Notes under the pieces: model-generated
Seen by the model: only the letters and a program-made list of their open reading frames with translations
Database searches by the model: none
Told to the model about the DNA's origin: nothing
From: an uncultured Acidobacteriota bacterium
Lineage (GTDB): Bacteria; Acidobacteriota; Thermoanaerobaculia; Multivoradales; DATKCC01
NCBI GenBank assembly: GCA_963739795.1
Contig: CAVUBL010000011.1
Span: 137,215-201,214, forward strand
Length of the DNA stretch: 64,000 nt
Reading direction: 5' to 3'
Part shown: piece after piece, positions 1 to 64,000 of the stretch
Layout of the letters: the number at the start of each line of letters is the position of its first letter
How positions within the stretch are numbered: the stretch's first letter is position 1
Program-made: the position numbers and the translations under genes

Positions 1-5
1 CGGTC

Positions 6-1007
6 CTACTTGCTCGCGCCCCCCGGCACGACCCCCGGCACCTCCGCCAGCGTCTTCTCCCGACTGTCGAAGCTGCCCAGCACCTCCTCCTGGCTCACGC
101 CCTCCGGCACCAGGATGTCCACCAGCGGCGGCTCGAACGCGGGCCGGTCCCGGCCCCCGAACGCGTTCGCCGAGCGCCCCGGGAGCACCGGCAGGATCAT
201 GAGCGTGTCCGGATCGCTTGGGGCGAGGCCCGCGCCCGCCGCGAGACCGAAGCTCTGGCTCAGATTCGCCCCCGACACCGCCACTACGTAACTCCAGTCC
301 GCCCGGGCCGGCCCACCCAGGAAACTGTCGGGCACGAAGAACGAGATCCGCTGCCCCTGCACCCGCACCAGCGTGGGGAAGAACACCCGCTGCTCCACGT
401 CCATGGGAATCCGGTGGCGCATCTCCACGGCCTGGGCCAGCTCGAGATCCGGATCGTCCCGGTCCATCTCCTCCTCGAGCGACTTCATCAGCAGCCGCTT
501 GAGCTCGCCCCGCGCCTCGTGGGGCCGGGGCGTCAGCACGATCGCCCGGTCCCAGGCCGAGTCCGGGGCGATCCGGACCTTCCGGCCCGGCAACGCCATC
601 ACCCCGCCCGAGCCCGGCACCCGGTCCGTGTCGATGTAGACGTCGATGTTCAAGGTGTAGAAGCCGTAGCGGGCGATCGACGAAAGGCTCGTCCCCAGGT
701 CGTCGATGGCCTCGCGGCCGGGTGCCCGCACCGGCCGGGCGAACGTCGCCTCGAACCAGGTGCCGCCGTCGCCCCGGCGGGCGGAGAAGGCCAGCAGGTC
801 CAGGTCGCCGCGCGAGAAATCGCTCGACAGCGGGTAGACCAAGCTCCCGTCGCCGTGGTCGTCGCCGCGCGGGTCGGAGAGCTTGAAGAGAGTGTCTCCC
901 CCGGCCCACGAGGCGGCGGGCAGGGCGAGAGCCAAGAGGAGCGCCAAGAGCGTCGAGCGCGCGGCGCCCCGGCGGAGTGGACGGTGCCCTACGGTGGGAT
1001 CGGTCAT
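6..1007 (-). CDS. secreted glucodextranase-C-like (Glucodextran_C / DOMON-like) domain protein
   Basis: 333-aa ORF with N-terminal signal peptide (LLALLLALALPAASWA); motif LSDPRGDDHGDGSLVYP; clear paralog of ORF 3313-4134 (same DPxGDDxGxGxYxYP start and YIDTD core); sits in the mal locus. Confidence 0.5.
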   Translation of the reverse strand: MTDPTVGHRPLRRGAARSTLLALLLALALPAASWAGGDTLFKLSDPRGDDHGDGSLVYPLSSDFSRGDLDLLAFSARRGDGGTWFEATFARPVRAPGREAIDDLGTSLSSIARYGFYTLNIDVYIDTDRVPGSGGVMALPGRKVRIAPDSAWDRAIVLTPRPHEARGELKRLLMKSLEEEMDRDDPDLELAQAVEMRHRIPMDVEQRVFFPTLVRVQGQRISFFVPDSFLGGPARADWSYVVAVSGANLSQSFGLAAGAGLAPSDPDTLMILPVLPGRSANAFGGRDRPAFEPPLVDILVPEGVSQEEVLGSFDSREKTLAEVPGVVPGGASK

Positions 1008-1072
1008 GTCGTTCTCCAGGGGAGGCGGGGACGCGCCGGAGCCGGCGCGCCCCCGCGACCGTCAATATGGAA

Positions 1073-3277
1073 TCAGAAGCGCACCTTCATGAACGCCTTC
1101 AGGCGCTGCTGGTCGAAGTCCCGCTTCTCGAGGCTGTTCCAACCTCCGTAGCGGCCCGAGAACCCGAGGGAGCCTACGGGCACGTTGTGGTCGTGGGCGA
1201 TGGCCTCGTCGGCCACCTGCGGCACGAAGCCGCCGCCGAACTCGGGATCGAAGGTGCCGGTGTCGTACTCGTAGTCCAGGCCGAACTCGGCGCCGCCCAG
1301 GATGTAGCTGGCCATCACGATGATCTTGTCCTTGCGGTGCTGGCCGGAGGCCATCTCGTGGAGCTGGTAGGCCTGGAAGGCGGTGTTGCCGTCCTTCAGG
1401 TCCACGTCGTAATGCTCCACCGCCAGCGACGCGTGGAGCTGGTCGCTGAGCTGGTAGCCCACGGACCCCCGGTACAGCCAGTACTTGAGGTCCCGGTCGT
1501 CGTCCGAGAGCGAGTCGAAGGGCTTCCACTGGTAGCCGGTCACGCCGTCGACGGTGATCACCGGCGGGTTGCCGTAGATCTCGGACGAGGAGTGGCCGGC
1601 GGAGTACTCGTTGACGTTGCTCGAGCACGCGATCCCGCCGCCCGGGCAGTCGCCCGCCTGGTAGGGAAGGAACCGCGGATCGTTCATGCGCTTGTCGGTC
1701 TCGTCGATGTACTTGACCTTGAAGGACAGCTCCACGCCCTTGCCCACGTCCAGCAGGTAGTCGCCCTTGAAGACGGCGATCTGGGTCTCCTTGTCCTGGA
1801 ACGGGGCGTAGGCCGACCGGAAGTTGTGGCCCACGCCGGTGTCGAGCTCGTGGGTCGGGTAGATGGTGTCCTGGAGGCCGCGCGACGGGTCGCCGTAGGC
1901 CTGCCAGTTGGTGTTGTAGTCGACGTAGGTGTACTCGGCGGAGAGGTTCAGGGAGCCCACCGAGAAGGTCGGCACCACCGTGAACCCCTTCCAGCCGATC
2001 ACCGTCTCGGCCATCGGCTCGTCGAAGTCCGTGAACTCGTTGTCCACGTTGATCGTGGCCACCTGCTGGGCGTTGCCTTGCCAGCCGCCGTAGCCGATCC
2101 GGGTCGGGTTGCCCGCGAACACTCCGAACGCCGCGTTGGCCGGCCCGGGGAACCCCCAGGCCCCGTCGTGGCCCTCGGTCAGCAGCACGTCGGACTCGCG
2201 CCGCGCGGCCATCATCGACACGTACTGGGCGCCGATGTCGAAGTACTCGAGGTTGAACGACAGGGTGCCGCCGAACGGGCTGAACAGGTCGACGTCGACC
2301 TTCCAGGCCTGGTCGTCGAGCTTGCCCGCCGGCACCGGCGAGAAGCCCGACAGCCCGAAGGAGCCCGGAGCGCCCAGCGCCGGGTCGGAGTCGGCCGACG
2401 AGAAGTAGACCGCTCCGCGCGCGTCGATCTTCGGGTTGGGATGGAAGCCCAGGCGTACGCCGGTGACGTCGTTCCGGAACCGGGTCACGAGGCTGCGCCC
2501 GTTGTCGAGGTTGAAGTCGGTCGAGTCGACTTCGATGTCGTTGACGTACTCGTAGACGCCGGCGATGTCGAACGTCGAGGTCGGCCTGTAGGTGAGCTGC
2601 AGGCCGTAGGCCGCATCCTGGCCGGTGTACTCACCGGTCTGGAAGTTCGGGCCGGCCCACAGGCGGGGCAGGGAGATCCGGACCCAGTCGTAGGTCAGCT
2701 TTCGGTCGGCGAAGGCGCCCTGGAAGAGCAGGCCGGAGCCGTTGTCCCGGTCGATGTAGCGGATCTTGCCGATGGAGAACGGGTCGAACATGCCCCAGTC
2801 GTTCGAGCCGATGGTCACCGCGTCGAGGTAGCGGAAGCCGGGGGTCAGGCGCACGGTCAGCCCGCGGAACTTCACGTACTGGGCCGAGCGCGGGTCGAAC
2901 TCCCCGCAGTCGCCGCCGATGCAGTCCCCGGCCGGCGGGTTCTCGAGCGCCGGGTTGCGCCCGCCGAACCCTCCGAAGTTGGTCCAGAAGTTCTGGTTGA
3001 AACGGGCCTTGAGCCGGCCGCTGACCTCGATCCACTTCGAAGGTCTCGAGGCCACCAGGATCTCGAACTCGGTGCCCTGGCCGTTGTCGCCGTACCCCTC
3101 GCCGGGGACGGTGGTGAAGTTGTAGAGGCTCCCGTCGTAGCGTTGGTTGCCCCAGAGCCACTTGGTGTAGTTGACGCCCGTGAGGGAGAGCTTCTGCTCT
3201 CCGCCCTGGGCGAACGCCGGAGCGGCGAGCCCCGCGATCAGGGCTGCCGCCAGCAGGGTGCAGACGGTGCGGTTCAT
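1073..3277 (-). CDS. large outer-membrane beta-barrel protein (candidate maltodextrin porin, not LamB-like)
   Basis: start moved to internal Met (MNRTVCTLLAAALIAGLAAPAFA signal peptide, GGAGGAGGG RBS upstream); 734 aa, rich in G/Y/N/T beta-strand composition; C-terminal KVRF (terminal Phe typical of OM beta-barrels); embedded in mal operon. Confidence 0.55.
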   Translation of the reverse strand: MNRTVCTLLAAALIAGLAAPAFAQGGEQKLSLTGVNYTKWLWGNQRYDGSLYNFTTVPGEGYGDNGQGTEFEILVASRPSKWIEVSGRLKARFNQNFWTNFGGFGGRNPALENPPAGDCIGGDCGEFDPRSAQYVKFRGLTVRLTPGFRYLDAVTIGSNDWGMFDPFSIGKIRYIDRDNGSGLLFQGAFADRKLTYDWVRISLPRLWAGPNFQTGEYTGQDAAYGLQLTYRPTSTFDIAGVYEYVNDIEVDSTDFNLDNGRSLVTRFRNDVTGVRLGFHPNPKIDARGAVYFSSADSDPALGAPGSFGLSGFSPVPAGKLDDQAWKVDVDLFSPFGGTLSFNLEYFDIGAQYVSMMAARRESDVLLTEGHDGAWGFPGPANAAFGVFAGNPTRIGYGGWQGNAQQVATINVDNEFTDFDEPMAETVIGWKGFTVVPTFSVGSLNLSAEYTYVDYNTNWQAYGDPSRGLQDTIYPTHELDTGVGHNFRSAYAPFQDKETQIAVFKGDYLLDVGKGVELSFKVKYIDETDKRMNDPRFLPYQAGDCPGGGIACSSNVNEYSAGHSSSEIYGNPPVITVDGVTGYQWKPFDSLSDDDRDLKYWLYRGSVGYQLSDQLHASLAVEHYDVDLKDGNTAFQAYQLHEMASGQHRKDKIIVMASYILGGAEFGLDYEYDTGTFDPEFGGGFVPQVADEAIAHDHNVPVGSLGFSGRYGGWNSLEKRDFDQQRLKAFMKVRF

Positions 3278-3312
3278 GGTTCCCTCCTCCTGCGCCGGGC
3301 CCCGGAGCGGGC

Positions 3313-4134
3313 CTACGGCTTGCGGACCATGGTGAGGACGGCGAGCTTCTTGGACGTGCCGTCCGGGTTGCACTCGTAGGCCAACATCTGGTGCTGCGCC
3401 TCCACCTCCGACGCCGCGCCGCTGCCGTCGCCGGCCAGCAGGTCCATCACGTGGGGGTCACAGTCGCCGTCGTTGCCGCCGCCGAAGCGGTGCTGGCCCT
3501 CGTATTCGTTGACCTTGCGGGTGAGCAGGTCGGTCGAGGCCGGGAAGCCCTCGTTCGACTGCATGAGCACCTGGTAGCCCCACGTGGAGGGGTCCCCGCC
3601 GCCCAGGTCCGCGAGGCTCACGGTGGCCGAGATGGTGCGGCCGGCGCCGTGCGTGCGGTTGGGCACCACGACCGCCGACTGCATGTCCGCGGCGACCTTC
3701 TGGCTCACCTCGTCGCGCACCCGCGACGACGGCTGGGGCGAGAGGATGACCACCCGGTCCCAGGCGTCGGCGGGCGCGAAGTCCACGTTCAGGCCGGGCA
3801 GGCCGTGGGTGAATCCGCTGCCCTCCTTGTGGTCCGTGTCGATGAAGATGAAGACCATCTGGACCGCGAAGCCGACGCCCATGCGCCACGGGTCCTGGAG
3901 GTTCGAGTTGACGGAGACGTCGAAGGTCACCTTGTCGCCTTTCGGGCGCACGGTGAACTGCGTCAGGTCGAACGAGCCCCTCAGGTAGGCGGAGTCGGTG
4001 GGATAGGTGTAGGTGCCGGGCCCGTTGTCGTCGCCGACCGGGTCCTTGAACACCACCTCCTGGGCCGCGACGGCGCCCGCGAGGAGCACCCCGGCGAGCA
4101 CCGCCGCCACCGCGATCAAGAGCTTCTCTCTCAT
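3313..4134 (-). CDS. secreted glucodextranase-C-like domain protein (paralog of 6-1007)
   Basis: signal peptide MREKLLIAVAAVLAGVLLAGAVAAQE; KDPVGDDNGPGTYTYP motif; FIFIDTD core shared with ORF 6-1007. Confidence 0.5.
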   Translation of the reverse strand: MREKLLIAVAAVLAGVLLAGAVAAQEVVFKDPVGDDNGPGTYTYPTDSAYLRGSFDLTQFTVRPKGDKVTFDVSVNSNLQDPWRMGVGFAVQMVFIFIDTDHKEGSGFTHGLPGLNVDFAPADAWDRVVILSPQPSSRVRDEVSQKVAADMQSAVVVPNRTHGAGRTISATVSLADLGGGDPSTWGYQVLMQSNEGFPASTDLLTRKVNEYEGQHRFGGGNDGDCDPHVMDLLAGDGSGAASEVEAQHQMLAYECNPDGTSKKLAVLTMVRKP

Positions 4135-4158
4135 GGCGAGACCTCCTCGAAGTCGATC

Positions 4159-5043
4159 TCAGCCCTTCACCGCCCCTGCGGTGAGGCCGGAGATCAGGTA
4201 TTTCTGCAGGAAGTAGAAGAGGGCCACCACCGGGATCGACACGATGATCGACCCGGCCGCAAAGTAGCCCCACTGCTGCGAATAGCCCCCGACGAAGAAG
4301 CGCAGGCCCACCGGCGCGGTGTACATGACCTCCTGGTCCATGAAGGTCGCGGCCAGGATGAACTCGTTCCAGCCGGTCATGAACGAGAACAGGGCCGTCA
4401 CGGCCACCGCCGGCCGCGCCAGGGGCAAGACGATGCGCAGGAACACCTGGGCCGCGCTCGCCCCGTCGATGAGGGCGGATTCCTCGAGCTCTTTGGGGAT
4501 GGTGTCGAAGTACCCCTTGAGCATCCAGACGCAGAACGGGATGGAGATCGTGGCGTAGACCAGGACCAGGCCGATCCAGGTCGAGCCGAGCCCCAGCCAC
4601 TGGACCAGGATGATGTAGAGGGGCACCAGCATCAGCGTGCCCGGGAACATCTGGGAGACCAGGAAGGCCATGAGGCCGCTGCGGCGCCCGGGGAAGCGGA
4701 AGCGCGAGAAGGCGTAGCCGGCGGTCGACGCCAGGAAGACGCCCAGGAGGGTCGTCGCCCCGGCGACCACCGCGCTGTTGAGCAGCCACCGCCCGAAGGG
4801 CTGATCGGCCCAGACCGAACGGAAGTTCTCGAAGGAGAAGGCCTTCGGCCACGGCAGGACGGCCCGCAGACGATCGAGGGCGGTGGGGTCGACCGGCAGG
4901 TCCACATAGGCGAGGCTCTGCTGGCCCGAGAGGGCGATCGACACCACCCACAGGATCGGGTAGAGGGTCAGGATGACGAAGAAGATCACGATCAGGTGGA
5001 GCGGCAGATGAGCGAAGGCGCCGCGGTGCCGGGAAGCGGTCAT
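4159..5043 (-). CDS. malG: carbohydrate ABC transporter permease, MalG-type
   Basis: 6 predicted TM helices; EAA-loop motif ESALIDGASAAQVFLRIVLPLARP; 4-bp overlap with upstream malF-like gene. Confidence 0.85.
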   Translation of the reverse strand: MTASRHRGAFAHLPLHLIVIFFVILTLYPILWVVSIALSGQQSLAYVDLPVDPTALDRLRAVLPWPKAFSFENFRSVWADQPFGRWLLNSAVVAGATTLLGVFLASTAGYAFSRFRFPGRRSGLMAFLVSQMFPGTLMLVPLYIILVQWLGLGSTWIGLVLVYATISIPFCVWMLKGYFDTIPKELEESALIDGASAAQVFLRIVLPLARPAVAVTALFSFMTGWNEFILAATFMDQEVMYTAPVGLRFFVGGYSQQWGYFAAGSIIVSIPVVALFYFLQKYLISGLTAGAVKG

Positions 5044-7106
5044 AGGCTCTCCGTGGCCCGGGTCACCCAGTTTTGCCAGGCGCCGTAGGCGAAGAGGATG
5101 AGGAAGATGACCGTCGAGTAGGCCGCGGCGTAGCCGTAGCGGTACTGCTCGAAGGCGATCTTGTAAGCCTGGGTGATGAGGATCTCGGTGGAGCCCGCCG
5201 GCTGGCCGCCCGAGACCAGGTAGATGATGTTGAACATGTTGAACGTCCAGATGACCGACAGGATCACCGCCGGCACCAGGGCGGGCTTGAGGGAGGGCAA
5301 GGTGATGGAGCGGAACTGCTGGCGCGCCGTGGCGCCGTCGACCCGGGCCGCCTCATAGAGGTCGGCGGGGATCGACTGCAGAGCCCCCAGGGAGATGACC
5401 ATCATGAACGGGAAAGAGAGCCAGCCGTTGGTGGCCAGCACCGTCACGAAGGCCGTCGCCGGAGTGTCGAACCAGGAGACGGCGTGCCCTCCCAGGAGCT
5501 GGAGAATCTGGTTGATCACCCCGAGCTGGGAGTGGAACATCCCGCGCCAGATGAGGGCGGTGATGTAGTTGGGCATCGCCCAGGGCAGGATCAGGATGAC
5601 CCGGTAGAAAGGCTTCAGGGCGAAGCCCTTGCGGTGGAGGATCAGGGCGAGGAGAAGGCCCACGCTCACCCCGATCGACACGTTCGCGATCGTCCAGACG
5701 ACGGTGAAGGCCAGGGTCCAGTAGAAGCTCGAGTAGTTGATCGCCCGGCCCTCGGGGGTTTCCTCGATCACGTCGGTGTCGCCCAGGATCTCGCGGAAGT
5801 TCTCGAGGCCGGTCCAGGTCTCGGTGATCGGCTGGTCGGAGTTGTAGATGTTGGCGTTGGTGAACGACAGGGCGATGCCGTAGAGGAACGGGAAGTAGAC
5901 CAACACCACCATGGCCACCAGGGCCGGGAGGACGTAGAAGTAGGCCCGCCGGTGGCGCGAGAGGACCCGGCCGGTACGGGCGCCGACGCCCAGGCCGAAG
6001 TAGAGGAACAGGGCCACAGCCACGATGCCGCTGCCCACGGCCAGCCGGGTGAGGCGGCGGGCGAGGACGGCGCGCTCGGGCCCGGCGCCGGCGGTCCGCG
6101 GGCGCCGGAAGGCGTCGACGTCCCAGCGCGCCGGATCGAGCCCGGTGTTGGCGGCGCCCCGACTCGGGGTCAGGCTCGCCAGGAGCGGCTCCGAGCTCTC
6201 GGCCTCGGCGGCGAGGCGGGAGGCGAGCTCCCGGTCGGCCGCCTGCGCGCCCGCGGTGAGGGCACCCACCGACCAGGTTCCGAAGGCGGCCGCCGACGCC
6301 ACCAGGAGCACCCCGGCCACGAGGGTCAGACCGGCCGGATGCGGCCGAAGTTTCCCCAGGCCGACGGCGACCAGGGCGAACAGGGCCAGGGGGGCGAGGA
6401 GCGCGAAGAGGGCCGCGCGGTAGGGGGGGCCGGAGGCGGCGGGCGGACGGGGGGGCGGGGCTCCGGCCTCCCGGGTGGTTGTCGCAGCCTCTGGAACGGT
6501 CTCCACCACCACCGCCCCCACCACCTGGCCGTTCTCTCCGGTCGACTCGATGGGCGCCGCGGCCTCGAGGTGTCCCTGCTGGCGCCGCACCTGGATCTCG
6601 GGCTTCCAGGCCCGACCCTCGCGCCGGTTGGTCTCCACCGCCGCCCGCAGCTCCTGGCCCAGGTCGTAGAGGGGCTTCTCGTCGCGGGCCAGGCGCCGGG
6701 GTGCGGCCGTCTCGCCGACGTCGCCGGGAGCCGTGGAGGCCACCAACCGCTTGGCGCCGAGGTCGATCACCCGGATCGCCACCGCCGCCGGGTGGAGCTC
6801 GGCGAAGTGCTCCACCAGCCGTCCCGCCGGCTCGGCCTCGAGGCCGGCCCGGCCGGTGAGCTCGGCGAGCTCGGCAGCCAGGATCACGGCGTCGCGCACC
6901 TCCCGCTGGCGCTCCTGGGCGGCGCGCGCCCGGGCGAGGCCCCAGGTGCCGGCGCCCACGGCGACGAGGAGGCCGAGGGCGAGGCCGACGGCCAATCGCC
7001 GAGGAGTGATCCTCGGCAGATCCCCCCCGCTACCCCGCCCGGGGCGGTGGGTCGGGTCGCTTGGTGGTTTGGCCCGCATCGTGAGCGCTCCTCTCTTGCG
7101 GCTCAC
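5040..7106 (-). CDS. malF: carbohydrate ABC transporter permease, MalF-type with ~370-aa N-terminal extension
   Basis: C-terminal 320 aa is a canonical UgpA/MalF permease core (EAA loop LYEAARVDGATARQQFRSITLPSLKP); N-terminal part has extra TM helices and a hydrophilic domain; single uninterrupted ORF. Confidence 0.75.
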   Translation of the reverse strand: MSRKRGALTMRAKPPSDPTHRPGRGSGGDLPRITPRRLAVGLALGLLVAVGAGTWGLARARAAQERQREVRDAVILAAELAELTGRAGLEAEPAGRLVEHFAELHPAAVAIRVIDLGAKRLVASTAPGDVGETAAPRRLARDEKPLYDLGQELRAAVETNRREGRAWKPEIQVRRQQGHLEAAAPIESTGENGQVVGAVVVETVPEAATTTREAGAPPPRPPAASGPPYRAALFALLAPLALFALVAVGLGKLRPHPAGLTLVAGVLLVASAAAFGTWSVGALTAGAQAADRELASRLAAEAESSEPLLASLTPSRGAANTGLDPARWDVDAFRRPRTAGAGPERAVLARRLTRLAVGSGIVAVALFLYFGLGVGARTGRVLSRHRRAYFYVLPALVAMVVLVYFPFLYGIALSFTNANIYNSDQPITETWTGLENFREILGDTDVIEETPEGRAINYSSFYWTLAFTVVWTIANVSIGVSVGLLLALILHRKGFALKPFYRVILILPWAMPNYITALIWRGMFHSQLGVINQILQLLGGHAVSWFDTPATAFVTVLATNGWLSFPFMMVISLGALQSIPADLYEAARVDGATARQQFRSITLPSLKPALVPAVILSVIWTFNMFNIIYLVSGGQPAGSTEILITQAYKIAFEQYRYGYAAAYSTVIFLILFAYGAWQNWVTRATESL

Positions 7107-8407
7107 CGCTGGCGCAGCTTGGCGATCCGCTCCCGGACCTCCTTCTGCGCCGTGGCCATGGCCTCCTGGGGCGTGCCCCGCTTGTGGATGATCACGTTCA
7201 TCGCCGTCGTCGCCGGCGACCAGACCATGGTCATCTCGGGCACGTTGGGCATGGGGATGCCCACCTCGACCTGCTTGCGGAAGAGGGTGAGCTCGGGATC
7301 GGCGGCCACCTTCGGGTCGGCGTAGACGGCGGCGTTGGCCGGGGTCTGGCGACCCTCGAGGGCGAGGACCTTGGCCGCCGGCAGGTCGGTCAGGTAGGTG
7401 AGCAGCTCGTAGGCCGCCTCCTTGTGCTTCGACGGCGCGGCCACGTAGACCCCCTCGACCGTGATCCAGGGGCGCATGGGGGTGCCGCCCGCCTCATCCA
7501 CCTTGGGCAGGAGGGCCAGGCCGTAGTCGATCTCCGGAGCGATCTCCCCCAGGAACCAGGGGCCGGAGAAGACGATCCCCGCCTTGCCGCCGTTGAACAG
7601 GGCCGTGATCAGGGCGGTCGAGGGCTCGGCGGGGAGGATCTTGTCGGTCTCGAGCCACTTCATGACCAGCTCGAGGGACTTGACGTTGGCCGGCGAGTCC
7701 AGGACGGGCTCGCCGTCGGGCCCGAAGACCCCGCCGCCGAAGGCGTTCATCAGCGGTGCCTGGTAGTAGAAGTCCGAGTACCAGTAGACGAGGCCGAAGC
7801 GGCCGGTGGAGGAGTCGGTGAGCTTCTTCGCCACCTTCACCAGCTCGCCGGTGGTCTTCGGCGGCTGGGGGACCAGCTTCTTGTTGTAGATCTGGGCGAT
7901 GACCTTGTAGTTGAGGGGCAGGCCGTAGACCGTGCCCTGGTAGGTCATGGCCTGGAGGGTCGAGGGCAGGAAACGCTTGGCGACCGCGTCGTCGAGGTAG
8001 AAGTCGATGGGCTCGATCGTGTTGCCTGCCTCGATCCAGCCGCCCAGGCGGTCCTGGGCATAGATGAAGACGTCCGGCCCCTTGCCCCGGGGCACGGCGG
8101 CGGTGATCTTGTCGGCCATGGCGTCGTAGGGCACCGCCAGGCTCGAGACGGTGATCTTGCCGGCGTGGTCGCGGTTGAACTGCTCGACGACCTTCTCGAA
8201 GGCCGTGCGCTCGGCGCCCCGGTAGGCGTGCCAGACGACGATCGGGGCTGCCGGGCCCGCCTGAGCGTCCGGCGCCGGCTCGGCCGCGGCCGGTCGGGGG
8301 CTGCCGGTGAGGCCCGGGGCGAGGTCGGGGCCGAGGAGCAGCGCCAGGCTCGCCGCCAGCACCAGGGCCGGCAGGACTGTGAAGAGGCTCGAACCGAACG
8401 GTTTCAT
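7103..8407 (-). CDS. malE: maltose/maltodextrin ABC transporter substrate-binding protein
   Basis: family-1 solute-binding protein with signal peptide (MKPFGSSLFTVLPALVLAASLALLLG); start placed at internal Met with GGGAG RBS; the ORF could extend to 8467. Confidence 0.8.
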   Translation of the reverse strand: MKPFGSSLFTVLPALVLAASLALLLGPDLAPGLTGSPRPAAAEPAPDAQAGPAAPIVVWHAYRGAERTAFEKVVEQFNRDHAGKITVSSLAVPYDAMADKITAAVPRGKGPDVFIYAQDRLGGWIEAGNTIEPIDFYLDDAVAKRFLPSTLQAMTYQGTVYGLPLNYKVIAQIYNKKLVPQPPKTTGELVKVAKKLTDSSTGRFGLVYWYSDFYYQAPLMNAFGGGVFGPDGEPVLDSPANVKSLELVMKWLETDKILPAEPSTALITALFNGGKAGIVFSGPWFLGEIAPEIDYGLALLPKVDEAGGTPMRPWITVEGVYVAAPSKHKEAAYELLTYLTDLPAAKVLALEGRQTPANAAVYADPKVAADPELTLFRKQVEVGIPMPNVPEMTMVWSPATTAMNVIIHKRGTPQEAMATAQKEVRERIAKLRQR

Positions 8408-8466
8408 TGCTTGGCTCCCGGGTTTGGTTCGCCGCCTGAGCGGATCAGGGACGGATCCATGTCGCA

Positions 8467-9555
8467 TCAGTTGATTCGCATCTCGGTCTGGGCGTCGAAG
8501 AGGTGGACCGAGCCCAGGTCGACGTGGAGCGGCACGTCGGTCCCGGGCTCGGCGGTGAAGTGGGGGTCCAGGCTCGCCGCCACCAGCTCCCGGCCTACGC
8601 GGCCGTGGACGGTGGCCTGGTGGCCCAGGGTCTCGACGATCTCGACGGTCAGGGTGAGGGGCGCCGTCTCGCCCCGGGCCTCGTCCTCCTTCAGGTGGAG
8701 GTTCTCGGGACGGATGCCCACCACCAGGTGGTCGTTGCCCGGGGTCAGGAGCGACCGGCAGGCCGCGGGCACCGGAAGCTCGAAGCCGTCGCCGGCGAGG
8801 CGCTCCCGGTCGGTGGTGAGGGTGGCGGCCAGCAGGTTCATGGGCGGCGTGCCGATGAACCCGGCCACGAAGACGTTGGCGGGCCGCTCGTAGACCTCGA
8901 GGGGCGCTCCCACCTGCTGGAGCCGGCCGCGCTCGAGGACGGCGATCCGGTCGCCCATGGTCATGGCCTCCACCTGGTCGTGGGTCACGTAGACCACGGT
9001 GGTGCCCAGGCGCTTGTGGAGCTTGGTGAGCTCGGCGCGCATCTGGACCCGGAGCTTCGCGTCCAGGTTCGAGAGCGGCTCGTCGAACAGGAACAGCGAC
9101 GGCTGGCGCACGATCGCCCGCCCCACCGCCACCCGTTGGCGCTGCCCGCCGGAGAGCTCCTTGGGGCGCCGGTCCAGGAGGGCGTCGATCTCGAGGATCT
9201 CGGCCGCGTCCTGCACCCGGGCCTCCATCTCCGCGCGCGGCGTGTGGCGGATCTTCAGGCCGAACTCCAGGTTCTGGCGCACGGTCATGTGGGGGTAGAG
9301 GGCGTAGCTCTGGAACACCATGGCGATTTCCCGTTCCTTGGGTGGCAGGTCGTTGACCTCCCGGCCGCCGATCTCGATGGTTCCGTCGGTGACCTCCTCG
9401 AGCCCGGCGATCATGCGGAGGACCGTGGACTTGCCGCAGCCCGACGGGCCGACGAGCACCATGAACTCCCCGTCCCGAATCTCGAGGTCGATCGTGTCGA
9501 CGGCCAGCACGTCTCCGAAGCTCTTGGTCACCCCGGACAGCACCACCTCAGCCAT
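8467..9555 (-). CDS. malK: sugar ABC transporter ATP-binding protein (MalK/MsmX/UgpC family)
   Basis: Walker A GPSGCGKST, ABC signature LSGGQRQRVAVGRAI, Walker B LFLFDEPLSNLD, C-terminal TOBE-like regulatory domain. Confidence 0.9.
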   Translation of the reverse strand: MAEVVLSGVTKSFGDVLAVDTIDLEIRDGEFMVLVGPSGCGKSTVLRMIAGLEEVTDGTIEIGGREVNDLPPKEREIAMVFQSYALYPHMTVRQNLEFGLKIRHTPRAEMEARVQDAAEILEIDALLDRRPKELSGGQRQRVAVGRAIVRQPSLFLFDEPLSNLDAKLRVQMRAELTKLHKRLGTTVVYVTHDQVEAMTMGDRIAVLERGRLQQVGAPLEVYERPANVFVAGFIGTPPMNLLAATLTTDRERLAGDGFELPVPAACRSLLTPGNDHLVVGIRPENLHLKEDEARGETAPLTLTVEIVETLGHQATVHGRVGRELVAASLDPHFTAEPGTDVPLHVDLGSVHLFDAQTEMRIN

Positions 9556-9559
9556 GGCC

Positions 9560-11161
9560 TCAGCCCTCCCCCGGGGACGAAGCCCCGGCGTTCGATCCCG
9601 CCCGCGGCCCCACCACCAGGATGCGCGCGCCCTTCGCCGGCACGGTGAGCTCGATGCGGCCGTCGGCGACCGGCACCGTGCCGCCGGCCCAGGCGTCCGT
9701 GGCAGTGGTCCAGGGCCCGGGCGCCTCGAAGCTCGCCGTGGCCGGCACGGCGCCCCGGTTGACCGCCACCACCACGGCGTCCGGACCCTCCGGATCGCGC
9801 CGCACGAAGACCAGCAGGTCGCCGTCGGTGGAGAGGGCCGCGTGGTCGCCGCGCCAGAGCGCCGGATGGGCGCGGCGCAGGGCGATCAGGCGCTGGTAGT
9901 CGCGGCGCAGGGCCTCGTCCCGGGGCCGCCCCGCCCCCGGCTCCACGGGCCGGTCGCCCCACGGCATGTCGCTCCGGTTCTCGGGCCACTCGCCGCCGAG
10001 CCGGCCCACCTCCTCGCCGTAGTCGATGACCGGGATTCCGCGGACGGTCAGCTCGAGCAGGGCCGCCAAGCGAAAGAGCTCACGGTCGTCGCCCAGCAGG
10101 TACAGGGCGGTGGGCACGTCGTGGGACGAGAGGTAGTGGGCGAGGAGGTGGCCCGGGCGCACCGCCTGACGGCCCTCCAGATAATGCTCGAAGGCGACGG
10201 TGCGCCCTCGCCCCTGGAGGAAGGCGAGGGCGCTACCCGAGAAGCCGAAATCGAACCCGGCGTCGAGCTCGTCGCCGGCGAACCAGGGGTCCAGGACCTG
10301 GGTGTTACCGCCCCAGACCTCGCCCAGGAGGAAAAAGCCGGGGCCCAGCTCGGAGCGCGTCCTCTCCCGGTGACGGCGCCAGAAGTCGTGGGAGACGTGC
10401 TTGACCGTGTCGAGGCGGAAGCCGTCGACGCCCACTCGTCGTGCGAGCCCCAGGTGGGCGTCCATCAGGTAGTCGGCGACCTGGGGCAGCTCGGTCTTGA
10501 GGTCGGGCAGCCCGGCGACGCACAGCGTCAGGTCATCGGTGCCGCAGGTGCCCGCCTCCTCGCTGCGCAGCCAGCCGCGGGTGGCCGGATCGGTGAGGTA
10601 GTGCGAGCCATAGCCCACGTGGTTGTAGACCACGTCGAGGAGAACCGCCATGCCGCGGGCGTGGGCGGCTTCGACCAGAGCCCGCAGCTCGGCCTCGGTG
10701 CCGAAGCGCGGGTCGAGGCGGGTGAAGTCGTCGGCCCAGTAGCCGTGATAGGCCCAGTCGGGGAAGCCCGCGCCGGTGACGAAGCCGGGGATGTTCTGGA
10801 CCACGGGGGTGATCCACAGGGCGGTCACGCCGAGGTCGGCGAGCTCGTCGAGATGCGCCGCAAGGCCCACCAGGTCGCCGCCGTGGAAGGTGCCCTTGTC
10901 CTCCGGCTGCACGTCCTGGTCGTTGGCCCGGTCGCCGTCGGCGAAGCGGTCGAGGAGGACCGCGTACAGGATCGCCTCGTCCCAGGAGCCCTGCGGAGTG
11001 ACCCGGACGGCGGCAGGAGGCGCGGCGGTCGGCCCGGCGAGGGGCGCGGTCGGCGCGTTCGCGGGCCGAACCCCGGCGCACGCCCAGGCGCTCACCAGGA
11101 GCCCTGCGGACAGGAGCGCTGCGAGTCCCAGCTCGCCTCGGGAGCTACCCCCCTGCACCAT
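9560..11161 (-). CDS. secreted alpha-amylase family glycoside hydrolase (GH13)
   Basis: signal peptide; GH13 conserved regions VLLDVVYNHVG, DGFRLDTVKHV (catalytic Asp), HYLSSHD; start at internal Met preceded by GAGGAGG. Confidence 0.85.
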   Translation of the reverse strand: MVQGGSSRGELGLAALLSAGLLVSAWACAGVRPANAPTAPLAGPTAAPPAAVRVTPQGSWDEAILYAVLLDRFADGDRANDQDVQPEDKGTFHGGDLVGLAAHLDELADLGVTALWITPVVQNIPGFVTGAGFPDWAYHGYWADDFTRLDPRFGTEAELRALVEAAHARGMAVLLDVVYNHVGYGSHYLTDPATRGWLRSEEAGTCGTDDLTLCVAGLPDLKTELPQVADYLMDAHLGLARRVGVDGFRLDTVKHVSHDFWRRHRERTRSELGPGFFLLGEVWGGNTQVLDPWFAGDELDAGFDFGFSGSALAFLQGRGRTVAFEHYLEGRQAVRPGHLLAHYLSSHDVPTALYLLGDDRELFRLAALLELTVRGIPVIDYGEEVGRLGGEWPENRSDMPWGDRPVEPGAGRPRDEALRRDYQRLIALRRAHPALWRGDHAALSTDGDLLVFVRRDPEGPDAVVVAVNRGAVPATASFEAPGPWTTATDAWAGGTVPVADGRIELTVPAKGARILVVGPRAGSNAGASSPGEG

Positions 11162-11395
11162 CCGCCCACCCCTCCTCGCTGGGAGCGCGATCCTACGCTG
11201 GGAGCGGTCCCGAACGCCTCCGGGCACTCCTCCCAGGTTCTGCCATCAGATTCTCTTGAGGGCGCCGGGAAAGCGCCACCTCTCGACGGGTGGCCCGCGG
11301 GCGCGGACGGACTGCCGCCGGCCCCGTCCCCCGGGGTGGGTCAGAGAGCGAGGACCTTCAGGTGACCCTCGGGAGGGAAGGGTGAGGGGGGTGAT

Positions 11396-12190
11396 CTACA
11401 GGACTTGTCCGCCGTCCACCCGGAACACCCCGCCGGTGGTGAAGCCCGAGGCCGGCGAGGCGAGGTAGAGGGCGAGGCCCAGGAGGTCCCCGACCTCGCC
11501 GAAGCGGCCGGCCGGAATCGCGGCGAGGTTGGCGTCGCGCTGGCCCGGGGTCTGCCAGAGGGCGGTGGAGAACCGGGTCTTGATGATCCCCGGGGCCAGG
11601 GTGTTGACCTGGATGCCGTCGTCGGCGAGCTCCACCGCCAGCACCTTGGTCAGCATGATCACCGCCGCCTTGGAGACGGCGTAGACGCCCAGACCCGGAT
11701 GGGGGGCCAGGCCGACGATGGAGGCGACGTTGACGATCTTGCCGCCGCCGCGCTTCCTCATCTCGGGGACCGAGGCCCGGGCCATGTGGGCGTAGCCCTT
11801 GACGTTGACCTCGAAGGTTTTGTCCCACTGGCCCTCCGAGGCCTCGAGGAGGGGGCCGAAGTGGGGGTTGGTGCCGGCGTTGTTGAACAGCACGTCGACG
11901 CCGCCCAGCTCGGCGACCGCTCGCTCGACCAGGGCGCGGACCTGCTCGGGCTCGCCCGTGTGGCAGGCGATCGGGAGCGCGCGGCCGCCGTCGGCCCGGA
12001 TCGCCGCGGCCACCTCGTCCAGGGCCTCCTGCTTGCGGCTCGCCAACACCACCGCCGCCCCGGCGCGGGCGTAGCACCGGGCCACCGCCTCGCCGATCCC
12101 CCGCGAGGCGCCGGTGACCACTGCCACCTTGCCCGAGAGGTCGAAGAGCTCGGCGGCGGAGGGGGTGATCGAATCGGAATCTCGGGTCAT
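11396..12190 (-). CDS. SDR-family NAD(P)-dependent oxidoreductase
   Basis: [12 protein letters not shown] cofactor motif, NNAG, catalytic YAVSKAAV (YxxxK). Confidence 0.85.
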
Positions 12191-12264
12191 GCCTCGATCT
12201 CCTCGGCGCCCTGCGCGCCTCGTGGTGCTCTCCGGCCACCCCCCGGCGGACCGCTAGGAAGCTG

Positions 12265-12825
12265 CTAGGAGTCCGCGCTCGTCTCGCCCGGGGGCGACCA
12301 GCGCTTCAGGAACTCGAGGATCGCCGCCTCCGAGTAGCCCTCTCCGTGCTCGAGCAGGCCGGTGTTCTCCGAGTGGAGGAGCTTGCCGCTCGAATCGAGG
12401 ACAAACAGGTGGGGATAGCCGGGGATGCGCGGGTACCGGCCGAGGAACTTCCGGTTCTCGTTCTCCTTCGAGAAGTTCACGTTGACCGTCACGAAGCCCC
12501 GGTTCCAGGCCTCGCGCACCCGCTCGTGGCTCTCGACGAAGTCGTGGAGACGGTGGCACCAGATGCACCAGTCGCCGCCCACGTCGAGCAGGATGCGGCG
12601 GTGGCTCGCGCGCGCCTGGACGATGGCCTGGGTGAGCTCGGCCTGGGGATCGGCCTTGGGATCGTAGAGGACGTCGCCGGAGGAGGCGGCCGGGGCTTCG
12701 GCGGCCACGGCCAGGACGGCCCCGGTGGCTCCGGCCGGGGGCGCGGCGGCCGCCGCGGCCGGGAGGGCGGCGAGGAGGGCGAGGGCGAGGAGGCTCGCCG
12801 GGAGGGGGCGGGGAGAACGGGTCAC
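12265..12825 (-). CDS. secreted thioredoxin-fold protein (CxxC)
   Basis: GTG start with strong RBS CCAGGAGGT 7 nt upstream; signal peptide PLPASLLALALLAALPAAAA; WCIWCH thiol-disulfide motif. Confidence 0.6.
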   Translation of the reverse strand: MTRSPRPLPASLLALALLAALPAAAAAAPPAGATGAVLAVAAEAPAASSGDVLYDPKADPQAELTQAIVQARASHRRILLDVGGDWCIWCHRLHDFVESHERVREAWNRGFVTVNVNFSKENENRKFLGRYPRIPGYPHLFVLDSSGKLLHSENTGLLEHGEGYSEAAILEFLKRWSPPGETSADS

Positions 12826-12901
12826 GGAATACCTCCTGGGGCGGATCTCATGGACTCTCGGGACTCGGGGCAGCGGCTCGCTCCGCGGCCGGCCGCGAGC
12901 C

Positions 12902-13489
12902 ATGCTATACCGTCGTCGCCGCGACCCGTGCCAGAATCGGGCCGTGACGACTTCCGAGCCTCCCGCCGCCGCGCCGGCCGGGGCGGCCGCCGCTGGACGC
13001 CGCCGGGCCACGGGCGCCGGCGCCTCGGCCCGTATCCGCCGCTCCTGGGACCGCCTCTCGCGCCTCCCCGGGGGGCGTTGGCTGTTCAGCAAGATGGTGG
13101 GCTGGACCGCGCCCTACACCGGCACGATCGGTGCCCGCGTCCAGGAGGTCGTCCCGGGCCGAGCCCGCCTCACTCTGCGCGACCGGCGGCGGGTCCGCAA
13201 CCACCTGCGGTCGGTCCACGCCGTCGCCCAACTCAACCTCGCCGAGGAGGCGTCGGGGCTGGCGGTCGTCTACTCCATGCCCGACCATCTGCGGGGCATC
13301 CCGGTGCACCTGGAGATCGATTACCTGAAGAAGGCCCGCGGCACCATCACCGCCACTTGCGAGCTTCCCGGCCCGATCCCCGATCCGCCGGAGGGCGAGC
13401 GGGTGAGCTTCGAGGCCCCGGTGACCCTGACCGACCCCGGGGGCGACGTGGTCGCCCGCGCCCTGGCGCGCTGGGTGATCGGCCGGTGA
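12902..13489 (+). CDS. hotdog-fold protein, DUF4442/YiiD C-terminal-like thioesterase
   Basis: RLSRLPGGRWLFSKMVGWTAPYTGTIGARV...NHLRSVHAVAQLNLAE matches DUF4442 pattern; start ambiguous (ATG 12902 or GTG 12944). Confidence 0.5.
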   Translation: MLYRRRRDPCQNRAVTTSEPPAAAPAGAAAAGRRRATGAGASARIRRSWDRLSRLPGGRWLFSKMVGWTAPYTGTIGARVQEVVPGRARLTLRDRRRVRNHLRSVHAVAQLNLAEEASGLAVVYSMPDHLRGIPVHLEIDYLKKARGTITATCELPGPIPDPPEGERVSFEAPVTLTDPGGDVVARALARWVIGR

Positions 13490-13575
13490 GGACACCCGGG
13501 GCAGGCATCTTGCACGTTCCCCGGACCGACGCCATGCAGCGAACCCCTGAGACCGCCATCCCCGGAGGACACGCC

Positions 13576-14385
13576 ATGACCCGAATCCCCGTCGTCCGCT
13601 CCCTCGTTCCGCTCGCCCTCGTCCTCGCCGGCCTCGCGCTGGCCGCCGTTCCGGCCCGGGCTCAGAGCTGCGGCGCCGGTTGGCAGAACCCTGTGGTGTG
13701 CCGGGTCGACCTGGTGGTCACCCGCTCCGGCGAGAGCCAGGGCGAGACCCTCCCGGGCTCCACCCTCACCCTCCCCCAGCGCGCCGAGATCGATCTCCAC
13801 GCCGTGGCTACCGACCAGCGGAACCAGCGCTTTCCGGCTGATCGCTTCTACTTCACTCTGGACGTCGAACGCGGCTGCAGTGGCCTGTTCGACGTCGAGC
13901 GGGTCGACGCAGACACCGTCCGCCTGAAGACCGGGGCCCGGACCGGCGAGTGCGACGGCACCTTCTGGGTGGCCAACAACACCAACTTCGACCGCAGGAT
14001 CCGGTTCCAGGTCGAGCGCACCGGGCATCGCGTCTACTCGCGCCGGGAGGCCGACTTCATCGCCCGCTCCCTCTACCGCGCGCTCCTCGGGCGCGACGGC
14101 GAGCAGTCGGGGGTCGCCGCCACCGCCGAGGCGATCCAGCGGGGCGACCTCACCGGCCAGATCCACGCCATCTTGCGCAGCCCGGAGTTCGCCCGCAGTC
14201 GCTCCAAGGTCCCGCCGCAGGAGATGCTCCGCGACCTCTATCAGGGCATTCTGGGCCGCGACCCTGACAGCGTCGGAGCGCGCAACTACCAGCGCCGGGT
14301 CGAGCGGGGCGAGATCGCCTACGTGGCCACCGAGCTGGTGACCTCGGACGAGTTCGAGCAGCGCCTGGCCCGCGAGGCGAGGTAG
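13576..14385 (+). CDS. secreted DUF4214 domain protein
   Basis: signal peptide MTRIPVVRSLVPLALVLAGLALAAVPARA; two DUF4214-type repeats (SLYRALLGRDGEQSG... and DLYQGILGRDPDSVG...). Confidence 0.6.
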   Translation: MTRIPVVRSLVPLALVLAGLALAAVPARAQSCGAGWQNPVVCRVDLVVTRSGESQGETLPGSTLTLPQRAEIDLHAVATDQRNQRFPADRFYFTLDVERGCSGLFDVERVDADTVRLKTGARTGECDGTFWVANNTNFDRRIRFQVERTGHRVYSRREADFIARSLYRALLGRDGEQSGVAATAEAIQRGDLTGQIHAILRSPEFARSRSKVPPQEMLRDLYQGILGRDPDSVGARNYQRRVERGEIAYVATELVTSDEFEQRLAREAR

Positions 14386-14457
14386 GCGCCTGCGCCGCGA
14401 CCCGGTTCCGCCGCGCGGCTGCCCTGCCGGCGGAGAAGCTGAAGTGTCGGGCCGAAT

Positions 14458-15723
14458 ATGGTAATTTCGTCGATTCGGAGCCCGGCGATGGAGTCGAAAC
14501 GGCTGATCATGGTCGAGGAGGACGGCGATCTGCGCGCCTTCGTCGGCAGACCCCGGGAGGGGGTTCAGGAGCTGGTGGGGCGCTACCGGCCCATCGCCTC
14601 CTCCTCCCAGCTCCTGGTCCTGCACCGGGAGGCGGGCGCCGCCCTCGAGGAGCCGGCCGGTCGGATCCTCATGACCGGCGAGATCTTCTACCGCAACACG
14701 GTCCTCGAGGTGGTCAACGTGATCGTCTCGTCGCGCTGGACCGGCACTCTCCACGTCTACGGCCCCCGTTCCCACCGCACCCTCGGCTTCGACCGCGCGG
14801 CCCTGCGCTTCGCCCAGAGCGACGACCCGGAGGACCGCCTGAACAAGGTGCTCTTCCGCCTGGGCGTGCTCAGCCCCGCCGAGTCGGAGGAGGTCGAGCG
14901 CGGGCCCCGCTCCGATCAGCGCTTCGGCGAGAACCTGGTGCGCAAGGGGATGATGGACGAGAAGCAGCTCTACGGTTACCTCCAGCGCCAGATGGAGGAG
15001 ATCTTCTCGACCTCGATCCTCGAGCGCAGGGGCTGCTACGTGTTCACGGTCGGCGACGACTGGGCGAGCGCTGCGGACGTGACCGTCCACATCCCCGTAC
15101 AGCAGCTCCTCTTCGATGCCGCCGAGCGGCTGGATCGCTTCACCGAGTTCGAGAAGCTGATCCCGGACGATGGGCTCTGCCCGGTGCTCCGCATCGGCGT
15201 CGAGGTGACGAGCCTCGAGCCGGGGCTGCGCCGGGTGCTGGGGTTCTGCGACGGCGGCCGCACCGTGCGCGACCTCTTCCGCGAGACCTGGCTCGGCCGC
15301 TTCCAGACCATGGCCGCGATCTACGAGCTCCTGCGCCGGGAGTGCATCGAGCTACGGCTCCCCCGGCGCAGCGTCGAGGAGGCGGCCAGCGCCCTCGCGC
15401 GGCCCTTCGAGGAGGCCCTGCGCGAGATCGCCGGCGCTGTGGAGGCGAACGGCGGGGTCGAGCACGTCTACCGCGAGCTTCAGCGCTGGAGTCGCCAGAG
15501 CGAGCTCGGCCAGTACCTGGGCGAGGTGGTCACGCCGCACCTGTCCCTCGACGTGGAACGGGTGATCCATGCTCTCGAGGAGCTCGGCGTCCGGGATCGG
15601 GAGGAGATCGTCCACCACGCCCTCCACGAGCTGGTCTCCTTCGGCCTCTTCGCCGCCTCCCTCTCGCTGCCGCGCGAGGAGGAGCGCCGCCTCGCCCGGC
15701 GGGTTCAGGAACGGCTGGGCTGA
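14458..15723 (+). CDS. DUF4388 domain protein
   Basis: N-terminal DUF4388-like pattern (GEIFYRNTVLEVVNVIVSSRWTGTLHVYG); no other recognisable domain; start may be an internal Met. Confidence 0.5.
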   Translation: MVISSIRSPAMESKRLIMVEEDGDLRAFVGRPREGVQELVGRYRPIASSSQLLVLHREAGAALEEPAGRILMTGEIFYRNTVLEVVNVIVSSRWTGTLHVYGPRSHRTLGFDRAALRFAQSDDPEDRLNKVLFRLGVLSPAESEEVERGPRSDQRFGENLVRKGMMDEKQLYGYLQRQMEEIFSTSILERRGCYVFTVGDDWASAADVTVHIPVQQLLFDAAERLDRFTEFEKLIPDDGLCPVLRIGVEVTSLEPGLRRVLGFCDGGRTVRDLFRETWLGRFQTMAAIYELLRRECIELRLPRRSVEEAASALARPFEEALREIAGAVEANGGVEHVYRELQRWSRQSELGQYLGEVVTPHLSLDVERVIHALEELGVRDREEIVHHALHELVSFGLFAASLSLPREEERRLARRVQERLG

Positions 15724-15730
15724 GAGCCTC

Positions 15731-16051
15731 CTACGCGTCCTCCACCACCACCGCCGTGCCGTAGGCCAGGAGCTCGGCCGCCGCCTGCATGACCATCGAG
15801 GTGGCGAACCGCGTCTCGACCACCGCGTTGGCCCCCAGCGACTCGGCCTCCTCGACCATCCGGTCGATCGCCTGCTCCCGTGACTCCGCGAAGAGCTTGG
15901 TGTACTCGGAGATCTCGCCGCCCACGACGTTGCGCATCACGGCCATGATGTCGCGTCCGATGTTGCGCGCGCGGATGGTGTTGCCGCGCACCATCCCCAG
16001 GGTGCGGACGATCTTCTTGCCGGCGATCTCCGAGTTGGTGGTGACGATCAT
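15731..16051 (-). CDS. YbjQ/UPF0145 family protein
   Basis: 106 aa, alignable to E. coli YbjQ (…RNIGRDIMAVMRNVVGGEISEYTKLFAESREQAIDRMVEEAESLGANAVV…); 4-bp overlap with upstream anti-sigma gene. Confidence 0.8.
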   Translation of the reverse strand: MIVTTNSEIAGKKIVRTLGMVRGNTIRARNIGRDIMAVMRNVVGGEISEYTKLFAESREQAIDRMVEEAESLGANAVVETRFATSMVMQAAAELLAYGTAVVVEDA

Positions 16052-16494
16052 TTCTCGACCCTCCGGTAGCGATCGGTCCTCGCGTCCCGCACGCGGTCGA
16101 GGAGGACCGAAACGAAGAGCAGGCCGAACCCGGAGACCGCCGAAGCGGCGACCAGCTTCTCGACCAGGTGCTCGGGTGAGGTGAAGAACTGCCACAGGCC
16201 GTAGGCGGCCACGGCCACGGTCCACGCGATGAGCATCAACCCGCCGAGCCTCCGGGTCAAGAGCGAGAGCGGCCCGCGCGGCCGCTCGTCCCACTGGATG
16301 TCTTGGGGCACCTTCAGTCGGGTGGTCATGGTCGCCGCCCGAGTCCGCTGCATCTCGTCGAGGAGCGCGCGGGCGTCGGGGTGATCCTCGAGATGGATCC
16401 GCACCCGCTGCTCCTCGGCCTGGGTCAACTCGCCGTCCAGGTACCCGGACAGGAGCGCCTCGTCGAACACGTGCCGGCGACTCTCGTCTCTCAT
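16048..16494 (-). CDS. putative membrane anti-sigma factor
   Basis: 148 aa, ATGA overlap with ECF sigma gene; N-terminal LLSGYLDGELTQAEEQRVRIHLEDHPDARALLDEM resembles anti-sigma N-domain but without the Cys ligands; two TM helices. Confidence 0.6.
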   Translation of the reverse strand: MRDESRRHVFDEALLSGYLDGELTQAEEQRVRIHLEDHPDARALLDEMQRTRAATMTTRLKVPQDIQWDERPRGPLSLLTRRLGGLMLIAWTVAVAAYGLWQFFTSPEHLVEKLVAASAVSGFGLLFVSVLLDRVRDARTDRYRRVEK

Positions 16495-17138
16495 GGCTCG
16501 CCGCCTCCTTCCCGGCCTTGGGCCGCCCGGAGCTCGCCGTAGTCGCCGGAGAGAAGGGCTCCCAGAGCCCGCCGCGCCCGGTGCAGCCGGGACATGACGG
16601 TGCCCACGGGGATTCCGAGCACGCCGGCGATCTCGGAATAGGAAAGGTCCTGGTAGTCGCGCAGCACCAGGATCTCGCGCTCGGCGTCGCGCAGCTCGCC
16701 CAGGGCGCTCCAGACCTTCCTCCGGAGCTCGCCGCGGCGGCTCAGGTCCTCGGGGCCCGGCGCCGCGTCGATCAGCTCGACGCCGTAGTCCTCGTTCGCC
16801 TCCTCGAGGGACGAGGCCTGGCGCACGCGCCGGCGCCGCGCCAGGTCGCGGGCGGCGTTTCTCACGATGGCGAGCAGCCACGGCCGTACCGGCCGGCCCG
16901 GGTCCAGGCGGTCGAGGCGCGAGAAGAAGCGCAACAGGCCGTCCTGGGCGGCGTCGCGGGCGTCCTCGGGGTTTCCCAGGAGCTGGAGCGCCAGCAGGTA
17001 GGCGGGCCGCCCGAAGGTGCGGGCCAGCTCCTCGCGCGCCTCCCGGTCTCCCGAGCGCGCGCGCAGGACGAGGTCGTCGCCGCCCGGTGGCGTCTGGGGC
17101 AGCGGCTGCCGCGGAGCGATGGTCATCTCGGCTTGCAC
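16491..17138 (-). CDS. ECF (sigma-70 family) RNA polymerase sigma factor
   Basis: region 2 (LLRFFSRLDRLDP..PWLLAIVRNAARDLARRRR) and region 4 HTH (DLSYSEIAGVLGIPVGTVMSRLHRARRAL). Confidence 0.85.
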   Translation of the reverse strand: MQAEMTIAPRQPLPQTPPGGDDLVLRARSGDREAREELARTFGRPAYLLALQLLGNPEDARDAAQDGLLRFFSRLDRLDPGRPVRPWLLAIVRNAARDLARRRRVRQASSLEEANEDYGVELIDAAPGPEDLSRRGELRRKVWSALGELRDAEREILVLRDYQDLSYSEIAGVLGIPVGTVMSRLHRARRALGALLSGDYGELRAAQGREGGGEP

Positions 17139-17359
17139 ACTACACCTACGCTCGCTCCGCGGGTTGTATTCGCTAGAGACGCTCCGCCTCGAATCGCCCC
17201 GGCACCTTCAGCGGTTCTGGCCCTCGGGACCGCAGGCCCACCGCCCACGTCCACGGGTCGAGTCTGCGCCCACCCGCACGCCTCTTCCAGAACGCAAGAC
17301 TCAGTGGGTCTCCCCCGCAGCCCCTCGGTCCCGTTCCCACCCTCCGAAGGGAAAGGGCC

Positions 17360-17391
17360 GCCCCCTCCCGCATTCGAGAGTGGGAGGGGGC
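17360..17391 (-). terminator. hairpin terminator downstream of maeB
   Basis: gccccctccc-gcattcgagagt-gggagggggc 10-bp perfect stem ~54 nt after maeB stop, followed on minus strand by CTTTCCCTT. Confidence 0.45.
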
Positions 17392-17444
17392 AAGGGTCTC
17401 CTACCTCCAGACGCTTCGCGACGTCTTGCCGGCTCGGGCCGTCC

Positions 17445-19772
17445 TCAGACGAAGACCGGCTCCGGAGGTGCCTCGACCTGCTCCTCGGCCTGCTCTGCGA
17501 CAGGAGCCGGCAGGTTTCGCGCCTCGAGCTCCTGGGCGTCGAGCACGGCGATCGCCGCCATGTGCACCACGTCCTTGGTCTCGCAGCCGCGCTGGAGCAC
17601 GTGAACCGCCTTCCTCATCCCCATGAGCACCGGACCCACGGCCTCGGCGCCGCCCAGGCGCTGGACCAGCTTGTAGGCGACGTTGGCCGACTGGAGGTCG
17701 GGGAAGATCAGGACGTTGGCGCCCCCGGCCAGCGTGCTGAACGGGTAAAGCTCGTCGATCAGCCCGGGCACCACCGCGGTGTCGGCCTGCATCTCGCCGT
17801 CGACCACCAGGTCGGGCCGGCGCTCGCGCACCAACCGAGTGGCCTCGCGCACCTTGTCGACGTAGGGGTGCTCGGCGCTCCCGAAATTCGAGAACGAGAG
17901 CATGGCCACCCGCGGCTCGACCTGGAAGCGGCGGGCCACCTCGGACGCCATGATGGCGATGTCGGCGAGCTCGGAGGCGGTCGGGTTCACGTTGACGGTC
18001 GGGTCGGCGAAGAAGTAGACCTCGTCGCCCACCATCATGACGAAGAGGCTGGCCACCCGGCAGACGTCGGAGCGCTTGCCGATGATCCGCAGGGCCGGCC
18101 GCACGGCCTCGGGGAAGTGCTGCCCGACCCCGCCCACGAGGGCGTCGGCGTCGCCCAGGTGCACCATCATCGCGGCCCAGACCGACGGGTCCGCCATGGC
18201 GGCGCGGGCGTCGGCCAGGGTCACGCCCTTCCTCTGCCGCATCCGGAAGTACTCCTCGGCGTAGCGATCGCGGGCCCCGGCCTCTCCGGGCTCCAAGATC
18301 GTGACGCCGGCCAGGTCGATCCCCAGCTCGGCGACCCGCGCGAGGATCTGGTCCCGGTCGCCCAGGAGGATCGGGTAGGCGAAGCCCTCCTCGACGATGG
18401 CGTGGGCGGCGCGGAGCACCTTCTCTTCGGTCCCTTCGGGGAAGACCACCCTCTTGGGGTCGCGCTTGGCCCAGTTGATCATCACCCGGAGCACGTGGCG
18501 CGCCTTGCCCAGCCGGCGCTCGAGCGCCACCTTGTACTGCTCGATGTCGACGGGCCGCTGGGCGACGCCGGTGTCCATCGCCGCCTGGGCGACGGCCGAC
18601 GCCTCCCAGATCAGCACGCGATCGTCGAACGGCTTGGGGATCAGGTAGTCGCGTCCGAAGCAGAGCTTGTCCAGGCCGTAGGCCCGCATCACCGAGTCCG
18701 GGACGTCCTCCTTGGCCAGATCGGCCAGGGCCCGGGTGGCGGCGCGCTTCATCTCCTCGTTGATCGCGGTCGCCCGGACGTCGAGGGCACCGCGGAAGAT
18801 GAAGGGGAAGCCGAGGACGTTGTTGACCTGGTTCGGGTAGTCGGAGCGGCCGGTGGCGATGATCACGTCCGGGCGGGCGGCGCGGGCCTCCTCGTACGTG
18901 ATCTCGGGGTCCGGGTTCGCCATGGCGAAGACCACCGGGTCCGGCGCCATGGAGCGGATCATCTCGCGGGTGAAGCACCCCTTGCCCGAGAGACCCACCA
19001 GGACGTCGGCGCCCTCGAGCGCATCGGCCAGGGTGCGGGCGCCGGTGTCGGCCGCCAGGCTCTCCTTGTAGGGGTTCATGTTCTCGGTGCGGCCGCGGTA
19101 GATCACGCCCTTCGAATCGCAGAGCATCAGGTTTTGAGGCGCCACCCCCAGGGACAGGTAGTAGCGGGCGCACGCGATGCCCGAGGCGCCGGCACCGTTG
19201 AACACCACGCGCACCGAGCCGATGGGCTTGCCCACCAACTCGAGAGCGTTGAGCAGCGCCGCGCCCGAGATGATCGCCGTGCCGTGCTGGTCGTCGTGGA
19301 AGACCGGGATCGAGAGCGAGGCCTTCAGGCGCTCTTCGATCAAGAAGCACTCCGGGGCCTTGATGTCCTCGAGGTTGATGCCTCCGAAGGTGGGCTCGAG
19401 CAGCTCCACCGTGCGGATGATCTCCTCCGGATCGTGGCTCGCCAACTCGATGTCGAACACGTCGATGTCGGCGAAACGCTTGAACAGCACGCCTTTGCCC
19501 TCCATGACCGGCTTGCCGGCCAGAGCGCCGATGTCGCCCAGGCCGAGCACGGCGGTGCCGTTGGAGACCACCGCCACCAGGTTTCCCTTGGCGGTGTAAC
19601 GGTAGGCCTCGTCCGGCGAGTCCGCGATGCGCAGGCAGGGCACGGCGACGCCCGGGGTGTAGGCGAGCGACAGGTCGCGCTGGGTGATGCAGGGTTTGCT
19701 CGGGATCACCTCGATCTTGCCACGGCGTCCGCGCTCGTGGTACTCGAGGGCTTCTTCGTCACGGATGGTCAT
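17445..19772 (-). CDS. maeB: NADP-dependent malic enzyme (malic enzyme plus phosphotransacetylase-like domain)
   Basis: [44 protein letters not shown]-terminus typical of MaeB; ~775 aa; C-terminal PTA-like domain. Confidence 0.9.
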
Positions 19773-19866
19773 GAGGTTCCCTCCCGACCTACCGTGATAC
19801 GCCCTTCGGGCGGGTGGCGCCACGCCCCAACGGGTGAGAGGGCGAGCGCCCCCGGGTGGGATGGCT

Positions 19867-20517
19867 TCAGGCTTGTCCGGCCGGGCTCTCCGCGATCACC
19901 GTGGAGAAGACTTTCAGGGTCTCGCCCGGAGCCGGGAACGTGTCGCGGCGGGATTCGAGCACCGTCCAGCCGGCGAAAGCCTCCTCGAGCTCGTCCGGTG
20001 CGAGGAGGCAGTGGCCCGCCGGATCGAACATCTCCATGTAGGTGGTGCCTTCGATCAGGGTGTTGACCACGGCGCGACCGCCGGGGCGGACGTGCTCCTG
20101 GAGGTCGCGGAGGATTCGGAGGGCCCGCTCGCGCGAGAAGAACATGACGAGGCCGATACAGACGATCGTGTCGAACGGGCGATCGATCTCCCACCGCTCG
20201 AGGTCCCGCTCGAGGGCTTCTACCGGCAGGCCCTCCCGGCGGGCGTCCCCGCGGATCCGGGCCACCGCGGTCGGGCTGGTGTCGACCGCGACCACGCGGT
20301 GGTCCCGCCGTGCCGCCTCCAGGCTCAGGTTGCCGAGTCCGCAACCCAGGTCGAGGACCTCGCCCGAAAGGTGCTCGAGCGCTCGCGTTTCAAAGGGGTT
20401 GAGAACGAAGTCGGCCGCGTCGACCTGGCGCCGGAACTGGCGCTCGAAGAACTCCACCGCCCTCCCGAGAGACCGGTCGGCCACGGTGCCGCCGTCGATC
20501 CGTGGCGGGATCGTCAT
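19867..20517 (-). CDS. class I SAM-dependent methyltransferase (TehB-like)
   Basis: motif [17 protein letters not shown], motif post-[12 protein letters not shown]; start at internal Met [10 protein letters not shown]. Confidence 0.7.
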
Positions 20518-20812
20518 GGAAGGCAGCGTAGCATGGGCGGATCCGGCGCCGATGACCTCGAAAGGTTCGGGGGCGCCTGCGTCACCCGGTAGCGAGGAGG
20601 GTCGAGAGATGAGTCGAGGCAAGGGTCCCCAAGAGATGGTGGCCGCCGTCTCCGAATCCTTGCGTGAGCGCACGGGAAGGTCGGTCGAGGAGTGGGTCGA
20701 GGTGGTGGCCGCGAGCGACCTCGATCCCCTGGACCAGAAGGCGGTCCGCCGTTGGCTGAAGGACGCGCCGGTGTCCATCGTGAGCTCCCGGGTTCGGGCG
20801 CCGGGGCGTCCC

Positions 20813-21502
20813 TCAGGACGCCGGAGCCTCCTGCGGCGGAGTGGCGCCGCCGAGCCGCGACGCGCGGTGCCGGTCGACCCAGTAGCCCCAGGCGACCAGG
20901 AGCCACATGGCCTCGGCGGACCAGGCGACGGCGGCCGCGCTGGGCGGCGGCGGGCCCAGGAGGTTGGCGGCGTAGACCAGGGCGAGAAAGCCCACCAGCC
21001 CCCACAGGCCCCAGGTGCCCACACGGTCGCGCGGCGCCGTCGCGCGGGCGTAGAGGGCCACGCCGGCGGCGAACAGCGAGCCTTCCACCACCACCGTCGC
21101 CGGCAAGGAGCCCCACAGGCCGAGGCCGACTTTTACCCCGCCGCCGAAGGTCAAGGGCATGTCCGGACCGTGCGACACGAAGTCGAGCACCCAGTGACTC
21201 ACGACCAGGCCGGCGACGGTGAGCGCCCCGATCCGGCCGCGCCGGAGGAGCCAGTACAAGCCCCCCGCGAGAGCCGCCCACAGACAGAGCGCCAGGAGGC
21301 TGTGGGAGTACGGGTAGCTCATGAAGCGCAGGGGCGTCACCCGGGTTGCGCCGGGCTGGACCTCGACCCGCTCGACGCCCAGGAGCACGAGGGTCGGCCA
21401 GAGGAGATCCGCGAGCTGCGCGGCGAGGAAGAGCGTGCCGAGGGAGACGGTCGGCGCCACCCTCTTGGCGCCGAATCCGAGACCGAAATGACCGATGAAC
21501 AT
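20813..21502 (-). CDS. membrane-bound metal-dependent hydrolase (YdjM/DUF457-like)
   Basis: multi-TM protein starting MFIGHFGLGF with HWVLDFVSH His-rich motif; RBS AGAGGAGC before start. Confidence 0.45.
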   Translation of the reverse strand: MFIGHFGLGFGAKRVAPTVSLGTLFLAAQLADLLWPTLVLLGVERVEVQPGATRVTPLRFMSYPYSHSLLALCLWAALAGGLYWLLRRGRIGALTVAGLVVSHWVLDFVSHGPDMPLTFGGGVKVGLGLWGSLPATVVVEGSLFAAGVALYARATAPRDRVGTWGLWGLVGFLALVYAANLLGPPPPSAAAVAWSAEAMWLLVAWGYWVDRHRASRLGGATPPQEAPAS

Positions 21503-21638
21503 ATAACTAAGAGCTCCTCTCACGTACGCCGTCGGTGAATCGGCCCACACTACCAGGGCGCGGCCTCTCCCACCGAGCCCACGGCCGCCGCCGCTCCACC
21601 CGAGGGAAAGTTTGACGGTTGGCGTGGGATCTGTTCAG

Positions 21639-23135
21639 ATGACCGCAGTGAAAGTTGCCCTGTTGAAGGCCCCGGTGGGTGGCATCATCGGGCTCGAGAT
21701 GATCACATTCGTCGAGCCCCTGGGGCTCGAGTGCGTGGCGGGCGGCCTCGAGCAGAACGGTCACGAGTGCCGGATCGTCGACCTGCGCATCGACGGCTTC
21801 GAGCGCGGCCTGGCCAAGGCGCGGGCCTTCGGGCCCGAGGTCGTGGGCCTGCAGTGCAACTTCACGACCGAGCGTTTTCGCCTGCTGCGCCTCGCCCGGC
21901 GGGTCAAGGAGGAGTTCCCCGAGGCTCTGCTGGTGGTGGGCGGCCACGACGCCTCCCGCGATCCCGAGTGGTTCCTCCACCCGGCGATCGACGCGGTGGC
22001 GGTGGGCGACGGCGAGGAGGTCCTGCCGGCTCTGGTCGACGCCTACGAGGCGGGCAAAGACCTGGCGCGGGTGCCGGGTCTGCTGCTCAACCGCCCGGGC
22101 GGCCCGGTGGCCACCGGCCACGCGCCGTCGCGCGACGACATCGACGGGCTTCCCATGCCCGCCCGCCACCTGATCGAGGGCTACGCCGGCGAGTACTACA
22201 TCAACTTCCGCCGGCCCCTGGCGCTCATGGAGACCGCCCGCGGCTGCCCCTTCAAGTGCAACTTCTGCTCGGTCTGGAAGTTCCACGAGAGCACCTTCCG
22301 CGAGAAGTCGCCCGAGCGGGTGGTTCGCGAGCTCGCCCAGATCCAGGCGCCCAACGTCTTCATCACCGACGACATCTTCTGGATGAACGTCCGGCGGGGG
22401 CGCGAGCTGGCGGCGGCGATCAAGGCCTCCGGAATCCGCAAGCACTACACCATCCAGACCCGCTCGGACATCATCACCCGCTTCCCCGAGCTCATCGAGA
22501 CCTGGCGCGAGTGCGGCGAGATGACGATCTTCCTCGGCCTCGAGAAGATCGACGACGCCGGCCTCTCCTCGGTCAACAAGAAGAACACCGTCGCCAACAA
22601 CAACCGGGCGATCGAGATCCTCCAGGACTTAGGGGTCGGCTATACCCCGAACTTCATCGTCGACCCGAGCTGGGAGCGCGAGGACTTCGAGAAGCTCAAG
22701 CGTTGGATCGACAAGACCGGGGCCTACAACAGCGGCTTCTCGGTGCTCACCCCGCTGCCCGGAACCGACCTCTGGGACGAGGTCAAGGACGACGTGGTCA
22801 CCGAGGACTGGGAGCTCTTCGACATCACCCATTCGGTGCTGCCCACCCGGCTGCCGCTCGAGGAGTTCTACCGCGAGCTCGGTGGTCTGTGGAAGCACAC
22901 CATGGACGTGCGCTACGCCGAGCACGGCCGGCTCAAGGTCCACCTCGGTTTGCTCGCCGCCCTGGCGAGCCGCCAGGTGACCTTCCAGGCCCTGCGCAAG
23001 GGAATGCGCATGGGCACCGTCCTGAGCCGCCCGGAGACCTTCCTCCGCGCCCACCGCGAGAGCGAGGAGCGACTTGGCTCCGTGGCCGAGATCCTCGACG
23101 AGAAGCGCCCCCACCCCGCTGCCCGGGCCGTCTAG
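21639..23135 (+). CDS. B12-binding domain radical SAM protein
   Basis: N-terminal cobalamin-binding Rossmann-like domain, then CPFKCNFC (CxxxCxxC) radical SAM cluster motif; ~500 aa. Confidence 0.8.
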   Translation: MTAVKVALLKAPVGGIIGLEMITFVEPLGLECVAGGLEQNGHECRIVDLRIDGFERGLAKARAFGPEVVGLQCNFTTERFRLLRLARRVKEEFPEALLVVGGHDASRDPEWFLHPAIDAVAVGDGEEVLPALVDAYEAGKDLARVPGLLLNRPGGPVATGHAPSRDDIDGLPMPARHLIEGYAGEYYINFRRPLALMETARGCPFKCNFCSVWKFHESTFREKSPERVVRELAQIQAPNVFITDDIFWMNVRRGRELAAAIKASGIRKHYTIQTRSDIITRFPELIETWRECGEMTIFLGLEKIDDAGLSSVNKKNTVANNNRAIEILQDLGVGYTPNFIVDPSWEREDFEKLKRWIDKTGAYNSGFSVLTPLPGTDLWDEVKDDVVTEDWELFDITHSVLPTRLPLEEFYRELGGLWKHTMDVRYAEHGRLKVHLGLLAALASRQVTFQALRKGMRMGTVLSRPETFLRAHRESEERLGSVAEILDEKRPHPAARAV

Positions 23136-23314
23136 CCCGGATTTCTACCCAGCCTCCTGCTGCAACGCCGCATCTGCCCGCATATCCGGCGTTGGGTTCG
23201 GTGCGGCCTCCTCGACGTACTGTCAAGTACGCCTGCGTCGTCCTCCCGTCACCCGCCTTGGATCTACGAACATCTGCGACGTTTCGCCACGGAGGCTGGG
23301 TAGAAATCCGGGCT
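23134..23314. repeat. intergenic palindromic element, copy A (24-bp perfect terminal inverted repeats plus conserved core hairpin)
   Basis: AGCCCGGATTTCTACCCAGCCTCC at 23134-23157 and its exact reverse complement at 23291-23314; core GCGGCCTCCTCGACGTACTGTCAAGTACGCCTGCGTCG at 23203-23240. Confidence 0.8.
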
Positions 23315-24286
23315 CGTCGCCGCGCCTACCTCCGGACGCGGCACGCCCATCTCCGGGTCCCACGCCAGGATCTTGTCGCTCCGGGGGAGCGGCGCCTCGG
23401 GGACCTGTCCCACCGACACGCCGTCCTTCCAGTCCGTCGGGCAAATGGCGACGTAGCGCGCGTAGCCGCCCGTTCCGCCCTGGAGCTTCGGGTAGCCTAT
23501 GGTCACCAGGCAGCCGGTCTCCGGTACCTGGTCCAGATTGGCCACGCCCTCGGCCTGCGTGTAGCCGTGGTGCATCAGCCAGTGCTCGCTGTCGAGGTTC
23601 GGCGTGTCGTCGGTGTCGAGAGTCTCGTGGCCGTGGAAGAGGATGTGGCGCTCCTCGTGGAGGAACTGGACGGCCGCCAGCGATACGCCCGGGAAAACCG
23701 CCCCCGTGGCGAGGGCGGGATCGGGCCAGCGCTTCGACCAGTCGGAGCGGACCATCACCACCGAGCCGGCGGGAATCCTGCCGTTCCTTGCCTCCCAGCG
23801 CTCGATGTCCGAAACCTGGAGGGCGTACCCCGGGTCCTTGGCCACCTGGTCGACGATCGAGATCACCACCAGCGGCCGGACCGCGAAGGTCGGCGGCAGC
23901 TCGTCGATGGACGGGTACTCGGGCGCCCAGTGGGCCGGAGGGTCGAGCTGGGTGCCGAGCTGGTCGGTCGCGAAGTCGTAGTGAGTCGCCTCGAAGCCGT
24001 CGGTCGCATAGCGGTAGGGCTTGCCGGTCGCCGGGTCGAGGGCCGGCCCGAAGGTCGATTTTCCGAAGCCCCGCCAGACCGGGATCGAGGGGGAGACGGT
24101 GTGGGTGAGGTCGATGTACTTGGCACCCTTGAGCGAGTGCTCGTAGACCGACCACAACCCGTGGGCGGGAGACTTCGGGGAGGGGCTCTGCGCCGCCGGC
24201 GGCGGGCCGGCGGAAGGGTTCCGGGCCGCGGGAAGAAGGAGGAGCGCGGCGGCGGCCGCGATGGCGAGAAGGAGGGCTTTCTTCAT
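23264..24286 (-). CDS. putative cyclase family protein (kynurenine formamidase-like)
   Basis: signal peptide; KYIDLTHTVSPSIPVW matches putative-cyclase fold; last ~17 codons and the stop lie inside repeat copy A. Confidence 0.55.
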   Translation of the reverse strand: MKKALLLAIAAAAALLLLPAARNPSAGPPPAAQSPSPKSPAHGLWSVYEHSLKGAKYIDLTHTVSPSIPVWRGFGKSTFGPALDPATGKPYRYATDGFEATHYDFATDQLGTQLDPPAHWAPEYPSIDELPPTFAVRPLVVISIVDQVAKDPGYALQVSDIERWEARNGRIPAGSVVMVRSDWSKRWPDPALATGAVFPGVSLAAVQFLHEERHILFHGHETLDTDDTPNLDSEHWLMHHGYTQAEGVANLDQVPETGCLVTIGYPKLQGGTGGYARYVAICPTDWKDGVSVGQVPEAPLPRSDKILAWDPEMGVPRPEVGAATSPDFYPASVAKRRRCS

Positions 24287-24309
24287 GCGGGTTCTCCGAG
24301 CGGAGGGCT

Positions 24310-24675
24310 TCAGGACAGCAGGACCAGAAGGAGCGCCAGCGCGGCCGGCAGGGCCTGGACGAAGAGGATCTTGCGGCTGGCGGTGGCGGCGCCGAAGAGG
24401 CCGGCGATGAGCACGCAGGTCAGGAAGAAGAGCTTCACGCCCGTCCCGCCCGCGCTACTCGAGCCCAGGACGAGCCCCCAGACGAGGCCTGCGGCGAGGA
24501 AGCCGTTGTAGAGCCCCTGGTTGGCGGCGAGCACCTTCGTGGCCGCCGCGGCCTCCCGGCTCTGGCCGAAGGCGCGGAGCCCGGCCGGCTTGTCCCAGAG
24601 GAACATCTCCAGCACCAGGAAGTAGACGTGCAGGAGGGCGACGAGGCCCACGACGACGTTGGCGATGGTGGACAC
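24310..24675 (-). CDS. DUF1304 family membrane protein
   Basis: 121 aa, 4 TM helices, MSTIANVVVGLVALLHVYFLVLEMFLWDKP typical of DUF1304. Confidence 0.55.
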   Translation of the reverse strand: MSTIANVVVGLVALLHVYFLVLEMFLWDKPAGLRAFGQSREAAAATKVLAANQGLYNGFLAAGLVWGLVLGSSSAGGTGVKLFFLTCVLIAGLFGAATASRKILFVQALPAALALLLVLLS

Positions 24676-24709
24676 GGAGTCTCCTCCTCGGTGAGGGATC
24701 GCGAAAAGC

Positions 24710-25342
24710 CTACACCCGCGGCGCCGGCAACCCGTCGAAGACGTCGACCATCCCGGTTTCGAGGGAGTACTCGGCGCCGACGACCAAAAGGCCGTCCCGC
24801 TCGGCCTTCTCCTCCAGGATCCGCGAGCCGTGGCGCAGGTGGTCCGCCGAGGCGCGGACGTTCGCCCGGACGGCGTGGTGGACCAGCGCCTCCCGGTCGC
24901 CGCGGAGGTCGGTCTCGAGGAGGGTCTCCACGGAGGGTCGGATGCGGTCGACGATCGAGCCCAGGTTGGGGGAGCGGTCCGCGCTCGGGCGCTCGAGCTC
25001 GGCGAGGGTGGCCTGGACGGCGCCGCACCCCGAGTGCCCCAGGACCACGACGAGGCGCGTGCCGAGGACCTCGGCGGCGTACTCGACGCTACCCACGAGC
25101 GAAGGCGCCACGACGTTGCCGGCCACGCGGATCACGAACAGGTCCCCGAGGCCCTGGTCGAAGACGATCTCCGCCGGCACCCGGGAGTCCGCGCAGCCGA
25201 GGATGACGGCGAAGGGCTCCTGGCCGGCGACCAGCTCCCGGCGCGCGGCCGGCCCGGTGGCCAGGCAGCGGCTCGGCGAGCCTGCCACGAACCGGCGATT
25301 GCCGTCGCGCAGGCGTTCGAGGGCTTCGAGGGCGGGAATCAT
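24710..25342 (-). CDS. can: beta-class carbonic anhydrase
   Basis: CADSRV and HSGCGA zinc-ligand motifs. Confidence 0.85.
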   Translation of the reverse strand: MIPALEALERLRDGNRRFVAGSPSRCLATGPAARRELVAGQEPFAVILGCADSRVPAEIVFDQGLGDLFVIRVAGNVVAPSLVGSVEYAAEVLGTRLVVVLGHSGCGAVQATLAELERPSADRSPNLGSIVDRIRPSVETLLETDLRGDREALVHHAVRANVRASADHLRHGSRILEEKAERDGLLVVGAEYSLETGMVDVFDGLPAPRV

Positions 25343-25396
25343 GGGTCGAGCGGCGATCAGTGGAGAGGAGGGAGGGAGCGTCGGATCACCCGGGAC

Positions 25397-26008
25397 TCAG
25401 AGAGGCGCCCAGACCGGCTCGAGGTCCAGGACGAAGCCGGGAAGCTCGGGGTCGCCGGAGACCGTCTCCGGCGCCTCGAGCGCCTCGGCCTCCCGGCCCG
25501 GCCGGTAGACGTGTACCCGTCGCGCGTGCGGATCGATCAGCCAGCCGAGCCGCGCGCCGTTGTCGCGGTACTCCTCCATCTTCGCCTGCAGGGTCGCGAG
25601 CCGATCCGAGGGCGACTTGATCTCCACGACGAAGTCCGGGCACAGGGGAAGGAACTTCTCGCGCGCGTCCGGAGGGATGTCGGCCAGACGGGAGCGGACG
25701 ACCCACGAGGCGTCCGGAGACCGCATGGAGTCATTCGGGAGAATGAAGCCGCCCGACGAGTCGAAGGCGATGCCGGAGCCGTCGCGCTTCGCCCAGGTTC
25801 CGAGCGCGGTGGCGACCTCCAGGCTCCGATGACTGCTCCCTGCCCCCGCTGGCGTCATGACGATGAGATCTCCCTTCGCATCGCGCTCGATCCGCAGCTC
25901 CGGGTTCCGCGCGCACAGCTCGAAGAGCTCGTCGTCCGTTCGGGGGACCACGCTTCCCAGGTCTAAGAGGAGCGGCTCAGGCTCGATGTAGATCGAGATG
26001 CCTCGCAT
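25397..26008 (-). CDS. Uma2 family (DUF820) endonuclease
   Basis: PD-(D/E)xK-like PDFVVEIKSPSD motif and overall Uma2 pattern. Confidence 0.6.
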   Translation of the reverse strand: MRGISIYIEPEPLLLDLGSVVPRTDDELFELCARNPELRIERDAKGDLIVMTPAGAGSSHRSLEVATALGTWAKRDGSGIAFDSSGGFILPNDSMRSPDASWVVRSRLADIPPDAREKFLPLCPDFVVEIKSPSDRLATLQAKMEEYRDNGARLGWLIDPHARRVHVYRPGREAEALEAPETVSGDPELPGFVLDLEPVWAPL

Positions 26009-26261
26009 GGCTTCGCCCGAAGGTTAGCACGGGGTCGAGGACGCCGAGGTCGTCGGATGGCACGGAGATCCTGAAGCGGAGCCCGGAGGACTCAGGCTCC
26101 GTGCAAAGCGTTTCGGCCGGGATGACGATGTGGGGCGGTCAGGGCTGCCATGCCCGATACACAGCCGAAGAGGCCTCCCCCGCAGCTTGGGGCTGGCCGT
26201 CCCGGAGGGCCCCGGCCCGCCCCAAGGGGCTCGCTCAGAGAATCCTTCCGCATTCGGCCGC

Positions 26262-26348
26262 CCAGGCATCCATCCTCGCGGCGTTGCGCTCCCTGCGACA
26301 TAGGCCCTGCTATGCCTCGGTCGCGCGCCTTGCGAGAATGGCGCCTGC
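26262..26348. repeat. degenerate copy (F) of the palindromic element core
   Basis: GGCGTTGCGCTCCCTGCGACATAGGCCCTGCTATGCCTCGGTCG aligns to the copy B/C core with compensatory changes; imperfect flanking inverted repeats (CCAGGCATCCATCCTCGC / GCGAGAATGGCGCCTG). Confidence 0.5.
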
Positions 26349-26385
26349 GCACCCTCGGTGCAGGAGGTCTTCTCGGATCGAGCCC

Positions 26386-28881
26386 CTACTCGGCCGCCAG
26401 CGCCACCGCCGGGTCCACCCGCGTCGCCCGCCGTGCAGGAATCGCCGTTGCAGCCAGCACCACCAGCGTGAGCAACCCCGCCACCGCCAGGAACACCTCC
26501 GGATCGAGCGGCGTCACCCCGTAGAGCATCCCCGCCATCGCACGCGTCAGGAACACGGCCCCTACCAGCCCCGTCCCCAGCCCCACCGCCAGCACCCGCA
26601 CCCCGTGGCCCAGCACCAGCCGGAACACCTCCCCGCTCGACGACCCCAGCGCCACCCGGACCCCCAGCTCCCGCGTGCGCTGCGCCACCGCGTAGGCCAG
26701 CACCCCGTAGATCCCCACCGCCGCCAAGAAGAGCGCCACCAGCGCGAACACCGTCGCGAGCAGCATCGGCAGCCGCGTGTCCACCAGCGCCCGGTCGATC
26801 CGCTCGTCCATGGTCATCACGTCGTCGAGGGGTAGCTCCGGATCGAGTGCGCGGAGCACGCGCCGCACGCCCGGCACCAGCGCCTTCGGATCACCGTCGG
26901 TCCTCAGCGCAACGGTCAGGTTGCTCCGGGTGTCCTGGCTCAGCGGGAAGTAGTAGGCGCCGTGGTTGCTCTCGCCGGCCAGGTCCGAGACCAGGATCTC
27001 GTCCACCACTCCCACCACCGTCAGCCACTCGATCTTCGAAGGGTCCTTCTCGAGCTGGGGCACGCTCTGGGAGATCCGCCCCCCGACCGGGTCGCGACCC
27101 GGCCAGTACTTCTCCGCCATCCAGCGGTCGACGATCGCCACCTTCTGCGAGTCCGCCGTGTCCCGCTGGTCGAACGGCCGGCCCTCGAGCACCTTGATCC
27201 CCAGGGTCTGGAAGTAACCGGGCGACACGATCCGCCGGAACGGCGCCCGCACCGATTCGCCCGGCTGCGGCTCGTAGCCCTCCACGGTGATCACGCTCGA
27301 GCTCGAGTTGTTGCCGAAGGGGATCGCGTCGGTGAGGCCGGCGTGCACGACCCCTGGAAGCGAGCGAGCCCGATCGAGGAAGCGGGAGGCGAAGGCGCGC
27401 CGGGCCGGGTCGTCCTTGTAACGGCTGTCGGGCAGCGAGACGGTGGCGGTCAGCACGCCGGCGGGCTGGAAGCCCGGATCGACCGCCAGCAGCTTCTGGA
27501 AGCTCGTGAGCAGGAAGCCCGCTCCCACCAGGAGCACGAAGGCGAAGGCCACCTGCAGCGCGACCAGGGTGCTCCGGGCGACGACGGCCCGGCGCGAGGC
27601 ACTGCCCGTTCGGCCCTCCTCGCGGAAGATCGAAGAGAGGTCGCTGCGGAACACCTGGACCACCGGGATCAGCCCGAAGACCGTGCCCAGCACGAGTGCT
27701 GTGGCGAGGGTGACCAGAAGCACCCCGCCGTCGACCCCGATCTCCGCGCCCCGCGGGATGTGCTCGGCACCTAGAGTGGCAAGCAGTCGCAGGCTCCAGT
27801 ACCCGGCGAGGACGCCGAGGGCACTCCCGACGAGGGTGAGCACCAGATTCTCCGTGATCAGCTGGCCGGCCAGGCGACCGCGTCCCGCTCCCAGGGCGCA
27901 GCGCGTGGCGAGCTCCTTCCGGCGGGTGCTGGTGCGCACCAGGATCAGGTTCGCAATGTTGCCACAGCCGATCAGCAGCACGAAGAGGGCGCCGCCCAGG
28001 AGCAGGGCGAGCTTCGGCCGAATGTCGCGGATCATGTCGTCGCGCCAGGGCTCGACGATCGTGTGGAAGCCGGCGTCGATCAGGAGCTGCTTGAACTGAG
28101 GGAAGCGCTCGAGGTTCCGGGCGTTCAAGGCGTCGATCTGGGACCGTGCCTGGGCCAGCGAGGCACCCGGGGCCAGGCGGGCGATCATCTGCCAGGAGTT
28201 CGAGTGGCGCCGGTCGTCCGAGCGGTCCTCGGTCGTGAAGGCGGCCGGGACGATCAGCTTGGCGCGGGTGTCGGGCACCTCGAAGCCCCGGGGCAGGACT
28301 CCGATCACGGTGTAGGGCTCGCCGTCGAGGCGGAGGTCCTGGCCGAGGGCATCGTCGCGGCCCCCGAACAGCCGCTGCCACATGCCGTAGGTCAGGATCA
28401 CCTTCTTCTCGTTGCCCACCTCGCCGTCCTCGGCGCTGAACGCGCGGCCGCGGAGGACTTTGACGCCCAGCACGTCGAAGATCGACGGGGTGGCCACGAG
28501 CGTGCGCACGCGCTCCGGAGTCTCGCCGTGGAGCAGCGCCGGTCCCTGGGTGCGGAACAGGGCCACGCTCGCGAAGGCTCCCACCTGCTTCTTTCGGTCG
28601 TAGAAGTCCGGTACGCCGTTCGACGACCGCTCGACGCCTGCGCCTGGGTAGCTGTTGTTGAGGATCACCAGGCGGTCGGAGGCCGGGAACGGGAGGGGCT
28701 CGAGGACGACCGACCGGAAGACGCTGAAGGTGGCGACCGCCGCGCCCATGCAGAGCGTCAGGATCAGGAGGACGGTGACGGTAAAGCCGCGACCGCGCGC
28801 CAGGGTGAGGAACGCGTGGCGGAGGTCCCTGCCCAGGAGCTCGGGGCGGGCACGGTCGGGGCGCGGCGGTCGGTCGGTCAT
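26386..28881 (-). CDS. ADOP-family ABC transporter permease (MacB/FtsX-like, duplicated)
   Basis: ~830 aa with two FtsX permease domains and large periplasmic domains; N-terminal DLRHAFLTLARGRGFTVTVLLILTLCMGAAVATFSVF typical of ADOP/MacB. Confidence 0.8.
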   Translation of the reverse strand: MTDRPPRPDRARPELLGRDLRHAFLTLARGRGFTVTVLLILTLCMGAAVATFSVFRSVVLEPLPFPASDRLVILNNSYPGAGVERSSNGVPDFYDRKKQVGAFASVALFRTQGPALLHGETPERVRTLVATPSIFDVLGVKVLRGRAFSAEDGEVGNEKKVILTYGMWQRLFGGRDDALGQDLRLDGEPYTVIGVLPRGFEVPDTRAKLIVPAAFTTEDRSDDRRHSNSWQMIARLAPGASLAQARSQIDALNARNLERFPQFKQLLIDAGFHTIVEPWRDDMIRDIRPKLALLLGGALFVLLIGCGNIANLILVRTSTRRKELATRCALGAGRGRLAGQLITENLVLTLVGSALGVLAGYWSLRLLATLGAEHIPRGAEIGVDGGVLLVTLATALVLGTVFGLIPVVQVFRSDLSSIFREEGRTGSASRRAVVARSTLVALQVAFAFVLLVGAGFLLTSFQKLLAVDPGFQPAGVLTATVSLPDSRYKDDPARRAFASRFLDRARSLPGVVHAGLTDAIPFGNNSSSSVITVEGYEPQPGESVRAPFRRIVSPGYFQTLGIKVLEGRPFDQRDTADSQKVAIVDRWMAEKYWPGRDPVGGRISQSVPQLEKDPSKIEWLTVVGVVDEILVSDLAGESNHGAYYFPLSQDTRSNLTVALRTDGDPKALVPGVRRVLRALDPELPLDDVMTMDERIDRALVDTRLPMLLATVFALVALFLAAVGIYGVLAYAVAQRTRELGVRVALGSSSGEVFRLVLGHGVRVLAVGLGTGLVGAVFLTRAMAGMLYGVTPLDPEVFLAVAGLLTLVVLAATAIPARRATRVDPAVALAAE

Positions 28882-29001
28882 CGGTCTCCTCCCGGGCAGC
28901 TCGGAAGCGGGCCACCTCACCCGATCTAACGGGTGGGCGGGGCGGCGGGTTTCACAAGAGTGCCGCGAAGACCGCGGGACGAGCCGGCGAGCGCGCGCGG
29001 C

Positions 29002-30099
29002 TCAGAAGCGAGCCGGGTCGAAGGCCTCGGCCGGCGTCTCGCCCAGGAGACCCTCGGCGGCCAGCCGGCCGACCTCCCAGCTACAGCCCATGCCGTGGCC
29101 TCCCAGGCCGGCCACCCAGAAGAAGCTCTCCTCGCCGGGCGCCGGGCCGATGACGAAGCGGCCGTCGGCCGGCCGGGTGCGGAAGCAGGACCAAACGCTC
29201 CGGACCCGGGCGTCGCGCAGGCGGGGCAGGTGGGCGTGGATGCGCTCGGCCAGGGCCTCCTCGATGCCGGGGCTCACCGTCTCCTCGAGGCTCCTCGAGG
29301 TCTCCTCGTCGCAGATCGAGACGAGGAGACCTCCCGACTCGGGCCGCAGGTAGAAGTGCCGGTCGAGGTCCCACACGAACGGCCAGTCGGGGTCGATGGG
29401 GCCGACGCCCTCGACCACGAAGAGGTGGCGCTTGTAGGCCACCAGCTCCGGCCCGGGAACGCCGGCGAGGGCCGCCACCTCCCCCGCCCAGCCGCCGGCG
29501 GCGTCGACCACGCGGCCGGCCTCGATCTCGCCCCGGGCGGTTCGCAGGCGCCAGGCCCCACCTCCGCCGCCTCGCCGTAGCTCGAGGACCCGGTGCTCGG
29601 TGAGGAGCTCCACGCCTCGGGAGCGCGCGCCGGCCAGGTAGTGGCTCAGGAGGGCCCAGGTGTCGAGCACGCCATCGGTAGGGGTCTCGAGCACCGCCTC
29701 GAAGGAGTGACCCACCAGGAGCGGGATGCGCTCGAAGGCCCGGTCCGGGGCCACGAAGCGGCTGGCGCTCCGCTCCGGCGACCCCGGGGCCTCGGGGACC
29801 CGGACCGTCTCCAGCGTCGCGCGGCGCCCCAGCAGGAGCGAGCCCACCGGCCGGTAGCCGACCTCGTCGGCGAGCTCCTCGTAGGGCCCACGGCTCGCCA
29901 TGGCGACCGCACGGATCGCCGGATCGGCCTCGGTCTGGCGGAGCATCGAGGCGTTGCGCCCCGAGGCGTGGGCGCCGGGGGCCTTCTCCTGCTCCAGGAG
30001 GGCGATGGAGCCGGCGAAGCCCCGGCTCAGGTGGTAGGCGGTGGCGGCGCCGGCGAACCCGGCGCCGACGATGGCGATGTCGAAGCCGCGCGAGCCCAT
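29002..30099 (-). CDS. FAD-dependent oxidoreductase (DAO family)
   Basis: N-terminal FDIAIVGAGFAGAATAYHL dinucleotide-binding motif; ~365 aa. Confidence 0.75.
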   Translation of the reverse strand: MGSRGFDIAIVGAGFAGAATAYHLSRGFAGSIALLEQEKAPGAHASGRNASMLRQTEADPAIRAVAMASRGPYEELADEVGYRPVGSLLLGRRATLETVRVPEAPGSPERSASRFVAPDRAFERIPLLVGHSFEAVLETPTDGVLDTWALLSHYLAGARSRGVELLTEHRVLELRRGGGGGAWRLRTARGEIEAGRVVDAAGGWAGEVAALAGVPGPELVAYKRHLFVVEGVGPIDPDWPFVWDLDRHFYLRPESGGLLVSICDEETSRSLEETVSPGIEEALAERIHAHLPRLRDARVRSVWSCFRTRPADGRFVIGPAPGEESFFWVAGLGGHGMGCSWEVGRLAAEGLLGETPAEAFDPARF

Positions 30100-30185
30100 G
30101 GCCGCTCAGCGTAGCAGCCAGACGCCCGCGAATCGTGGAACCGGTCGGGGGGGAAGGGGATCGAGGGGATGTGGGGGGCACCGGG

Positions 30186-32612
30186 TCAACTGTCGCGCAG
30201 GGCGATCGCCGGGTCGACGGCGGCGGCGCGGCGAGCGGGCATCCAGCTCGCGAGCACCGTCACCACCGCCAGCACCGCACCCACGCCCAGCACGGTCAGC
30301 GGCTGGACCTGGGTCAGGCCGGACAGCGCGGTGCCGATCGCCCGGGTCACCAGGATCACTCCCGGCACCCCGAGAACGATCCCGATCGCGGCGAGGAGAA
30401 GCCCCTGGCGGGTGACCATGGCCCGGACCTGGCCCGCGCGGGCGCCCAGGGCCATGCGCACACCGATCTCGTGGGTGCGCTGGGCCACGGTGAAGGCGAG
30501 CACGCCGTAGGTCCCGAGCGCGGCGAGGAGCAGGGCGAGAGTGCCGAAGGCGCCCAGGATCGACGTGATCACCCGCATCCCGACGAAGAACTGCGCCGAG
30601 TACGCCGCGATCGACTGCACCTGGGAGACGACGAGACTCGGATCGTACGCCTCGAGCACCTGGCGCACGGGGCCGGCGAGGGCGTCGGGATCGCCCGCCG
30701 AGCGCAGGGTCACTGCCACGGCGGTAGGCGGCTGCTGGGCGAGGGGCAGGTAGATCACCGGCTGGTCCTTGTCGGTGAAGATGACGCCGTGGGACACCGT
30801 GTCCACCACCCCCACGATCCGGTGGCTCTTCCCCTCGACCGTGATCTGCCGGCCGAGGGGGTCGGCGTCCGGCCACTGGCGTTCGACCAGAGCGCGGTTG
30901 ACGATCGCCACCAGCGCCGAGTCGATGCGATCGGCGGAGGTGAAGGCCCGGCCGGCGCGCACCGCCACGCCGAGGGTCTCGAAGAACCGGGGGTCGACCC
31001 GCCCGACACCGGCGCTCGGCGGCGCCTGGCCCGCGGGCGGCGGCGAAGCGTCCACGGTGTAGGTCTCGCTCGGGAGCAGCGGCGTGCGGGGGCGGAAGCT
31101 CGAAGCGCTCGCCGCCACGACCCCCGGGACGGCCGCGAGGCGACGGCTCATCTCCTCGATCTGCGCCGCCCGTTTCGCCGGCGAGGCCTGGGCGTCGTCC
31201 GGCAGGTCGACCCTCAGCGTGGCCAGATGGGCGGTCTCGAAGCCGGGATCCGTGTGCTGGAGCTCGAGGAAGCTCCTCACCATGACCGCCCCGCCTCCCA
31301 GGAGCACCAGCGAGAGGGCGATCTCCGCCACCACCAGGCCCCGGGCCACCAGCCGCCGACGGCCTCCGAGGCTCGCTCCGCGCCCGCCTTCCTTGAGCGC
31401 CGTCTGGACCTTCATGCGGCTCACCTGGAAGACCGGGAGCATGCCGACGATCAGCCCGGCGACGACGGTGACTCCGACGGTGAACGCCAGCACCCGGCCA
31501 TCGACCGAGGGCAGATAGACCTTGGGCAGGCGGGATACGAAGGCGTTGGCGATGCTGCGGGTCGCGAGGTACCCGAGGCCCAGCCCCAGCACGCCGCCCG
31601 CTGCCGCGGAGACCAGAGACTCCGTGGCGAGCTGGCGGGCGATCCGCCAGCGCCCGGCGCCCAGGCTGGAGCGCACCGCGAGCTCGGTGACGCGGCCCTG
31701 GGTGCGGGCCAGGAGCAGGTTGGCGATGTTGGCGCACGCGATGAGGAGCACGAAGATCAGCGCGCCCTGGAGGAGCCCGAGAATCTGGCGGTCCTGGTGC
31801 GACGGCAGCTCGGTGCGCAGGTTGAGAGTCTGAACCGTGTAGCCCCGGTTCGCCTCCGGGTACTCTTTGGCCAGGCGCTCGCCCAGCGACTTCATGGCGG
31901 TCGCGGCCTCGGCCGTGGTCACCCCGGGGGCGAGGCGGCCCATCGCCAGCAGGTTGCGGCGATCGCGCTTGGCCGTGGCGGGGTCGAGGGCGAGGGGGCG
32001 GTAGAGCTGGATGCCGGGATCGACGAACTCGAAGCGTTCGGGCAGCACGCCCACCACGATGTTGGCCTCGCCGTTGATCGTGATCGTCTTGCCGAGGACC
32101 GCCGGGTCACCGGCGAAGCGGCTCTGCCAGAAGCCGTAGGTGAGGACCACCACCTTGGCAGAGGCGCCGGGCTTCCCCTCCTCTGGGAGGAAGGCCCGCC
32201 CGAGCCGAGGCTGGACGCCCAGCAGGGGGAAGAAATCCGGGGTCACCTGGGCGGCGGTGACCGGCTCGCTCCGGTCGCCCGAGCCGCTGCCGGCGCCGAG
32301 CTTCACCGGAGCGGAGGAATAGGCAGCCATGGCCGAAAAGCTGGTCTGGCGCTGTTGCCAGTCGAGGAAGTTGAGGGCGGAGGTGCCCGAGACCTGCCCG
32401 GCGAGCTTCGGGTCTTGGTACTCCCCGACCAGGGCCAGGCGCTCTGGGTGGTCGTAGGGCAGCGGCCGGAAAAGCAGGCCGTTGACCAGGCTGAAGACCG
32501 CCGTGTTGCCGGCGATCGCCAGGGCCAGCGAGCCGACCACCAGCACGGTGACCGCCGGGGCCTTGCGCAGGGACCTGAGCGCGTACTTGACGTCTTGGAC
32601 GAGACTCTCCAT
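30186..32612 (-). CDS. ADOP-family ABC transporter permease
   Basis: N-terminal VKYALRSLRKAPAVTVLVVGSLALAIAGNTAVFSLVNGLLFRPLPY; 808 aa; two FtsX domains. Confidence 0.85.
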   Translation of the reverse strand: MESLVQDVKYALRSLRKAPAVTVLVVGSLALAIAGNTAVFSLVNGLLFRPLPYDHPERLALVGEYQDPKLAGQVSGTSALNFLDWQQRQTSFSAMAAYSSAPVKLGAGSGSGDRSEPVTAAQVTPDFFPLLGVQPRLGRAFLPEEGKPGASAKVVVLTYGFWQSRFAGDPAVLGKTITINGEANIVVGVLPERFEFVDPGIQLYRPLALDPATAKRDRRNLLAMGRLAPGVTTAEAATAMKSLGERLAKEYPEANRGYTVQTLNLRTELPSHQDRQILGLLQGALIFVLLIACANIANLLLARTQGRVTELAVRSSLGAGRWRIARQLATESLVSAAAGGVLGLGLGYLATRSIANAFVSRLPKVYLPSVDGRVLAFTVGVTVVAGLIVGMLPVFQVSRMKVQTALKEGGRGASLGGRRRLVARGLVVAEIALSLVLLGGGAVMVRSFLELQHTDPGFETAHLATLRVDLPDDAQASPAKRAAQIEEMSRRLAAVPGVVAASASSFRPRTPLLPSETYTVDASPPPAGQAPPSAGVGRVDPRFFETLGVAVRAGRAFTSADRIDSALVAIVNRALVERQWPDADPLGRQITVEGKSHRIVGVVDTVSHGVIFTDKDQPVIYLPLAQQPPTAVAVTLRSAGDPDALAGPVRQVLEAYDPSLVVSQVQSIAAYSAQFFVGMRVITSILGAFGTLALLLAALGTYGVLAFTVAQRTHEIGVRMALGARAGQVRAMVTRQGLLLAAIGIVLGVPGVILVTRAIGTALSGLTQVQPLTVLGVGAVLAVVTVLASWMPARRAAAVDPAIALRDS

Positions 32613-32698
32613 CGTTCCTCCTCGGTGCGGGCCGCGGTCGCCCCGCGCTCGACCCGTTCAGGGAGGACTACGACTCCCGCCGCCGGGAGTTTCGCCGC

Positions 32699-35152
32699 CT
32701 ACTCGCCGCGCAGCACTTCCACCGGGTCGACCGTCGCGGCGTGGCGGGCCGGGCGGTAGCAGGCGGCGAGGGCGACGGCGAGGAGCAGGGCCGACACCGT
32801 GGCCAGGGTCACCGGGTCCCAGGGCGCCACGCCGAAGAGGAGCGAGCTGGCCAGCCGGCCGAGGCCCAGGGCGCCCGCCGCCCCCAGGGCCACGCCGACG
32901 AGGGTCAGGCCGACCCCCTGGCGCACCACCAGGCGGAGCACTTCTCCAGGCGCTGCGCCGAGCACCATCCGGGTGCCGATCTCGCGCCGGCGCTGCTCGA
33001 CCGAGAAGGCGAGCACGCCGTAGACCCCCACCGCCGCCAGGACGAGGGCGAGGGCGCCGAAGGCGACCAGCAGCACCATGGAGAGGCGCCGCGTGAGGAG
33101 GCTGTCGGCGAGCTGAGCGCGCATGGTGGTCACGCCGTAGACCGGCTGCTCGGGATCGACGGCGCGGATGGCGCCGCGCAGCGGGTCGGCCAGGGCCTCC
33201 GGGTCGGCGGCCGTGTGGACGACGAAGGTCATGCCGGTCTGGGGCCGCTGGCGATAGGAGACGTAGATCGTCTCTTTCTCGATGGGGCGCTCGAGGTCGC
33301 GCACCTTGACCGGTGCCACCACGCCGACGATGGGGATCCAGGGCCCATCCTGCCCGCTCCGGCTCAGGCGGCCGGCGAGGGGGTCCTTGCCCTGGAAGTA
33401 CTTGTCGACCAGTTTCTCGTCGACCACCGCCACCATCGGGGAGTCGGTCCGGTCGAAGTGGGTGAAGCCGCGGCCCTGGAGCACCGGGATGCCGACGGTC
33501 GCGAAGTAGCCGTCGTCCACCACGCGAATCAGGGCGTGGGGCGCGGACTCGCCCTGGGCCGGGGTGTAGCCCTCGATCGAGTAGGAGCCGGACGAGGAGT
33601 TGTGCGCGAAGGGCGCGGAGCTGATCACCCCGGCAGAGACGACACCGGGTAGCGCCCGGACCCGTTCGAGCGCCCGGTCGAAGAAGGCCACGACCTGCTG
33701 CGGCTCGCCGTAGCGCGAGTCCGGAAGGTCGACCTGGGCGAGCAGGAGGTGGTCCGGCCGGAAGCCGGGGCTCTCCGCGGAGAGGGCGGCGAGGGTGCGA
33801 ACCAGGAGGCCCGCCCCGGCGAGGAGGACCAGGGCCATGGCCACCTCGGCGACCACCAGGACCTTGCGCACGCGGGTCGTTCGCCGCCCGCCGCCCGTGC
33901 CGCGCCCCTCCTCCTTGAGGGAGCCCGCGGGGTCGCTCTTCCAGACCGAGATCACCGGGAAGAGGCCGAAGAGGATGGCGGTGGCGAGGGCCAGGGCGAG
34001 GGTGAAGCCGAGGACCGGCGCGTCGAGGCCCACGTGCAGGCCGGCCAACCGTTCGGCGAGGCCTAGCCCCGAGAGGAGCTTGACCCCGGCCGCGCCGAGG
34101 CCGATCCCGGCGGCGGCGCCCGCCGCGGCCAGGAGCAGGCTCTCGAGGAGGAGCTGGCGGGTGATCCGCCCCATGCCGGCGCCCAGGGCGGTGCGCACGG
34201 CGAGCTCCTTGTGGCGCGCCGAGACCCGAGCCAGAAGGAGGTTCGCGACGTTGAAGCAGGCGATCAGCAGGACCAGGGCGACCACCCCCTGGAGCAGCAG
34301 CAGCATGGGCCGCAGGCTCCCGTAGCGGTCCTGGCGCAGGTCCACCACCAGGCCGCCGAAGCCCGCGGCCTTCCAGAACTTGGCGTCCTCCGGAAAGCGC
34401 TCGAGGTTCCGTCGGTGGATGGAGTCGATCTGCTCCTGGGCCTGGGCGATCGTGGCGCCCGGGGCGAGCCGGGCGACCATGGCGAAGGACTCGTGGCCGC
34501 GGGAGTCGTCGGAGCGCTGCTTCGGGGTCGGTGCGAAGGGGCGCCAGGCCTCGACATGGGGCGACGGGAAGGCGAAGCCGGGGGGCATGACGCCCAGCAC
34601 GCGGTACGGCTCGCCGTCCAGCCGGACGTCGCGCCCGACGATCCCGGGGTCGGCGCCGAAGTCCCGGCGCCAGAGCCCGTCGGAGAGCACCACTACGTGC
34701 TCGTGACCGGGGCGGTCCTCGTCCGGACCGAACACCCGGCCGAGGGCGGCGTGGGCGCGGAGCAGGGGGAAGAGGGAGGCGGTGGCGCGCAGGCCCATCA
34801 CCCGCTCCGGACTGCCCTCGGTGGTCTCGCCGGCCGAGAGGTTGAGGCTCTCGTAGCCGTAAAGCGAGCTCTCCTCGAAGGCGGAGACCCCTTCGCGGCG
34901 GTCGAAGTAGTCCGGCACCGACACCGAGGCCTGGTCGAGCCCCATCTTGGGGTAGGTGTTCCAGACCTGGACCAGGCGGTCGGCCTCCGGATAGGGAAGG
35001 GGCGCGAGGAGCACCGCGTCGACCACACTGAAGATGGCGGTGTTGGCGCCGATCCCCAGGGCGAGGGTGAGGACGGCGAGGACGGTCACCGCCCGGTGGC
35101 GGGCGAGCGAGCGCAGGGCGTGGCGAAGGTCGCGGGCGAGATCGGCGAGCAT
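32699..35152 (-). CDS. ADOP-family ABC transporter permease
   Basis: N-terminal DLRHALRSLARHRAVTVLAVLTLALGIGANTAIFSVVDAVLLAPLPYP; 817 aa. Confidence 0.85.
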   Translation of the reverse strand: MLADLARDLRHALRSLARHRAVTVLAVLTLALGIGANTAIFSVVDAVLLAPLPYPEADRLVQVWNTYPKMGLDQASVSVPDYFDRREGVSAFEESSLYGYESLNLSAGETTEGSPERVMGLRATASLFPLLRAHAALGRVFGPDEDRPGHEHVVVLSDGLWRRDFGADPGIVGRDVRLDGEPYRVLGVMPPGFAFPSPHVEAWRPFAPTPKQRSDDSRGHESFAMVARLAPGATIAQAQEQIDSIHRRNLERFPEDAKFWKAAGFGGLVVDLRQDRYGSLRPMLLLLQGVVALVLLIACFNVANLLLARVSARHKELAVRTALGAGMGRITRQLLLESLLLAAAGAAAGIGLGAAGVKLLSGLGLAERLAGLHVGLDAPVLGFTLALALATAILFGLFPVISVWKSDPAGSLKEEGRGTGGGRRTTRVRKVLVVAEVAMALVLLAGAGLLVRTLAALSAESPGFRPDHLLLAQVDLPDSRYGEPQQVVAFFDRALERVRALPGVVSAGVISSAPFAHNSSSGSYSIEGYTPAQGESAPHALIRVVDDGYFATVGIPVLQGRGFTHFDRTDSPMVAVVDEKLVDKYFQGKDPLAGRLSRSGQDGPWIPIVGVVAPVKVRDLERPIEKETIYVSYRQRPQTGMTFVVHTAADPEALADPLRGAIRAVDPEQPVYGVTTMRAQLADSLLTRRLSMVLLVAFGALALVLAAVGVYGVLAFSVEQRRREIGTRMVLGAAPGEVLRLVVRQGVGLTLVGVALGAAGALGLGRLASSLLFGVAPWDPVTLATVSALLLAVALAACYRPARHAATVDPVEVLRGE

Positions 35153-35233
35153 GCTCTCCTCCTCCGAAGTTGCCTCTACCTACTCGCGGGCGGCGGGTTT
35201 TGTTACGCGGTCGTCGTCACCCGCGGCGCGCTG

Positions 35234-35941
35234 TCAGGCCAGTCCGACCGGCCGCCGGCGCGCCGGCCGCCGTCGGAGGCCGCCCAGCAGGATCAGCAGG
35301 AGCGGGCCGGCGATGAAGCCGCCGATGTGGGCGAAGAAGGCCACGCCGCCCGACTGGCTGGCGGACCGCGCACCGAGGGAGGCGATTCCCGAGACGAACT
35401 GGAGGAGGAACCACAGCGGCAGGTAGACCAAGGCCGGCACCTCGATGAAGTCGATGAAGAAGCCGAGGAAGATGAGAGTCAGCACCCGCGCCCGCGGGAA
35501 GAGGAAGAGGTAGGCGCCGAGCACCCCGGCGATCGCCCCGCTGGCCCCCACGGTGGGCACCGCGAGCCCCGGCGCGGCGACCGCCTGGGCGTACGTGGCG
35601 AGGAATCCGCAGGCCAGGTAGAAGACCAGGAACCGCACGTGGCCGAGGCGATCCTCCACGTTGTCGCCGAAGATCCAGAGGAAGAGCATGTTGCCGCCGA
35701 TGTGGGCGAAGCCGCCGTGGAGGAACATGGAGAGGAGGGCGCCGCCGAGCTGGAGGTCGCCGCCCGGGTAGGGACCGCCGCCGAACATCCGGGCCGGCAC
35801 GAAGGCCGAGGCCATCATGAACCGCTCGAGCCCGGCCCCCAGGGACAGCTCATAGAGGAACACGGCCACGTTGACGGCGATCAGCGCCACCGTAATGACC
35901 GGCTTCGTCCGGCTCGGGTTCTCGTCGCGAAGCGGCAGCAT
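35234..35941 (-). CDS. rhomboid family intramembrane serine protease
   Basis: 6-7 TM helices; GASGAIAG catalytic Ser motif and downstream His in FAHIGGN; FLHGGFAHIGGNMLFLWIFG rhomboid signature. Confidence 0.8.
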   Translation of the reverse strand: MLPLRDENPSRTKPVITVALIAVNVAVFLYELSLGAGLERFMMASAFVPARMFGGGPYPGGDLQLGGALLSMFLHGGFAHIGGNMLFLWIFGDNVEDRLGHVRFLVFYLACGFLATYAQAVAAPGLAVPTVGASGAIAGVLGAYLFLFPRARVLTLIFLGFFIDFIEVPALVYLPLWFLLQFVSGIASLGARSASQSGGVAFFAHIGGFIAGPLLLILLGGLRRRPARRRPVGLA

Positions 35942-35981
35942 GGCGTCTCGCGGGCGAGACTAGCAGCCTGCCCCGGGGCGT

Positions 35982-37799
35982 CTACGTGCCTTCGGCCAGG
36001 GCCAGGTAGATGGCCTCTTCGCGGCCGGCCAGGGTGCGGGCCGCCAGGCCGAGGAGGAATCGGGACGCGACGAGGGCGACCGCCGCCCAGACCAGGCAGA
36101 CGGCGGTGGCCGCGAGCACGCTCCGGGTGAGGCCGAAGACCAGGGCGCCGGGGGCGGCGGCGAGGGGCACCGCCAGGCCGGTGGCGACGAGGCCGGCCAG
36201 GGCGGCGAGCTGGTTGGGCTTCGCCGACCTGCCCAGGCGGCCCAAGTCGACCGCCTTGGGGAAGAACATGGAGATCCAGATGTGAAGAGGGGCGAGCAGG
36301 GCCGAGAGGGTGACGCCGGTGAGGAGGACGGCGGGCCAGAACGGCAGCGCCCCGGGCTCCAGGGTCACGATCACGCCGCTCCCGAGGATCGTCAGGATCG
36401 TGGCGAGGAAGCCCTCGGCCACCGCCTTGCCGAGGACCAGGTCCCGCCGCCCCAGGGGCGAGACGAGGGTCAGGGAGTAGCCGGGGCCGTCCACCGCGAA
36501 CAGGTTGAGCGACAAGGACTGGAGCGAAAGGTTGGCCAGCACCGCGGCGCCCAGGGCGAGGAGCACGCCCAGTCCCAGCCCGAAGCGCTCGAGCCCCTCG
36601 ACCCGGCTCGCCGAGCCGCGGAACATCAAGGTCATGGCCAGGAGGACGACGGGCATGGTCACCAGGCTCAGGCGGCCAGGGAGGGTGCGCAGGTACGAGC
36701 GGACCTGGGCCCACGCCACCACCGAAGCGCCGGGCGGCAGGCCGGGCAGGCGCGGCGGCCGGACGGCGGAGCGCGCTCCGGCCCGGGACGCGGCGCTTGC
36801 CGGCGAGGCGAGGAGGCGCCGCCAGAGGCCGAAGGAGAGCCGGAACACGACGAGGGCGACGAGCGCCAGGGCGAGGAGCGAGGCGAGGGCCGCGCCCGGA
36901 CGTCCGGCGGAGGCCCGGGCGACCGCCCGGGCGTAGGCCTCCGAAGGCACGACCTGGAGCCAGAGGGGGAAGCGCCCGACGGAACGGAGCTTCGCGCCCT
37001 TGGTCGCCTCGCCGCTCTTCCGGGGCGCGGACCCGGGGGCCGTCGGGCCCGGCGCCGCCGCCTCGGCCGACGTCCGGGCGCTTCGCGGGTGGCGGGCCTC
37101 CCGGCGGCTCTGCTGGAGGCCCGGCATCATGGCCCCGACGATCCACAGGCACATGACGCCCAGGAGGACCCACTCGGCCCGCCGGCGGTCGCGCAGCAGG
37201 AGCTCCAGACCGAAGGAAGCCACCGACGAGAGCAGGACGAGGATGAGGAACAGGAGCGCTCCGGCGGCGAGGGCCACCAGACCGCCGAGCCCGGCGCCCC
37301 AGGTCACGGCGAGCCCCAGCGTCGCCAGGGCCGGCAGCATCAGGAGCAGCCAGGGGTCGGCGAGGTGGGCGCCGACCTCGAGGGCGTGGAGGCGGCGCGG
37401 GGCGATGGGCAGCAGTAGCAGGCGGGTGCGGCCGTAGCTGCCCCGACTCATCGCCTGGAAGGCCGGAAAGAAGAAGAGCGCCACGGTGAAGATGGCGAGG
37501 CCCACCCGCAGCACCAGGATCACGGCGTAGCGCGCATCGCCGCCGCGGGCCAGGGCCAGGCCGGCGAAGACCGCGCCCACCGCCAGGCCCAGGGCGCCCA
37601 TGCCGGTCATCGACCAGAGGACGACCTTGCCGGCGAGCTCGCCCACGGCGGCCAGCCGCTGCAGGGCGCCGCGCCGCCCCCGTCCCAGGCTGTTGGCAGC
37701 CTGGCGCCAGCGCAGCCAGGCGAAGGTCGCGAGCTGGCGGCCGAGCGGGGGCAGCCCGCCGCCGGCCTCGGAAGGGCCGGCCTTCAAGTCCCCAACCAC
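35982..37799 (-). CDS. putative ABC-2 type exporter permease (large, ~12 TM)
   Basis: 605-aa polytopic membrane protein, no recognisable motif beyond TM topology; 16-bp overlap with upstream ABC ATPase gene. Confidence 0.4.
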   Translation of the reverse strand: MVGDLKAGPSEAGGGLPPLGRQLATFAWLRWRQAANSLGRGRRGALQRLAAVGELAGKVVLWSMTGMGALGLAVGAVFAGLALARGGDARYAVILVLRVGLAIFTVALFFFPAFQAMSRGSYGRTRLLLLPIAPRRLHALEVGAHLADPWLLLMLPALATLGLAVTWGAGLGGLVALAAGALLFLILVLLSSVASFGLELLLRDRRRAEWVLLGVMCLWIVGAMMPGLQQSRREARHPRSARTSAEAAAPGPTAPGSAPRKSGEATKGAKLRSVGRFPLWLQVVPSEAYARAVARASAGRPGAALASLLALALVALVVFRLSFGLWRRLLASPASAASRAGARSAVRPPRLPGLPPGASVVAWAQVRSYLRTLPGRLSLVTMPVVLLAMTLMFRGSASRVEGLERFGLGLGVLLALGAAVLANLSLQSLSLNLFAVDGPGYSLTLVSPLGRRDLVLGKAVAEGFLATILTILGSGVIVTLEPGALPFWPAVLLTGVTLSALLAPLHIWISMFFPKAVDLGRLGRSAKPNQLAALAGLVATGLAVPLAAAPGALVFGLTRSVLAATAVCLVWAAVALVASRFLLGLAARTLAGREEAIYLALAEGT

Positions 37800-38611
37800 T
37801 CGAGGGAACCCTCCGGCCGATCCCGCGCCCCCACCACGGCGAGGAAGATCTCCTCCAGGCTCTCACCGGCCCCGGCTTTGGCCCCGGCCCGGAGCTCCGC
37901 GATCGGCCCCTGGGTGACCAGCCGCCCCTTGTGGATGATGCCCACGTGGTCGGCCAGGCGCTCGACGATCTCCAGGACGTGGGAGGTGAGGAAGACCGTG
38001 CCGCCCCGCCCGACGAAGTCGTGGAGCAGCCGGCGGATCTGGCGCGAGGAGAGGGCGTCGATGCCTTCGAACGGCTCGTCGAGGAAGAGCAGGTGGGGCG
38101 CGGGCAGGAAGGCGGCGGCGAGGGAGAGCTTCTTCTTCATGCCGTGGGAGTAGTCGGCCACCAGGGTGCCGGCGTCGTCGGCCAGCCCGAGCAGGTCGAG
38201 GAGCTCGCCCGTGCGCCGCTCCAGGACCTCGTCGGGGAGGCCGTGGATGCGCCCGACGAAGGCGAGGTTCTCGCCACCGGAGAGCCGCTCGAAGAGCGCC
38301 AGGTCCTCGGGCACCACGCCGACCTGGCGCTTGACCGCCACCGGGTCCCCCAGGGGGTCGAGCCCCAGGATCCGGAGCGTCCCCGCCGAGGGCCGGAGCA
38401 GCCCGGTCAGGCACTTGATGGTCGTCGACTTGCCGGCGCCGTTGGGCCCCAGGAAGCCGTAGAAGCTGCCGCGGGGGACCTGCAAATCGATGCCGTCGAC
38501 CGCCGTGAAGTCACCGAAAGTGCGGGTCAGCCCCCGAGTCTCGAGAGCGAGCCCGGACGCGGGCGGCGGCGCGGCAGCCCCAGGGTCCGGCGCTTGGAGG
38601 TCGTCGCTCAT
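37784..38611 (-). CDS. ABC transporter ATP-binding protein
   Basis: Walker A GPNGAGKST, signature LSGGENLAF/HGMKKKLSLAAAF, Walker B LLFLDEPFEGID. Confidence 0.85.
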   Translation of the reverse strand: MSDDLQAPDPGAAAPPPASGLALETRGLTRTFGDFTAVDGIDLQVPRGSFYGFLGPNGAGKSTTIKCLTGLLRPSAGTLRILGLDPLGDPVAVKRQVGVVPEDLALFERLSGGENLAFVGRIHGLPDEVLERRTGELLDLLGLADDAGTLVADYSHGMKKKLSLAAAFLPAPHLLFLDEPFEGIDALSSRQIRRLLHDFVGRGGTVFLTSHVLEIVERLADHVGIIHKGRLVTQGPIAELRAGAKAGAGESLEEIFLAVVGARDRPEGSLEWLGT

Positions 38612-38649
38612 CTCGGGATGACGAGAACAGACGTTAACATGGCAGCCCC

Positions 38650-39030
38650 ATGGACGAACCGCTCACCCTGACCTTCGAGACCTTCTGGACCTGGGTCGCT
38701 TCGCATCCCAACTGCATCCTCCGGGCGGGGACGCCGGAGGCGGTCCTCTACGACGACGAGGACCTCCACTGGCACTTCGCGGCCGAGGGGCCGCAGACTC
38801 TGGTGGTGCAGGTGATCCGGGGCAAGCGCCTGGTGGGTGAGCTACTCGTCGAGCCCGAGCACGTGACCTACGTCCAGGGCTCGGCCGGCGATCCCGAGGA
38901 CGAGTTCGTCTTCGAGCTGGTCTCCGAGACGGAGGCCGAGCAGATCGTCGCCTACTTCTTCGTCCTGGCCCACGGGTACGAGCCGCAGGAGGCGACCCAC
39001 CCGCCGTCGTCCAGGCTGCAAGTTCACTAG
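38650..39030 (+). CDS. hypothetical protein
   Basis: 126-aa ORF with balanced, non-low-complexity composition (MDEPLTLTFETFWTWVASHPNCILRAG...); no recognisable family. Confidence 0.4.
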   Translation: MDEPLTLTFETFWTWVASHPNCILRAGTPEAVLYDDEDLHWHFAAEGPQTLVVQVIRGKRLVGELLVEPEHVTYVQGSAGDPEDEFVFELVSETEAEQIVAYFFVLAHGYEPQEATHPPSSRLQVH

Positions 39031-39193
39031 TGGTCCGTCAACCTTCAATTGACGGGTCCCACCGGTCCTTCACGCCGCTGGCGGCGTTGCTCCTCCTCGA
39101 CGTAGGCCCCGCTACGCCTGCGTCGGAGCGCCTGGCCAGCGACGCGAAATCCTCGCCGGATACCCTGTCAATTGAAGGTTGACGGACCACTAG
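39027..39193. repeat. intergenic palindromic element, copy B (27-bp perfect terminal inverted repeats plus core hairpin)
   Basis: CTAGTGGTCCGTCAACCTTCAATTGAC at 39027-39053 and its exact reverse complement at 39167-39193; core GGCGTTGCTCCTCCTCGACGTAGGCCCCGCTACGCCTGCGTCGG. Confidence 0.8.
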
Positions 39194-39264
39194 CCTGAGC
39201 GGGGAACCCCGTCCAAGCCGAGATCGGGCGGGAGAGGGATCGAGGGGTTGCGGGGGGGATCGGC

Positions 39265-40236
39265 TCAAATCGCCATGGCGTCGGCGAGCGCCAGGAGGCT
39301 CGTGTCGAGCTCCTTCTTCCGGCCCGCAACCTCCTCCAAGGGGGTGGGCAGGATGTCGCGGCCCTGGAGGCCCACGAGGACTCCGGCCTCGCCGCGGGCG
39401 AGCTGCTCGACCGCCGCCGCCCCGAGGCGGGTGCCCAGGAGGCGGTCGAAGACCCCCGGCGCGCCACCCCGCTGGACGTGGCCGAGGATGGTGAGGCGCA
39501 GCTCGAACCCGAGGCGCCCCCGGTGGGCCTGGAAGTAGTCGACCAGGGCGGTGGCGTTGTAGCGCGCCCCCTCGGCCACCACCACCAGGGCATGCGGCTT
39601 GCCCCGATCGTAAGCGGCAAGCAGGTCGCGGGCGACGTCCTCGGGGTCGCACGGGCGCTCGGGCAGCACGATGGACTCGGCGCCGCCCGCGATGCCTGAC
39701 ATCAACGCCAGGTACCCCGAGTCGCGTCCCATCACCTCCACGAGGAAGGCCCGCTGGTGGGCCGAGGCGGTGGTCTTGAGGCGGTCGATGGCCTCGAGGG
39801 CCACGTTGAGGGCGGTGTCGACGCCCAGGGTGATGTCGGCTCCGTAGAGGTCGTTGTCGATGGTCGAGGCGACCCCGACCACCGGGAACCCGTGCGCGAA
39901 GAGGGCGCGGGCGCCGGCCTGGGAGCCGTTGCCGCCGATCACCACGAGGCCCTCGACCCCCGCCGCCTCGAGCTGGGTGAGGGCGCGCCGCTGGCCCCCT
40001 TCCTCCTGGAACAGGGCGGTCCTGGAGCTGCCCAGGACCGTGCCCCCCTGCTGGATGATGCCACCCACGTCCCGGGCGCCGAGCTCCGAGATGTCTCCGG
40101 CCATGAGCCCGGCGAACCCCCGGCGCACGCCGTAGGCTCGCCATCCCCGGGCGATGGCGCTCCGCACTACGGCGCGGATGGCCGCGTTCATCCCCGGCGC
40201 GTCCCCGCCGCTGGTCAAGACGGCGAGGCTCTTCAT
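39265..40236 (-). CDS. pfkA: ATP-dependent 6-phosphofructokinase
   Basis: MKSLAVLTSGGDAPGMNAAIRAVVR N-terminus, GGNGS, MGRDSGYLAL motifs. Confidence 0.9.
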   Translation of the reverse strand: MKSLAVLTSGGDAPGMNAAIRAVVRSAIARGWRAYGVRRGFAGLMAGDISELGARDVGGIIQQGGTVLGSSRTALFQEEGGQRRALTQLEAAGVEGLVVIGGNGSQAGARALFAHGFPVVGVASTIDNDLYGADITLGVDTALNVALEAIDRLKTTASAHQRAFLVEVMGRDSGYLALMSGIAGGAESIVLPERPCDPEDVARDLLAAYDRGKPHALVVVAEGARYNATALVDYFQAHRGRLGFELRLTILGHVQRGGAPGVFDRLLGTRLGAAAVEQLARGEAGVLVGLQGRDILPTPLEEVAGRKKELDTSLLALADAMAI

Positions 40237-40834
40237 GGTGTCTCCCGGTCGAGCCGGAGGCGGAAGCGGCTGCGGGGAATGAGTGTCGACGCCGACATGG
40301 AGTGATGCTACCGCGCGGCGAGGCCCAGATGTCGCACCGAGGAGGAAGTTCCGGCGGGGACCTCGAGGACGGAGCGCTGACGCCGGACAGACCGGTTCAG
40401 TCGGAGGTCCCCGCCGGGGTGGGACAGGACTGCGGGACCCGTACAGGTCGGAGGATGGGTCTAGACGTGTACCGGGCGGGCGCCCGTCCGTACGCCGGTC
40501 CGGTCCTCCAGAGGTCCATCGAATCTCGGGGGGCTCGGGGCGCGCTGGAGGGCGGGCCCTGATGCCCGTGAACGTCCGAAAGCAACGGGGGCTGCGAGGC
40601 GCGAACCGTCCGCGGCGCTCGGCTCGTGCCGGGCGGTTGGACTGTCGAGAACTGGCTCGCGACCGATCGGAACACTTCGTGCCTCCCCCGGACGACAGCT
40701 TTGGAACCAGCTCTTATTGTCGGTGCTCCGGAGCCTCCGGGCCACCTCTGGCCGGGTGGCCGTCGGCTCGCCGCCGGGTGGGTCCCTGCCACCTTCGAGG
40801 GCAGGGCCCATCCGGGCTATCCTCGGGGCCACCG

Positions 40835-41858
40835 ATGCGCGGAGAAGGCGGAGAACGCGGAGAACGCGGAGGGCCGGGCTCCGAGCCGGGCCCGCCGGGG
40901 ACCGGCACGGCCGGGCGCGGAGGGGGGCTGTGGTGGCTCCTCGCCCTGTGGGCCGCCTCGCTCCTCGCCGCCGCCCTGGCCGCTCCCCTGGTCTTCCACG
41001 GGGTTCGGCTCTGGGCGGCGCGGTCCCCGGGAGGCATCGCCGGGTACCTGGCGGGCAAGGACTTCCCGCGCTACTTCGATCGCCTGCGCTGGCTCTTCGT
41101 GCTCGCGGGGCTGCCCTGGGTCTGCCGGTGGACCGGTCTTTCGGGCCGGGAGGCGCTGGGGCTCGTGGGCGGCCGGCGGGCGTGGCGGGCGGCGGCGGGA
41201 TGGTTCGCGGCCGGCGTCGCGACGGTGGCGCTGATCGCCGCCGGCCAGGTCGCCGGCGGGGTGGCCGCGATGAGGCTCCGGGCCGGGCTCGGCGCTGCCC
41301 TCGCGGAGGCGGGCGAGGTCGCCCTGGCGGCCCTCGTCTCGGCGGCCCTCATCGCCTTCTTCGAGGAGCTGGTCTTCCGAGGGAGTCGTCTTCCAGCTCG
41401 CGGCGCGGACCCTGAAGCTGCCGTGGGCGGTGGCCGTGGCCGCCCTGATCTTCGCCCTGGTCCACTTCCAGCGCCTGCCGGGCGACGCCTGGCCCGACGG
41501 AGCGGCCGTGGGCCCGGCCTCCGGCCTGGTCGTGGCCTGGCGCAGCCTCGCCGCCCTGCCCTCGAACCTCGACCCGGCGGTGTTCTCGGCCCTCGTCCTG
41601 GCCGGGGCGATCCTCTGCCTGGTGTTCGCTCGGCACCGGACACTGCTGGCGTCCATGGGCCTCCACGCGGGGTGGGTGGCCGCCGCCGGGATCCATCGCC
41701 GCCTGCTGCGGGTGGATCCGCACGCCTCGACGACCCTGTGGGGCGGGCGCCACTTGATCGACGGCATCGCGCCCCTCGTGCTGCTGGCCCTGGGGCTTGC
41801 GGCGCTGGCGTGGGTCGAGGCGCGGAGGCGGCGGGGCGCTCGCCCGGGACCGCCCTGA
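40835..41858 (+). pseudogene. CPBP-family (CAAX-type) intramembrane protease, interrupted by a +1 frameshift near 41385
   Basis: motif 1 FFEELVFRG in frame 2 (ends ~41385); motifs 2-3 VFQLAARTLKLPWAVAVAALIFALVHF and LHAGW in frame 0 up to stop at 41858; removing one base from GGGAGTCGTC restores EELVFRGVVFQLAAR. Confidence 0.55.
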
Positions 41859-42059
41859 TCCGAGCTCTCGGCTCGAGAGCCGGGGGCGCAACCGGACGAC
41901 TCCCGCGAGGTGCCAGCCACCTTTCACGCCTTTCACGGCTCTCCATGCATCCGAAGTGGCTGGTCAAACGCATCACCCGGCTCGAACGCGACCGGGTGGG
42001 CGGGTTTTCACACCCGGGGGGGTGGGGGCAAACCCCCCTGTCCTGACGGTGCGCGGCGG

Positions 42060-42090
42060 CCTTTCGCTCGTTAGGTTTACCGGCGAAAGG
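42060..42090 (+). promoter_or_regulatory. 5'-UTR hairpin overlapping the ccsBA ribosome-binding site
   Basis: CCTTTCGC-N15-GCGAAAGG 8-bp stem; the right arm contains the AAGGGGA Shine-Dalgarno 7 nt before the GTG start at 42099. Confidence 0.35.
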
Positions 42091-42098
42091 GGACCATC

Positions 42099-44474
42099 GT
42101 GAACGACTGGATCAAGAAACTCGCATCTCTCAAGCTCACTGTCGTCTTGCTCGTCCTGCTGCTCGCGGCGCTCGCCGCGGGCACCGTGATCGAGTCCTCC
42201 AAGGGCACCGACGCCGCGGGACGGCTGGTCTACTACTCGTTCTGGTTCCGGGCGCTGCTGCTGGCCATGGGTATCAACACGATTCTGGCCATCGCGGTCC
42301 GCTGGCCGCCCAACAACTACCGCATCGGCTTCCTCCTCACCCACACCTCCCTGCTGGTGATCCTGGTCGGCGCCCTGGTCAGCGCCCGCTTCAAGGTCGA
42401 AGGCCAGCTCGCCCTCTGGGAGGGGCAGGAGAGCCCGGTGATCGCCTTGCGCACCGACTCACCCACCGGCGCCCAGGCCACCCTGCCCTTCTCCGTACGC
42501 CTCGATGCCTTCGAGATCGACTACTACCCGGGAACCCACCGGCCGGCGATGTTCCGCAGCCGCGTGACGGTGACCGACCCCGAGCTCGGCGGCTCGTTCC
42601 CGGCGGTCATCTGGATGAACCACGAGCTCTCCTACCGGGGCTACAAGCTGTTCCAGAGCAGCTACCAGCAGTCCGGCGGCCGGCAGATGTCGGTGCTCTC
42701 CGTCTCCCACGACCCGGGGCAGCTCATCGTCTTCATCGGCTACTTCCTGCTCCTGGGCGGCATGTCGACGGTGCTCGCTACCCGCATCGTCCAGGCGCGG
42801 GCCCTGGCCCGGCGCCAAGCCACGCGGGTCGGCGCGCGCAGCGCGGCGGTGCCCGCCCACCGGTCCGGGCGCAAGGCCGCGGCGGCGGGGGTGGCCTCCT
42901 GCCTCGTCGCGGCCCTCGCGCTGATGGCACCGCCCGCGGCGCGCGCGGCGGCCACGCTGCCGTCGCCGGACACCGTGGAGGCGCTGCGCAGTCTGCCGGT
43001 GCAGCACGACGGCCGGGTGATGCCCCTCGACACCCTGGCCCGCGAAGGGATCTGGAAGGTCACCGGGGAGCGCGGCGGCTGGCAGGGGGAGGACCCCGTG
43101 GCCGTGGCGCTCTCCTGGATGTTCGACGGGCGCTCCTGGGTCTCCGAGCCGGTGGTGGAGCTGGGAGATCCGGCCCTCGCCGTCGCCGCGGGCCTGGCGC
43201 CCGGCACCACTCACGCCTCCTACGCCCAGCTCTTCTCCAGCCCGGGGATCCGGGACCTGGTGAGCCAGGCCCGGAGCGCTCAGCAGCGGGGCCAGGAGCA
43301 CCTGCCGCCGCGGCTCGCGGCGGCGGCCAAGGTCGACGCCCGGCTCGGTTGGCTCCAGAGCTTTCTCACCCGCGACCTGCTGCGGGTCGTTCCGGCCTCG
43401 GCGGACCCGGTGGGCACCTGGGACGAGGCGCCGGCGAGCGTGACCGACGCCGCGTCGCTCCTCGCCTGGTACCGGGCGACCGAGGCGCAGCCGCCGGCCG
43501 GCTACCCGGCCTCCCGGGACATGACCCGCGAGGTGACCTACAACCGGGTGCACCCGACCCGCCTCGCCTGGTGGGTGCTGGCCCTGGGCACGGTCCTCTC
43601 GCTGGTCGCCCTGCGCCGGCCGAGCCGGCCGTGGGACCTGTTGGCGGTGACGGCCCTGGTCGTGGGCGTGGGGGTGATGACCTGGGGCCTGGCGGTGCGC
43701 TGGCAGATCGAGGGACACATCCCGGCCTCGAACATGTACGAGTCCATGCTCTTCCTGGCGTGGGGCGTGGGGCTCTTCGCCCTGCTGGCCGCCGCCCTGC
43801 TCCGCAACCGGCTGGTGATCTTCAACGCTGCGGCAATGGCGGCCCTCACCCTGGGGCTCGCGAGCTTCCTGCCCATCGACCCCTTCATCCATCCCATCGC
43901 GCCGGTGCTCTCGGGCACCCCGTGGCTCGCCATCCACGTGCCCATCATCATGGTGAGCTACTCGGTCCTGGCCCTGGGTGTGCTCATCGCCCACCTCCAG
44001 ATCGGTATCGAGATCTTCCGCCCCAAGCGCCGCGAGGCGGCGGCCCGCATGAACGGCCTGCTCTACTGGTACATGCAGGTGGGCTCGCTGCTCCTGGTCG
44101 CGGGCATCATCACCGGCTCGATCTGGGCCGCCTCGTCCTGGGGCCGCTACTGGGGCTGGGATCCGAAGGAGGTCTGGTCGCTGATCGCCTTCATCGCCTA
44201 CATGGCGATTCTCCACAGCCGCTTCGACCGGCAGATCCAGGCCTTCGGCGTGGCCGCCGCCTCCATCGTCGCCTTCTGGGCGATCCTGATGACCTACATC
44301 GGGGTGAACTTCGTGCTTACGGCGGGGCTCCACTCCTACGGCTTCGGAAGCGGCGGAGTGGTGGAGTGGATGGCGGGGATCGGGGTGCTGGAGCTCCTCT
44401 TCCTCGGAGGTGGCTACCTCGCCCACCGGAAGAATATGGCCGCCTACGGGCCGCTGGTCGCGGCCGGCATCTGA
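42099..44474 (+). CDS. ccsBA: fused cytochrome c biogenesis protein CcsB/ResB-CcsA/ResC (system II, CcsBA)
   Basis: N-terminal ResB-like region (MNDWIKKLASLKLTVVLLVLLLAALAAGTVIESSKG, large periplasmic domain) fused to a CcsA domain with WWD motif WGRYWGWDPKEVWSLIAFIAYMAILH and conserved His. Confidence 0.8.
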   Translation: MNDWIKKLASLKLTVVLLVLLLAALAAGTVIESSKGTDAAGRLVYYSFWFRALLLAMGINTILAIAVRWPPNNYRIGFLLTHTSLLVILVGALVSARFKVEGQLALWEGQESPVIALRTDSPTGAQATLPFSVRLDAFEIDYYPGTHRPAMFRSRVTVTDPELGGSFPAVIWMNHELSYRGYKLFQSSYQQSGGRQMSVLSVSHDPGQLIVFIGYFLLLGGMSTVLATRIVQARALARRQATRVGARSAAVPAHRSGRKAAAAGVASCLVAALALMAPPAARAAATLPSPDTVEALRSLPVQHDGRVMPLDTLAREGIWKVTGERGGWQGEDPVAVALSWMFDGRSWVSEPVVELGDPALAVAAGLAPGTTHASYAQLFSSPGIRDLVSQARSAQQRGQEHLPPRLAAAAKVDARLGWLQSFLTRDLLRVVPASADPVGTWDEAPASVTDAASLLAWYRATEAQPPAGYPASRDMTREVTYNRVHPTRLAWWVLALGTVLSLVALRRPSRPWDLLAVTALVVGVGVMTWGLAVRWQIEGHIPASNMYESMLFLAWGVGLFALLAAALLRNRLVIFNAAAMAALTLGLASFLPIDPFIHPIAPVLSGTPWLAIHVPIIMVSYSVLALGVLIAHLQIGIEIFRPKRREAAARMNGLLYWYMQVGSLLLVAGIITGSIWAASSWGRYWGWDPKEVWSLIAFIAYMAILHSRFDRQIQAFGVAAASIVAFWAILMTYIGVNFVLTAGLHSYGFGSGGVVEWMAGIGVLELLFLGGGYLAHRKNMAAYGPLVAAGI

Positions 44475-44682
44475 CGGCTTCCGCCTGATTGGTTCCTCTC
44501 CCCCCCGGGGTATCCGGCGTCCCCTTTCAGCCCCGGGGGGGAGGGGTTTGTTCGGCGGTAAAGGGCCGTTTCGACTCGACGAGGCGCCCACGGCGTCGTC
44601 GGCTTCGTCGGGCGCGGATCCCCCTCCCACGCCCGTCTACGTGCCCGAAGGGAACCGGCCCGGGGCTGTTGCGGTGCAGAGA

Positions 44683-45080
44683 GCGACTGGGTCACCCCCC
44701 TCACCCTCAATCCCTCTCCCACCCTCGCGGGGGGAGAGGGACGCCCCCGCCCTGCTCTCAGGCCGTCAGGGAGTCCGACGAACGCCGATCCACCCCTCAC
44801 ACTCCTCCCATTTCAGCGGAGCTGTCGTTCCCATCGCCGAGGAGGCAGGCCGCGGGGCCGCGTGGTTTCTCGCCGGCGCAGAGATCCACTGGATCACCCC
44901 CCTCACCCTCGATCCCTCTCCCACCCTCAAGGTGGGCGAGGGACGCCGCCGCCCCCTTCCTCCACCAAGGAGTCCGACGAACGCCGATCCACCCCCTTGC
45001 CCCTTTTCGGCGGAGCTGTCGCTTCAACCGCCGAGTGGGCAGGCCGCGGGGCCGCGTGGTTTCTCGCCGGCGCAGTCTGC
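44683..45080. repeat. two tandem ~200-bp direct repeats (about 88% identical) with internal GC hairpins
   Basis: unit 1 ~44683-44888, unit 2 ~44889-45080; shared blocks GATCACCCCCCTCACCCTC, CCCTCTCCCACCCTC, GGAGTCCGACGAACGCCGATCCACCCC, GCAGGCCGCGGGGCCGCGTGGTTTCTCGCCGGCGCA. Confidence 0.8.
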
Positions 45081-45134
45081 CGCCGAGAAAGCCACCGGCC
45101 CGCGGCCGTCTTCCGCGGCACCCCCGGTCCAACG

Positions 45135-45986
45135 TCAGATCAAGCTCCGCAGAAACTCCAGATCCCGCCGATGCCCCTCCTCGTCGTCGCCCATGGGGGT
45201 CTCCACCACCATGGGCTTGCCGGCTGTGCGCTCATCGTGGAGCAGGCGGGCGAAGAGATCCGGCCCGATGGCCCCCTGGCCGATGTTCTCGTGGCGGTCC
45301 TTGCGCGAGGCGAACGGCTGCTTGGAGTCGTTGAGGTGCAGGGCGCCGACCCGCTTCCAGCTCAGCAGCTCGGCGACCTCCGCGGCCCACTCATCGTAGC
45401 CTGCCGGCTCGTGGACGGCGTACCCGGCGGCGAAGGCGTGGCAGGTGTCGAGGCAAAAGCCCAGGTGGTCGCCGGCCTCGCTCGCGGCGACGATGGCGGC
45501 GAGCTGGCCGTTCGTGTAGCCGAGCACGGTGCCCTGGCCGGCGGTGTTCTCGAGGAGCACCAAGGCCGGGCACGCGGGGCGCTCGGCGAAAACGACGTCG
45601 AGGGAGGCGGCGATGGCGGCGATCCCGGCGTCCTCTCCCGCTCCCAGGTGGGCTCCCGGGTGCACGACCAGGCCGGCGACGCCGAGGCGCGCGCAGCGGT
45701 CGAGCTCGTCGCCGAGGGCGGCGCGGGACTTGGCGAGGATCGCCGGGTCGGTGGCGGCGAGGTTGATCAAGTAGCTCGAGTGGGCGACCAGGGGGCCGAT
45801 GGGCGAGGCGCCGTGGGCCTGCCTGAAGGCTTCGGCCTCCTCCTCACCCAGGGCGCGGCCGCGCCACTGGCTGGCGTTCTTGACGAAGATCTGGAGGGCG
45901 TCGCAGCCCAGATCCTCCCCGCGCTCGATGGCCTTCGGCAGGCCGCCGGCGATGGAGACGTGGGCGCCGAGGAGAGGCTCGCTCAT
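45135..45986 (-). CDS. nfo: deoxyribonuclease IV (endonuclease IV)
   Basis: MSEPLLGAHVSIAGGLPKAIERGEDLGCDALQIFVKNASQW N-terminus and AP-endonuclease family 2 His/Asp/Glu metal ligands. Confidence 0.9.
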   Translation of the reverse strand: MSEPLLGAHVSIAGGLPKAIERGEDLGCDALQIFVKNASQWRGRALGEEEAEAFRQAHGASPIGPLVAHSSYLINLAATDPAILAKSRAALGDELDRCARLGVAGLVVHPGAHLGAGEDAGIAAIAASLDVVFAERPACPALVLLENTAGQGTVLGYTNGQLAAIVAASEAGDHLGFCLDTCHAFAAGYAVHEPAGYDEWAAEVAELLSWKRVGALHLNDSKQPFASRKDRHENIGQGAIGPDLFARLLHDERTAGKPMVVETPMGDDEEGHRRDLEFLRSLI

Positions 45987-46050
45987 GGGCGGCCGATTGT
46001 ACCGTCGCCCTCGCCTTCCCCGCCCGGGCGGCTCTGTTAGACTGCCCGGA

Positions 46051-46866
46051 ATGCTTCGGAAGGCCCTCCGAGCGCTCGGATTCCTCGTCTATCTCGGTCT
46101 GGTGTTCGTCGTCTTTCTGCTGGCGGCGTACGTCTCCTTCAACCTGTTCGTGCGCAGCGGCGCCACCCGGACCCCCTCGCTGGTGGGGCTGTCCCTCGAC
46201 GACGCCCGCAGCCATCTCGCCGACCAGGGCCTCGAGCTGCGAGTGGAGGAGGGGGGGCGCTACGACGCCCAGATCCCGGCCGACCACGTGGCCCAGCAGA
46301 ATCCACCCGAGGGCGCTCTGGTCAAGCGGGGCAGCGCGGTGTCCGTCGTGCCTTCCCTCGGCCCGCAGCGCGTCAGCGTGCCGGCCCTGGACGGCCAGGG
46401 CCTCCAGTCGTCCCAGGTGCTCCTGGCGGCGGCCGGCCTGTCCCTGGGTCGGACGGTGGAGGTCTTCGGCCACGAGGTGACGCCCGGCTCGGTGGTCGCC
46501 CAGGAGCCGCCGGCCGGTGCGACGGTGGCGCCCGGCGCCTCGGTGGATCTTCTCCTCGCCCGTCAGGGCTCGGGGGAGGCCTACGTGATGCCCGACCTCG
46601 TCTATCGGGACTACGAAGACGTCCGACGGTTCTTCGAAGGGCGCGGGTTTCGCCTGGGCAGCGTCAAGTACGAGCGCTACGAAGGGATCCGGCCCGGGGT
46701 GATCCTGCGCCAGTACCCGGTGGCCGGCCATCCCCTGGGCAAGAGGGACACCATCGCCCTGGTGGTGGCGGCCGACCGCCGTCCTGGGGAGGAGGGTCCC
46801 GGCGGCCCAGAGCCCCTGCCCGGTCCCGAAGTGCCGCCGCCCACCGCTCCCGGAGCCCCGCAATGA
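46051..46866 (+). CDS. membrane-anchored PASTA domain protein (three PASTA repeats, no kinase or PBP domain)
   Basis: N-terminal TM helix LGFLVYLGLVFVVFLLAAYVSF followed by three ~65-aa PASTA-like repeats (VGLSLDDARSHLADQGLEL..., VPALDGQGLQSSQVLLAAAGLSLG..., MPDLVYRDYEDVRRFFEGRGFRLG...). Confidence 0.65.
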   Translation: MLRKALRALGFLVYLGLVFVVFLLAAYVSFNLFVRSGATRTPSLVGLSLDDARSHLADQGLELRVEEGGRYDAQIPADHVAQQNPPEGALVKRGSAVSVVPSLGPQRVSVPALDGQGLQSSQVLLAAAGLSLGRTVEVFGHEVTPGSVVAQEPPAGATVAPGASVDLLLARQGSGEAYVMPDLVYRDYEDVRRFFEGRGFRLGSVKYERYEGIRPGVILRQYPVAGHPLGKRDTIALVVAADRRPGEEGPGGPEPLPGPEVPPPTAPGAPQ

Positions 46867-47525
46867 GACTCGCCCCGTCGATCCTCGCCGCCGATCTGGC
46901 CGATCTGGCCGCCGCTCTGCAGGTCTGCGAGGCCGGGGGCGCCGAGCTGGTGCACGTGGACGTGATGGACGGTCACTTCGTGCCCAATCTGAGCTTCGGC
47001 GTCCCGGTGGTGGCCGCCCTCTCCCGGCGGACCGAGCTACCCCTCGACGTCCACTTGATGGTCTCCAACCCGGACCGCCTCCTGGACGACTACCTGGCGG
47101 CCGGAGCCGACCGGATCTCGGTCCACTGGGAGGCGGCGGTGCACCTCGACCGGTTGCTCGCCCGCATCCGGGAAGCCGGCGCCCGCGCGGGCGTGGCGGT
47201 CAACCCGGCCACCCCGGTCGAGCTCCTTTCCGATGTCCTCGGGGCCCTCGACTTCGTCCTGGTGATGTCGGTCAACCCGGGCTTCGCCGGCCAGGCGTTC
47301 CAGCCGCGCGCCCTGGACAAGGCGCGCCGCCTCCGCGACCTCGCCGCGGCTCAGGGGGCGACGGTGGAGATCGACATGGACGGCGGCCTGGACGCCGCGA
47401 CCGCCCCGCGGGCGGTCGCCGCCGGCGTCGAGGTCTGCGTGGTAGGCTCGGCAATCTTCGGGCGGGAGGATCCCCTCGCCGCGATGGCCGAGATCCGAGC
47501 CCGCTGCTCTCGAGAGATTCCATGA
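46863..47525 (+). CDS. rpe: ribulose-phosphate 3-epimerase
   Basis: MRLAPSILAADLADLAAAL...HVDVMDGHFVPNLSFG...canonical Rpe motifs; ATGA overlap with upstream and downstream genes. Confidence 0.9.
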   Translation: MRLAPSILAADLADLAAALQVCEAGGAELVHVDVMDGHFVPNLSFGVPVVAALSRRTELPLDVHLMVSNPDRLLDDYLAAGADRISVHWEAAVHLDRLLARIREAGARAGVAVNPATPVELLSDVLGALDFVLVMSVNPGFAGQAFQPRALDKARRLRDLAAAQGATVEIDMDGGLDAATAPRAVAAGVEVCVVGSAIFGREDPLAAMAEIRARCSREIP

Positions 47526-48370
47526 GCCCTGTGCGCCGCGCCCTCTTCCACTCCGCCGTCCTGTCGTTGTTCCTCGCCAGTCTGCTGCTGCCCGCGGCCG
47601 GCTGCAAGAGCGGCGCGAAGGCCAACCCGATCCTGCACCTCTCGGCGAAGGAGGCCCTGACCCAGGGCAAGCAGCTCATGGCCGACAAGAAGTACTCGCG
47701 GGCCCGGGAGTACCTCCAGCACGCCTTCGAGGTGGAGCCCAACTCGCTGGCCGGGCGTGAGGGCCTGCTCCTGGTCGCCGACAGCTACTACCTGGACGGC
47801 GGCCGGACCGACCTGATCCAGGCCGAGGCCAAGTACCGCGACTACCTGAACCGGTTCCCCACCAGCGACCGGGCGGCCTACGTCCAGTTCCAGATCGGCA
47901 ACAGCCTGGCCAAGCGCATGGGCCCCCCGGATCGCGACCAGAGCGTCTCCAAGGATGCCCTCAAGGCTTACGAGGACCTCCTGCGCCTCTACCCGACGAG
48001 CGAGTACGCCGCGCAGGCGCGGGAGAAGATGCGGCTGGTGCGGGAGAACCTGGCCGACCACGAGTACGTCGTCGGCGACTTCTATCTGACCTACAGGGTT
48101 CCCCGCGCCGCCGAGAAGCGTTTCGCCTACCTGATCGAGAACTACCCTGCGTACAGCGAGCGGGACAAGGTGCTCTACAAGCTGGGGATCGCCCAGCTCC
48201 GGGGGCACGAGAACGCCGACGCGAAGAAGACCTTCGACCGCCTCGCCCGGGAATACCCCGACAGCCGCTACACCCACGAGATCCCGGACGTTCCCCCGCC
48301 GAAGGCGGAGCCGGCCGCGGCCGGAGACGGCAAGAAGGAGTCCAAGGACGACAAGGAGGCCTCGGGATGA
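47522..48370 (+). CDS. bamD: outer membrane protein assembly factor BamD (lipoprotein, TPR)
   Basis: lipobox LLLPAAGCKSG; TPR architecture with ...ADSYYLDGG..YLNRFPTSDRAAYVQFQIGNSL..EDLLRLYPTSEYA typical of BamD/YfiO. Confidence 0.7.
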   Translation: MSPVRRALFHSAVLSLFLASLLLPAAGCKSGAKANPILHLSAKEALTQGKQLMADKKYSRAREYLQHAFEVEPNSLAGREGLLLVADSYYLDGGRTDLIQAEAKYRDYLNRFPTSDRAAYVQFQIGNSLAKRMGPPDRDQSVSKDALKAYEDLLRLYPTSEYAAQAREKMRLVRENLADHEYVVGDFYLTYRVPRAAEKRFAYLIENYPAYSERDKVLYKLGIAQLRGHENADAKKTFDRLAREYPDSRYTHEIPDVPPPKAEPAAAGDGKKESKDDKEASG

Positions 48371-49317
48371 GCCGCCGGGGAAGCTCGGTGGCGGGACTCC
48401 TCGTCGGCGGCTTGGCCCTCGCCGGCGTCTCGTGCTCCAGCTCGGCCTGGGTACACCCGCGCCCGGTGCAGGAGCCGACGTCCTCCGAGGTGGCCGAGCT
48501 CCAAGCCCGCGTCCTCGATCTCCAGCGTCAGGCGGCGGTGACCCAGGTCGAGCTCGAGCGCTTGCGCCAGGAGGTGGCCCGGCTCGAGGCCCGGTCTGGG
48601 GTTGCTCCCGGCACCGGGAGCCTGGCTCCGGCGAGCTCCGGCGGATCGGCCGGCGCGGCGAGCGCCCCCTCCGCCTCTGGCCACGCCGAAGGGAACTTCG
48701 AAGTCGAAGATCTGACGGACGAGGCCCGCCACGCTCGGGCAACCCCCGGGACCCCCCCCGGAACGGCATCCCGGACCGCAGCCGCTCCGGCGCCCCCTCC
48801 CGGCCCGCCGCGGGCGGTCGAGGAATCGCCCGCGCCCGGGCCTCGTCCGCAAGCTCCCCGCCAGTCCACCGCGACGGTGACACCGGCGGAGCCGGAGCCC
48901 GAAGCGACCCCGGCGCAGGGCGCCGCGGGGAACGGGATCAGCTCCGTGGCGCAGTCCCTCTACGATCGGGGCTACACCCTGTACCACCAGGGCCGCTTCC
49001 TCGACGCCGAGGCGAGCTTCCAGCGCTTTATCCAGGCCTACCCCGACACCGAGCTGACCGACAACGCCCAGTACTGGATCGGCGAGTGCCGTTTCTCGCG
49101 GGGGGACACGAAGGGTGCCCTGGCGGCCTTCCAGGAGACCGCGCGCCGCTACCCGGAGGGCAACAAGGTCCCCGACGCCCTGCTCAAGGCCGGCGAGTCC
49201 ATGGCCAAGCTGGGCGACGTCGAGGGTGCCCGGAAGGCGTATCAGGACGTCAAGAAGCGCTTCCCCGGGACCACCGCCGCGGCGGTGGCGGACGATCGGC
49301 TCGCCGCCCTCCCCTGA
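48367..49317 (+). CDS. cpoB: Tol-Pal system protein YbgF/CpoB (coiled coil plus TPR)
   Basis: signal/lipobox LALAGVSCSS, N-terminal coiled coil (AELQARVLDLQRQAAVTQVELERLRQEVARLEAR), C-terminal TPR (LYDRGYTLYHQGRFLDAEASFQRFIQAYPDTELTDNAQYWIGEC). Confidence 0.65.
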   Translation: MSRRGSSVAGLLVGGLALAGVSCSSSAWVHPRPVQEPTSSEVAELQARVLDLQRQAAVTQVELERLRQEVARLEARSGVAPGTGSLAPASSGGSAGAASAPSASGHAEGNFEVEDLTDEARHARATPGTPPGTASRTAAAPAPPPGPPRAVEESPAPGPRPQAPRQSTATVTPAEPEPEATPAQGAAGNGISSVAQSLYDRGYTLYHQGRFLDAEASFQRFIQAYPDTELTDNAQYWIGECRFSRGDTKGALAAFQETARRYPEGNKVPDALLKAGESMAKLGDVEGARKAYQDVKKRFPGTTAAAVADDRLAALP

Positions 49318-49503
49318 GGTACGGGGCCCCTTCGACACCTCAAGCTCTTCTTGAGCTTCCGGTGCCTAAACCGTGAACAAACCTTGACAGAATCGACGTC
49401 ACGCGGTAGCGTTCATAGACGATTCACTATAGAAGGCCGCGGGGTCGGAGAGGGTCCGCGAGTCTGCCAAGTCTCCAGCCGGGTCTCCGGGAGGGTGTCG
49501 AAC

Positions 49504-50712
49504 ATGACCAAGCTCAAGTGCGTCATCGTGCTGACGGCGCTGGCGAGCACCGCCGCTCTGGCGGCGGCCGACCGGCCGCCCCAGGATCTCCATCAGGTGG
49601 GGGATCACTGGACCGCCTGGGAGCCTCCGGCGACGGCGAGCTTCCCTCAGGGGGCCACCGTCTATACCATCGTGCGCGGCGATACCCTCTGGGACCTCGC
49701 CGCCCGCTTCTACGGTGATTCCTACCTGTGGCCCCAGCTCTGGGAGCAGAACCGATACATCCTCGACGCCCACTGGATCTATCCCGGAGATCCCCTCCTC
49801 GTCGACGTGGAGGTGACGACGGCCGACGAGCTCGAGAAGACGGCCGGGAAGGAGGGCGCTCCCGAGCCGGGCGGGAAGGCGGCGCCTCCGGCGACGGAGG
49901 AGGATCCCTTCCGCGGCGTCCTGACCGCCGACCAGTCCGCCGGTGCGCCGGTGCCCCTGGGCGCCGAGTCGGACATCTACTGCTCCGGCTTCATCGGGGC
50001 TCCCGCTCTCGACTTCCCCTATTCGTTGATCGGCTCGGAGCACGGCGCGCTGACCCCCAGCCTCGAGGGGGTGGCCGGCAAGGAGGACACCGGCTACTAC
50101 GGTGACATCGAGACCGTGCGTTACGACCTGGCGACGGGCGATGTCGTGTACCTCGAGGTTGGCGAGGGGGCGGGCCTCGCACCAGGTGACGTTCTGAGCG
50201 CCGTCGAGCCCGAAGAGCTGGTGCACCATCCTCATCATCGCGACCGGATCCTCGGCAGGTACTACCAGTACGTCGCCCGGGTGAAGGTGCTCACCGTGCA
50301 GGACGACACCGCGATCGGGGAGATCGAGGATGCCTGCTCGCCGGTCCACGTGGGCGACCGCCTGCGCAAGTTCGAGGCCCAGCCGGTCCCGCTGGGCCGG
50401 CGCACGCGGATGCGGCCGGTCAACCTGCCGGCCAGCGAAGCCTCGCTCGCGGACGCTCCGGCGATCGTGCGCACCCAGGACAACGTGGTCAGCCTCGGGC
50501 AGGGAAACGTGGTGTTCATCGATTGCGGTGCCGCCGACGACGTGCTTCCCGGAGACCTCTTCACTATCTACCGCAAGAACAAGGCGGGCCTGCCGCCGGT
50601 GGTGCTCGGCGAGCTCGCGGTCCTGGCGGTCGAGGATCACACTGCCGTGGCGCGGATCCTCGAGTCGCGCTACACGGTCTATGTCGGCGACCTCCTGGAA
50701 GCCAAGCGGTAG
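49504..50712 (+). CDS. secreted LysM peptidoglycan-binding domain protein
   Basis: signal peptide MTKLKCVIVLTALASTAALAAA; LysM motif YTIVRGDTLWDLAARFYGDSYLWPQLWEQN; C-terminal ~300 aa of unknown function. Confidence 0.7.
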   Translation: MTKLKCVIVLTALASTAALAAADRPPQDLHQVGDHWTAWEPPATASFPQGATVYTIVRGDTLWDLAARFYGDSYLWPQLWEQNRYILDAHWIYPGDPLLVDVEVTTADELEKTAGKEGAPEPGGKAAPPATEEDPFRGVLTADQSAGAPVPLGAESDIYCSGFIGAPALDFPYSLIGSEHGALTPSLEGVAGKEDTGYYGDIETVRYDLATGDVVYLEVGEGAGLAPGDVLSAVEPEELVHHPHHRDRILGRYYQYVARVKVLTVQDDTAIGEIEDACSPVHVGDRLRKFEAQPVPLGRRTRMRPVNLPASEASLADAPAIVRTQDNVVSLGQGNVVFIDCGAADDVLPGDLFTIYRKNKAGLPPVVLGELAVLAVEDHTAVARILESRYTVYVGDLLEAKR

Positions 50713-50770
50713 GTGCCGGCCTGGGTCACCCGCGGCCTCGCCGGTCGTCGGGACGGCGGAGCGCTATGGT

Positions 50771-51049
50771 ATGCTGGCGCTTCTTTCCCGGGAAGAGATG
50801 GCGGTGAATGACCTCAACGGCCGGCTGCGGCAGATCGTGGACGAGCTCGTCCGACGAGGCCTGACCCTAGAGCAGGCCCGCCGGGAGTTCGAGAAGCAGT
50901 TCATCGTCTCGTCGCTCAAGTCCAACGACTTCAGTGTTGGACGCTCGGCCAAGTGTCTGGGCGTGCACCGCAACACCCTCCGCAACAAGGTCTCCAGCCT
51001 GGACATCGCCGTGGACGAGCTCCGCGCCGAGCGCCGCCGCAGTCGCTAG
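50771..51049 (+). CDS. Fis-family DNA-binding protein (Fis-type HTH)
   Basis: 92 aa; C-terminal FSVGRSAKCLGVHRNTLRNKVSSL matches the Fis-type helix-turn-helix. Confidence 0.5.
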   Translation: MLALLSREEMAVNDLNGRLRQIVDELVRRGLTLEQARREFEKQFIVSSLKSNDFSVGRSAKCLGVHRNTLRNKVSSLDIAVDELRAERRRSR

Positions 51050-51309
51050 CTCCCCGCCTTTCCGCTGCGCATTCCGTCTCCCGGCGGGCACGGATTTGGC
51101 ATGGAAAGGAGAGTCGGGAATTCAAATCTCCGTGGGTCGGTTGTGCACTCCGGCAGCGGAAGTGGATTTTGAAGTCCTGTCAAGATCCCGGGGGCTTAGT
51201 GAAGAAGCACGGTTCCAGCCCGCTCGATGCCTGAATTCCCTCCTGCTACACCCCTCTCCGAGACTCACGTCCACGAACGTAGACCTTCCACGAGGATACG
51301 CGTGCACTC

Positions 51310-52059
51310 ATGACTGGGAAGCCTGGAAGCAGGACCGCGCGGCGGCTGTGCGTGGTGGGAATCCTGACGTTCCTGTTCCTCGGGTTGGACACCGCTCCGA
51401 CCCTTCCCGCCATGTCGATCTCGCTGCCCGACCCGCCGAACCTCGAAGAGGTGGCGATGATGGAGGAGATGGCCGACTGGCTGGTGGGCCCCGCGGCCCA
51501 GGGCCGCCATCTCGACACCATGGTTCGGGACAATCTGGCCGATCTCATCCGGGAGAAGCCCCGGAGCTTCGAGCTGTTCCGGCGCACTCTCGACAACAAC
51601 GCCGAGCGGGAGTTCCTGCACGGTCTGCCTTACGGCGCCGTCATCCAACAGGTCGCCGATGACAACCGCCTGGACGGCCTTCTCCTGGCCGCTCTGGTCG
51701 AGGTGGAGTCGAGCTTCCTCCCCGACGTCGTCTCTCCGGTGGGCGCGGTGGGCCTGACCCAGGTCATGCCGTCGACCGCCCGGTGGCTGGGCAACGGCGT
51801 TGACCTTACCGACCCCGACTCGAACCTGGAGGTCGGGGCCCGGTACCTGAGTCAGCTCCTCGACCGCTTCGACGGCAACCTGGAGCTTGCCCTGGCGGCC
51901 TACAACGCCGGCCCGGCGGCGGTCCTCAAGTACGGAGGCATGCCGCCCTACCGCGAGACCCGCAGATACGTCTCCCGGGTGCTGACCCTCTACGCGGACC
52001 ACAATCGCGAGGTCTGGAAGACCTCCGGCGGGGTCGAGCAGCTCGCGTCGTTGGACTGA
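51310..52059 (+). CDS. lytic transglycosylase domain protein (SLT family)
   Basis: signal peptide; catalytic motif LLAALVEVESSF, GLTQVMPSTA, AYNAGPAAV. Confidence 0.8.
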   Translation: MTGKPGSRTARRLCVVGILTFLFLGLDTAPTLPAMSISLPDPPNLEEVAMMEEMADWLVGPAAQGRHLDTMVRDNLADLIREKPRSFELFRRTLDNNAEREFLHGLPYGAVIQQVADDNRLDGLLLAALVEVESSFLPDVVSPVGAVGLTQVMPSTARWLGNGVDLTDPDSNLEVGARYLSQLLDRFDGNLELALAAYNAGPAAVLKYGGMPPYRETRRYVSRVLTLYADHNREVWKTSGGVEQLASLD

Positions 52060-52218
52060 GAGCTTGTGAATGAATCGCCGACCTACTGCGGGCGCCCCCG
52101 AATCACCCCTCGCGACGTTACGCCTCCTCGACGTAGTCCCCGCTACGCCTGCGTCGGCCCGCCTTGCGAGGGGCGCCCGGGAACGCCCTCGTGACGGCCG
52201 GCGATCCATTCACAAGCT
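52058..52218. repeat. intergenic palindromic element, copy C
   Basis: terminal inverted repeats GAGAGCTTGTGAATGAATCGCCG / CGGCGATCCATTCACAAGCTCT (one A/C mismatch, which is G-U if read as minus-strand RNA); core CGCCTCCTCGACGTAGTCCCCGCTACGCCTGCGTCGGCC; inner 10-bp helix CGGGCGCCCC/GGGGCGCCCG. Confidence 0.8.
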
Positions 52219-52325
52219 CTGAGTGCGGCGCCTGCCGCGAGGTGTGAGAGAGCGCTCCGATCGATTCAGTCGGTCGGAGCGCTCGCGCGTTTGGGAAGCG
52301 GGAGCGGTGGGGAGGAGGCTAGAGG

Positions 52326-52520
52326 CTACGGGCGATGGTCGGTGCCTGAGCCGGTCCCCTCGTCGAGGTGCTCCTTGCCGTCCTCGTCCCTCAATCCCTT
52401 CTTGAAGTTGCGGATGCCTTCGCCGAGGCCCTTCCCGAGCTGGGGGATCTTCGACGCGCCGAAGATGACCACGATGATGGCGAGGATGAGCAGGAGCTCT
52501 TGTACACCGAGACCAAACAT
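52326..52520 (-). CDS. tatA: twin-arginine translocase subunit TatA/E
   Basis: [42 protein letters not shown], canonical TatA. Confidence 0.85.
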
Positions 52521-52574
52521 TGAGTGACTCCTCGGGCGCCGGGGCGAGAGGCTCCGCCACCCTGTGGTTGGAGA

Positions 52575-53594
52575 TCAGTCTAGCAGAGCGCGTGCCAGAT
52601 CGATCCGGCCATCGGCGACCGGCCGCCAGAGCGTCTCGAGCCGCTCCACCAGGGGCTCCGTCTCGGCCACGCAGCGCAGATGGTCCAGGGCCCGAACGAG
52701 GGTCGGCGCGATGAGCGGAAGGTGCCGGGCCGCGCCTCGATGGGCGAAGGCGGCGTAGCTTCCCACCGCCTTGAGGGTTCGCTGGGCGGCCGCGCGGTGA
52801 TAGCTCTCCCGGCTGACCGGGGCCCCGTCGAGCAGGCGCTCCTCGAGGCCGGCCGGGGGGAACAGGCTGTCGTTGAGGAGCGAGGCCAGGTCGTAAGCCG
52901 GCGGGCCAAGCCGCAGATCCTGATGGTCGAGGACGCCGACCCGGGCCTTCCCGGGGCCGGCCGCGGGGCCCCCCAGAGGCATCAGGTTCCGGGCGCCGAA
53001 GTCCCGGTGGCAGGGGACGGCCGGCTCGGCACCGAGGCGCTCGCAAAGCTCGGCGAGGGCGGCGGCGACCTCGGGGCCTCCGGCGAGGCCCAAGGGCTCG
53101 AGCAGGGCGGCCTGCGTCTGGCCGAGCTCGCGCTCCAGGAGCTCCCGGTCGAGGGGCGGGTTGAGTGCGGCGACCTCGTCCCGCGCCAGGTCGGCCAGGT
53201 CGGCGATCCGGCGAGCGGCGGCGGCTGCGGCCTCGAAGTAGGGGGTGAGCTCGGTCCACGGCCGCTCCCTCTCCTCGTAGAGGGTGCGCGGTCCCAGGTC
53301 CTCCAGGAGGGCCCATCCGGCCCCGCAGTCCTCGTCGAGGACCCTGGGCACCCGGACACGGGCGCCGGTGAGCAGGCGGGTCGTCGTGAGATATCGCGAG
53401 CAGGTCGCGGCGAGATCGGGAGGGTAGAGGGCGAGGATCGCGGGGCCGGCGGCGAGGCGGAGCCGGAAGTAAGCCCGCCGGGAGACGTCCCCCGCCATGG
53501 GATGCGCCTCGCCGACCCGATGGCCCCGGCGCTCCAGGGCTTCGAGGGCCTCCAGGGCAGGGGTCAGGGGTTCAGAGGTCGGCGGGGCGGTCAT
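52575..53594 (-). CDS. phosphotransferase-family kinase (APH/AmgK-like)
   Basis: Brenner motif HRDFGARNLM and downstream Asp; overall aminoglycoside-phosphotransferase/MurNAc-GlcNAc kinase-like length and pattern. Confidence 0.55.
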   Translation of the reverse strand: MTAPPTSEPLTPALEALEALERRGHRVGEAHPMAGDVSRRAYFRLRLAAGPAILALYPPDLAATCSRYLTTTRLLTGARVRVPRVLDEDCGAGWALLEDLGPRTLYEERERPWTELTPYFEAAAAAARRIADLADLARDEVAALNPPLDRELLERELGQTQAALLEPLGLAGGPEVAAALAELCERLGAEPAVPCHRDFGARNLMPLGGPAAGPGKARVGVLDHQDLRLGPPAYDLASLLNDSLFPPAGLEERLLDGAPVSRESYHRAAAQRTLKAVGSYAAFAHRGAARHLPLIAPTLVRALDHLRCVAETEPLVERLETLWRPVADGRIDLARALLD

Positions 53595-53645
53595 CGAGGA
53601 GGTGCGAAGGGCCGAATCGGGCGGGGAAAGGCCGGGCGGGCTAGC

Positions 53646-53818
53646 CTGGACTCTTCATGAGGCGCCGTAGCGAGAGGCGAAAGAGTGTGTGAGATCAGGG
53701 CACACGTAGCGATGAGAGACGCAGGCGTACTGGACAGTACGTTGAGGAGCGAAGAGCGAGTACGCCCTGAGATCGCGTGGAATTGCGGCTCGTAGTAGGT
53801 GGCTCATGAATAGTCCAG
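53646..53818. repeat. intergenic palindromic element, copy D (inverted orientation relative to A-C)
   Basis: core present as its reverse complement (CGCAGGCGTACTGGACAGTACGTTGAGGAGCG); terminal inverted repeats CTGGACTCTTCATGAG / CTCATGAATAGTCCAG with one mismatch. Confidence 0.7.
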
Positions 53819-53911
53819 GCGAGGGGACCAGAGCCGCTATTATACGGGGACGCTGCAGCCCGAAGGAGCGCCACAGGCGCCTGGAATGGCGTCTCCGGCG
53901 GCCTTGTTCTG

Positions 53912-54298
53912 GTGCCCGCGGCGGCTCGATGCCCGGGAGGACCGAGCCGCGAGCGCACACTGCAGCGGGAGGACGCCCTGGACGACAAGCTCCGCCAAAT
54001 GCTCCGCGACCTGGGACGGGCCCTGGCCGAGGCGATCACCGACTCCTCGGACGTGACCGACGCCCTGCGCAAGCTCCACGAGGAGGGCTACAGCCTGTTC
54101 ATCCTCCTGGACCGCCAGGAGGTCGCGGGCTCGGAAGGCTCGGGCGAGGAGCTCGAGGCGGAGCCGAGCGCGGCCCAGGCTCCGGCCCAGTCCCTGGTGC
54201 GCCGCGGTGAGCCGATCTTTCGGATCCACGGCGGCGATCTCTCCTTCCTGCGGTCGATCGGCATCGATCCGACGCGCCGGGTCAAGAGCCGGAAGTGA
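53912..54298 (+). CDS. hypothetical protein
   Basis: 128-aa ORF immediately upstream of rlmN (…DALRKLHEEGYSLFILLDRQE…); start may be an internal Met near 53998. Confidence 0.35.
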   Translation: MPAAARCPGGPSRERTLQREDALDDKLRQMLRDLGRALAEAITDSSDVTDALRKLHEEGYSLFILLDRQEVAGSEGSGEELEAEPSAAQAPAQSLVRRGEPIFRIHGGDLSFLRSIGIDPTRRVKSRK

Positions 54299-54302
54299 TC
54301 CG

Positions 54303-54326
54303 CGATGACCCGATGACCCGATGACC
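54303..54326 (+). repeat. 8-bp tandem repeat CGATGACC x3 spanning the rlmN start codon
   Basis: cgatgacc cgatgacc cgatgacc at 54303-54326, preceded by a degenerate copy TGATCCGCGA; the third ATG is the annotated rlmN start. Confidence 0.8.
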
Positions 54327-55388
54327 TCCGAAGAGACACCGGAACTCCTGGGTCTGCCCCTGGAACGGCTCGCCGAGACGCTCGCTCCGGTCGTCGACCG
54401 GCCCTTCCGCGCCCGCCAGGTCTACGATGCCCTCCACCGCCGGGCGGTGGCCGATTTCGAGGCCATGACCGACCTGCCCAAGGAGCTGCGCCGGCGCCTG
54501 AGCGAGAGCTTCCGTATCGGCGGCCCCGAAGTGGTGCGCCGGGCGGCCTCCGACGACGGCACGGTCAAGTACCTTCTCGGCCTGGCGGGCGGGGCCTCGA
54601 TCGAGGCGGTGGACATCCCCGACGGCGAGCGCCGCACCTTCTGCATCTCGAGCCAGGCGGGCTGCGGCCTCGCCTGCCGCTTCTGCGTCACCGGCTTCTG
54701 GGGCCCCGGTCGCAACCTCACGGCGGGCGAGATCGTGGGCCAGGTTCTGGCGATCCGGCGGGACCGGGAGCTGCCGCCCAACGGCTTCAACCTGGTGTTC
54801 ATGGGGATGGGGGAGCCGCTCCTGAACCTCTCCAACCTGCGGGCCGCCCTCGAGCTCCTCACCGAGTCGATGTCCTGGCATCGGGTGACCGTCTCGACCG
54901 CCGGCGTGGTGCCGGGAATCGACGAGATGGCCGGCTGGCCCCGGCGTCCGAACCTCGCGGTCTCCCTCCACGCGCCGGACGACGAGCGGCGGAGCGCGCT
55001 GATGCCGGTCAACCGGAGCTATCCCTTGGGCGAGCTGCTGGCCGCCCTGGGCCGGTACCCCCTCGAACGGGGCCGACGCCTCACCATCGAGTACCTCCTG
55101 GTCCGCTCGTTCAACGACTCCGATGCCGACGCCGACCAGCTCGCCCGGCGCCTGCGCCGCCTGAAGGTGAAGGTCAACCTGATCCCCATGAACCCCGACC
55201 CGGTCCTGGGCGAGGACCTGGTGCCGCCCTCGGACGAGCGCATCGAGGCCTTTCGCGCCCGCCTCGGCGAGCGCGGCCTGGTGGCGACCGTTCGCCGCCG
55301 CCGGGGCGACGACGTGTCGGCCGCCTGCGGCCAGCTCCGGGCCTTCAGCCGAGACCCGAAGGGCTTCCGTGCGGGCCTCCACGGCTGA
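54321..55388 (+). CDS. rlmN: 23S rRNA (adenine2503-C2)-methyltransferase RlmN (radical SAM)
   Basis: CGLACRFCVTG radical SAM cluster motif and RlmN/Cfr-family context (…DIPDGERRTFCISSQAGCGL…MGMGEPLLN…). Confidence 0.85.
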   Translation: MTSEETPELLGLPLERLAETLAPVVDRPFRARQVYDALHRRAVADFEAMTDLPKELRRRLSESFRIGGPEVVRRAASDDGTVKYLLGLAGGASIEAVDIPDGERRTFCISSQAGCGLACRFCVTGFWGPGRNLTAGEIVGQVLAIRRDRELPPNGFNLVFMGMGEPLLNLSNLRAALELLTESMSWHRVTVSTAGVVPGIDEMAGWPRRPNLAVSLHAPDDERRSALMPVNRSYPLGELLAALGRYPLERGRRLTIEYLLVRSFNDSDADADQLARRLRRLKVKVNLIPMNPDPVLGEDLVPPSDERIEAFRARLGERGLVATVRRRRGDDVSAACGQLRAFSRDPKGFRAGLHG

Positions 55389-55412
55389 TCTCCGAGCCTC
55401 CGCGCCGGGGGC

Positions 55413-56159
55413 TCATCGTATCCAGACGTAGGCGACGTTGCGCCCCGCCCCCCGGCCCTCCCGCCGGTAGCTCCACAGGGCCTCGGCATCGCAACGCGTG
55501 CAGCGCACCACGATGCGCGGCGCCGGGACGCCGGCCCGGAGGAGCTGATGGCGCACGGCGCCCGGCAGGTCGAGGTGGGGCCGATCCCGGAGGCCGGGTG
55601 CCACCACGGCCGGGTGGCTCGCCGCTGCCACCTGCGCCGCCACTTCCTCGCTCACCTCGTAACAGCAGGCACCGATCGCCGGCCCGATCCAGGCGGTGAG
55701 GGCTTCCGGCGCCACACCCAGGGCCTCCACCGCCCGCGGGACCACCCCGGCGGCGATTCCACGCCAGCCGGCGTGGACCGCCCCCACCGGCCCGGGCGCC
55801 GTGCCCCTCTCGGCTCCCGTGGCGGCCAGCAGCACAGGCACGCAGTCGGCGGTGATGACCGACAGGGCGAGACCGCGCCGGGTGGTCCACAGGGCGTCGG
55901 CCTCGCCGCAGGGGCCCTCGCGAGCTTCGACCACGCGGTCGGAGTGGACCTGGCGAGCGGCGGCCACCGGCAGCCGAGCGCCCTCGACCCGCGCGAGGAT
56001 CTCGGCGCGACCGCCGCCGTCGCCGCGGCCGACGAAGCGGACCTCGACCCTCCCTGCCCGCGCCGCCCAGACGGCGTGCCCGGCCACCGTCCGCGGACCG
56101 CGCACGAGCGCGCCCGGCTCGCGCGTGTCCGGTGGCGGCGTCGGGGCCATGGCGGGCAT
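55413..56159 (-). CDS. pgeF: peptidoglycan editing factor PgeF / YfiH (DUF152, laccase-domain) family protein
   Basis: HSDRVVE, ITADCVPVLL and GAVHAGWRG conserved His/Cys/His motifs. Confidence 0.75.
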   Translation of the reverse strand: MPAMAPTPPPDTREPGALVRGPRTVAGHAVWAARAGRVEVRFVGRGDGGGRAEILARVEGARLPVAAARQVHSDRVVEAREGPCGEADALWTTRRGLALSVITADCVPVLLAATGAERGTAPGPVGAVHAGWRGIAAGVVPRAVEALGVAPEALTAWIGPAIGACCYEVSEEVAAQVAAASHPAVVAPGLRDRPHLDLPGAVRHQLLRAGVPAPRIVVRCTRCDAEALWSYRREGRGAGRNVAYVWIR

Positions 56160-56196
56160 TGTAGTCGCCGGCCGCTGGGGTAGACTTGCCCCCCCG

Positions 56197-56925
56197 GTGA
56201 TCCAGTTCTTCCACGTCGGAAAGCTCTATCCAGGAGGTCAGCTCGCCCTCGAGGACGTGACCTTCTCCCTGCTCCGTGGCCAGTTCGCGTTCCTGACCGG
56301 AGCGAGCGGCGCAGGCAAGACGACCCTGCTGCGCTTGATCTACCGGGGAGAGGTCCCTTCGGCCGGCCGCATCCTGGTCAACGGCCGCAACGTGGCCTCC
56401 CTGCCACGCCACAAGATCCCTTACCTGCGGCGCACCATCGGCGTGGTCTTCCAGAACTTCCGGCTGATCGATCGCAAGACCGTCTTCGAGAACGTCTCCT
56501 ACCTGCCGCGCATCCTGGGTGACGACCGCGAGAGCCAGAAGCGGGCCGCGCTCTGGGCGCTCACGCGGGTGGGCCTGGCCCACCGCCTGAACGCCTTCCC
56601 CGGCGAGCTCTCCGGCGGCGAGCAACAACGCGTGGCGATCGCCCGAGCCGTGATCGCCCGACCGGACATCCTGATCGCCGACGAGCCCACAGGCAACCTG
56701 GACCCGGATCTTTCCTGGGAGATCGTGCGCCTGTTCCTGGAGATCAACGCCCGTGGCACGACGGTGCTCCTGGCCACCCACGACCGCGCCACCATCGAGC
56801 GGGTCGGAGGTCGGGTGCTGGGTCTGGAGAGCGGACGGCTGGTGCGCGACGAGGGGGTCTCTGGGAGCGGACCGCCGGAGCTCCGGCCCATCGAAGAGGA
56901 GGCCGCGGTGGAGGTGGAGGCGTGA
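56197..56925 (+). CDS. ftsE: cell division ATP-binding protein FtsE
   Basis: aligns from the first residue to E. coli FtsE (VIQFFHVGKLYPGGQLALEDVTFSL..GASGAGKTTLLRLI); GTG start chosen by homology; Walker A/B and LSGGEQQRVAIARA signature. Confidence 0.85.
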   Translation: MIQFFHVGKLYPGGQLALEDVTFSLLRGQFAFLTGASGAGKTTLLRLIYRGEVPSAGRILVNGRNVASLPRHKIPYLRRTIGVVFQNFRLIDRKTVFENVSYLPRILGDDRESQKRAALWALTRVGLAHRLNAFPGELSGGEQQRVAIARAVIARPDILIADEPTGNLDPDLSWEIVRLFLEINARGTTVLLATHDRATIERVGGRVLGLESGRLVRDEGVSGSGPPELRPIEEEAAVEVEA

Positions 56926-57836
56926 CCCTCGCAAAGGCGCTCGCGTATTTCGTGCGGGAGGCCGGCGTGAGCCTCGCCAGGAGCTGGAAGGTGAGCTTGA
57001 TCGCGGTGGCGACCATCACGGTGAGCCTGCTCGTGGGCGGGATCTTCCTGGTGGTGGCCGGCAACCTCGCCCGCGTCGTGGAGCAGGCCCGCGACGAGAG
57101 CCGGGTGGTGGTGTACTTCGAGGAGGGGACCCCGGGCCCGGCGATCGAGAGTGTCGCCCGCACGGCGAAGGCCTCGCCCTGGGTGCGCTCGGCCACCCTG
57201 GTGAGCGCCGAGGAGGCCCGGAAGCGATTCGTCGGCATCTTCCCCAGCCTCGCCGACCTGGTGGCGGGGGAGGGGAGCCACCTGCCGGCGTCTCTGGAGA
57301 TCGACGCCGACCGCGATTCCGCCGGAGCAGGGCTTTACTCCGCCTGGCTCGACTCCCTGCGGGGTTCTCCCGGCGTGTCCATGGTCGACGACGACCGCGA
57401 CTGGGTTCGCCAGCTCGCTGCGATGGTGGCGGTGGTCCGAGGCCTCGGTCTGGCCCTCGGAGGGGTTCTCCTCGGGGCGGCGGTGTTCACCATCGGCAGC
57501 GTGATCCGCCTGACCGCCTACCTCTACCAGGAGGAGATCTCCATCATGCGGCTGGTCGGGGCGACCGAGTTCTACATCCGCGGTCCGTTCTACCTCGAAG
57601 GCACCCTTCAGGGTCTGCTGGGCGGAGGGCTCGCCGCGGCGGCCCTCGCAGGAGTGTTCTGGTTGGCCGCGCGGCGTCTCGGAGGGTCGCTCCTGGGCGG
57701 CGTGCTGGTCGCCCATCCTCCAGGGCCCGTGGAGCTCCTCGCTCTCGTCGCCCTGGGCACCGCCGCCGGCCTCTTCGGCGCGGTCTTCTCCCTCCGGAGA
57801 GAAAGCCTCGGCGAGCCCCCCGTCGACGAGGTGTGA
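56922..57836 (+). CDS. ftsX: cell division permease FtsX
   Basis: ATGA overlap with ftsE; 4-TM FtsX topology with periplasmic domain between TM1 and TM2. Confidence 0.8.
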   Translation: MTLAKALAYFVREAGVSLARSWKVSLIAVATITVSLLVGGIFLVVAGNLARVVEQARDESRVVVYFEEGTPGPAIESVARTAKASPWVRSATLVSAEEARKRFVGIFPSLADLVAGEGSHLPASLEIDADRDSAGAGLYSAWLDSLRGSPGVSMVDDDRDWVRQLAAMVAVVRGLGLALGGVLLGAAVFTIGSVIRLTAYLYQEEISIMRLVGATEFYIRGPFYLEGTLQGLLGGGLAAAALAGVFWLAARRLGGSLLGGVLVAHPPGPVELLALVALGTAAGLFGAVFSLRRESLGEPPVDEV

Positions 57837-57846
57837 CCCACAAGAC

Positions 57847-57882
57847 GAGACCCCCGCCTGGCGCGCGCCAGGCGGGGGTCTC
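57847..57882. terminator. bidirectional palindromic terminator between convergent ftsX and ompA-like genes
   Basis: GAGACCCCCGCCTGGCGC|GCGCCAGGCGGGGGTCTC, an 18-bp perfect palindrome 11 nt after the ftsX stop and 30 nt after the ompA-like stop. Confidence 0.5.
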
Positions 57883-57911
57883 GAGGTCTACTTACTGCCG
57901 CGCGAACCGCG

Positions 57912-59234
57912 CTACTCGAAGGTGATGATCACCACCGCGCGGCGGTTCTGCGCCCGGCCTGCTGCCGTGTCGTTGGACGCTACAGGCTCAGCCGAGCCAC
58001 GGCCTTCCGTCTGGATGCGGCTGGCGTCGATGCCGTGGCGCTGGACCAGGTAGGTCTTGACCGCCTCGGCACGCCGTTCGCTCATCTTCTGGTTGGCCGC
58101 GTCGGATCCGCGACTGTCCGTGTAGCCGATCACCAGGGCCTGGGCGCTGGGATCCTGCTTCATCCGCAAGGCCACGTCGTCGAGCTTCGCCTTGGCGATG
58201 TTCGACAGGCGGGCACTGCCGCCGCCGAACTGCACCGTGACCCGCTCCTCCGGCTTCGGCTTGGGGGCCGGCGGCGGGGGCGGCGGCGGAGCCGGCTTCG
58301 GCTCGGGGGCCGGCGGTGGCGGCGGTGGTGGCTCGGGGGCCGGAGCCGGCGGCGGCGGTGGCGGCGGCGGAGTCCAACGCGGGAAGTAGGTTACGCCGAG
58401 CACGCCGCCCAGCGGGCAGTGGACATCGGTCTGGTCGAGCTGCAACAGGTCGGTCCGCAGGCCAAAGTTGAAGGCCCAGTTCGCCTTCTCTCCGAACCAC
58501 AGGCGGCCGCCGGTGGTCAGATCGACGTTCTCTTTGTAGATCTGCTTGTCGGCGGAGGCGGTGGGGAAGGTGCCCGCGAGCTCGGTAATCCAGTCCAGCC
58601 GGCTGGTGATGGGGACGATGTTACCGATGCCCGCGGAAACCTCCTCGGAGACCGAGTACTTCTGGTTGCCGAACGTGAGGTCGCCCGGCACCCGAAACCC
58701 GGCGTCGAACACCCAGTGACGGTTGGCCCACGAAAGGCCGCCGCCGAAGCCGGTGTCCCCAGCGAGGACCTTGTCGTCGCCCGTGGGAGCCTCGACGTAG
58801 GCGTTCAGAGCGAAGCCGCCCTGGCCGCGCTCACCGGTCAGCCACCACTTGCCGCCGACGTGGACGTTGCCCAGGCCGTCCTCGGCCTTGCCCCCGAGCT
58901 GTCCGAACATTTCGTTGTTCGGGAAATCCCCGTCCAGGCGCAGGTAGGGCACCTGGACGGCGAGCTCGAAGCGGTCGGTGATCCCCCACCCCAGGCTGGC
59001 GCTGAGCTGGTGGATGTCCATGCCGGCGTCGGTGTCGAACTTGAAGACCCGGTCCCAGTTGTTGTAGTAGAGACTGAAGGACCAGTCCCCTTGAGGCAGG
59101 GTCTCCGGGGAGAGGAGCGTGAAGAGGCCCGTCTCGCCGGTGGCGGTCGGGGCGGAGCCGGGCTGCGCCATCGCCGCTGGAGCGGCGAGCAAGACAACGA
59201 GAAGCCAGAGCCCGCTGCTACGTTTCCAAGTCAT
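57912..59234 (-). CDS. OmpA-family outer membrane protein with Pro-rich linker
   Basis: signal peptide MTWKRSSGLWLLVVLLAAPAAMA; N-terminal beta-barrel region; ~40-aa PPPPPPAPAPEPPPPPPP linker; C-terminal OmpA domain (VIGYTDSRGSDAANQKMSERRAEAVKTYLV...NRRAVVIIT). Confidence 0.8.
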   Translation of the reverse strand: MTWKRSSGLWLLVVLLAAPAAMAQPGSAPTATGETGLFTLLSPETLPQGDWSFSLYYNNWDRVFKFDTDAGMDIHQLSASLGWGITDRFELAVQVPYLRLDGDFPNNEMFGQLGGKAEDGLGNVHVGGKWWLTGERGQGGFALNAYVEAPTGDDKVLAGDTGFGGGLSWANRHWVFDAGFRVPGDLTFGNQKYSVSEEVSAGIGNIVPITSRLDWITELAGTFPTASADKQIYKENVDLTTGGRLWFGEKANWAFNFGLRTDLLQLDQTDVHCPLGGVLGVTYFPRWTPPPPPPPPAPAPEPPPPPPPAPEPKPAPPPPPPPAPKPKPEERVTVQFGGGSARLSNIAKAKLDDVALRMKQDPSAQALVIGYTDSRGSDAANQKMSERRAEAVKTYLVQRHGIDASRIQTEGRGSAEPVASNDTAAGRAQNRRAVVIITFE

Positions 59235-59371
59235 GGATTTCCCTCCGAAGTTGGGGACAGATGCGATACGTGTCGAAGCTTTCGACGGGAGCTGAGCCGT
59301 CCCGGAAACTGGGAGCAAGGATCGTGCCCGTGGAAAGAACCGGGAGGAATTCTAACACAGGCCCACTCAGG

Positions 59372-60622
59372 TCAGTGATAGGACTTCAAGGCGAAGCGGA
59401 CGTTGGGGCCACCCTCGACGTTGAACGACTGGGCGAGCAGGCCGCTGAAGAAGAACCGGTAGTTCTTGAGCCGGAAGGACGACTCGAACCCGAACCCGAC
59501 GTCCTTGACGTAGTCGCCGAGCTGCCCGACCACCTGGCGGTCGAAGCCGACGGTGCCGGCCCCCGTGTAGAAGACCCAGTACCAGTTGCGCCAGTCGAGC
59601 TTGAGCGCAGGGCGGCTCTCGCCGACGAACCAGGGGAAGAGCACCTCCCACGTGCCGTGGATCTCGTCGGTGCCGCTGAGGCTGTGGTCCAGCCCCTTGA
59701 GGTTGTCCCGGCCGTCGAGGCGGAAGAACTCCTCCCGCGGGATCGAGTACCGGCCGGTGACCGGCAGGCTCGGGTCCTCTTCGAGGTTGCGGTCGAGGAT
59801 CTTCCGCTCGATGAACGTTCCGGCGTGGACTCGCCCGAACAGGAACGCTCCCCGCGGCAGGTCGAAGCGCTCGATCCCCGAGAGCTCGCCTTTGAGATAG
59901 TCGAAGTCTCCCAGGACCAGGTCGGAGCCCCAGGTCAGCGCGCCCGTCAGGCCCGCGTCGCCGGGTCCGATCTGGCGGAACGCCGTGAACAGGTGCTCGA
60001 CTCGGGCGCGGCTCTCACCCACGATGGCGTTGGAGCGGTCGTCGTTGGGCGTGCCGATCTGGTAGCCGAGACGTAGGAAGGTGTTCGTCTTGCCGTTGTC
60101 GAAGACGAAGCTCTGCTTGTTGGAGCTGATCCGGTCGAGCTCGGTGAGGGCGAACAGGCGCTGGTTGTAGGTCTGAGGCCACTCGGTCAAGAGCAGGATG
60201 CCGCGGGTGCGGTCGAACTGGTTGGAGAAGCGCTCGACGCTCTCGAACTGGATCTGGTCGAAGACGCTGAGCTGGTAGGTGCGGGAGAAGCCGTAGTAGC
60301 GGTAGCGGAGGAAGGCCGAGATGTCGCCGTTGACGAAGTTGTACTTGACCTGTCCCTCGACGAAGACCTTCTTGACCAGCCGGTTGAGTCGGATGTCGAG
60401 CTCGCCCTCGGGCAGGTAGACATCGAGCCGGGGGAAGAGCTGCTCTTGGCCCGCGGTGGGGTTGTCGTCAGAGGACGCCGGAGTCGTGGCCGGCGGCTTG
60501 GCGGCAGCCGAGGACGAAGCGCTCGCCTGGGCCTGGGCGGGGGGCGGAGCGGGCGGGGCGGTGGGCTGTGCCTGGAGCGGAGCCAGGGCGGCCCAGGCGC
60601 ACAGGATCGGAACCGAGAGCAT
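59372..60622 (-). CDS. outer membrane beta-barrel protein (Omp85/surface-antigen-like, putative)
   Basis: signal peptide MLSVPILCAWAALAPLQA then Ala/Pro-rich linker; beta-rich 380-aa domain with alternating aromatic residues; family assignment uncertain. Confidence 0.45.
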   Translation of the reverse strand: MLSVPILCAWAALAPLQAQPTAPPAPPPAQAQASASSSAAAKPPATTPASSDDNPTAGQEQLFPRLDVYLPEGELDIRLNRLVKKVFVEGQVKYNFVNGDISAFLRYRYYGFSRTYQLSVFDQIQFESVERFSNQFDRTRGILLLTEWPQTYNQRLFALTELDRISSNKQSFVFDNGKTNTFLRLGYQIGTPNDDRSNAIVGESRARVEHLFTAFRQIGPGDAGLTGALTWGSDLVLGDFDYLKGELSGIERFDLPRGAFLFGRVHAGTFIERKILDRNLEEDPSLPVTGRYSIPREEFFRLDGRDNLKGLDHSLSGTDEIHGTWEVLFPWFVGESRPALKLDWRNWYWVFYTGAGTVGFDRQVVGQLGDYVKDVGFGFESSFRLKNYRFFFSGLLAQSFNVEGGPNVRFALKSYH

Positions 60623-60657
60623 GACCGCGCCGTATTCTAGCCTGGATCTCCCGTGAG

Positions 60658-60748
60658 TCTCCTGCTGCAACGCTTCAGCGGCCCCCCCCCAACACCGGCG
60701 TTGCGCTCCCTCCGGCCTCCTCACCCCCGGCGTTGCGCTCGGCTCGGC
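60658..60748. repeat. partial copy (E) of the palindromic element (left half only)
   Basis: TCTCCTGCTGCAACGC...CCGGCGTTGCGCTCCCTCCGGCCTCCTCACC shares CTCCTGCTGCAACGC, the GCAACGC/GCGTTGC hairpin, CCGGCGTTG and CGGCCTCCTC with copy A, but lacks the GACGTAS...CGTCG core hairpin. Confidence 0.5.
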
Positions 60749-60759
60749 CCCCAAATGAA

Positions 60760-60784
60760 GAGGGGCCGCGAATCGCGGCCCCTC
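60760..60784 (-). terminator. intrinsic terminator of the TPR protein gene
   Basis: GAGGGGCCGCG-AAT-CGCGGCCCCTC 11-bp stem; on the minus strand it is followed by CTTCATTT, 24 nt downstream of the stop. Confidence 0.6.
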
Positions 60785-60807
60785 GAATCGTCCGGCGGTC
60801 GGGAAGG

Positions 60808-61971
60808 TCAGAAGAGGGGCGGCGGCCCGCCCTGCTTGAGGTCCTTGAGCTGCTTCTCCAGGTCCTGCTGCTCCTTGCGCATCTCATCGATCCGCTGGTT
60901 CTCGGCCGAGATCTTCTGGTTCTCCTGGGCGATCTGCATGTTCTTCTCTACACGGGCGAGGGAGGCCTGGTCACCGGCCTTGGCGTAGGCGGCCTTGGCC
61001 TCATCGTAGTTCTTCAGCTTCTCGTTGACGAAGCCGATCTGCTTGTAGATACGCCGCTCGTTCTGGGCCGGAGGGCTGGTCGCCAGGGCCTTCTTGAGGG
61101 ACGAGCCCGCATTCGCGAACTGGCCGATGGCGGTCTGGGCCTGGCTCGCGTAGTAGAAGGCGAGCCAGTCGCTGGGCTTCTTGGCCGCGGCCTTCTGGAA
61201 GCTGTCGACGGCCCCTGAGTACTGCTTGGCTCCGAGCTGGGCCTCGCCAAGGCTCAGCAGGTTGTCGTAGTTGGCGCTCTGACCGACCAGGGCCTTGGCC
61301 TGCGCGACGGCGGTGGTGTAGCTCGAGCTCTTCTGGGAGGGGTTCTCCCGCGCGTCGCGGATCAGCGCCTGGATATATGCGGCTCGGTTGTCGGCGGAGG
61401 GCGAGAGCTTCACCGCCTGACCGAGGGCACGGACGGCCTCGGAGATCTGCCCGGCGTTGAAGGCGGCGACGCCGTACTGGTACTGGATGGCGGCGTCGTT
61501 CGGCTTGCTCCGGGCGGCGTCGCGCAGCGCCCCGAGGGCGTCGCTCGCGCGGCCGCTCTTCTCGAGGGCCAGGGCGCGCATCTGGTTGAAGCTCCCGCGC
61601 TGTCCGGCGCTGAGCGAGGAAGCGTCGACCTTGTCGAGGAGGCGCGCCGCGTCGGTGTACATCCGAGTCTGGAGGAAACCGTTCGCCAGGGCGAGCTGAT
61701 ACTCGACCTTGTTCGGGTCGAGGTCGTAGGCCTTGCGGAACGAGTCCAGGGCCTGCTCCTTCCGGTTCAGCTTCGCGAGGGCCTGGCCGAGCATGAAGTG
61801 GCCGCCGGCCCAGTCGGGCCGCTGCCCGACGACACCCTGGAACTCCTTTGCGGCCACGCTGTAGTTGCCGGCCTTGAACGCATTCACGCCCTCGTTCCAG
61901 CCGGCCTGGGCGGGCACGGCGACTGCAAAGACGAGAGCGGCGGCGGTCAGTGCCTTCGTGAGGTTGTTCAT
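60808..61971 (-). CDS. secreted TPR-repeat protein with C-terminal coiled coil
   Basis: signal peptide MNNLTKALTAAALVFAVAVPAQA; multiple TPR-like repeats; C-terminal heptad region QENQKISAENQRIDEMRKEQQDLEKQLKDLKQ. Confidence 0.7.
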   Translation of the reverse strand: MNNLTKALTAAALVFAVAVPAQAGWNEGVNAFKAGNYSVAAKEFQGVVGQRPDWAGGHFMLGQALAKLNRKEQALDSFRKAYDLDPNKVEYQLALANGFLQTRMYTDAARLLDKVDASSLSAGQRGSFNQMRALALEKSGRASDALGALRDAARSKPNDAAIQYQYGVAAFNAGQISEAVRALGQAVKLSPSADNRAAYIQALIRDARENPSQKSSSYTTAVAQAKALVGQSANYDNLLSLGEAQLGAKQYSGAVDSFQKAAAKKPSDWLAFYYASQAQTAIGQFANAGSSLKKALATSPPAQNERRIYKQIGFVNEKLKNYDEAKAAYAKAGDQASLARVEKNMQIAQENQKISAENQRIDEMRKEQQDLEKQLKDLKQGGPPPLF

Positions 61972-62104
61972 GACGTTGTCCCTTTCTAGCTCCACGGTCC
62001 CGTTGCGACGTGACACCTTCCGGGACGGGACCGATGGCGTCGTTCCCTCAAGCAAGCCCCATGCCTGGAAAATTCCGGCGAAGTCGCGAGATCGAGCGTG
62101 GTGG

Positions 62105-62926
62105 TCAGCGGCTCTGCAAGAGCGATCCTACCCGCTCCAGAAAGGCCTTGGACTGGTTCGGCCCGAGGGCCCCCGAGACGATCTTCTCCTCCGACCGGAT
62201 CAAGTCGAGGACGGCGTCGACCTCTCGGCCGTGCTCCAGCTCGGTCCGGCTCATCCGGTAGACGGCCTCCAGGTCGGCGAGGCGGTCGTGGTTGCCCAGC
62301 AGCTCGGTGGCCTGCCGGTGGATCGCCCCGGCCATCGCCTCGAGCTCCGGCGGCGCCATCGTCTTGAGGCGCTCCGTCTCGACGGCGCCGAGGCCCTCCC
62401 GCAGGTTGACGAGGCCCGAGGTGATCAGGCCGTAGAGCAGCTTGCAGGCCTCGAACGGGCTCATGCCGAGGCCTGCAGCGATCTCCTCGATCGAGCGCCG
62501 CTCGTCGACCTTGCAGATGAGCTGCCACTCGCCGGGAGTGAAGGAGACCGAGGTGGTGGCGACCTGGGTGGTGAAGACCGGCACCAGGCGGGTCGAGGGG
62601 ATCCGCTTCGACAGCACCTGCCATTCGTCGATCCGCCGGGCGGCCTCCATCAGGAGGTTGGTGTTCGACTTCTGGATGGTGGTTGTCTGGATCTCTCGGC
62701 CCGGGGTGAAGACGAAGTCCCCCTCGGTCCAGATGGCGAGCTCGTACACCGCCTCCTCACCCGAGAGGTCGCCGGACTCGGCGTGGACGATCTGCCCGTT
62801 GCGCAGGAAGATCTCCCCGCTCGCGGCACCGCTCCGCAAGGTAAAGGCGCCGGTCTTCCCGGACACCGAAACAAGCTGGATGATGTCCGGGAGGGGGAGC
62901 TCCTTCAGCGATCCCTGGAACGCCAT
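62105..62926 (-). CDS. DUF4388 domain protein
   Basis: N-terminal LKELPLPDIIQLVSVSGKTGAFTLRSGAASGEIFLRNGQIVHAE is the canonical DUF4388 signature. Confidence 0.65.
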   Translation of the reverse strand: MAFQGSLKELPLPDIIQLVSVSGKTGAFTLRSGAASGEIFLRNGQIVHAESGDLSGEEAVYELAIWTEGDFVFTPGREIQTTTIQKSNTNLLMEAARRIDEWQVLSKRIPSTRLVPVFTTQVATTSVSFTPGEWQLICKVDERRSIEEIAAGLGMSPFEACKLLYGLITSGLVNLREGLGAVETERLKTMAPPELEAMAGAIHRQATELLGNHDRLADLEAVYRMSRTELEHGREVDAVLDLIRSEEKIVSGALGPNQSKAFLERVGSLLQSR

Positions 62927-62933
62927 CGATCCC

Positions 62934-63674
62934 CTACTGCAATCGGAAGTTCACCGTCAGGTTGTAGTACACGGCGACCGGCTTGCCGTTCAGGGTCGCC
63001 GGCTTGAACCTCCACTGCTTGATCGCATCGACCGCCGCCTCTCCGAGGCCCATGGGCAGGCCCTTCAAGATCTTGACGTTGGTCACGTTGCCCTGCTTGT
63101 CGATGATGGCCTGGACGATGACCACGCCCTGGACCCGCGCCTTGCGGGCGATCTCCGTGTATTGGGGCTGAGGTGCGTTGGTCTTCACCGGGGCGAGCAC
63201 GTCGCCGCCGACCTGGATCGGCCCCTCGGGCTCGGGCGACGGCGGCGGACCCTCCGGGATGTCGAACACCACGTCGGCCTGCGGCAGGTCGACCTGGGGC
63301 TGGATCTCGTCCGGAAGCCGAATCGGCTCGGGCTCGTCCGGCGTCGGGTCGGGGATCGGCACCTTCATCGCCTTCGGCTTCGGGATCTCCTGCTGCTGTT
63401 TGGGCGGCGGCGGCTTGAACCGCACCTGCTGGACGACGTAGATCTTCGGCTTTTCTGCCGGCTTGACCGGCGCGGTGGTGAACGCCGGGAAGGTGATGAG
63501 GAGGAGCACCGCGTGGACCACGATCGCGGCGGCGACCGCGATGCGCATGACCTTGCGGTCCTCCTCGTACTCCAGGGCGAAGGTCGTCGTCAGGTCGGAG
63601 GCGTCGTAGGCCTGTTGCCCCGGGGCCCCCTTCGCCTGGCTCGGCGGGCGGCCGGCCTTCTTATCGTCAGCCAT
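62934..63674 (-). CDS. tonB: energy transducer TonB
   Basis: N-terminal TM anchor, Pro/Lys/Glu-rich spacer (KPPPPKQQQEIPKPK...PDPTPDEPEP), C-terminal TonB domain (YTEIARKARVQGVVIVQAIIDKQGNVTNVKILKGLPMGLGEAAVDAIKQWRFKPA). Confidence 0.8.
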   Translation of the reverse strand: MADDKKAGRPPSQAKGAPGQQAYDASDLTTTFALEYEEDRKVMRIAVAAAIVVHAVLLLITFPAFTTAPVKPAEKPKIYVVQQVRFKPPPPKQQQEIPKPKAMKVPIPDPTPDEPEPIRLPDEIQPQVDLPQADVVFDIPEGPPPSPEPEGPIQVGGDVLAPVKTNAPQPQYTEIARKARVQGVVIVQAIIDKQGNVTNVKILKGLPMGLGEAAVDAIKQWRFKPATLNGKPVAVYYNLTVNFRLQ

Positions 63675-63686
63675 GACTTCTCCTCG

Positions 63687-64000
63687 TCAGTACCAGAATG
63701 CCTCGATCTCGCGCTGCGTGGGGATCGAGATGTTCTTGATCTGGATGCCGATCTTGTCCTTCGCCTGCCGCAGCTCGTCGAAGACGGCCACCATTTTGCC
63801 GTACGGAGCGTCCGCATCGGGCCGGATGATCACCGGCTTGAGCGGGTTGCGCTCGAGCTTGGGCTTCAGGTAGTCGAGCACCTGGTCGAGCTGCATCGAC
63901 CGGTTGTCGACGATGAGCTGGCCCGAGGCCTGGATCTCGATCAGCACCGACTCTTCCTTCTCGACCGTCGGAGGGTTGTTGTCCTCCTTGGGGAGCTGGA
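63687..64000 (-). CDS. exbD: biopolymer transport protein ExbD/TolR (3' part; gene continues past the window end)
   Basis: C-terminal ExbD periplasmic domain (…VIIRPDADAPYGKMVAVFDELRQAKDKIGIQIK…); N-terminus lies beyond position 64000. Confidence 0.7.
   Translation of the reverse strand, partial: QLPKEDNNPPTVEKEESVLIEIQASGQLIVDNRSMQLDQVLDYLKPKLERNPLKPVIIRPDADAPYGKMVAVFDELRQAKDKIGIQIKNISIPTQREIEAFWY

Follow-up and report, generated by a model that had tools for sequence, protein, structure and literature searches.

Mobile palindromic elements with a conserved multi-loop hairpin interior in an uncultured Acidobacteriota bacterium and in other bacterial genomes

The 64,000-nucleotide stretch of DNA analysed here (referred to below as the window) contains approximately 49 ORFs and six copies of a non-coding element of 104-190 bp, namely four full copies (A, B, C and D), one diverged copy (F) and one half-remnant (E). 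Six repeat loci had been predicted from the letters of the sequence, and all of them were found at or near the predicted coordinates. The elements and their flanking sequences are as follows.

23132..23316, minus strand: copy A, long form with a class-A end; the element proper runs from G23135 to C23313 and its sense (G-U) strand is the minus strand
23132-23135 and 23313-23316: flanks of copy A, CTAG and the degenerate CTCG
23136..23157: left terminal inverted repeat (TIR) of copy A, arm of helix P1, CCCGGATTTCTACCCAGCCTCC
23207..23240, minus strand: core of copy A, sense GACGCA / GGCGUAC-UUGACA-GUACGUC / GAGGAG
23291..23312: right TIR of copy A, arm of helix P1, GGAGGCTGGGTAGAAATCCGGG
26240..26371, minus strand: copy F, diverged member (19.3 bits), between tandem minus-strand genes
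39027..39193, minus strand: copy B, class-B end (38.9 bits), with a perfect P1 helix of 27 bp
39027-39030 and 39190-39193: flanks of copy B, CTAG (holding the TAG stop of the plus-strand gene 38650..39030) and CTAG
52056..52223, minus strand: copy C, class-C end (61.2 bits), ends AGCTTGTGAAT...ATTCACAAGCT
52056-52060 and 52219-52223: flanks of copy C, CTGAG (holding the TGA stop of the plus-strand gene 51310..52059) and CTGAG
53641..53823, plus strand: copy D, class-A relative (93.5 bits), sense strand plus, with divergent genes on either side
53641-53644: left flank of copy D, CTAG; the right flank is the degenerate CGAG
60637..60778, minus strand: copy E, remnant in which the sense strand is reduced to its 3' half (11.6 bits)

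The bit scores were obtained with a covariance model, R1 (153 positions, 43 pairs), whose seed consisted of related copies from other genomes together with A and D; copies C, B and F are outside the seed. In a search of the window with filters off, the highest score was that of copy A (139.7 bits), the E values of copies F and E were 0.002 and 0.23, respectively, and no further copies were detected. The 14-mer CCTCCTCGACGTAS is present without change in A, B and C and with two mismatches in D; at up to two mismatches it has 21 matches in the window, compared to 2.0 expected from shuffled sequences. The core of copy A corresponds to an internal loop (J3) around a helix (P4), within which a G-U pair is conserved. 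In copy F the core reads GACCGA / GGCAUAG-CAGGGC-CUAUGUC / GCAGGGAG, a variant shared with a locus in another genome (L007:1046-1184). Copy E keeps GAGGAG, CAACGCC, UUGCAGCAGG and the end CTAG/CCTGGATCTCC, and carries a partial internal duplication in place of the 5' half.

Of the four longest inverted repeats in the window, three are the outer arms of copies A, B and C. Long near-perfect arms had been described for every full copy; the arms of A (24 nt) and B (27 nt, perfect) are indeed of this kind, whereas those of C are perfect over 14 nt only (29 nt at 90% identity) and those of D are imperfect and 9 nt long. The arms had also been thought to be unrelated between copies. However, A, D and E all open with CTAG/CCYGGA, and the arm types recur in other genomes: that of copy B was found in loci L014, L030 and L038 (L079 and L092 have a related variant), that of copy C in L003, L011 and L085. 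Across the elements the perfect terminal arms measure 9-28 nt, and the arm classes are conserved between genomes.

Copies A, B and C are located directly 3' of stop codons, between convergent genes, as the original prediction had stated. In copy A the left CTAG holds the TAG stop of the plus-strand gene 21507..23135, and the three copies abut stop codons because their flanking CTAG or CTGAG contains a TAG or TGA stop. The tetramer CTAG is depleted 10-fold in the window (71% G+C). The stop-codon association is thus an effect of the target site and does not by itself point to a 3'-UTR function.

A scan of other genomes matched at least 116 loci, and a single MAG, VGTG01, contains at least 14 loci. 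At least nine near-identical copies in VGTG01 have unrelated flanks with CTAG on both ends, and many copies are located at contig ends. An empty site for copy B was found in a relative of the present genome (loci L120 and L121, with a flanking protein 89% identical), in which the same gene pair, consisting of the orthologous 126/127-aa gene and a PFK gene, is separated by a 57-nt spacer that lacks the element. Among 67 distinct class-A TIR pairs, 50 are flanked by NTAN on both sides, 33 of these by CTAG/CTAG; in the 17 non-identical tetramer pairs it is chiefly the outer letters that differ, with no match between the two sides of the element. Perfect TNA duplications flank 16 of the 23 delta-type copies, which have TACCRR... 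ends, and three of the five Syntrophus-type copies, which have TTCCGG... ends, all four bases being found as N. The IS1380 family, to which the class-A ends are related (see below), is listed in the ISfinder table with duplications of 4-5 bp. Since the outer positions differ without matching, a TA duplication fits the class-A flanks better than a 4-bp one; both a 4-bp CTAG duplication and a model without duplication are disfavoured by the flank statistics and the empty site.

The TIR-based metagenome scan yielded pairs of class-A TIRs 175-178 bp apart, corresponding to the elements, and pairs 1663-1765 bp apart. The latter correspond to six full-length IS of 1.66-1.77 kb, each with one ORF of 467-506 aa. 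The ORF of locus L141 matches Pfam DDE_Tnp_1_4 (E = 1e-158) and the NCBIfam IS1380-family transposase model (400 bits), and the other five ORFs are 55-67% identical to it. The class-A end (copy A type), CCYGSATTTCTCA, is the TIR of all six IS1380-family IS, which also have CTAG flanks in common with the elements; in copy A, 12 of the first 13 positions of CCCGGATTTCTACCCAGCCTCC are identical to the IS1380-family TIR CCCGSATTTCTCA. In one case (L242) an element and an IS are found on the same contig. The similarity between the full-length IS and the element is limited to about 15-17 nt, none of the subterminal motifs of the element is present in the IS, and the class-A TIR carries several unrelated cargo classes.

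The VGTG01 copies, the empty site, the TNA duplications and the TIR common to the IS1380-family IS identify the elements as MITEs, i.e. non-autonomous DNA transposons. The earlier statement that they do not have the pattern of a transposon with conserved TIRs was therefore mistaken: the arms belong to a few TIR classes conserved across genomes, which is what the original prediction had itself named as the mark of an ordinary mobile element. A cognate autonomous element with matching ends was found for class A only, and no IS-sized TIR pairs of classes B, C, D, delta or Syntrophus were present among the loci retrieved from other genomes. In agreement with the earlier observation that no transposase is nearby, no transposase, integrase, RAYT, TnpB or reverse transcriptase gene was found among the ~49 ORFs of the window. 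IS1380-family DDE transposases may mobilise class A, and probably its relatives D and E, in trans, the copies in the window being presumably passive passengers.

The interior of the element is a multi-loop hairpin module of 90-145 nt and not leftover IS sequence. The whole element forms one long hairpin, the outermost helix of which (P1) doubles as the TIRs. Helices P2a, P2b and P3 covary. Between them lie internal loops that are conserved and rich in purines, namely J1 (GUMGCGAG / CGCAGYAG), a loop of tandem G-A (AGAU / AGAU), J2 (CAAGGCG / CAACGMRG) and J3 (GACGCA / GAGGAG). The module is capped by P4, a helix of 7 bp. The covariation reported for the inner stem is present (GUAC/GUAC in A and D, GUAG/CUAC in B and C, AUAG/CUAU in F); the helix is 7 bp long instead of the 5 bp proposed, and reads GGCGUAS/SUACGUC, including the G-U pair, on the opposite strand. 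A genuine repeat family with a conserved core, true compensatory substitutions and a nested helix that is conserved although its sequence varies, all proposed originally, are supported by the alignments. In 16 divergent long forms, double compensatory changes were found at 32 of the 43 pairs. In an alignment of 97 distinct copies fitted to the R1 model structure, 89% of the cells are paired, compared to 59% after shuffling and 31-44% after sliding, double changes occur at 40 of the 43 pairs, and the covariation score is 0.374 versus 0.096. Copies picked without reference to the core keep P4 and J3 and show compensations such as GGCAGAC/GUCUGUC. The end-to-end length between class-A TIRs is held at 175-178 bp.

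The two strands are not equivalent. G-U pairs in the stems outnumber A-C pairs by 52 to 12 in total, with an excess of G-U in 14 of 16 sequences (33 to 6 in an independent pair count), and the five foldable copies of the window are all more stable on the sense strand, by 13-23 kcal/mol. For copy A the predicted RNA fold has an energy of -116.2 kcal/mol (z = -11.9) on the minus strand and of -93.8 kcal/mol (z = -7.95) on the plus strand. The G-U pairs and the stability thus favour the strand opposite to that in which the repeat was first described. DNA energy parameters favour the sense strand as well (-61.1 versus -52.3 kcal/mol), so that the RNA and DNA energy models prefer the same strand. 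No bias in sense orientation was detected relative to the flanking genes (24 same, 20 opposite, based on crude gene calls) or to the local GC skew (48 versus 47), which argues against a host-beneficial function embedded in mRNA and against a mutational origin of the G-U bias. Within the element there is no room for a promoter of its own upstream of the hairpin. When the loops were compared by eye, no convincing fit to the kink-turn, hammerhead, sarcin-ricin or IHF-site consensus was apparent, and the subfamilies do not share small ORFs downstream of GAGGAG.

Copies are found in approximately 10 bacterial phyla or candidate phyla, according to MAG taxonomy labels that may include contamination. 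The labels comprise Deltaproteobacteria and Myxococcota, Acidobacteriota, Nitrospirota, Gemmatimonadota, Planctomycetota, Spirochaetaceae, Auribacterota, Clostridia, Sporomusaceae and Oscillospiraceae, Gammaproteobacteria, Saccharibacteria and Peribacteria. MAGs labelled Syntrophus and Geobacter are also among the carriers, with loci L057 and L068. The same core is combined with at least two classes of ends and duplications. The proposed absence from Rfam was confirmed for the whole window (no gathering-score match in Rfam 15), and a search of positions 51900-53950 (copies C and D) with E values up to 10 gave only irrelevant weak matches; no tRNA or tmRNA was found. Literature searches by core sequence, by MITE, taxon and structure, and in IS-family target tables returned no description of the element. 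Copy A had no match in a plasmid collection. In viral contigs the core pattern gave one match and the class-C end pattern chance matches only, the single IS-sized pair being a phage terminase region. All-against-all clustering of the ORFs at the at least 116 loci revealed no co-occurring gene, but only abundant, unrelated families (NtrC-type regulators, acyl-CoA ligases, ABC ATPases, HtrA and TctC).

The elements resemble Correia/CREE of Neisseria, ERIC/IRU of enterobacteria, RUP and bcr1 of the Bacillus cereus group, which are likewise short and non-coding, with TIRs, short target duplications, dispersed intergenic copies and long imperfect hairpins; compensatory changes have been reported for bcr1. 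General properties of MITEs have been described (PMC3184786, PMC10969869), and the known MITE families are each limited to a genus or family, with mutually dissimilar cores (PMC3184786). In contrast to Correia, ERIC, RUP and bcr1, the core described here spans approximately 10 phyla or candidate phyla, has fixed purine-rich loops and is associated with two or more end and duplication classes. The Chunjie MITE of the deltaproteobacterium Geobacter uraniireducens measures 178-235 bp and has a very stable predicted RNA hairpin, but it is A+T-rich, with 21-bp TIRs and 9-bp direct repeats (PMC3184786). This description in reviews sets it apart from the present elements, which have TA or TNA duplications. 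With the IS1380 family (ISEcp1, IS1380, IS942) the class-A elements share the TIR and the CTAG-flanked sites seen in the six IS, and the left terminal repeat of ISEcp1 (CCTAGATTCTAC...) resembles the class-A TIR; unlike these IS, the elements have no transposase, and their interior is unrelated to IS subterminal sequence. Like integron attC sites, they conserve structure while the sequence varies, fold on one active strand and have conserved unpaired bases. They are nevertheless not attC sites, as had been concluded before: the aligned copies lack R''/L'' and L'/R' boxes (RYYYAAC ... GTTRRRY), are dispersed with TIRs and target duplications instead of being arranged in a cassette array, and no integrase domain was found in the ~49 ORFs.

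The explanation that we consider probable is that the elements form a MITE superfamily, of which class A is moved by IS1380-family enzymes and the interior is selected as a strand-specific fold. An ordinary MITE with a functionless interior, in which the apparent covariation would come from template switching at quasi-palindromes or from co-evolution of long ends with the transposase, appears unlikely. It would account for the TIRs and target duplications on either side of the element, for the absence of orientation bias relative to genes or GC skew and for a TIR that carries several unrelated cargo classes. It does not account for internal loops that are never corrected to perfect palindromes and whose sequences are conserved across phyla, TIR classes and duplication classes, for the fixed length, or for the short similarity of the full-length IS to the elements. 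Nor would the excess of G-U over A-C pairs be expected for double-stranded ends, and replication or transcription bias does not explain it.

The strand-specific fold might instead recall REP/BIME elements, which also are intergenic palindromes, often located after stop codons, with GTAG-like motifs and strand-specific action. Movement by a RAYT (Y1 HUH) or IS200/IS605-type enzyme at GTAG-like sites would agree with the J1 GUAG, which many copies carry in the sense strand on either side of the inner hairpin. However, this motif varies (GUCG, GUCA and GCAG were seen as well), the matched duplications with a variable middle base (TAA, TGA, TCA, TTA) imply that both strands are cut in a staggered manner, the elements end in perfect TIRs of 20-27 bp common to DDE-type IS, and the ~49 window ORFs include no Y1_Tnp or OrfB gene. 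REP elements measure 20-40 nt and lack TIRs and target duplications. We regard this possibility as very unlikely. Even less credible is the view originally put forward, that of a non-mobile, stand-alone structured RNA gene or host cis-regulatory 3'-UTR or terminator. The strong covariation, the position of A, B and C and the lack of a transposase nearby speak for it; against it stand the target duplications, the conserved TIR classes, the empty site and the IS partner, together with the random orientation relative to genes and the common, unrelated neighbours at the 116 loci listed. The target motif and the depletion of CTAG account for the link with stop codons. An intrinsic (Rho-independent) terminator was rejected, as copies A and B have no T-run after P1 on either strand and hence no U-tract after the hairpin, and the orientation is random.

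Insertion of these MITEs appears to duplicate TA at a preferred C/TA/G site in classes A and B and duplicates TNA in other classes, and the elements therefore often land on TAG or TGA stops, in either orientation. The module is best read as being selected in the form of a folded single strand, and specifically of one of the two strands. It would most likely act as RNA produced by read-through transcription, a role towards which we lean slightly; a hairpin of single-stranded DNA, active while the element transposes or is replicated, appears to be a less likely alternative. In either case the module would be needed in cis for propagation of the element itself and not for a host function. A more speculative possibility, which we put forward only tentatively, is that the core is an autonomous selfish structured module (an RNA or single-stranded DNA fold) of 90-145 nt, with three or four purine-rich internal loops and the conserved G-U pair, spread through approximately 10 bacterial phyla by a terminal helix that has repeatedly come to mimic the ends of different resident transposons. 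The ends mimicked would be of the IS1380 type with TA duplication and of other types with TNA duplication, and mobilisation would depend mechanistically on the fold, which might recruit a transposase or host factor, bring both ends together in one hairpin, or self-process.

The elements account for frequent contig breaks in soil and sediment MAGs and for long palindromes located exactly on TAG or TGA stops in high-G+C genomes, and they connect one IS1380 subgroup with a (C)TA(G) target as well as with a large number of non-autonomous passengers. R1 represents a candidate new RNA family. MITEs are usually viewed as stripped-down IS with freely drifting interiors. Here, the interior is the most conserved part, and its fold persists across phyla and transposon ends, which implies either a cis-acting requirement for propagation that lies outside current models of DDE transposition or an unrecognised RNA activity.

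All six loci of the original prediction are present in the window (G+C ~71%), and the repeat family is real and far beyond chance. The 14-mer CCTCCTCGACGTAS occurs exactly in copies A, B and C and with two mismatches in D; allowing up to two mismatches, it matches the window 21 times against 2.0 expected. A covariance model of the element (R1) was seeded with 14 relatives from other genomes plus A and D, and the window was searched with filters off. The sense strand, defined as the G-U-bearing one, is indicated for each copy.

Copies of the element in the window
23132-23316, minus strand: copy A, 139.7 bits
53641-53823, plus strand: copy D, 93.5 bits
52056-52223, minus strand: copy C, 61.2 bits
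39027-39193, minus strand: copy B, 38.9 bits
26240-26371, minus strand: copy F, 19.3 bits, E = 0.002
60637-60778, minus strand: copy E, 11.6 bits, E = 0.23, 3' half of an element only

This search revealed no copy in the window beyond the six, of which E counts only as a half-element, and A and B scored only 10-13 bits on the opposite strand. The window contains no tRNA genes and, as a whole, no Rfam match at gathering score. Long, near-perfect arms had been claimed for the copies; among the four longest inverted repeats of the window, three are indeed the outer ones of A, B and C, but in C and D the arms fall short of the perfection claimed. Nor are the arms devoid of shared sequence, as A, D and E start with the same bases (CTAG followed by CCYGGA) and every arm type is found again in other genomes. 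Copies near-identical to B were found in an Acidobacteriota MAG (L014, L030, L038) and the type of copy C in L003, L011 and L085; the arms are thus specific to the subfamily and not to the copy.

On the sense strand, the element is built from the outside inwards of P1, J1, P2a, a tandem G-A loop, P2b, J2, P3, J3, P4 and a terminal loop.

Parts of the element, sense strand
P1: outermost helix, doubling as the terminal inverted repeat (TIR)
J1: internal loop, 5' GUM-GC-GA / 3' GCA-GY-A
Tandem G-A loop: AGAU / AGAU, between P2a and P2b
J2: internal loop, CAAGGCG / CAACGMRG, between P2b and P3
J3: internal loop, GA-C-GCA / GA-G-GA, between P3 and P4
P4: 7-bp helix, GGCGUAS/SUACGUC, with a conserved G-U pair
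Terminal loop: 4-8 nt, variable

Short forms lack J1 and some also P2a, and long forms with class-A ends (the classes being defined by end sequence) are strikingly constant in length, with 142-144 nt between the J1 motifs and 175-178 bp from TIR end to TIR end.

Pair-keeping changes on both sides were found in 32 of the 43 predicted pairs among 16 divergent long forms. In an alignment of 97 distinct copies, which was itself fitted to the model, 89.0% of the cells were paired, compared to 59.4% with shuffled and 31-44% with slid partners, double changes affected 40 of the 43 pairs, and the covariation score was 0.374 against 0.096. P4 and J3 are also kept in copies found without the core (through model matches and through the TIR-based sample), with compensations such as GGAAUAU/AUAUUUC, GGCAGAC/GUCUGUC and ACGUAU/AUACGU. 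The strand initially proposed was the wrong one: its reverse is more stable by 13-23 kcal/mol in all five foldable window copies, and isolated mismatches in the initial orientation were 33 times of the A:C type and 6 times of the G:T type (arm-against-arm alignment of 99 copies). The stems without P4 contained 431 Watson-Crick, 52 G-U and 12 A-C pairs in the 16-sequence alignment, G-U exceeding A-C in 14 of the 16 sequences. For copy A, the fold reached -116.2 (z = -11.9) on the sense strand versus -93.8 (z = -7.95) on the opposite strand. DNA parameters prefer the same strand (-61.1 against -52.3), so that the fold under selection could be one of RNA or of single-stranded DNA. Orientation showed no bias with respect to either genes (24 against 20) or GC skew (48 against 47), and neither explains the one-strand G-U bias.

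A scan of one genome per species with the pattern ACGTA-N6-10-TACGCCTGCGTC yielded at least 116 loci, most of them confirmed by R1 at E below 1e-6 and nearly all sharing the nested architecture. According to the record titles of the matches listed, carriers include Deltaproteobacteria and Myxococcota, Acidobacteriota, Nitrospirota, Gemmatimonadota, Planctomycetota, Spirochaetaceae, Auribacterota, Clostridia, Sporomusaceae and Oscillospiraceae, Gammaproteobacteria, Saccharibacteria and Peribacteria. One locus (L036:28-349) has two cores in tandem on the same strand, separated by 238 nt and without long outer helices. In the Acidobacteriota MAG with class-B elements there is also an unrelated IS-like unit of 1.4 kb, whose terminal repeats are perfect over 27 bp (L014:4447-5869; CGGCTCTCCTCAACTATGAGTGGGTAG).

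The family had been considered not to be a transposon, a view contradicted by unrelated flanks, an empty site and target duplications. The MAG VGTG01 carries nine or more near-identical copies in unrelated flanks, with an exact boundary (CTAG, then CCTGCATTTCTCACC...GGTGAGAAATGCAGG, then CTAG). Many copies lie at contig ends; in a second assembly, the gene adjoining copy B is on a contig ending at the element. Homologues of the 126-aa gene next to copy B led to two loci, L120 and L121, with a protein of 89% identity. As in the window, the small gene converges there on a PFK gene, and the spacer downstream is conserved; the gap, however, is only 57 nt and contains no element. The gene end reads ...CACTGAcc there and ...CACTAG[167-bp element ending in CTAG]cc in the window.

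Perfect 3-bp TNA duplications, N being any of the four bases, flank 16 of the 23 delta-type copies (TACCRR...YYGGTA) and three of the five Syntrophus-type copies. Class C has CTCAG or CTGAG on either side. Class-A ends have NTAN on both sides in 50 of 67 distinct TIR pairs, 33 of them CTAG/CTAG. In the remaining 17, the differences lie mainly at the outer positions and the tetramers never match across the element (e.g. TTAG/CTAG four times, CTAG/CTAA five times). These flanks fit a TA duplication at a preferred C-TA-G site, the element termini being G...C; a 4-bp duplication fits them less well, as outer positions differ and non-CTAG tetramers are never matched. CTAG is depleted about 10-fold in the window (17 seen versus 171 expected from base composition); element junctions make up five of the 17 sites, and several others are at gene ends. 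Elements were said to begin at the upstream stop codon, which is true of A, B and C, but as an effect of target choice, since these stops are formed by the TAG or TGA that the target contains and CTAG is so rare.

Several further features were observed in the window.

23264-24454, minus strand: cyclase-family gene reading through the right junction of copy A (23264-23316), whose arm encodes its last 16-17 codons and stop (..SPDFYPASVAKRRRCS*)
25400-26023: Uma2-family endonuclease gene adjoining the next spacer
26024-26386: 360-nt spacer with copy F and a second strongly folding stretch (26068-26194; weak plus-strand R1 match, 13 bits, E about 0.1)
26389-35179: series of three paralogous MacB_PCD/FtsX permease genes (~820-870 aa each), interrupted by one FAD-dependent oxidoreductase gene
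44711-44741 and 44913-44943: 31-nt self-complementary unit (TCCCTCTCCCACCCTCGCGGGGGGAGAGGGA), twice, ~200 nt apart, intergenic
57846-57883: perfect palindrome with 24-nt overlapping arms (CGAGACCCCCGCCTGGCGCGCGCCAGGCGGGGGTCTCG) between FtsX-family and OmpA-family genes, unrelated to the element family

Copy E and L008:6470-6640 are chimeric or half elements, with an intact 3' half joined to unrelated or inverted sequence, as might result from recombination or an abortive event at the apex of the hairpin.

As had been predicted, no transposase is nearby: the ~49 ORFs of the window contain no transposase, integrase, RAYT, TnpB or reverse-transcriptase domain. Around the at least 116 genome loci, neither recurrent neighbour genes other than common families nor IS-sized pairs of matching ends were found. 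Scanning metagenomes for the class-A end CTAGCCYGSATTTCTCACC gave 120 loci, in which inverted-end distances cluster at 175-178 bp (the elements) and at 1663-1765 bp. The latter are six full-length insertion sequences (L134, L141, L182, L202, L238, L242), each with one ORF of 467-506 aa. That of L141 has matches to Pfam DDE_Tnp_1_4 (E = 1e-158) and to the NCBIfam equivalog for the IS1380 family (400 bits, cut-off 180), and the other five are 55-67% identical to it. Insertion sequences and elements share NTAN flanks and only ~15-17 nt of end sequence; J1, J2 and J3 are absent from all six, and in L242 an element and an insertion sequence are 1.5 kb apart. The same ends flank 58-150-bp minis, some keeping only the J1 motifs, and 230-243-bp elements with a GTAGC..GCTAC hairpin (L123-L242), and R1 matched only 18 times in 100 of these loci. 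Examples of these non-autonomous cargo classes are L155:3-242, L158:551-790, L240:2795-2881 and L135:1821-1880. Class A thus uses IS1380-type ends and would be mobilised in trans by IS1380-type transposases, whereas the TNA classes are presumably served by another transposase family. In the IS5 family, TNA duplication is typical of the IS1031 group, which is a lead for these classes.

The elements form a MITE superfamily. They passed every MITE test applied and failed those for REP/RAYT, attC, an intrinsic terminator and every Rfam family. Correia, ERIC, RUP and bcr1, bacterial MITEs that fold as RNA, have unrelated cores and are each confined to one lineage (PMC3184786, PMC10969869), whereas the present core occurs across phyla; Chunjie is set apart by its description, differing in duplication length and base composition (PMC3184786). 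Literature searches found no description of the element.

The interior is something other than IS debris. Conservation is higher there than at the ends, elements with different ends and different duplications have it in common, its loops are never repaired to a perfect palindrome, and it carries the G-U bias towards one strand; that it is functionless appears unlikely. An ssDNA hairpin presenting both ends in one duplex is a possible but rather doubtful role. Judged from sequence, action of the core as RNA has a little better than an even chance. With no orientation bias, an mRNA-embedded function of benefit to the host is disfavoured, whereas a fold that persists across phyla points instead to selection on how the element itself propagates. 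The favoured reading is therefore a sense-strand fold that acts in cis.

Follow-up and report, generated by a model that had tools for sequence, protein, structure and literature searches.

A CTAG-flanked MITE beside pfkA in an uncultured Acidobacteriota bacterium and a probable superfamily with variable termini and a shared structured core

The pfkA locus

In the stretch of DNA analysed here (64,000 nt at its full length, hereafter the window), a gene for a conserved 126-aa protein converges with the phosphofructokinase gene pfkA, and most of the intergenic region is occupied by a long palindromic element designated copy B. The upstream open reading frame is a real gene, having a GC3 of 0.93 and 689 homologues at E ≤ 1e-10. 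The features of the locus are as follows, where the F strand is the complement of the strand carrying the core pattern described below:

38650..39030, plus strand: gene for a conserved 126-aa protein without a Pfam family; its stop codon lies inside the target duplication
39027..39193, F strand minus, core-pattern strand plus: copy B, complete element including both target CTAG copies
39027..39030: left target-site copy CTAG of copy B; the duplicated TA is at 39028-39029, and the TAG stop codon at 39028-39030 is included
39027..39056: left terminal inverted repeat of copy B, 27 nt perfect, 30 nt at 97%
39085..39133, minus strand: conserved central module of copy B, 49 nt (covariance model R1, 59.2 bits, E 3.8e-13; covariation)
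39099..39118, minus strand: apical 7-bp stem with 6-nt loop, GGCGUAG / CUACGUC, including the invariant G.U pair
39164..39193: right terminal inverted repeat of copy B
39190..39193: right target-site copy CTAG of copy B, with TA at 39191-39192
39265..40236, minus strand: pfkA, phosphofructokinase (PF00365, E 4.5e-102)

According to the initial annotation the element fills the spacer between the two genes; their convergence is correct, but copy B takes up 167 of the 234 intergenic nt, and pfkA ends 71 nt to its right. The 27-bp perfect inverted repeat described there proved exact when the arms were recounted, CTAGTGGTCCGTCAACCTTCAATTGAC at 39027-39053 being the reverse complement of 39167-39193. 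Over 30 nt (39027-39056 / 39164-39193) the identity is still 97%, an arm match occurred in 0 of 100 shuffles, and the 27-mer has no further occurrence in the window beyond its two arms. The left arm had been said to begin with the TAG stop of the upstream gene; the stop codon does lie inside the arm, but the arm starts one base before it.

When both strands were folded, the 167 nt of copy B formed on either of them the single extended hairpin of about 165 nt that had been envisaged, with a minimum free energy of -107.9 kcal/mol (z -12.6) for the plus and -119.8 kcal/mol (z -12.4) for the minus strand. On the minus strand its central module reads AGGCGCUC-CGACGCA-GGCGUAG-CGGGGC-CUACGUC-GAGGAG-GAGCAACG. 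The core string CGACGTAG-GCCCCG-CTACGCCTGCGTCG spans 39098-39125, and at the equivalent positions a second copy, copy A (23213-23240), has GTAC/GTAC.

Further copies in the window

Relatives of copy B were sought by comparing the element with the window in BLAST and by applying a degenerate core pattern, and then with a covariance model. The BLAST and pattern searches of the window recovered relatives of the central ~60 nt of copy B but none of its arms. The initial annotation had recognised two copies, A and B; the covariance model finds five in the 64 kb, or about one per 13 kb, all of them at E ≤ 1.5e-8, with the next match in the window at E 0.03, and the arms of copy A are entirely different from those of copy B. 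The four copies other than copy B are:

23132..23316, F strand minus, core strand plus: copy A, 64.3 bits, arms unlike those of copy B
26224..26388, F strand minus, core strand plus: copy D, variant core type, 41.7 bits
52057..52222, F strand minus, core strand plus: copy C, 59.5 bits
53641..53823, F strand plus, core strand minus: copy E, degenerate, 52.0 bits

Each copy in the window sits inside its own long inverted repeat, the arm sequences being unrelated between copies, and all five form long hairpins with z-scores from -5 to -12.6. The genes flanking the five copies are likewise mutually unrelated. Copies A, B and C lie between convergent genes; the degenerate copy E, with arms 85% complementary and two changes in the core, lies between divergent ones. 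As in copy B, the ends of copies A, C and D adjoin stop codons: the left CTAG of copy A includes the stop codon of a radical-SAM gene (21612-23135), its right CTAG having degenerated to CTCG; around copy C there is a 3-bp duplication of TGA (52057-52059 and 52220-52222), whose left unit is the stop codon of an SLT-domain gene (51310-52059); and copy D adjoins the stop codon of an FtsX/MacB permease gene (26386-28920, minus strand). Three further inverted repeats of similar geometry (10001-10156, 12743-12993 and 48709-48856) lie within coding regions and are unrelated to the element, and a scan of the window for tRNA and tmRNA genes yielded none.

Insertion, target duplications and mobility

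The comparison of orthologous regions that the initial annotation had proposed as a check is decisive at the pfkA locus. In the orthologous locus L122/L123, where the flanking protein is 89% identical and the same gene order is found (ABC transporter, hypothetical gene, and PFK convergent with the latter), precisely the element is missing, and just 57 nt separate the hypothetical gene from PFK. After deletion in silico of the element together with one copy of the target duplication, the window aligns straight across this locus (...GTTCACT-AGCCTGAGCGG... versus ...GTCCACTGACCCTGCGCCG...), and the remaining ~71 nt beside pfkA are conserved in it. Moreover, seven near-identical copies of the B type are found in two other Acidobacteriota MAGs in unrelated flanks, and in all seven the match is bounded exactly by CTAG...CTAG. 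Because elements like copy B thus occur in unrelated flanks and the orthologous site is empty, the arms came with the insertion and do not derive from an ancestral gene end.

Each of the subfamilies is bounded by terminal inverted repeats of its own and shows a short duplication of its target. The A, B and E subfamilies as well as a subfamily of the Thermoanaerobaculia chromosome OY761158, which carries many copies, show a duplication of CTAG or TA, which cannot be told apart since CTAG is palindromic, and the C, D, Desulfobacterota and Syntrophales subfamilies show a 3-bp TNA duplication that varies from copy to copy (TGA, TCA, TTA or TAA). Contigs from a short-read assembly of this organism terminate at the element, and in the genome scan described below many matches are found about 45 nt away from the end of a contig, which is what a repeat that interrupts assembly would produce. 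The elements are 122-178 bp long and have no conserved ORF, and their substitutions are paired across the arms and not 3-periodic.

Copy B is therefore a MITE: it has terminal inverted repeats and a target duplication, is multicopy and non-coding, and shows insertion polymorphism. We consider it likely (probability roughly 0.8) that copy B is a non-autonomous DNA transposon of about 160 bp that belongs to a superfamily with subfamily-specific terminal inverted repeats and a shared, homologous central module of about 50-80 nt.

The CTAG site into which copy B would have inserted contained the upstream gene's stop codon, and the target duplication, be it TA or CTAG, would have regenerated this codon. 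The overlap with stop codons can be attributed to the CTAG/TA target preference, because in a genome of 71% GC sites containing TA are largely stop codons. Across 119 instances, the elements favour gene 3' ends in a test of orientation and context that relies on crude ORF calling: convergent pairs outnumber divergent ones by 21 to 5, and a gene end adjoins the element on its left in 55 versus 31 and on its right in 45 versus 26 cases. This bias to gene 3' ends and stop codons might be the result of the target preference, given the rarity of TA-containing sites at 71% GC, combined with purifying selection against insertions elsewhere. As short-read assemblies are broken by these elements and stop codons are hit, MAG quality and the annotation of gene 3' ends are affected.

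Distribution across phyla

The core pattern CGACRTA-N8-TAYGCCTSSGTCG was scanned against 185,579 species genomes, in which it has at least 113 loci compared with an estimated ~17 matches expected by chance. Amongst the matches listed are Thermoanaerobaculia and other Acidobacteriota, Syntrophales, Geobacter and other Desulfobacterota, Planctomycetota, Nitrospirota, Methylomirabilota, Bdellovibrionota, Spirochaetota, Bacillota (Sporomusaceae), Actinomycetota and CPR, and the central module of ~50 nt is kept in at least 10 phylum-level lineages. That one core is found across phyla implies that the family moves between them. The only copy in annotated plasmids, itself unannotated, lies at about 26,215-26,337 of pGLOV01 from Trichlorobacter lovleyi SZ, with a DUF2149-family gene on one side and cobN on the other, and two exact pattern matches in viral contigs are due to chance, as they lie inside a coding region and have no flanking motifs. 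With Geobacter metallireducens, G. sulfurreducens and T. lovleyi there are cultured carriers in which the function of the element is directly testable.

A conserved core between variable ends

A comparison of 13 subfamily representatives whose ends are defined gave an identity of 30% for the terminal 20 nt, close to that of random sequence, compared to 63% for the 49-nt core, a figure to be read with the caveat that the apparent invariance of the core is partly imposed by the search pattern. The CTCCT pentamer, which lies outside this pattern, is 83% identical in the same representatives. The conserved region in fact exceeds the pattern and can be written as ...CGTTG-stem-CTCCT-CGACRTAN-N6-N'TAYG-CCTGCG-TCG-stem'-GCCTTG..., and in nine additional copies that were found with the covariance model and do not match the pattern, CGACGCAGGCGUA...UACGUCGAGGAG is almost intact.

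In 61 distinct cores, of which those from one and the same subfamily are not independent, 99.5% of the positions in the apical 7-bp helix are paired. Two free positions in this helix covary cleanly, one of them being G-C in 46 and A-U in 14 cores and the other being the pair that differs between copies A and B, and one G.U pair is invariant. The exchange of G and C between the core stems of copies A and B, which the initial annotation had taken for a compensatory change, is genuine covariation, the pair in question being C-G in 36, G-C in 19 and U-A in 5 cores and unpaired in one. The helix flanking the apical stem covaries, too, with some slippage of the register, and in the eight copies of the B type seven arm pairs have double compensatory changes. 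On the F strand the module consists of a 7-bp apical stem, GGCGUAN/N'UACGUC, which rests on an internal loop rich in purines, GACGCA / GAGGA; further out there is another conserved loop, CAAGGC / AACGAAG. A likeness to 16S rRNA helix 45, the sarcin-ricin loop, K-turns, dif sites or attC seems improbable, since either the covariation or the register does not fit.

As judged from the sequences, it is unusual for a MITE that the termini and the length of the duplication change while the folded centre persists across phyla, and this persistence implies that the centre is important to the element or to its hosts.

Strand bias in the hairpin

In pattern orientation the mismatches between the arms comprise 305 A.C versus 84 G.T. 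With one representative per subfamily, the outer variable arms still have 64 A.C versus 29 G.T mismatches (p = 3.7e-4) and 91 pyrimidine-pyrimidine versus 36 purine-purine mismatches. On the F strand, which is the minus strand in copy B, these mismatches correspond to G.U wobbles and purine-rich loops, and the F strand folds better in nine of nine elements. The orientation of the elements is random both with respect to neighbouring genes (18 sense versus 18 antisense in same-strand gene pairs) and with respect to the local GC skew (55 versus 60), so that the strand bias belongs to the element and not to its landing site, and neither a transcriptional nor a replicational setting for a single-strand role emerged from this comparison. 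Taken together, the mismatch pattern points to selection on one strand, the minus strand in the case of copy B, to fold as RNA or single-stranded DNA, but it could in principle instead reflect a strand-specific C-to-T mutation.

The central module would accordingly act as a folded single strand, either RNA or single-stranded DNA, that might bind a conserved factor or aid the propagation or persistence of the element, and under this proposal it is because of such a role that the core survives the replacement of the ends. A more far-reaching version, which we put forward only tentatively, assumes that the centre is a self-contained functional structured module (a protein-binding RNA or single-stranded DNA motif, an undescribed small ribozyme or a processing signal) that was carried by MITEs into many phyla, while its ends were replaced time and again by ones that suited the transposases present in each host, perhaps those of two superfamilies, IS5/Harbinger-like for the TNA and IS630/mariner-like for the TA type.

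The putative mobilising transposase

The elements would be mobilised in trans by DDE transposases encoded elsewhere. Their likeliest source may be the IS5 family, with the IS1031 group serving the TNA type and the IS5 and IS427 groups serving the CTAG type. For the latter, IS630 elements, which duplicate TA at CTAG, would be an alternative source. In the IS5 family, the duplications are 2, 3 or 4 bp long depending on the group (PMC3281130, Table 2; PMC2516522), namely 2-4 bp at YTAR/CTAG in the IS5 and IS427 groups and 3 bp in the IS1031 group (PMC3281130, PMC2516522). An IS5-family (or IS630) partner may thus be inferred from the length and sequence of the duplications only, and the duplications observed are consistent with the IS5 family without being specific for it.

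When the 1,254 ORFs lying up to 2.5 kb from the core at 113 loci were compared all-versus-all by BLAST, no neighbour gene proved recurrent: no ORF family occurs at more than four of these loci, and none is a consistently positioned transposase. An autonomous element with matching ends was found neither within 2.5 kb of the core at these 113 loci, nor elsewhere in the DNA examined, nor in annotated plasmids. A search for subfamily termini lacking the core yielded no IS, but just one copy truncated at its 5' end (L004) and one chimeric copy whose core is deleted (L033).

Alternative interpretations

The elements might primarily be genes for small regulatory RNAs, or cis-regulatory RNAs, for which the ends are a mere vehicle of spreading. 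This interpretation overlaps with the MITE explanation and does not exclude it, and it would account for the strand-biased G.U wobbles, the conserved purine-rich internal loops, the covariation in the apical helix and the conservation of unpaired nucleotides across phyla; in addition, members of the family have been presented as predicted short RNAs 5' of metabolic genes (PMC2700814). However, there is no sigma70-like promoter in or beside the copies, their orientation relative to genes is random, they favour gene 3' ends and not 5' leaders, and the flanking genes are functionally unrelated. Nor is there a matching Rfam family, since the whole window gave no match at the gathering thresholds, and copy B and two low-GC relatives gave at E ≤ 10 only generic models of long-hairpin miRNAs. 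On balance we hold a primarily regulatory RNA to be rather improbable.

A second possibility is that the hosts retain the elements as terminators, as stabilisers of mRNA 3' ends or as insulators that work in either orientation between close genes, especially convergent ones. In line with this are the enrichment at gene 3' ends and between convergent genes, with copies A, B and C as examples in the window, and the high stability of the hairpins on both strands. The enrichment, however, is equally expected from the TA/TNA preference together with purifying selection, the orthologous pfkA locus manages without the element, and a generic hairpin leaves the conserved unpaired nucleotides and the strand-biased wobbles unexplained. 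The initial annotation had mentioned termination only as something to be checked, and the sequence lends it no support: on neither strand is the stem followed by a U-tract, and scans of the copies for promoters and for intrinsic (Rho-independent) terminators gave none. A role as terminator, stabiliser or insulator therefore seems unlikely to us.

It is very unlikely that the elements are substrates of single-stranded DNA recombination of the integron attC, REP/RAYT or IS200/IS605-type HUH kind and do not depend on a DDE transposase. A folding strand that is intrinsic to the element and independent of the transcription context would fit such a substrate, and the conserved extrahelical or unpaired bases are reminiscent of attC sites. 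Yet the elements have clear terminal inverted repeats and target duplications of 2-4 bp, a combination not known from HUH or attC systems, and no gene for an integrase, RAYT or TnpA recurs near the copies. Read directly, the ends, which differ between subfamilies, lack the R'' (RYYYAAC) and R' (GTTRRRY) consensus of attC sites, and the copies are dispersed singly, unlike attC sites, which lie in cassette arrays close to IntI. REPs, in turn, are palindromes of 20-40 nt with a 5' GTAG, without terminal inverted repeats or target duplication and with a RAYT gene in the genome, in contrast to the 122-178 nt of the present elements, whose core GTAG moreover varies (GTAC, ATAG, ATAT, GTAT).

The probability that there is no element at all is negligible, as a chance palindrome is ruled out by the shuffles and by folding z-scores of about -12.5, and ancestral gene-end sequence by the identical element in unrelated flanks and the empty orthologous site.

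Comparison with known systems

Querying the literature with the core sequence gave no result, but the family has been noticed before. In 2009, 24 "predicted short RNA elements" of ~113 nt, Gmet_R1001-R1024, were described in Geobacter metallireducens (PMC2700814, Additional file 4), along with GSU0160.1 in G. sulfurreducens and similar sequences in G. uraniireducens and Desulfotalea psychrophila (PMC2700814). Their central motif is given there as GRCGTAGCGCTGCTACGCC, and copy B matches the central palindrome GRCGTAG-loop-CTACGCC with GACGTAG-GCCCCG-CTACGCC. Gmet_R1003, R1010, R1013, R1015 and R1021 read CTCCTCGACGTAGC-GCTGCTACGCCTGCG where copy B has CTCCTCGACGTAGGCCCCGCTACGCCTGCG; the CTCCT and CCTGCG flanks are common to copy B, Gmet_R1003 and Gmet_R1010, and the flanking motifs ..ATCT..CGTTG.. 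and ..GCCTTGA.. to the Gmet elements and the present family. Like the Desulfobacterota subfamilies found here, the Gmet elements are multicopy, intergenic and ~113 nt long. In most of the Gmet copies, however, the lower loop is a variant one (TTGTG...CCTCCGCG) and the apical loop has 5 nt, whereas copy B belongs to a GC-rich Acidobacteriota subfamily with longer arms (167 nt in total) that are unrelated to those of the Gmet elements. The 2009 paper treats them as putative regulatory RNAs and makes no mention of terminal inverted repeats, duplications, mobility or a range beyond a few Deltaproteobacteria (PMC2700814), and no follow-up literature on Gmet_R1001-R1024 was found. The element family was thus noticed but never characterised, and what is novel, within an otherwise familiar type of element, is a conserved structured core whose ends are interchangeable. 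The MITE Chunjie of Geobacter uraniireducens, which is AT-rich and has 21-bp terminal inverted repeats and 9-bp direct repeats, is not the same element.

Correia/NEMIS, RUP, ERIC, Nezha and Chunjie are likewise small, non-coding, multicopy and mostly intergenic and have terminal inverted repeats and a short target duplication, and for the transcripts of classical bacterial MITEs, too, long stable hairpins are predicted (PMC10969869, PMC3184786). Bacterial MITEs, however, usually have conserved ends, by which they are defined, and an arbitrary interior, and the cores of different bacterial MITEs are stated to share nothing (reviewed in PMC3184786), whereas in the present family the reverse holds, with near-random termini around a core that is conserved across phyla.

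With regard to the duplications, the TNA and the TA-in-CTAG classes match those of the MITEs Tourist (PIF/Harbinger, TNA/TWA) and Stowaway (Tc1/mariner, TA), respectively, the bacterial relatives of which are the IS5 family and IS630. The combination of a conserved central domain with ends that differ between lineages, the ends being the parts recognised by the mobilising machinery, is familiar from the CORE-SINE, V-SINE and Deu-SINE elements. The analogy would be one of architecture, since SINEs are retrotransposed RNA polymerase III transcripts, whereas the present elements are DNA with terminal inverted repeats and target duplications. If the centre were indeed a self-contained functional module, it would be the equivalent, in bacteria, of the conserved core domains that eukaryotic SINEs possess, and would represent a new class of mobile structured RNA.

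Fragmentation of assemblies at the elements

MAG assemblies are fragmented by the MITE family to which copy B (39027-39193) belongs. The short-read contigs that carry the two genes on either side of this copy (L117, L118 and L119, from assembly GCA_964443905.1 and the Logan run ERR11523667) stop at or inside the element, and in the Planctomycetota bin JBCCGH01 the central core lies about 45 nt from the start of many contigs.

Genes and motifs beside the copies

The following features of the window lie next to copies A, D and B, respectively:

23264-24286, minus strand: putative cyclase gene, apparently overlapping copy A (23132-23316)
25397-26008: putative restriction endonuclease gene of the Uma2 family (PF05685, E = 7e-43), directly downstream of copy D (26224-26388)
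39221-39262: motif GGGAGAGGGATCGAGGGGTTGCGGGGGGGATC, between copy B and the stop codon of the phosphofructokinase gene pfkA

The reading frame of the putative cyclase gene apparently continues into copy A and meets a stop codon there only after some 55-60 nt (region 23264-23324). The right-hand CTAG of this copy is mutated to CTCG, by which the original minus-strand TAG stop of the gene would be lost, and it is possible that the encoded protein has a C-terminal extension derived from the MITE. The Uma2-family gene has no evident link to copy D.

The motif beside pfkA is also kept in the orthologous locus L122 (about 2900-2940), which lacks the element, and its first 17 nt recur in the window at 44906-44922 as well as twice in L088, another Acidobacteriota locus (6100-6116 and 6166-6182). 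It may be another short interspersed repeat, or else a 3' signal of pfkA that has been conserved. Outside the window, one copy in a Bdellovibrionales MAG (L041, about 3290-3460) directly follows sequence that resembles a tRNA gene's 3' end (...GGTTCAAATCCTCCTCCCGCA).

Length classes and rearranged copies

By length, 13 subfamily representatives form three separate classes, of about 122-126, 159-162 and 177-178 nt, and the added length of the longer classes resides in the outer arms only. The core itself is present as a tandem duplication in L107 (about 4140-4230). In several Desulfobacterota copies (in L036, L037, L059 and L062), a small palindrome of another kind (CCGGGTACCC...GGGTACCCGG-like) interrupts the element near its core, and this suggests the nested insertion of another short element.

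Finally, a copy in L033 (4740-4876) lacks the central core and is apparently chimeric: on the left it ends much like the B type (CTAGTGGACCGTAAC...), and on the right it has the terminus (...TTTGGAAACGCTGGTCTAG) that belongs to the subfamily found in the Thermoanaerobaculia chromosome OY761158. This copy could be direct evidence for an exchange of ends between MITE subfamilies.
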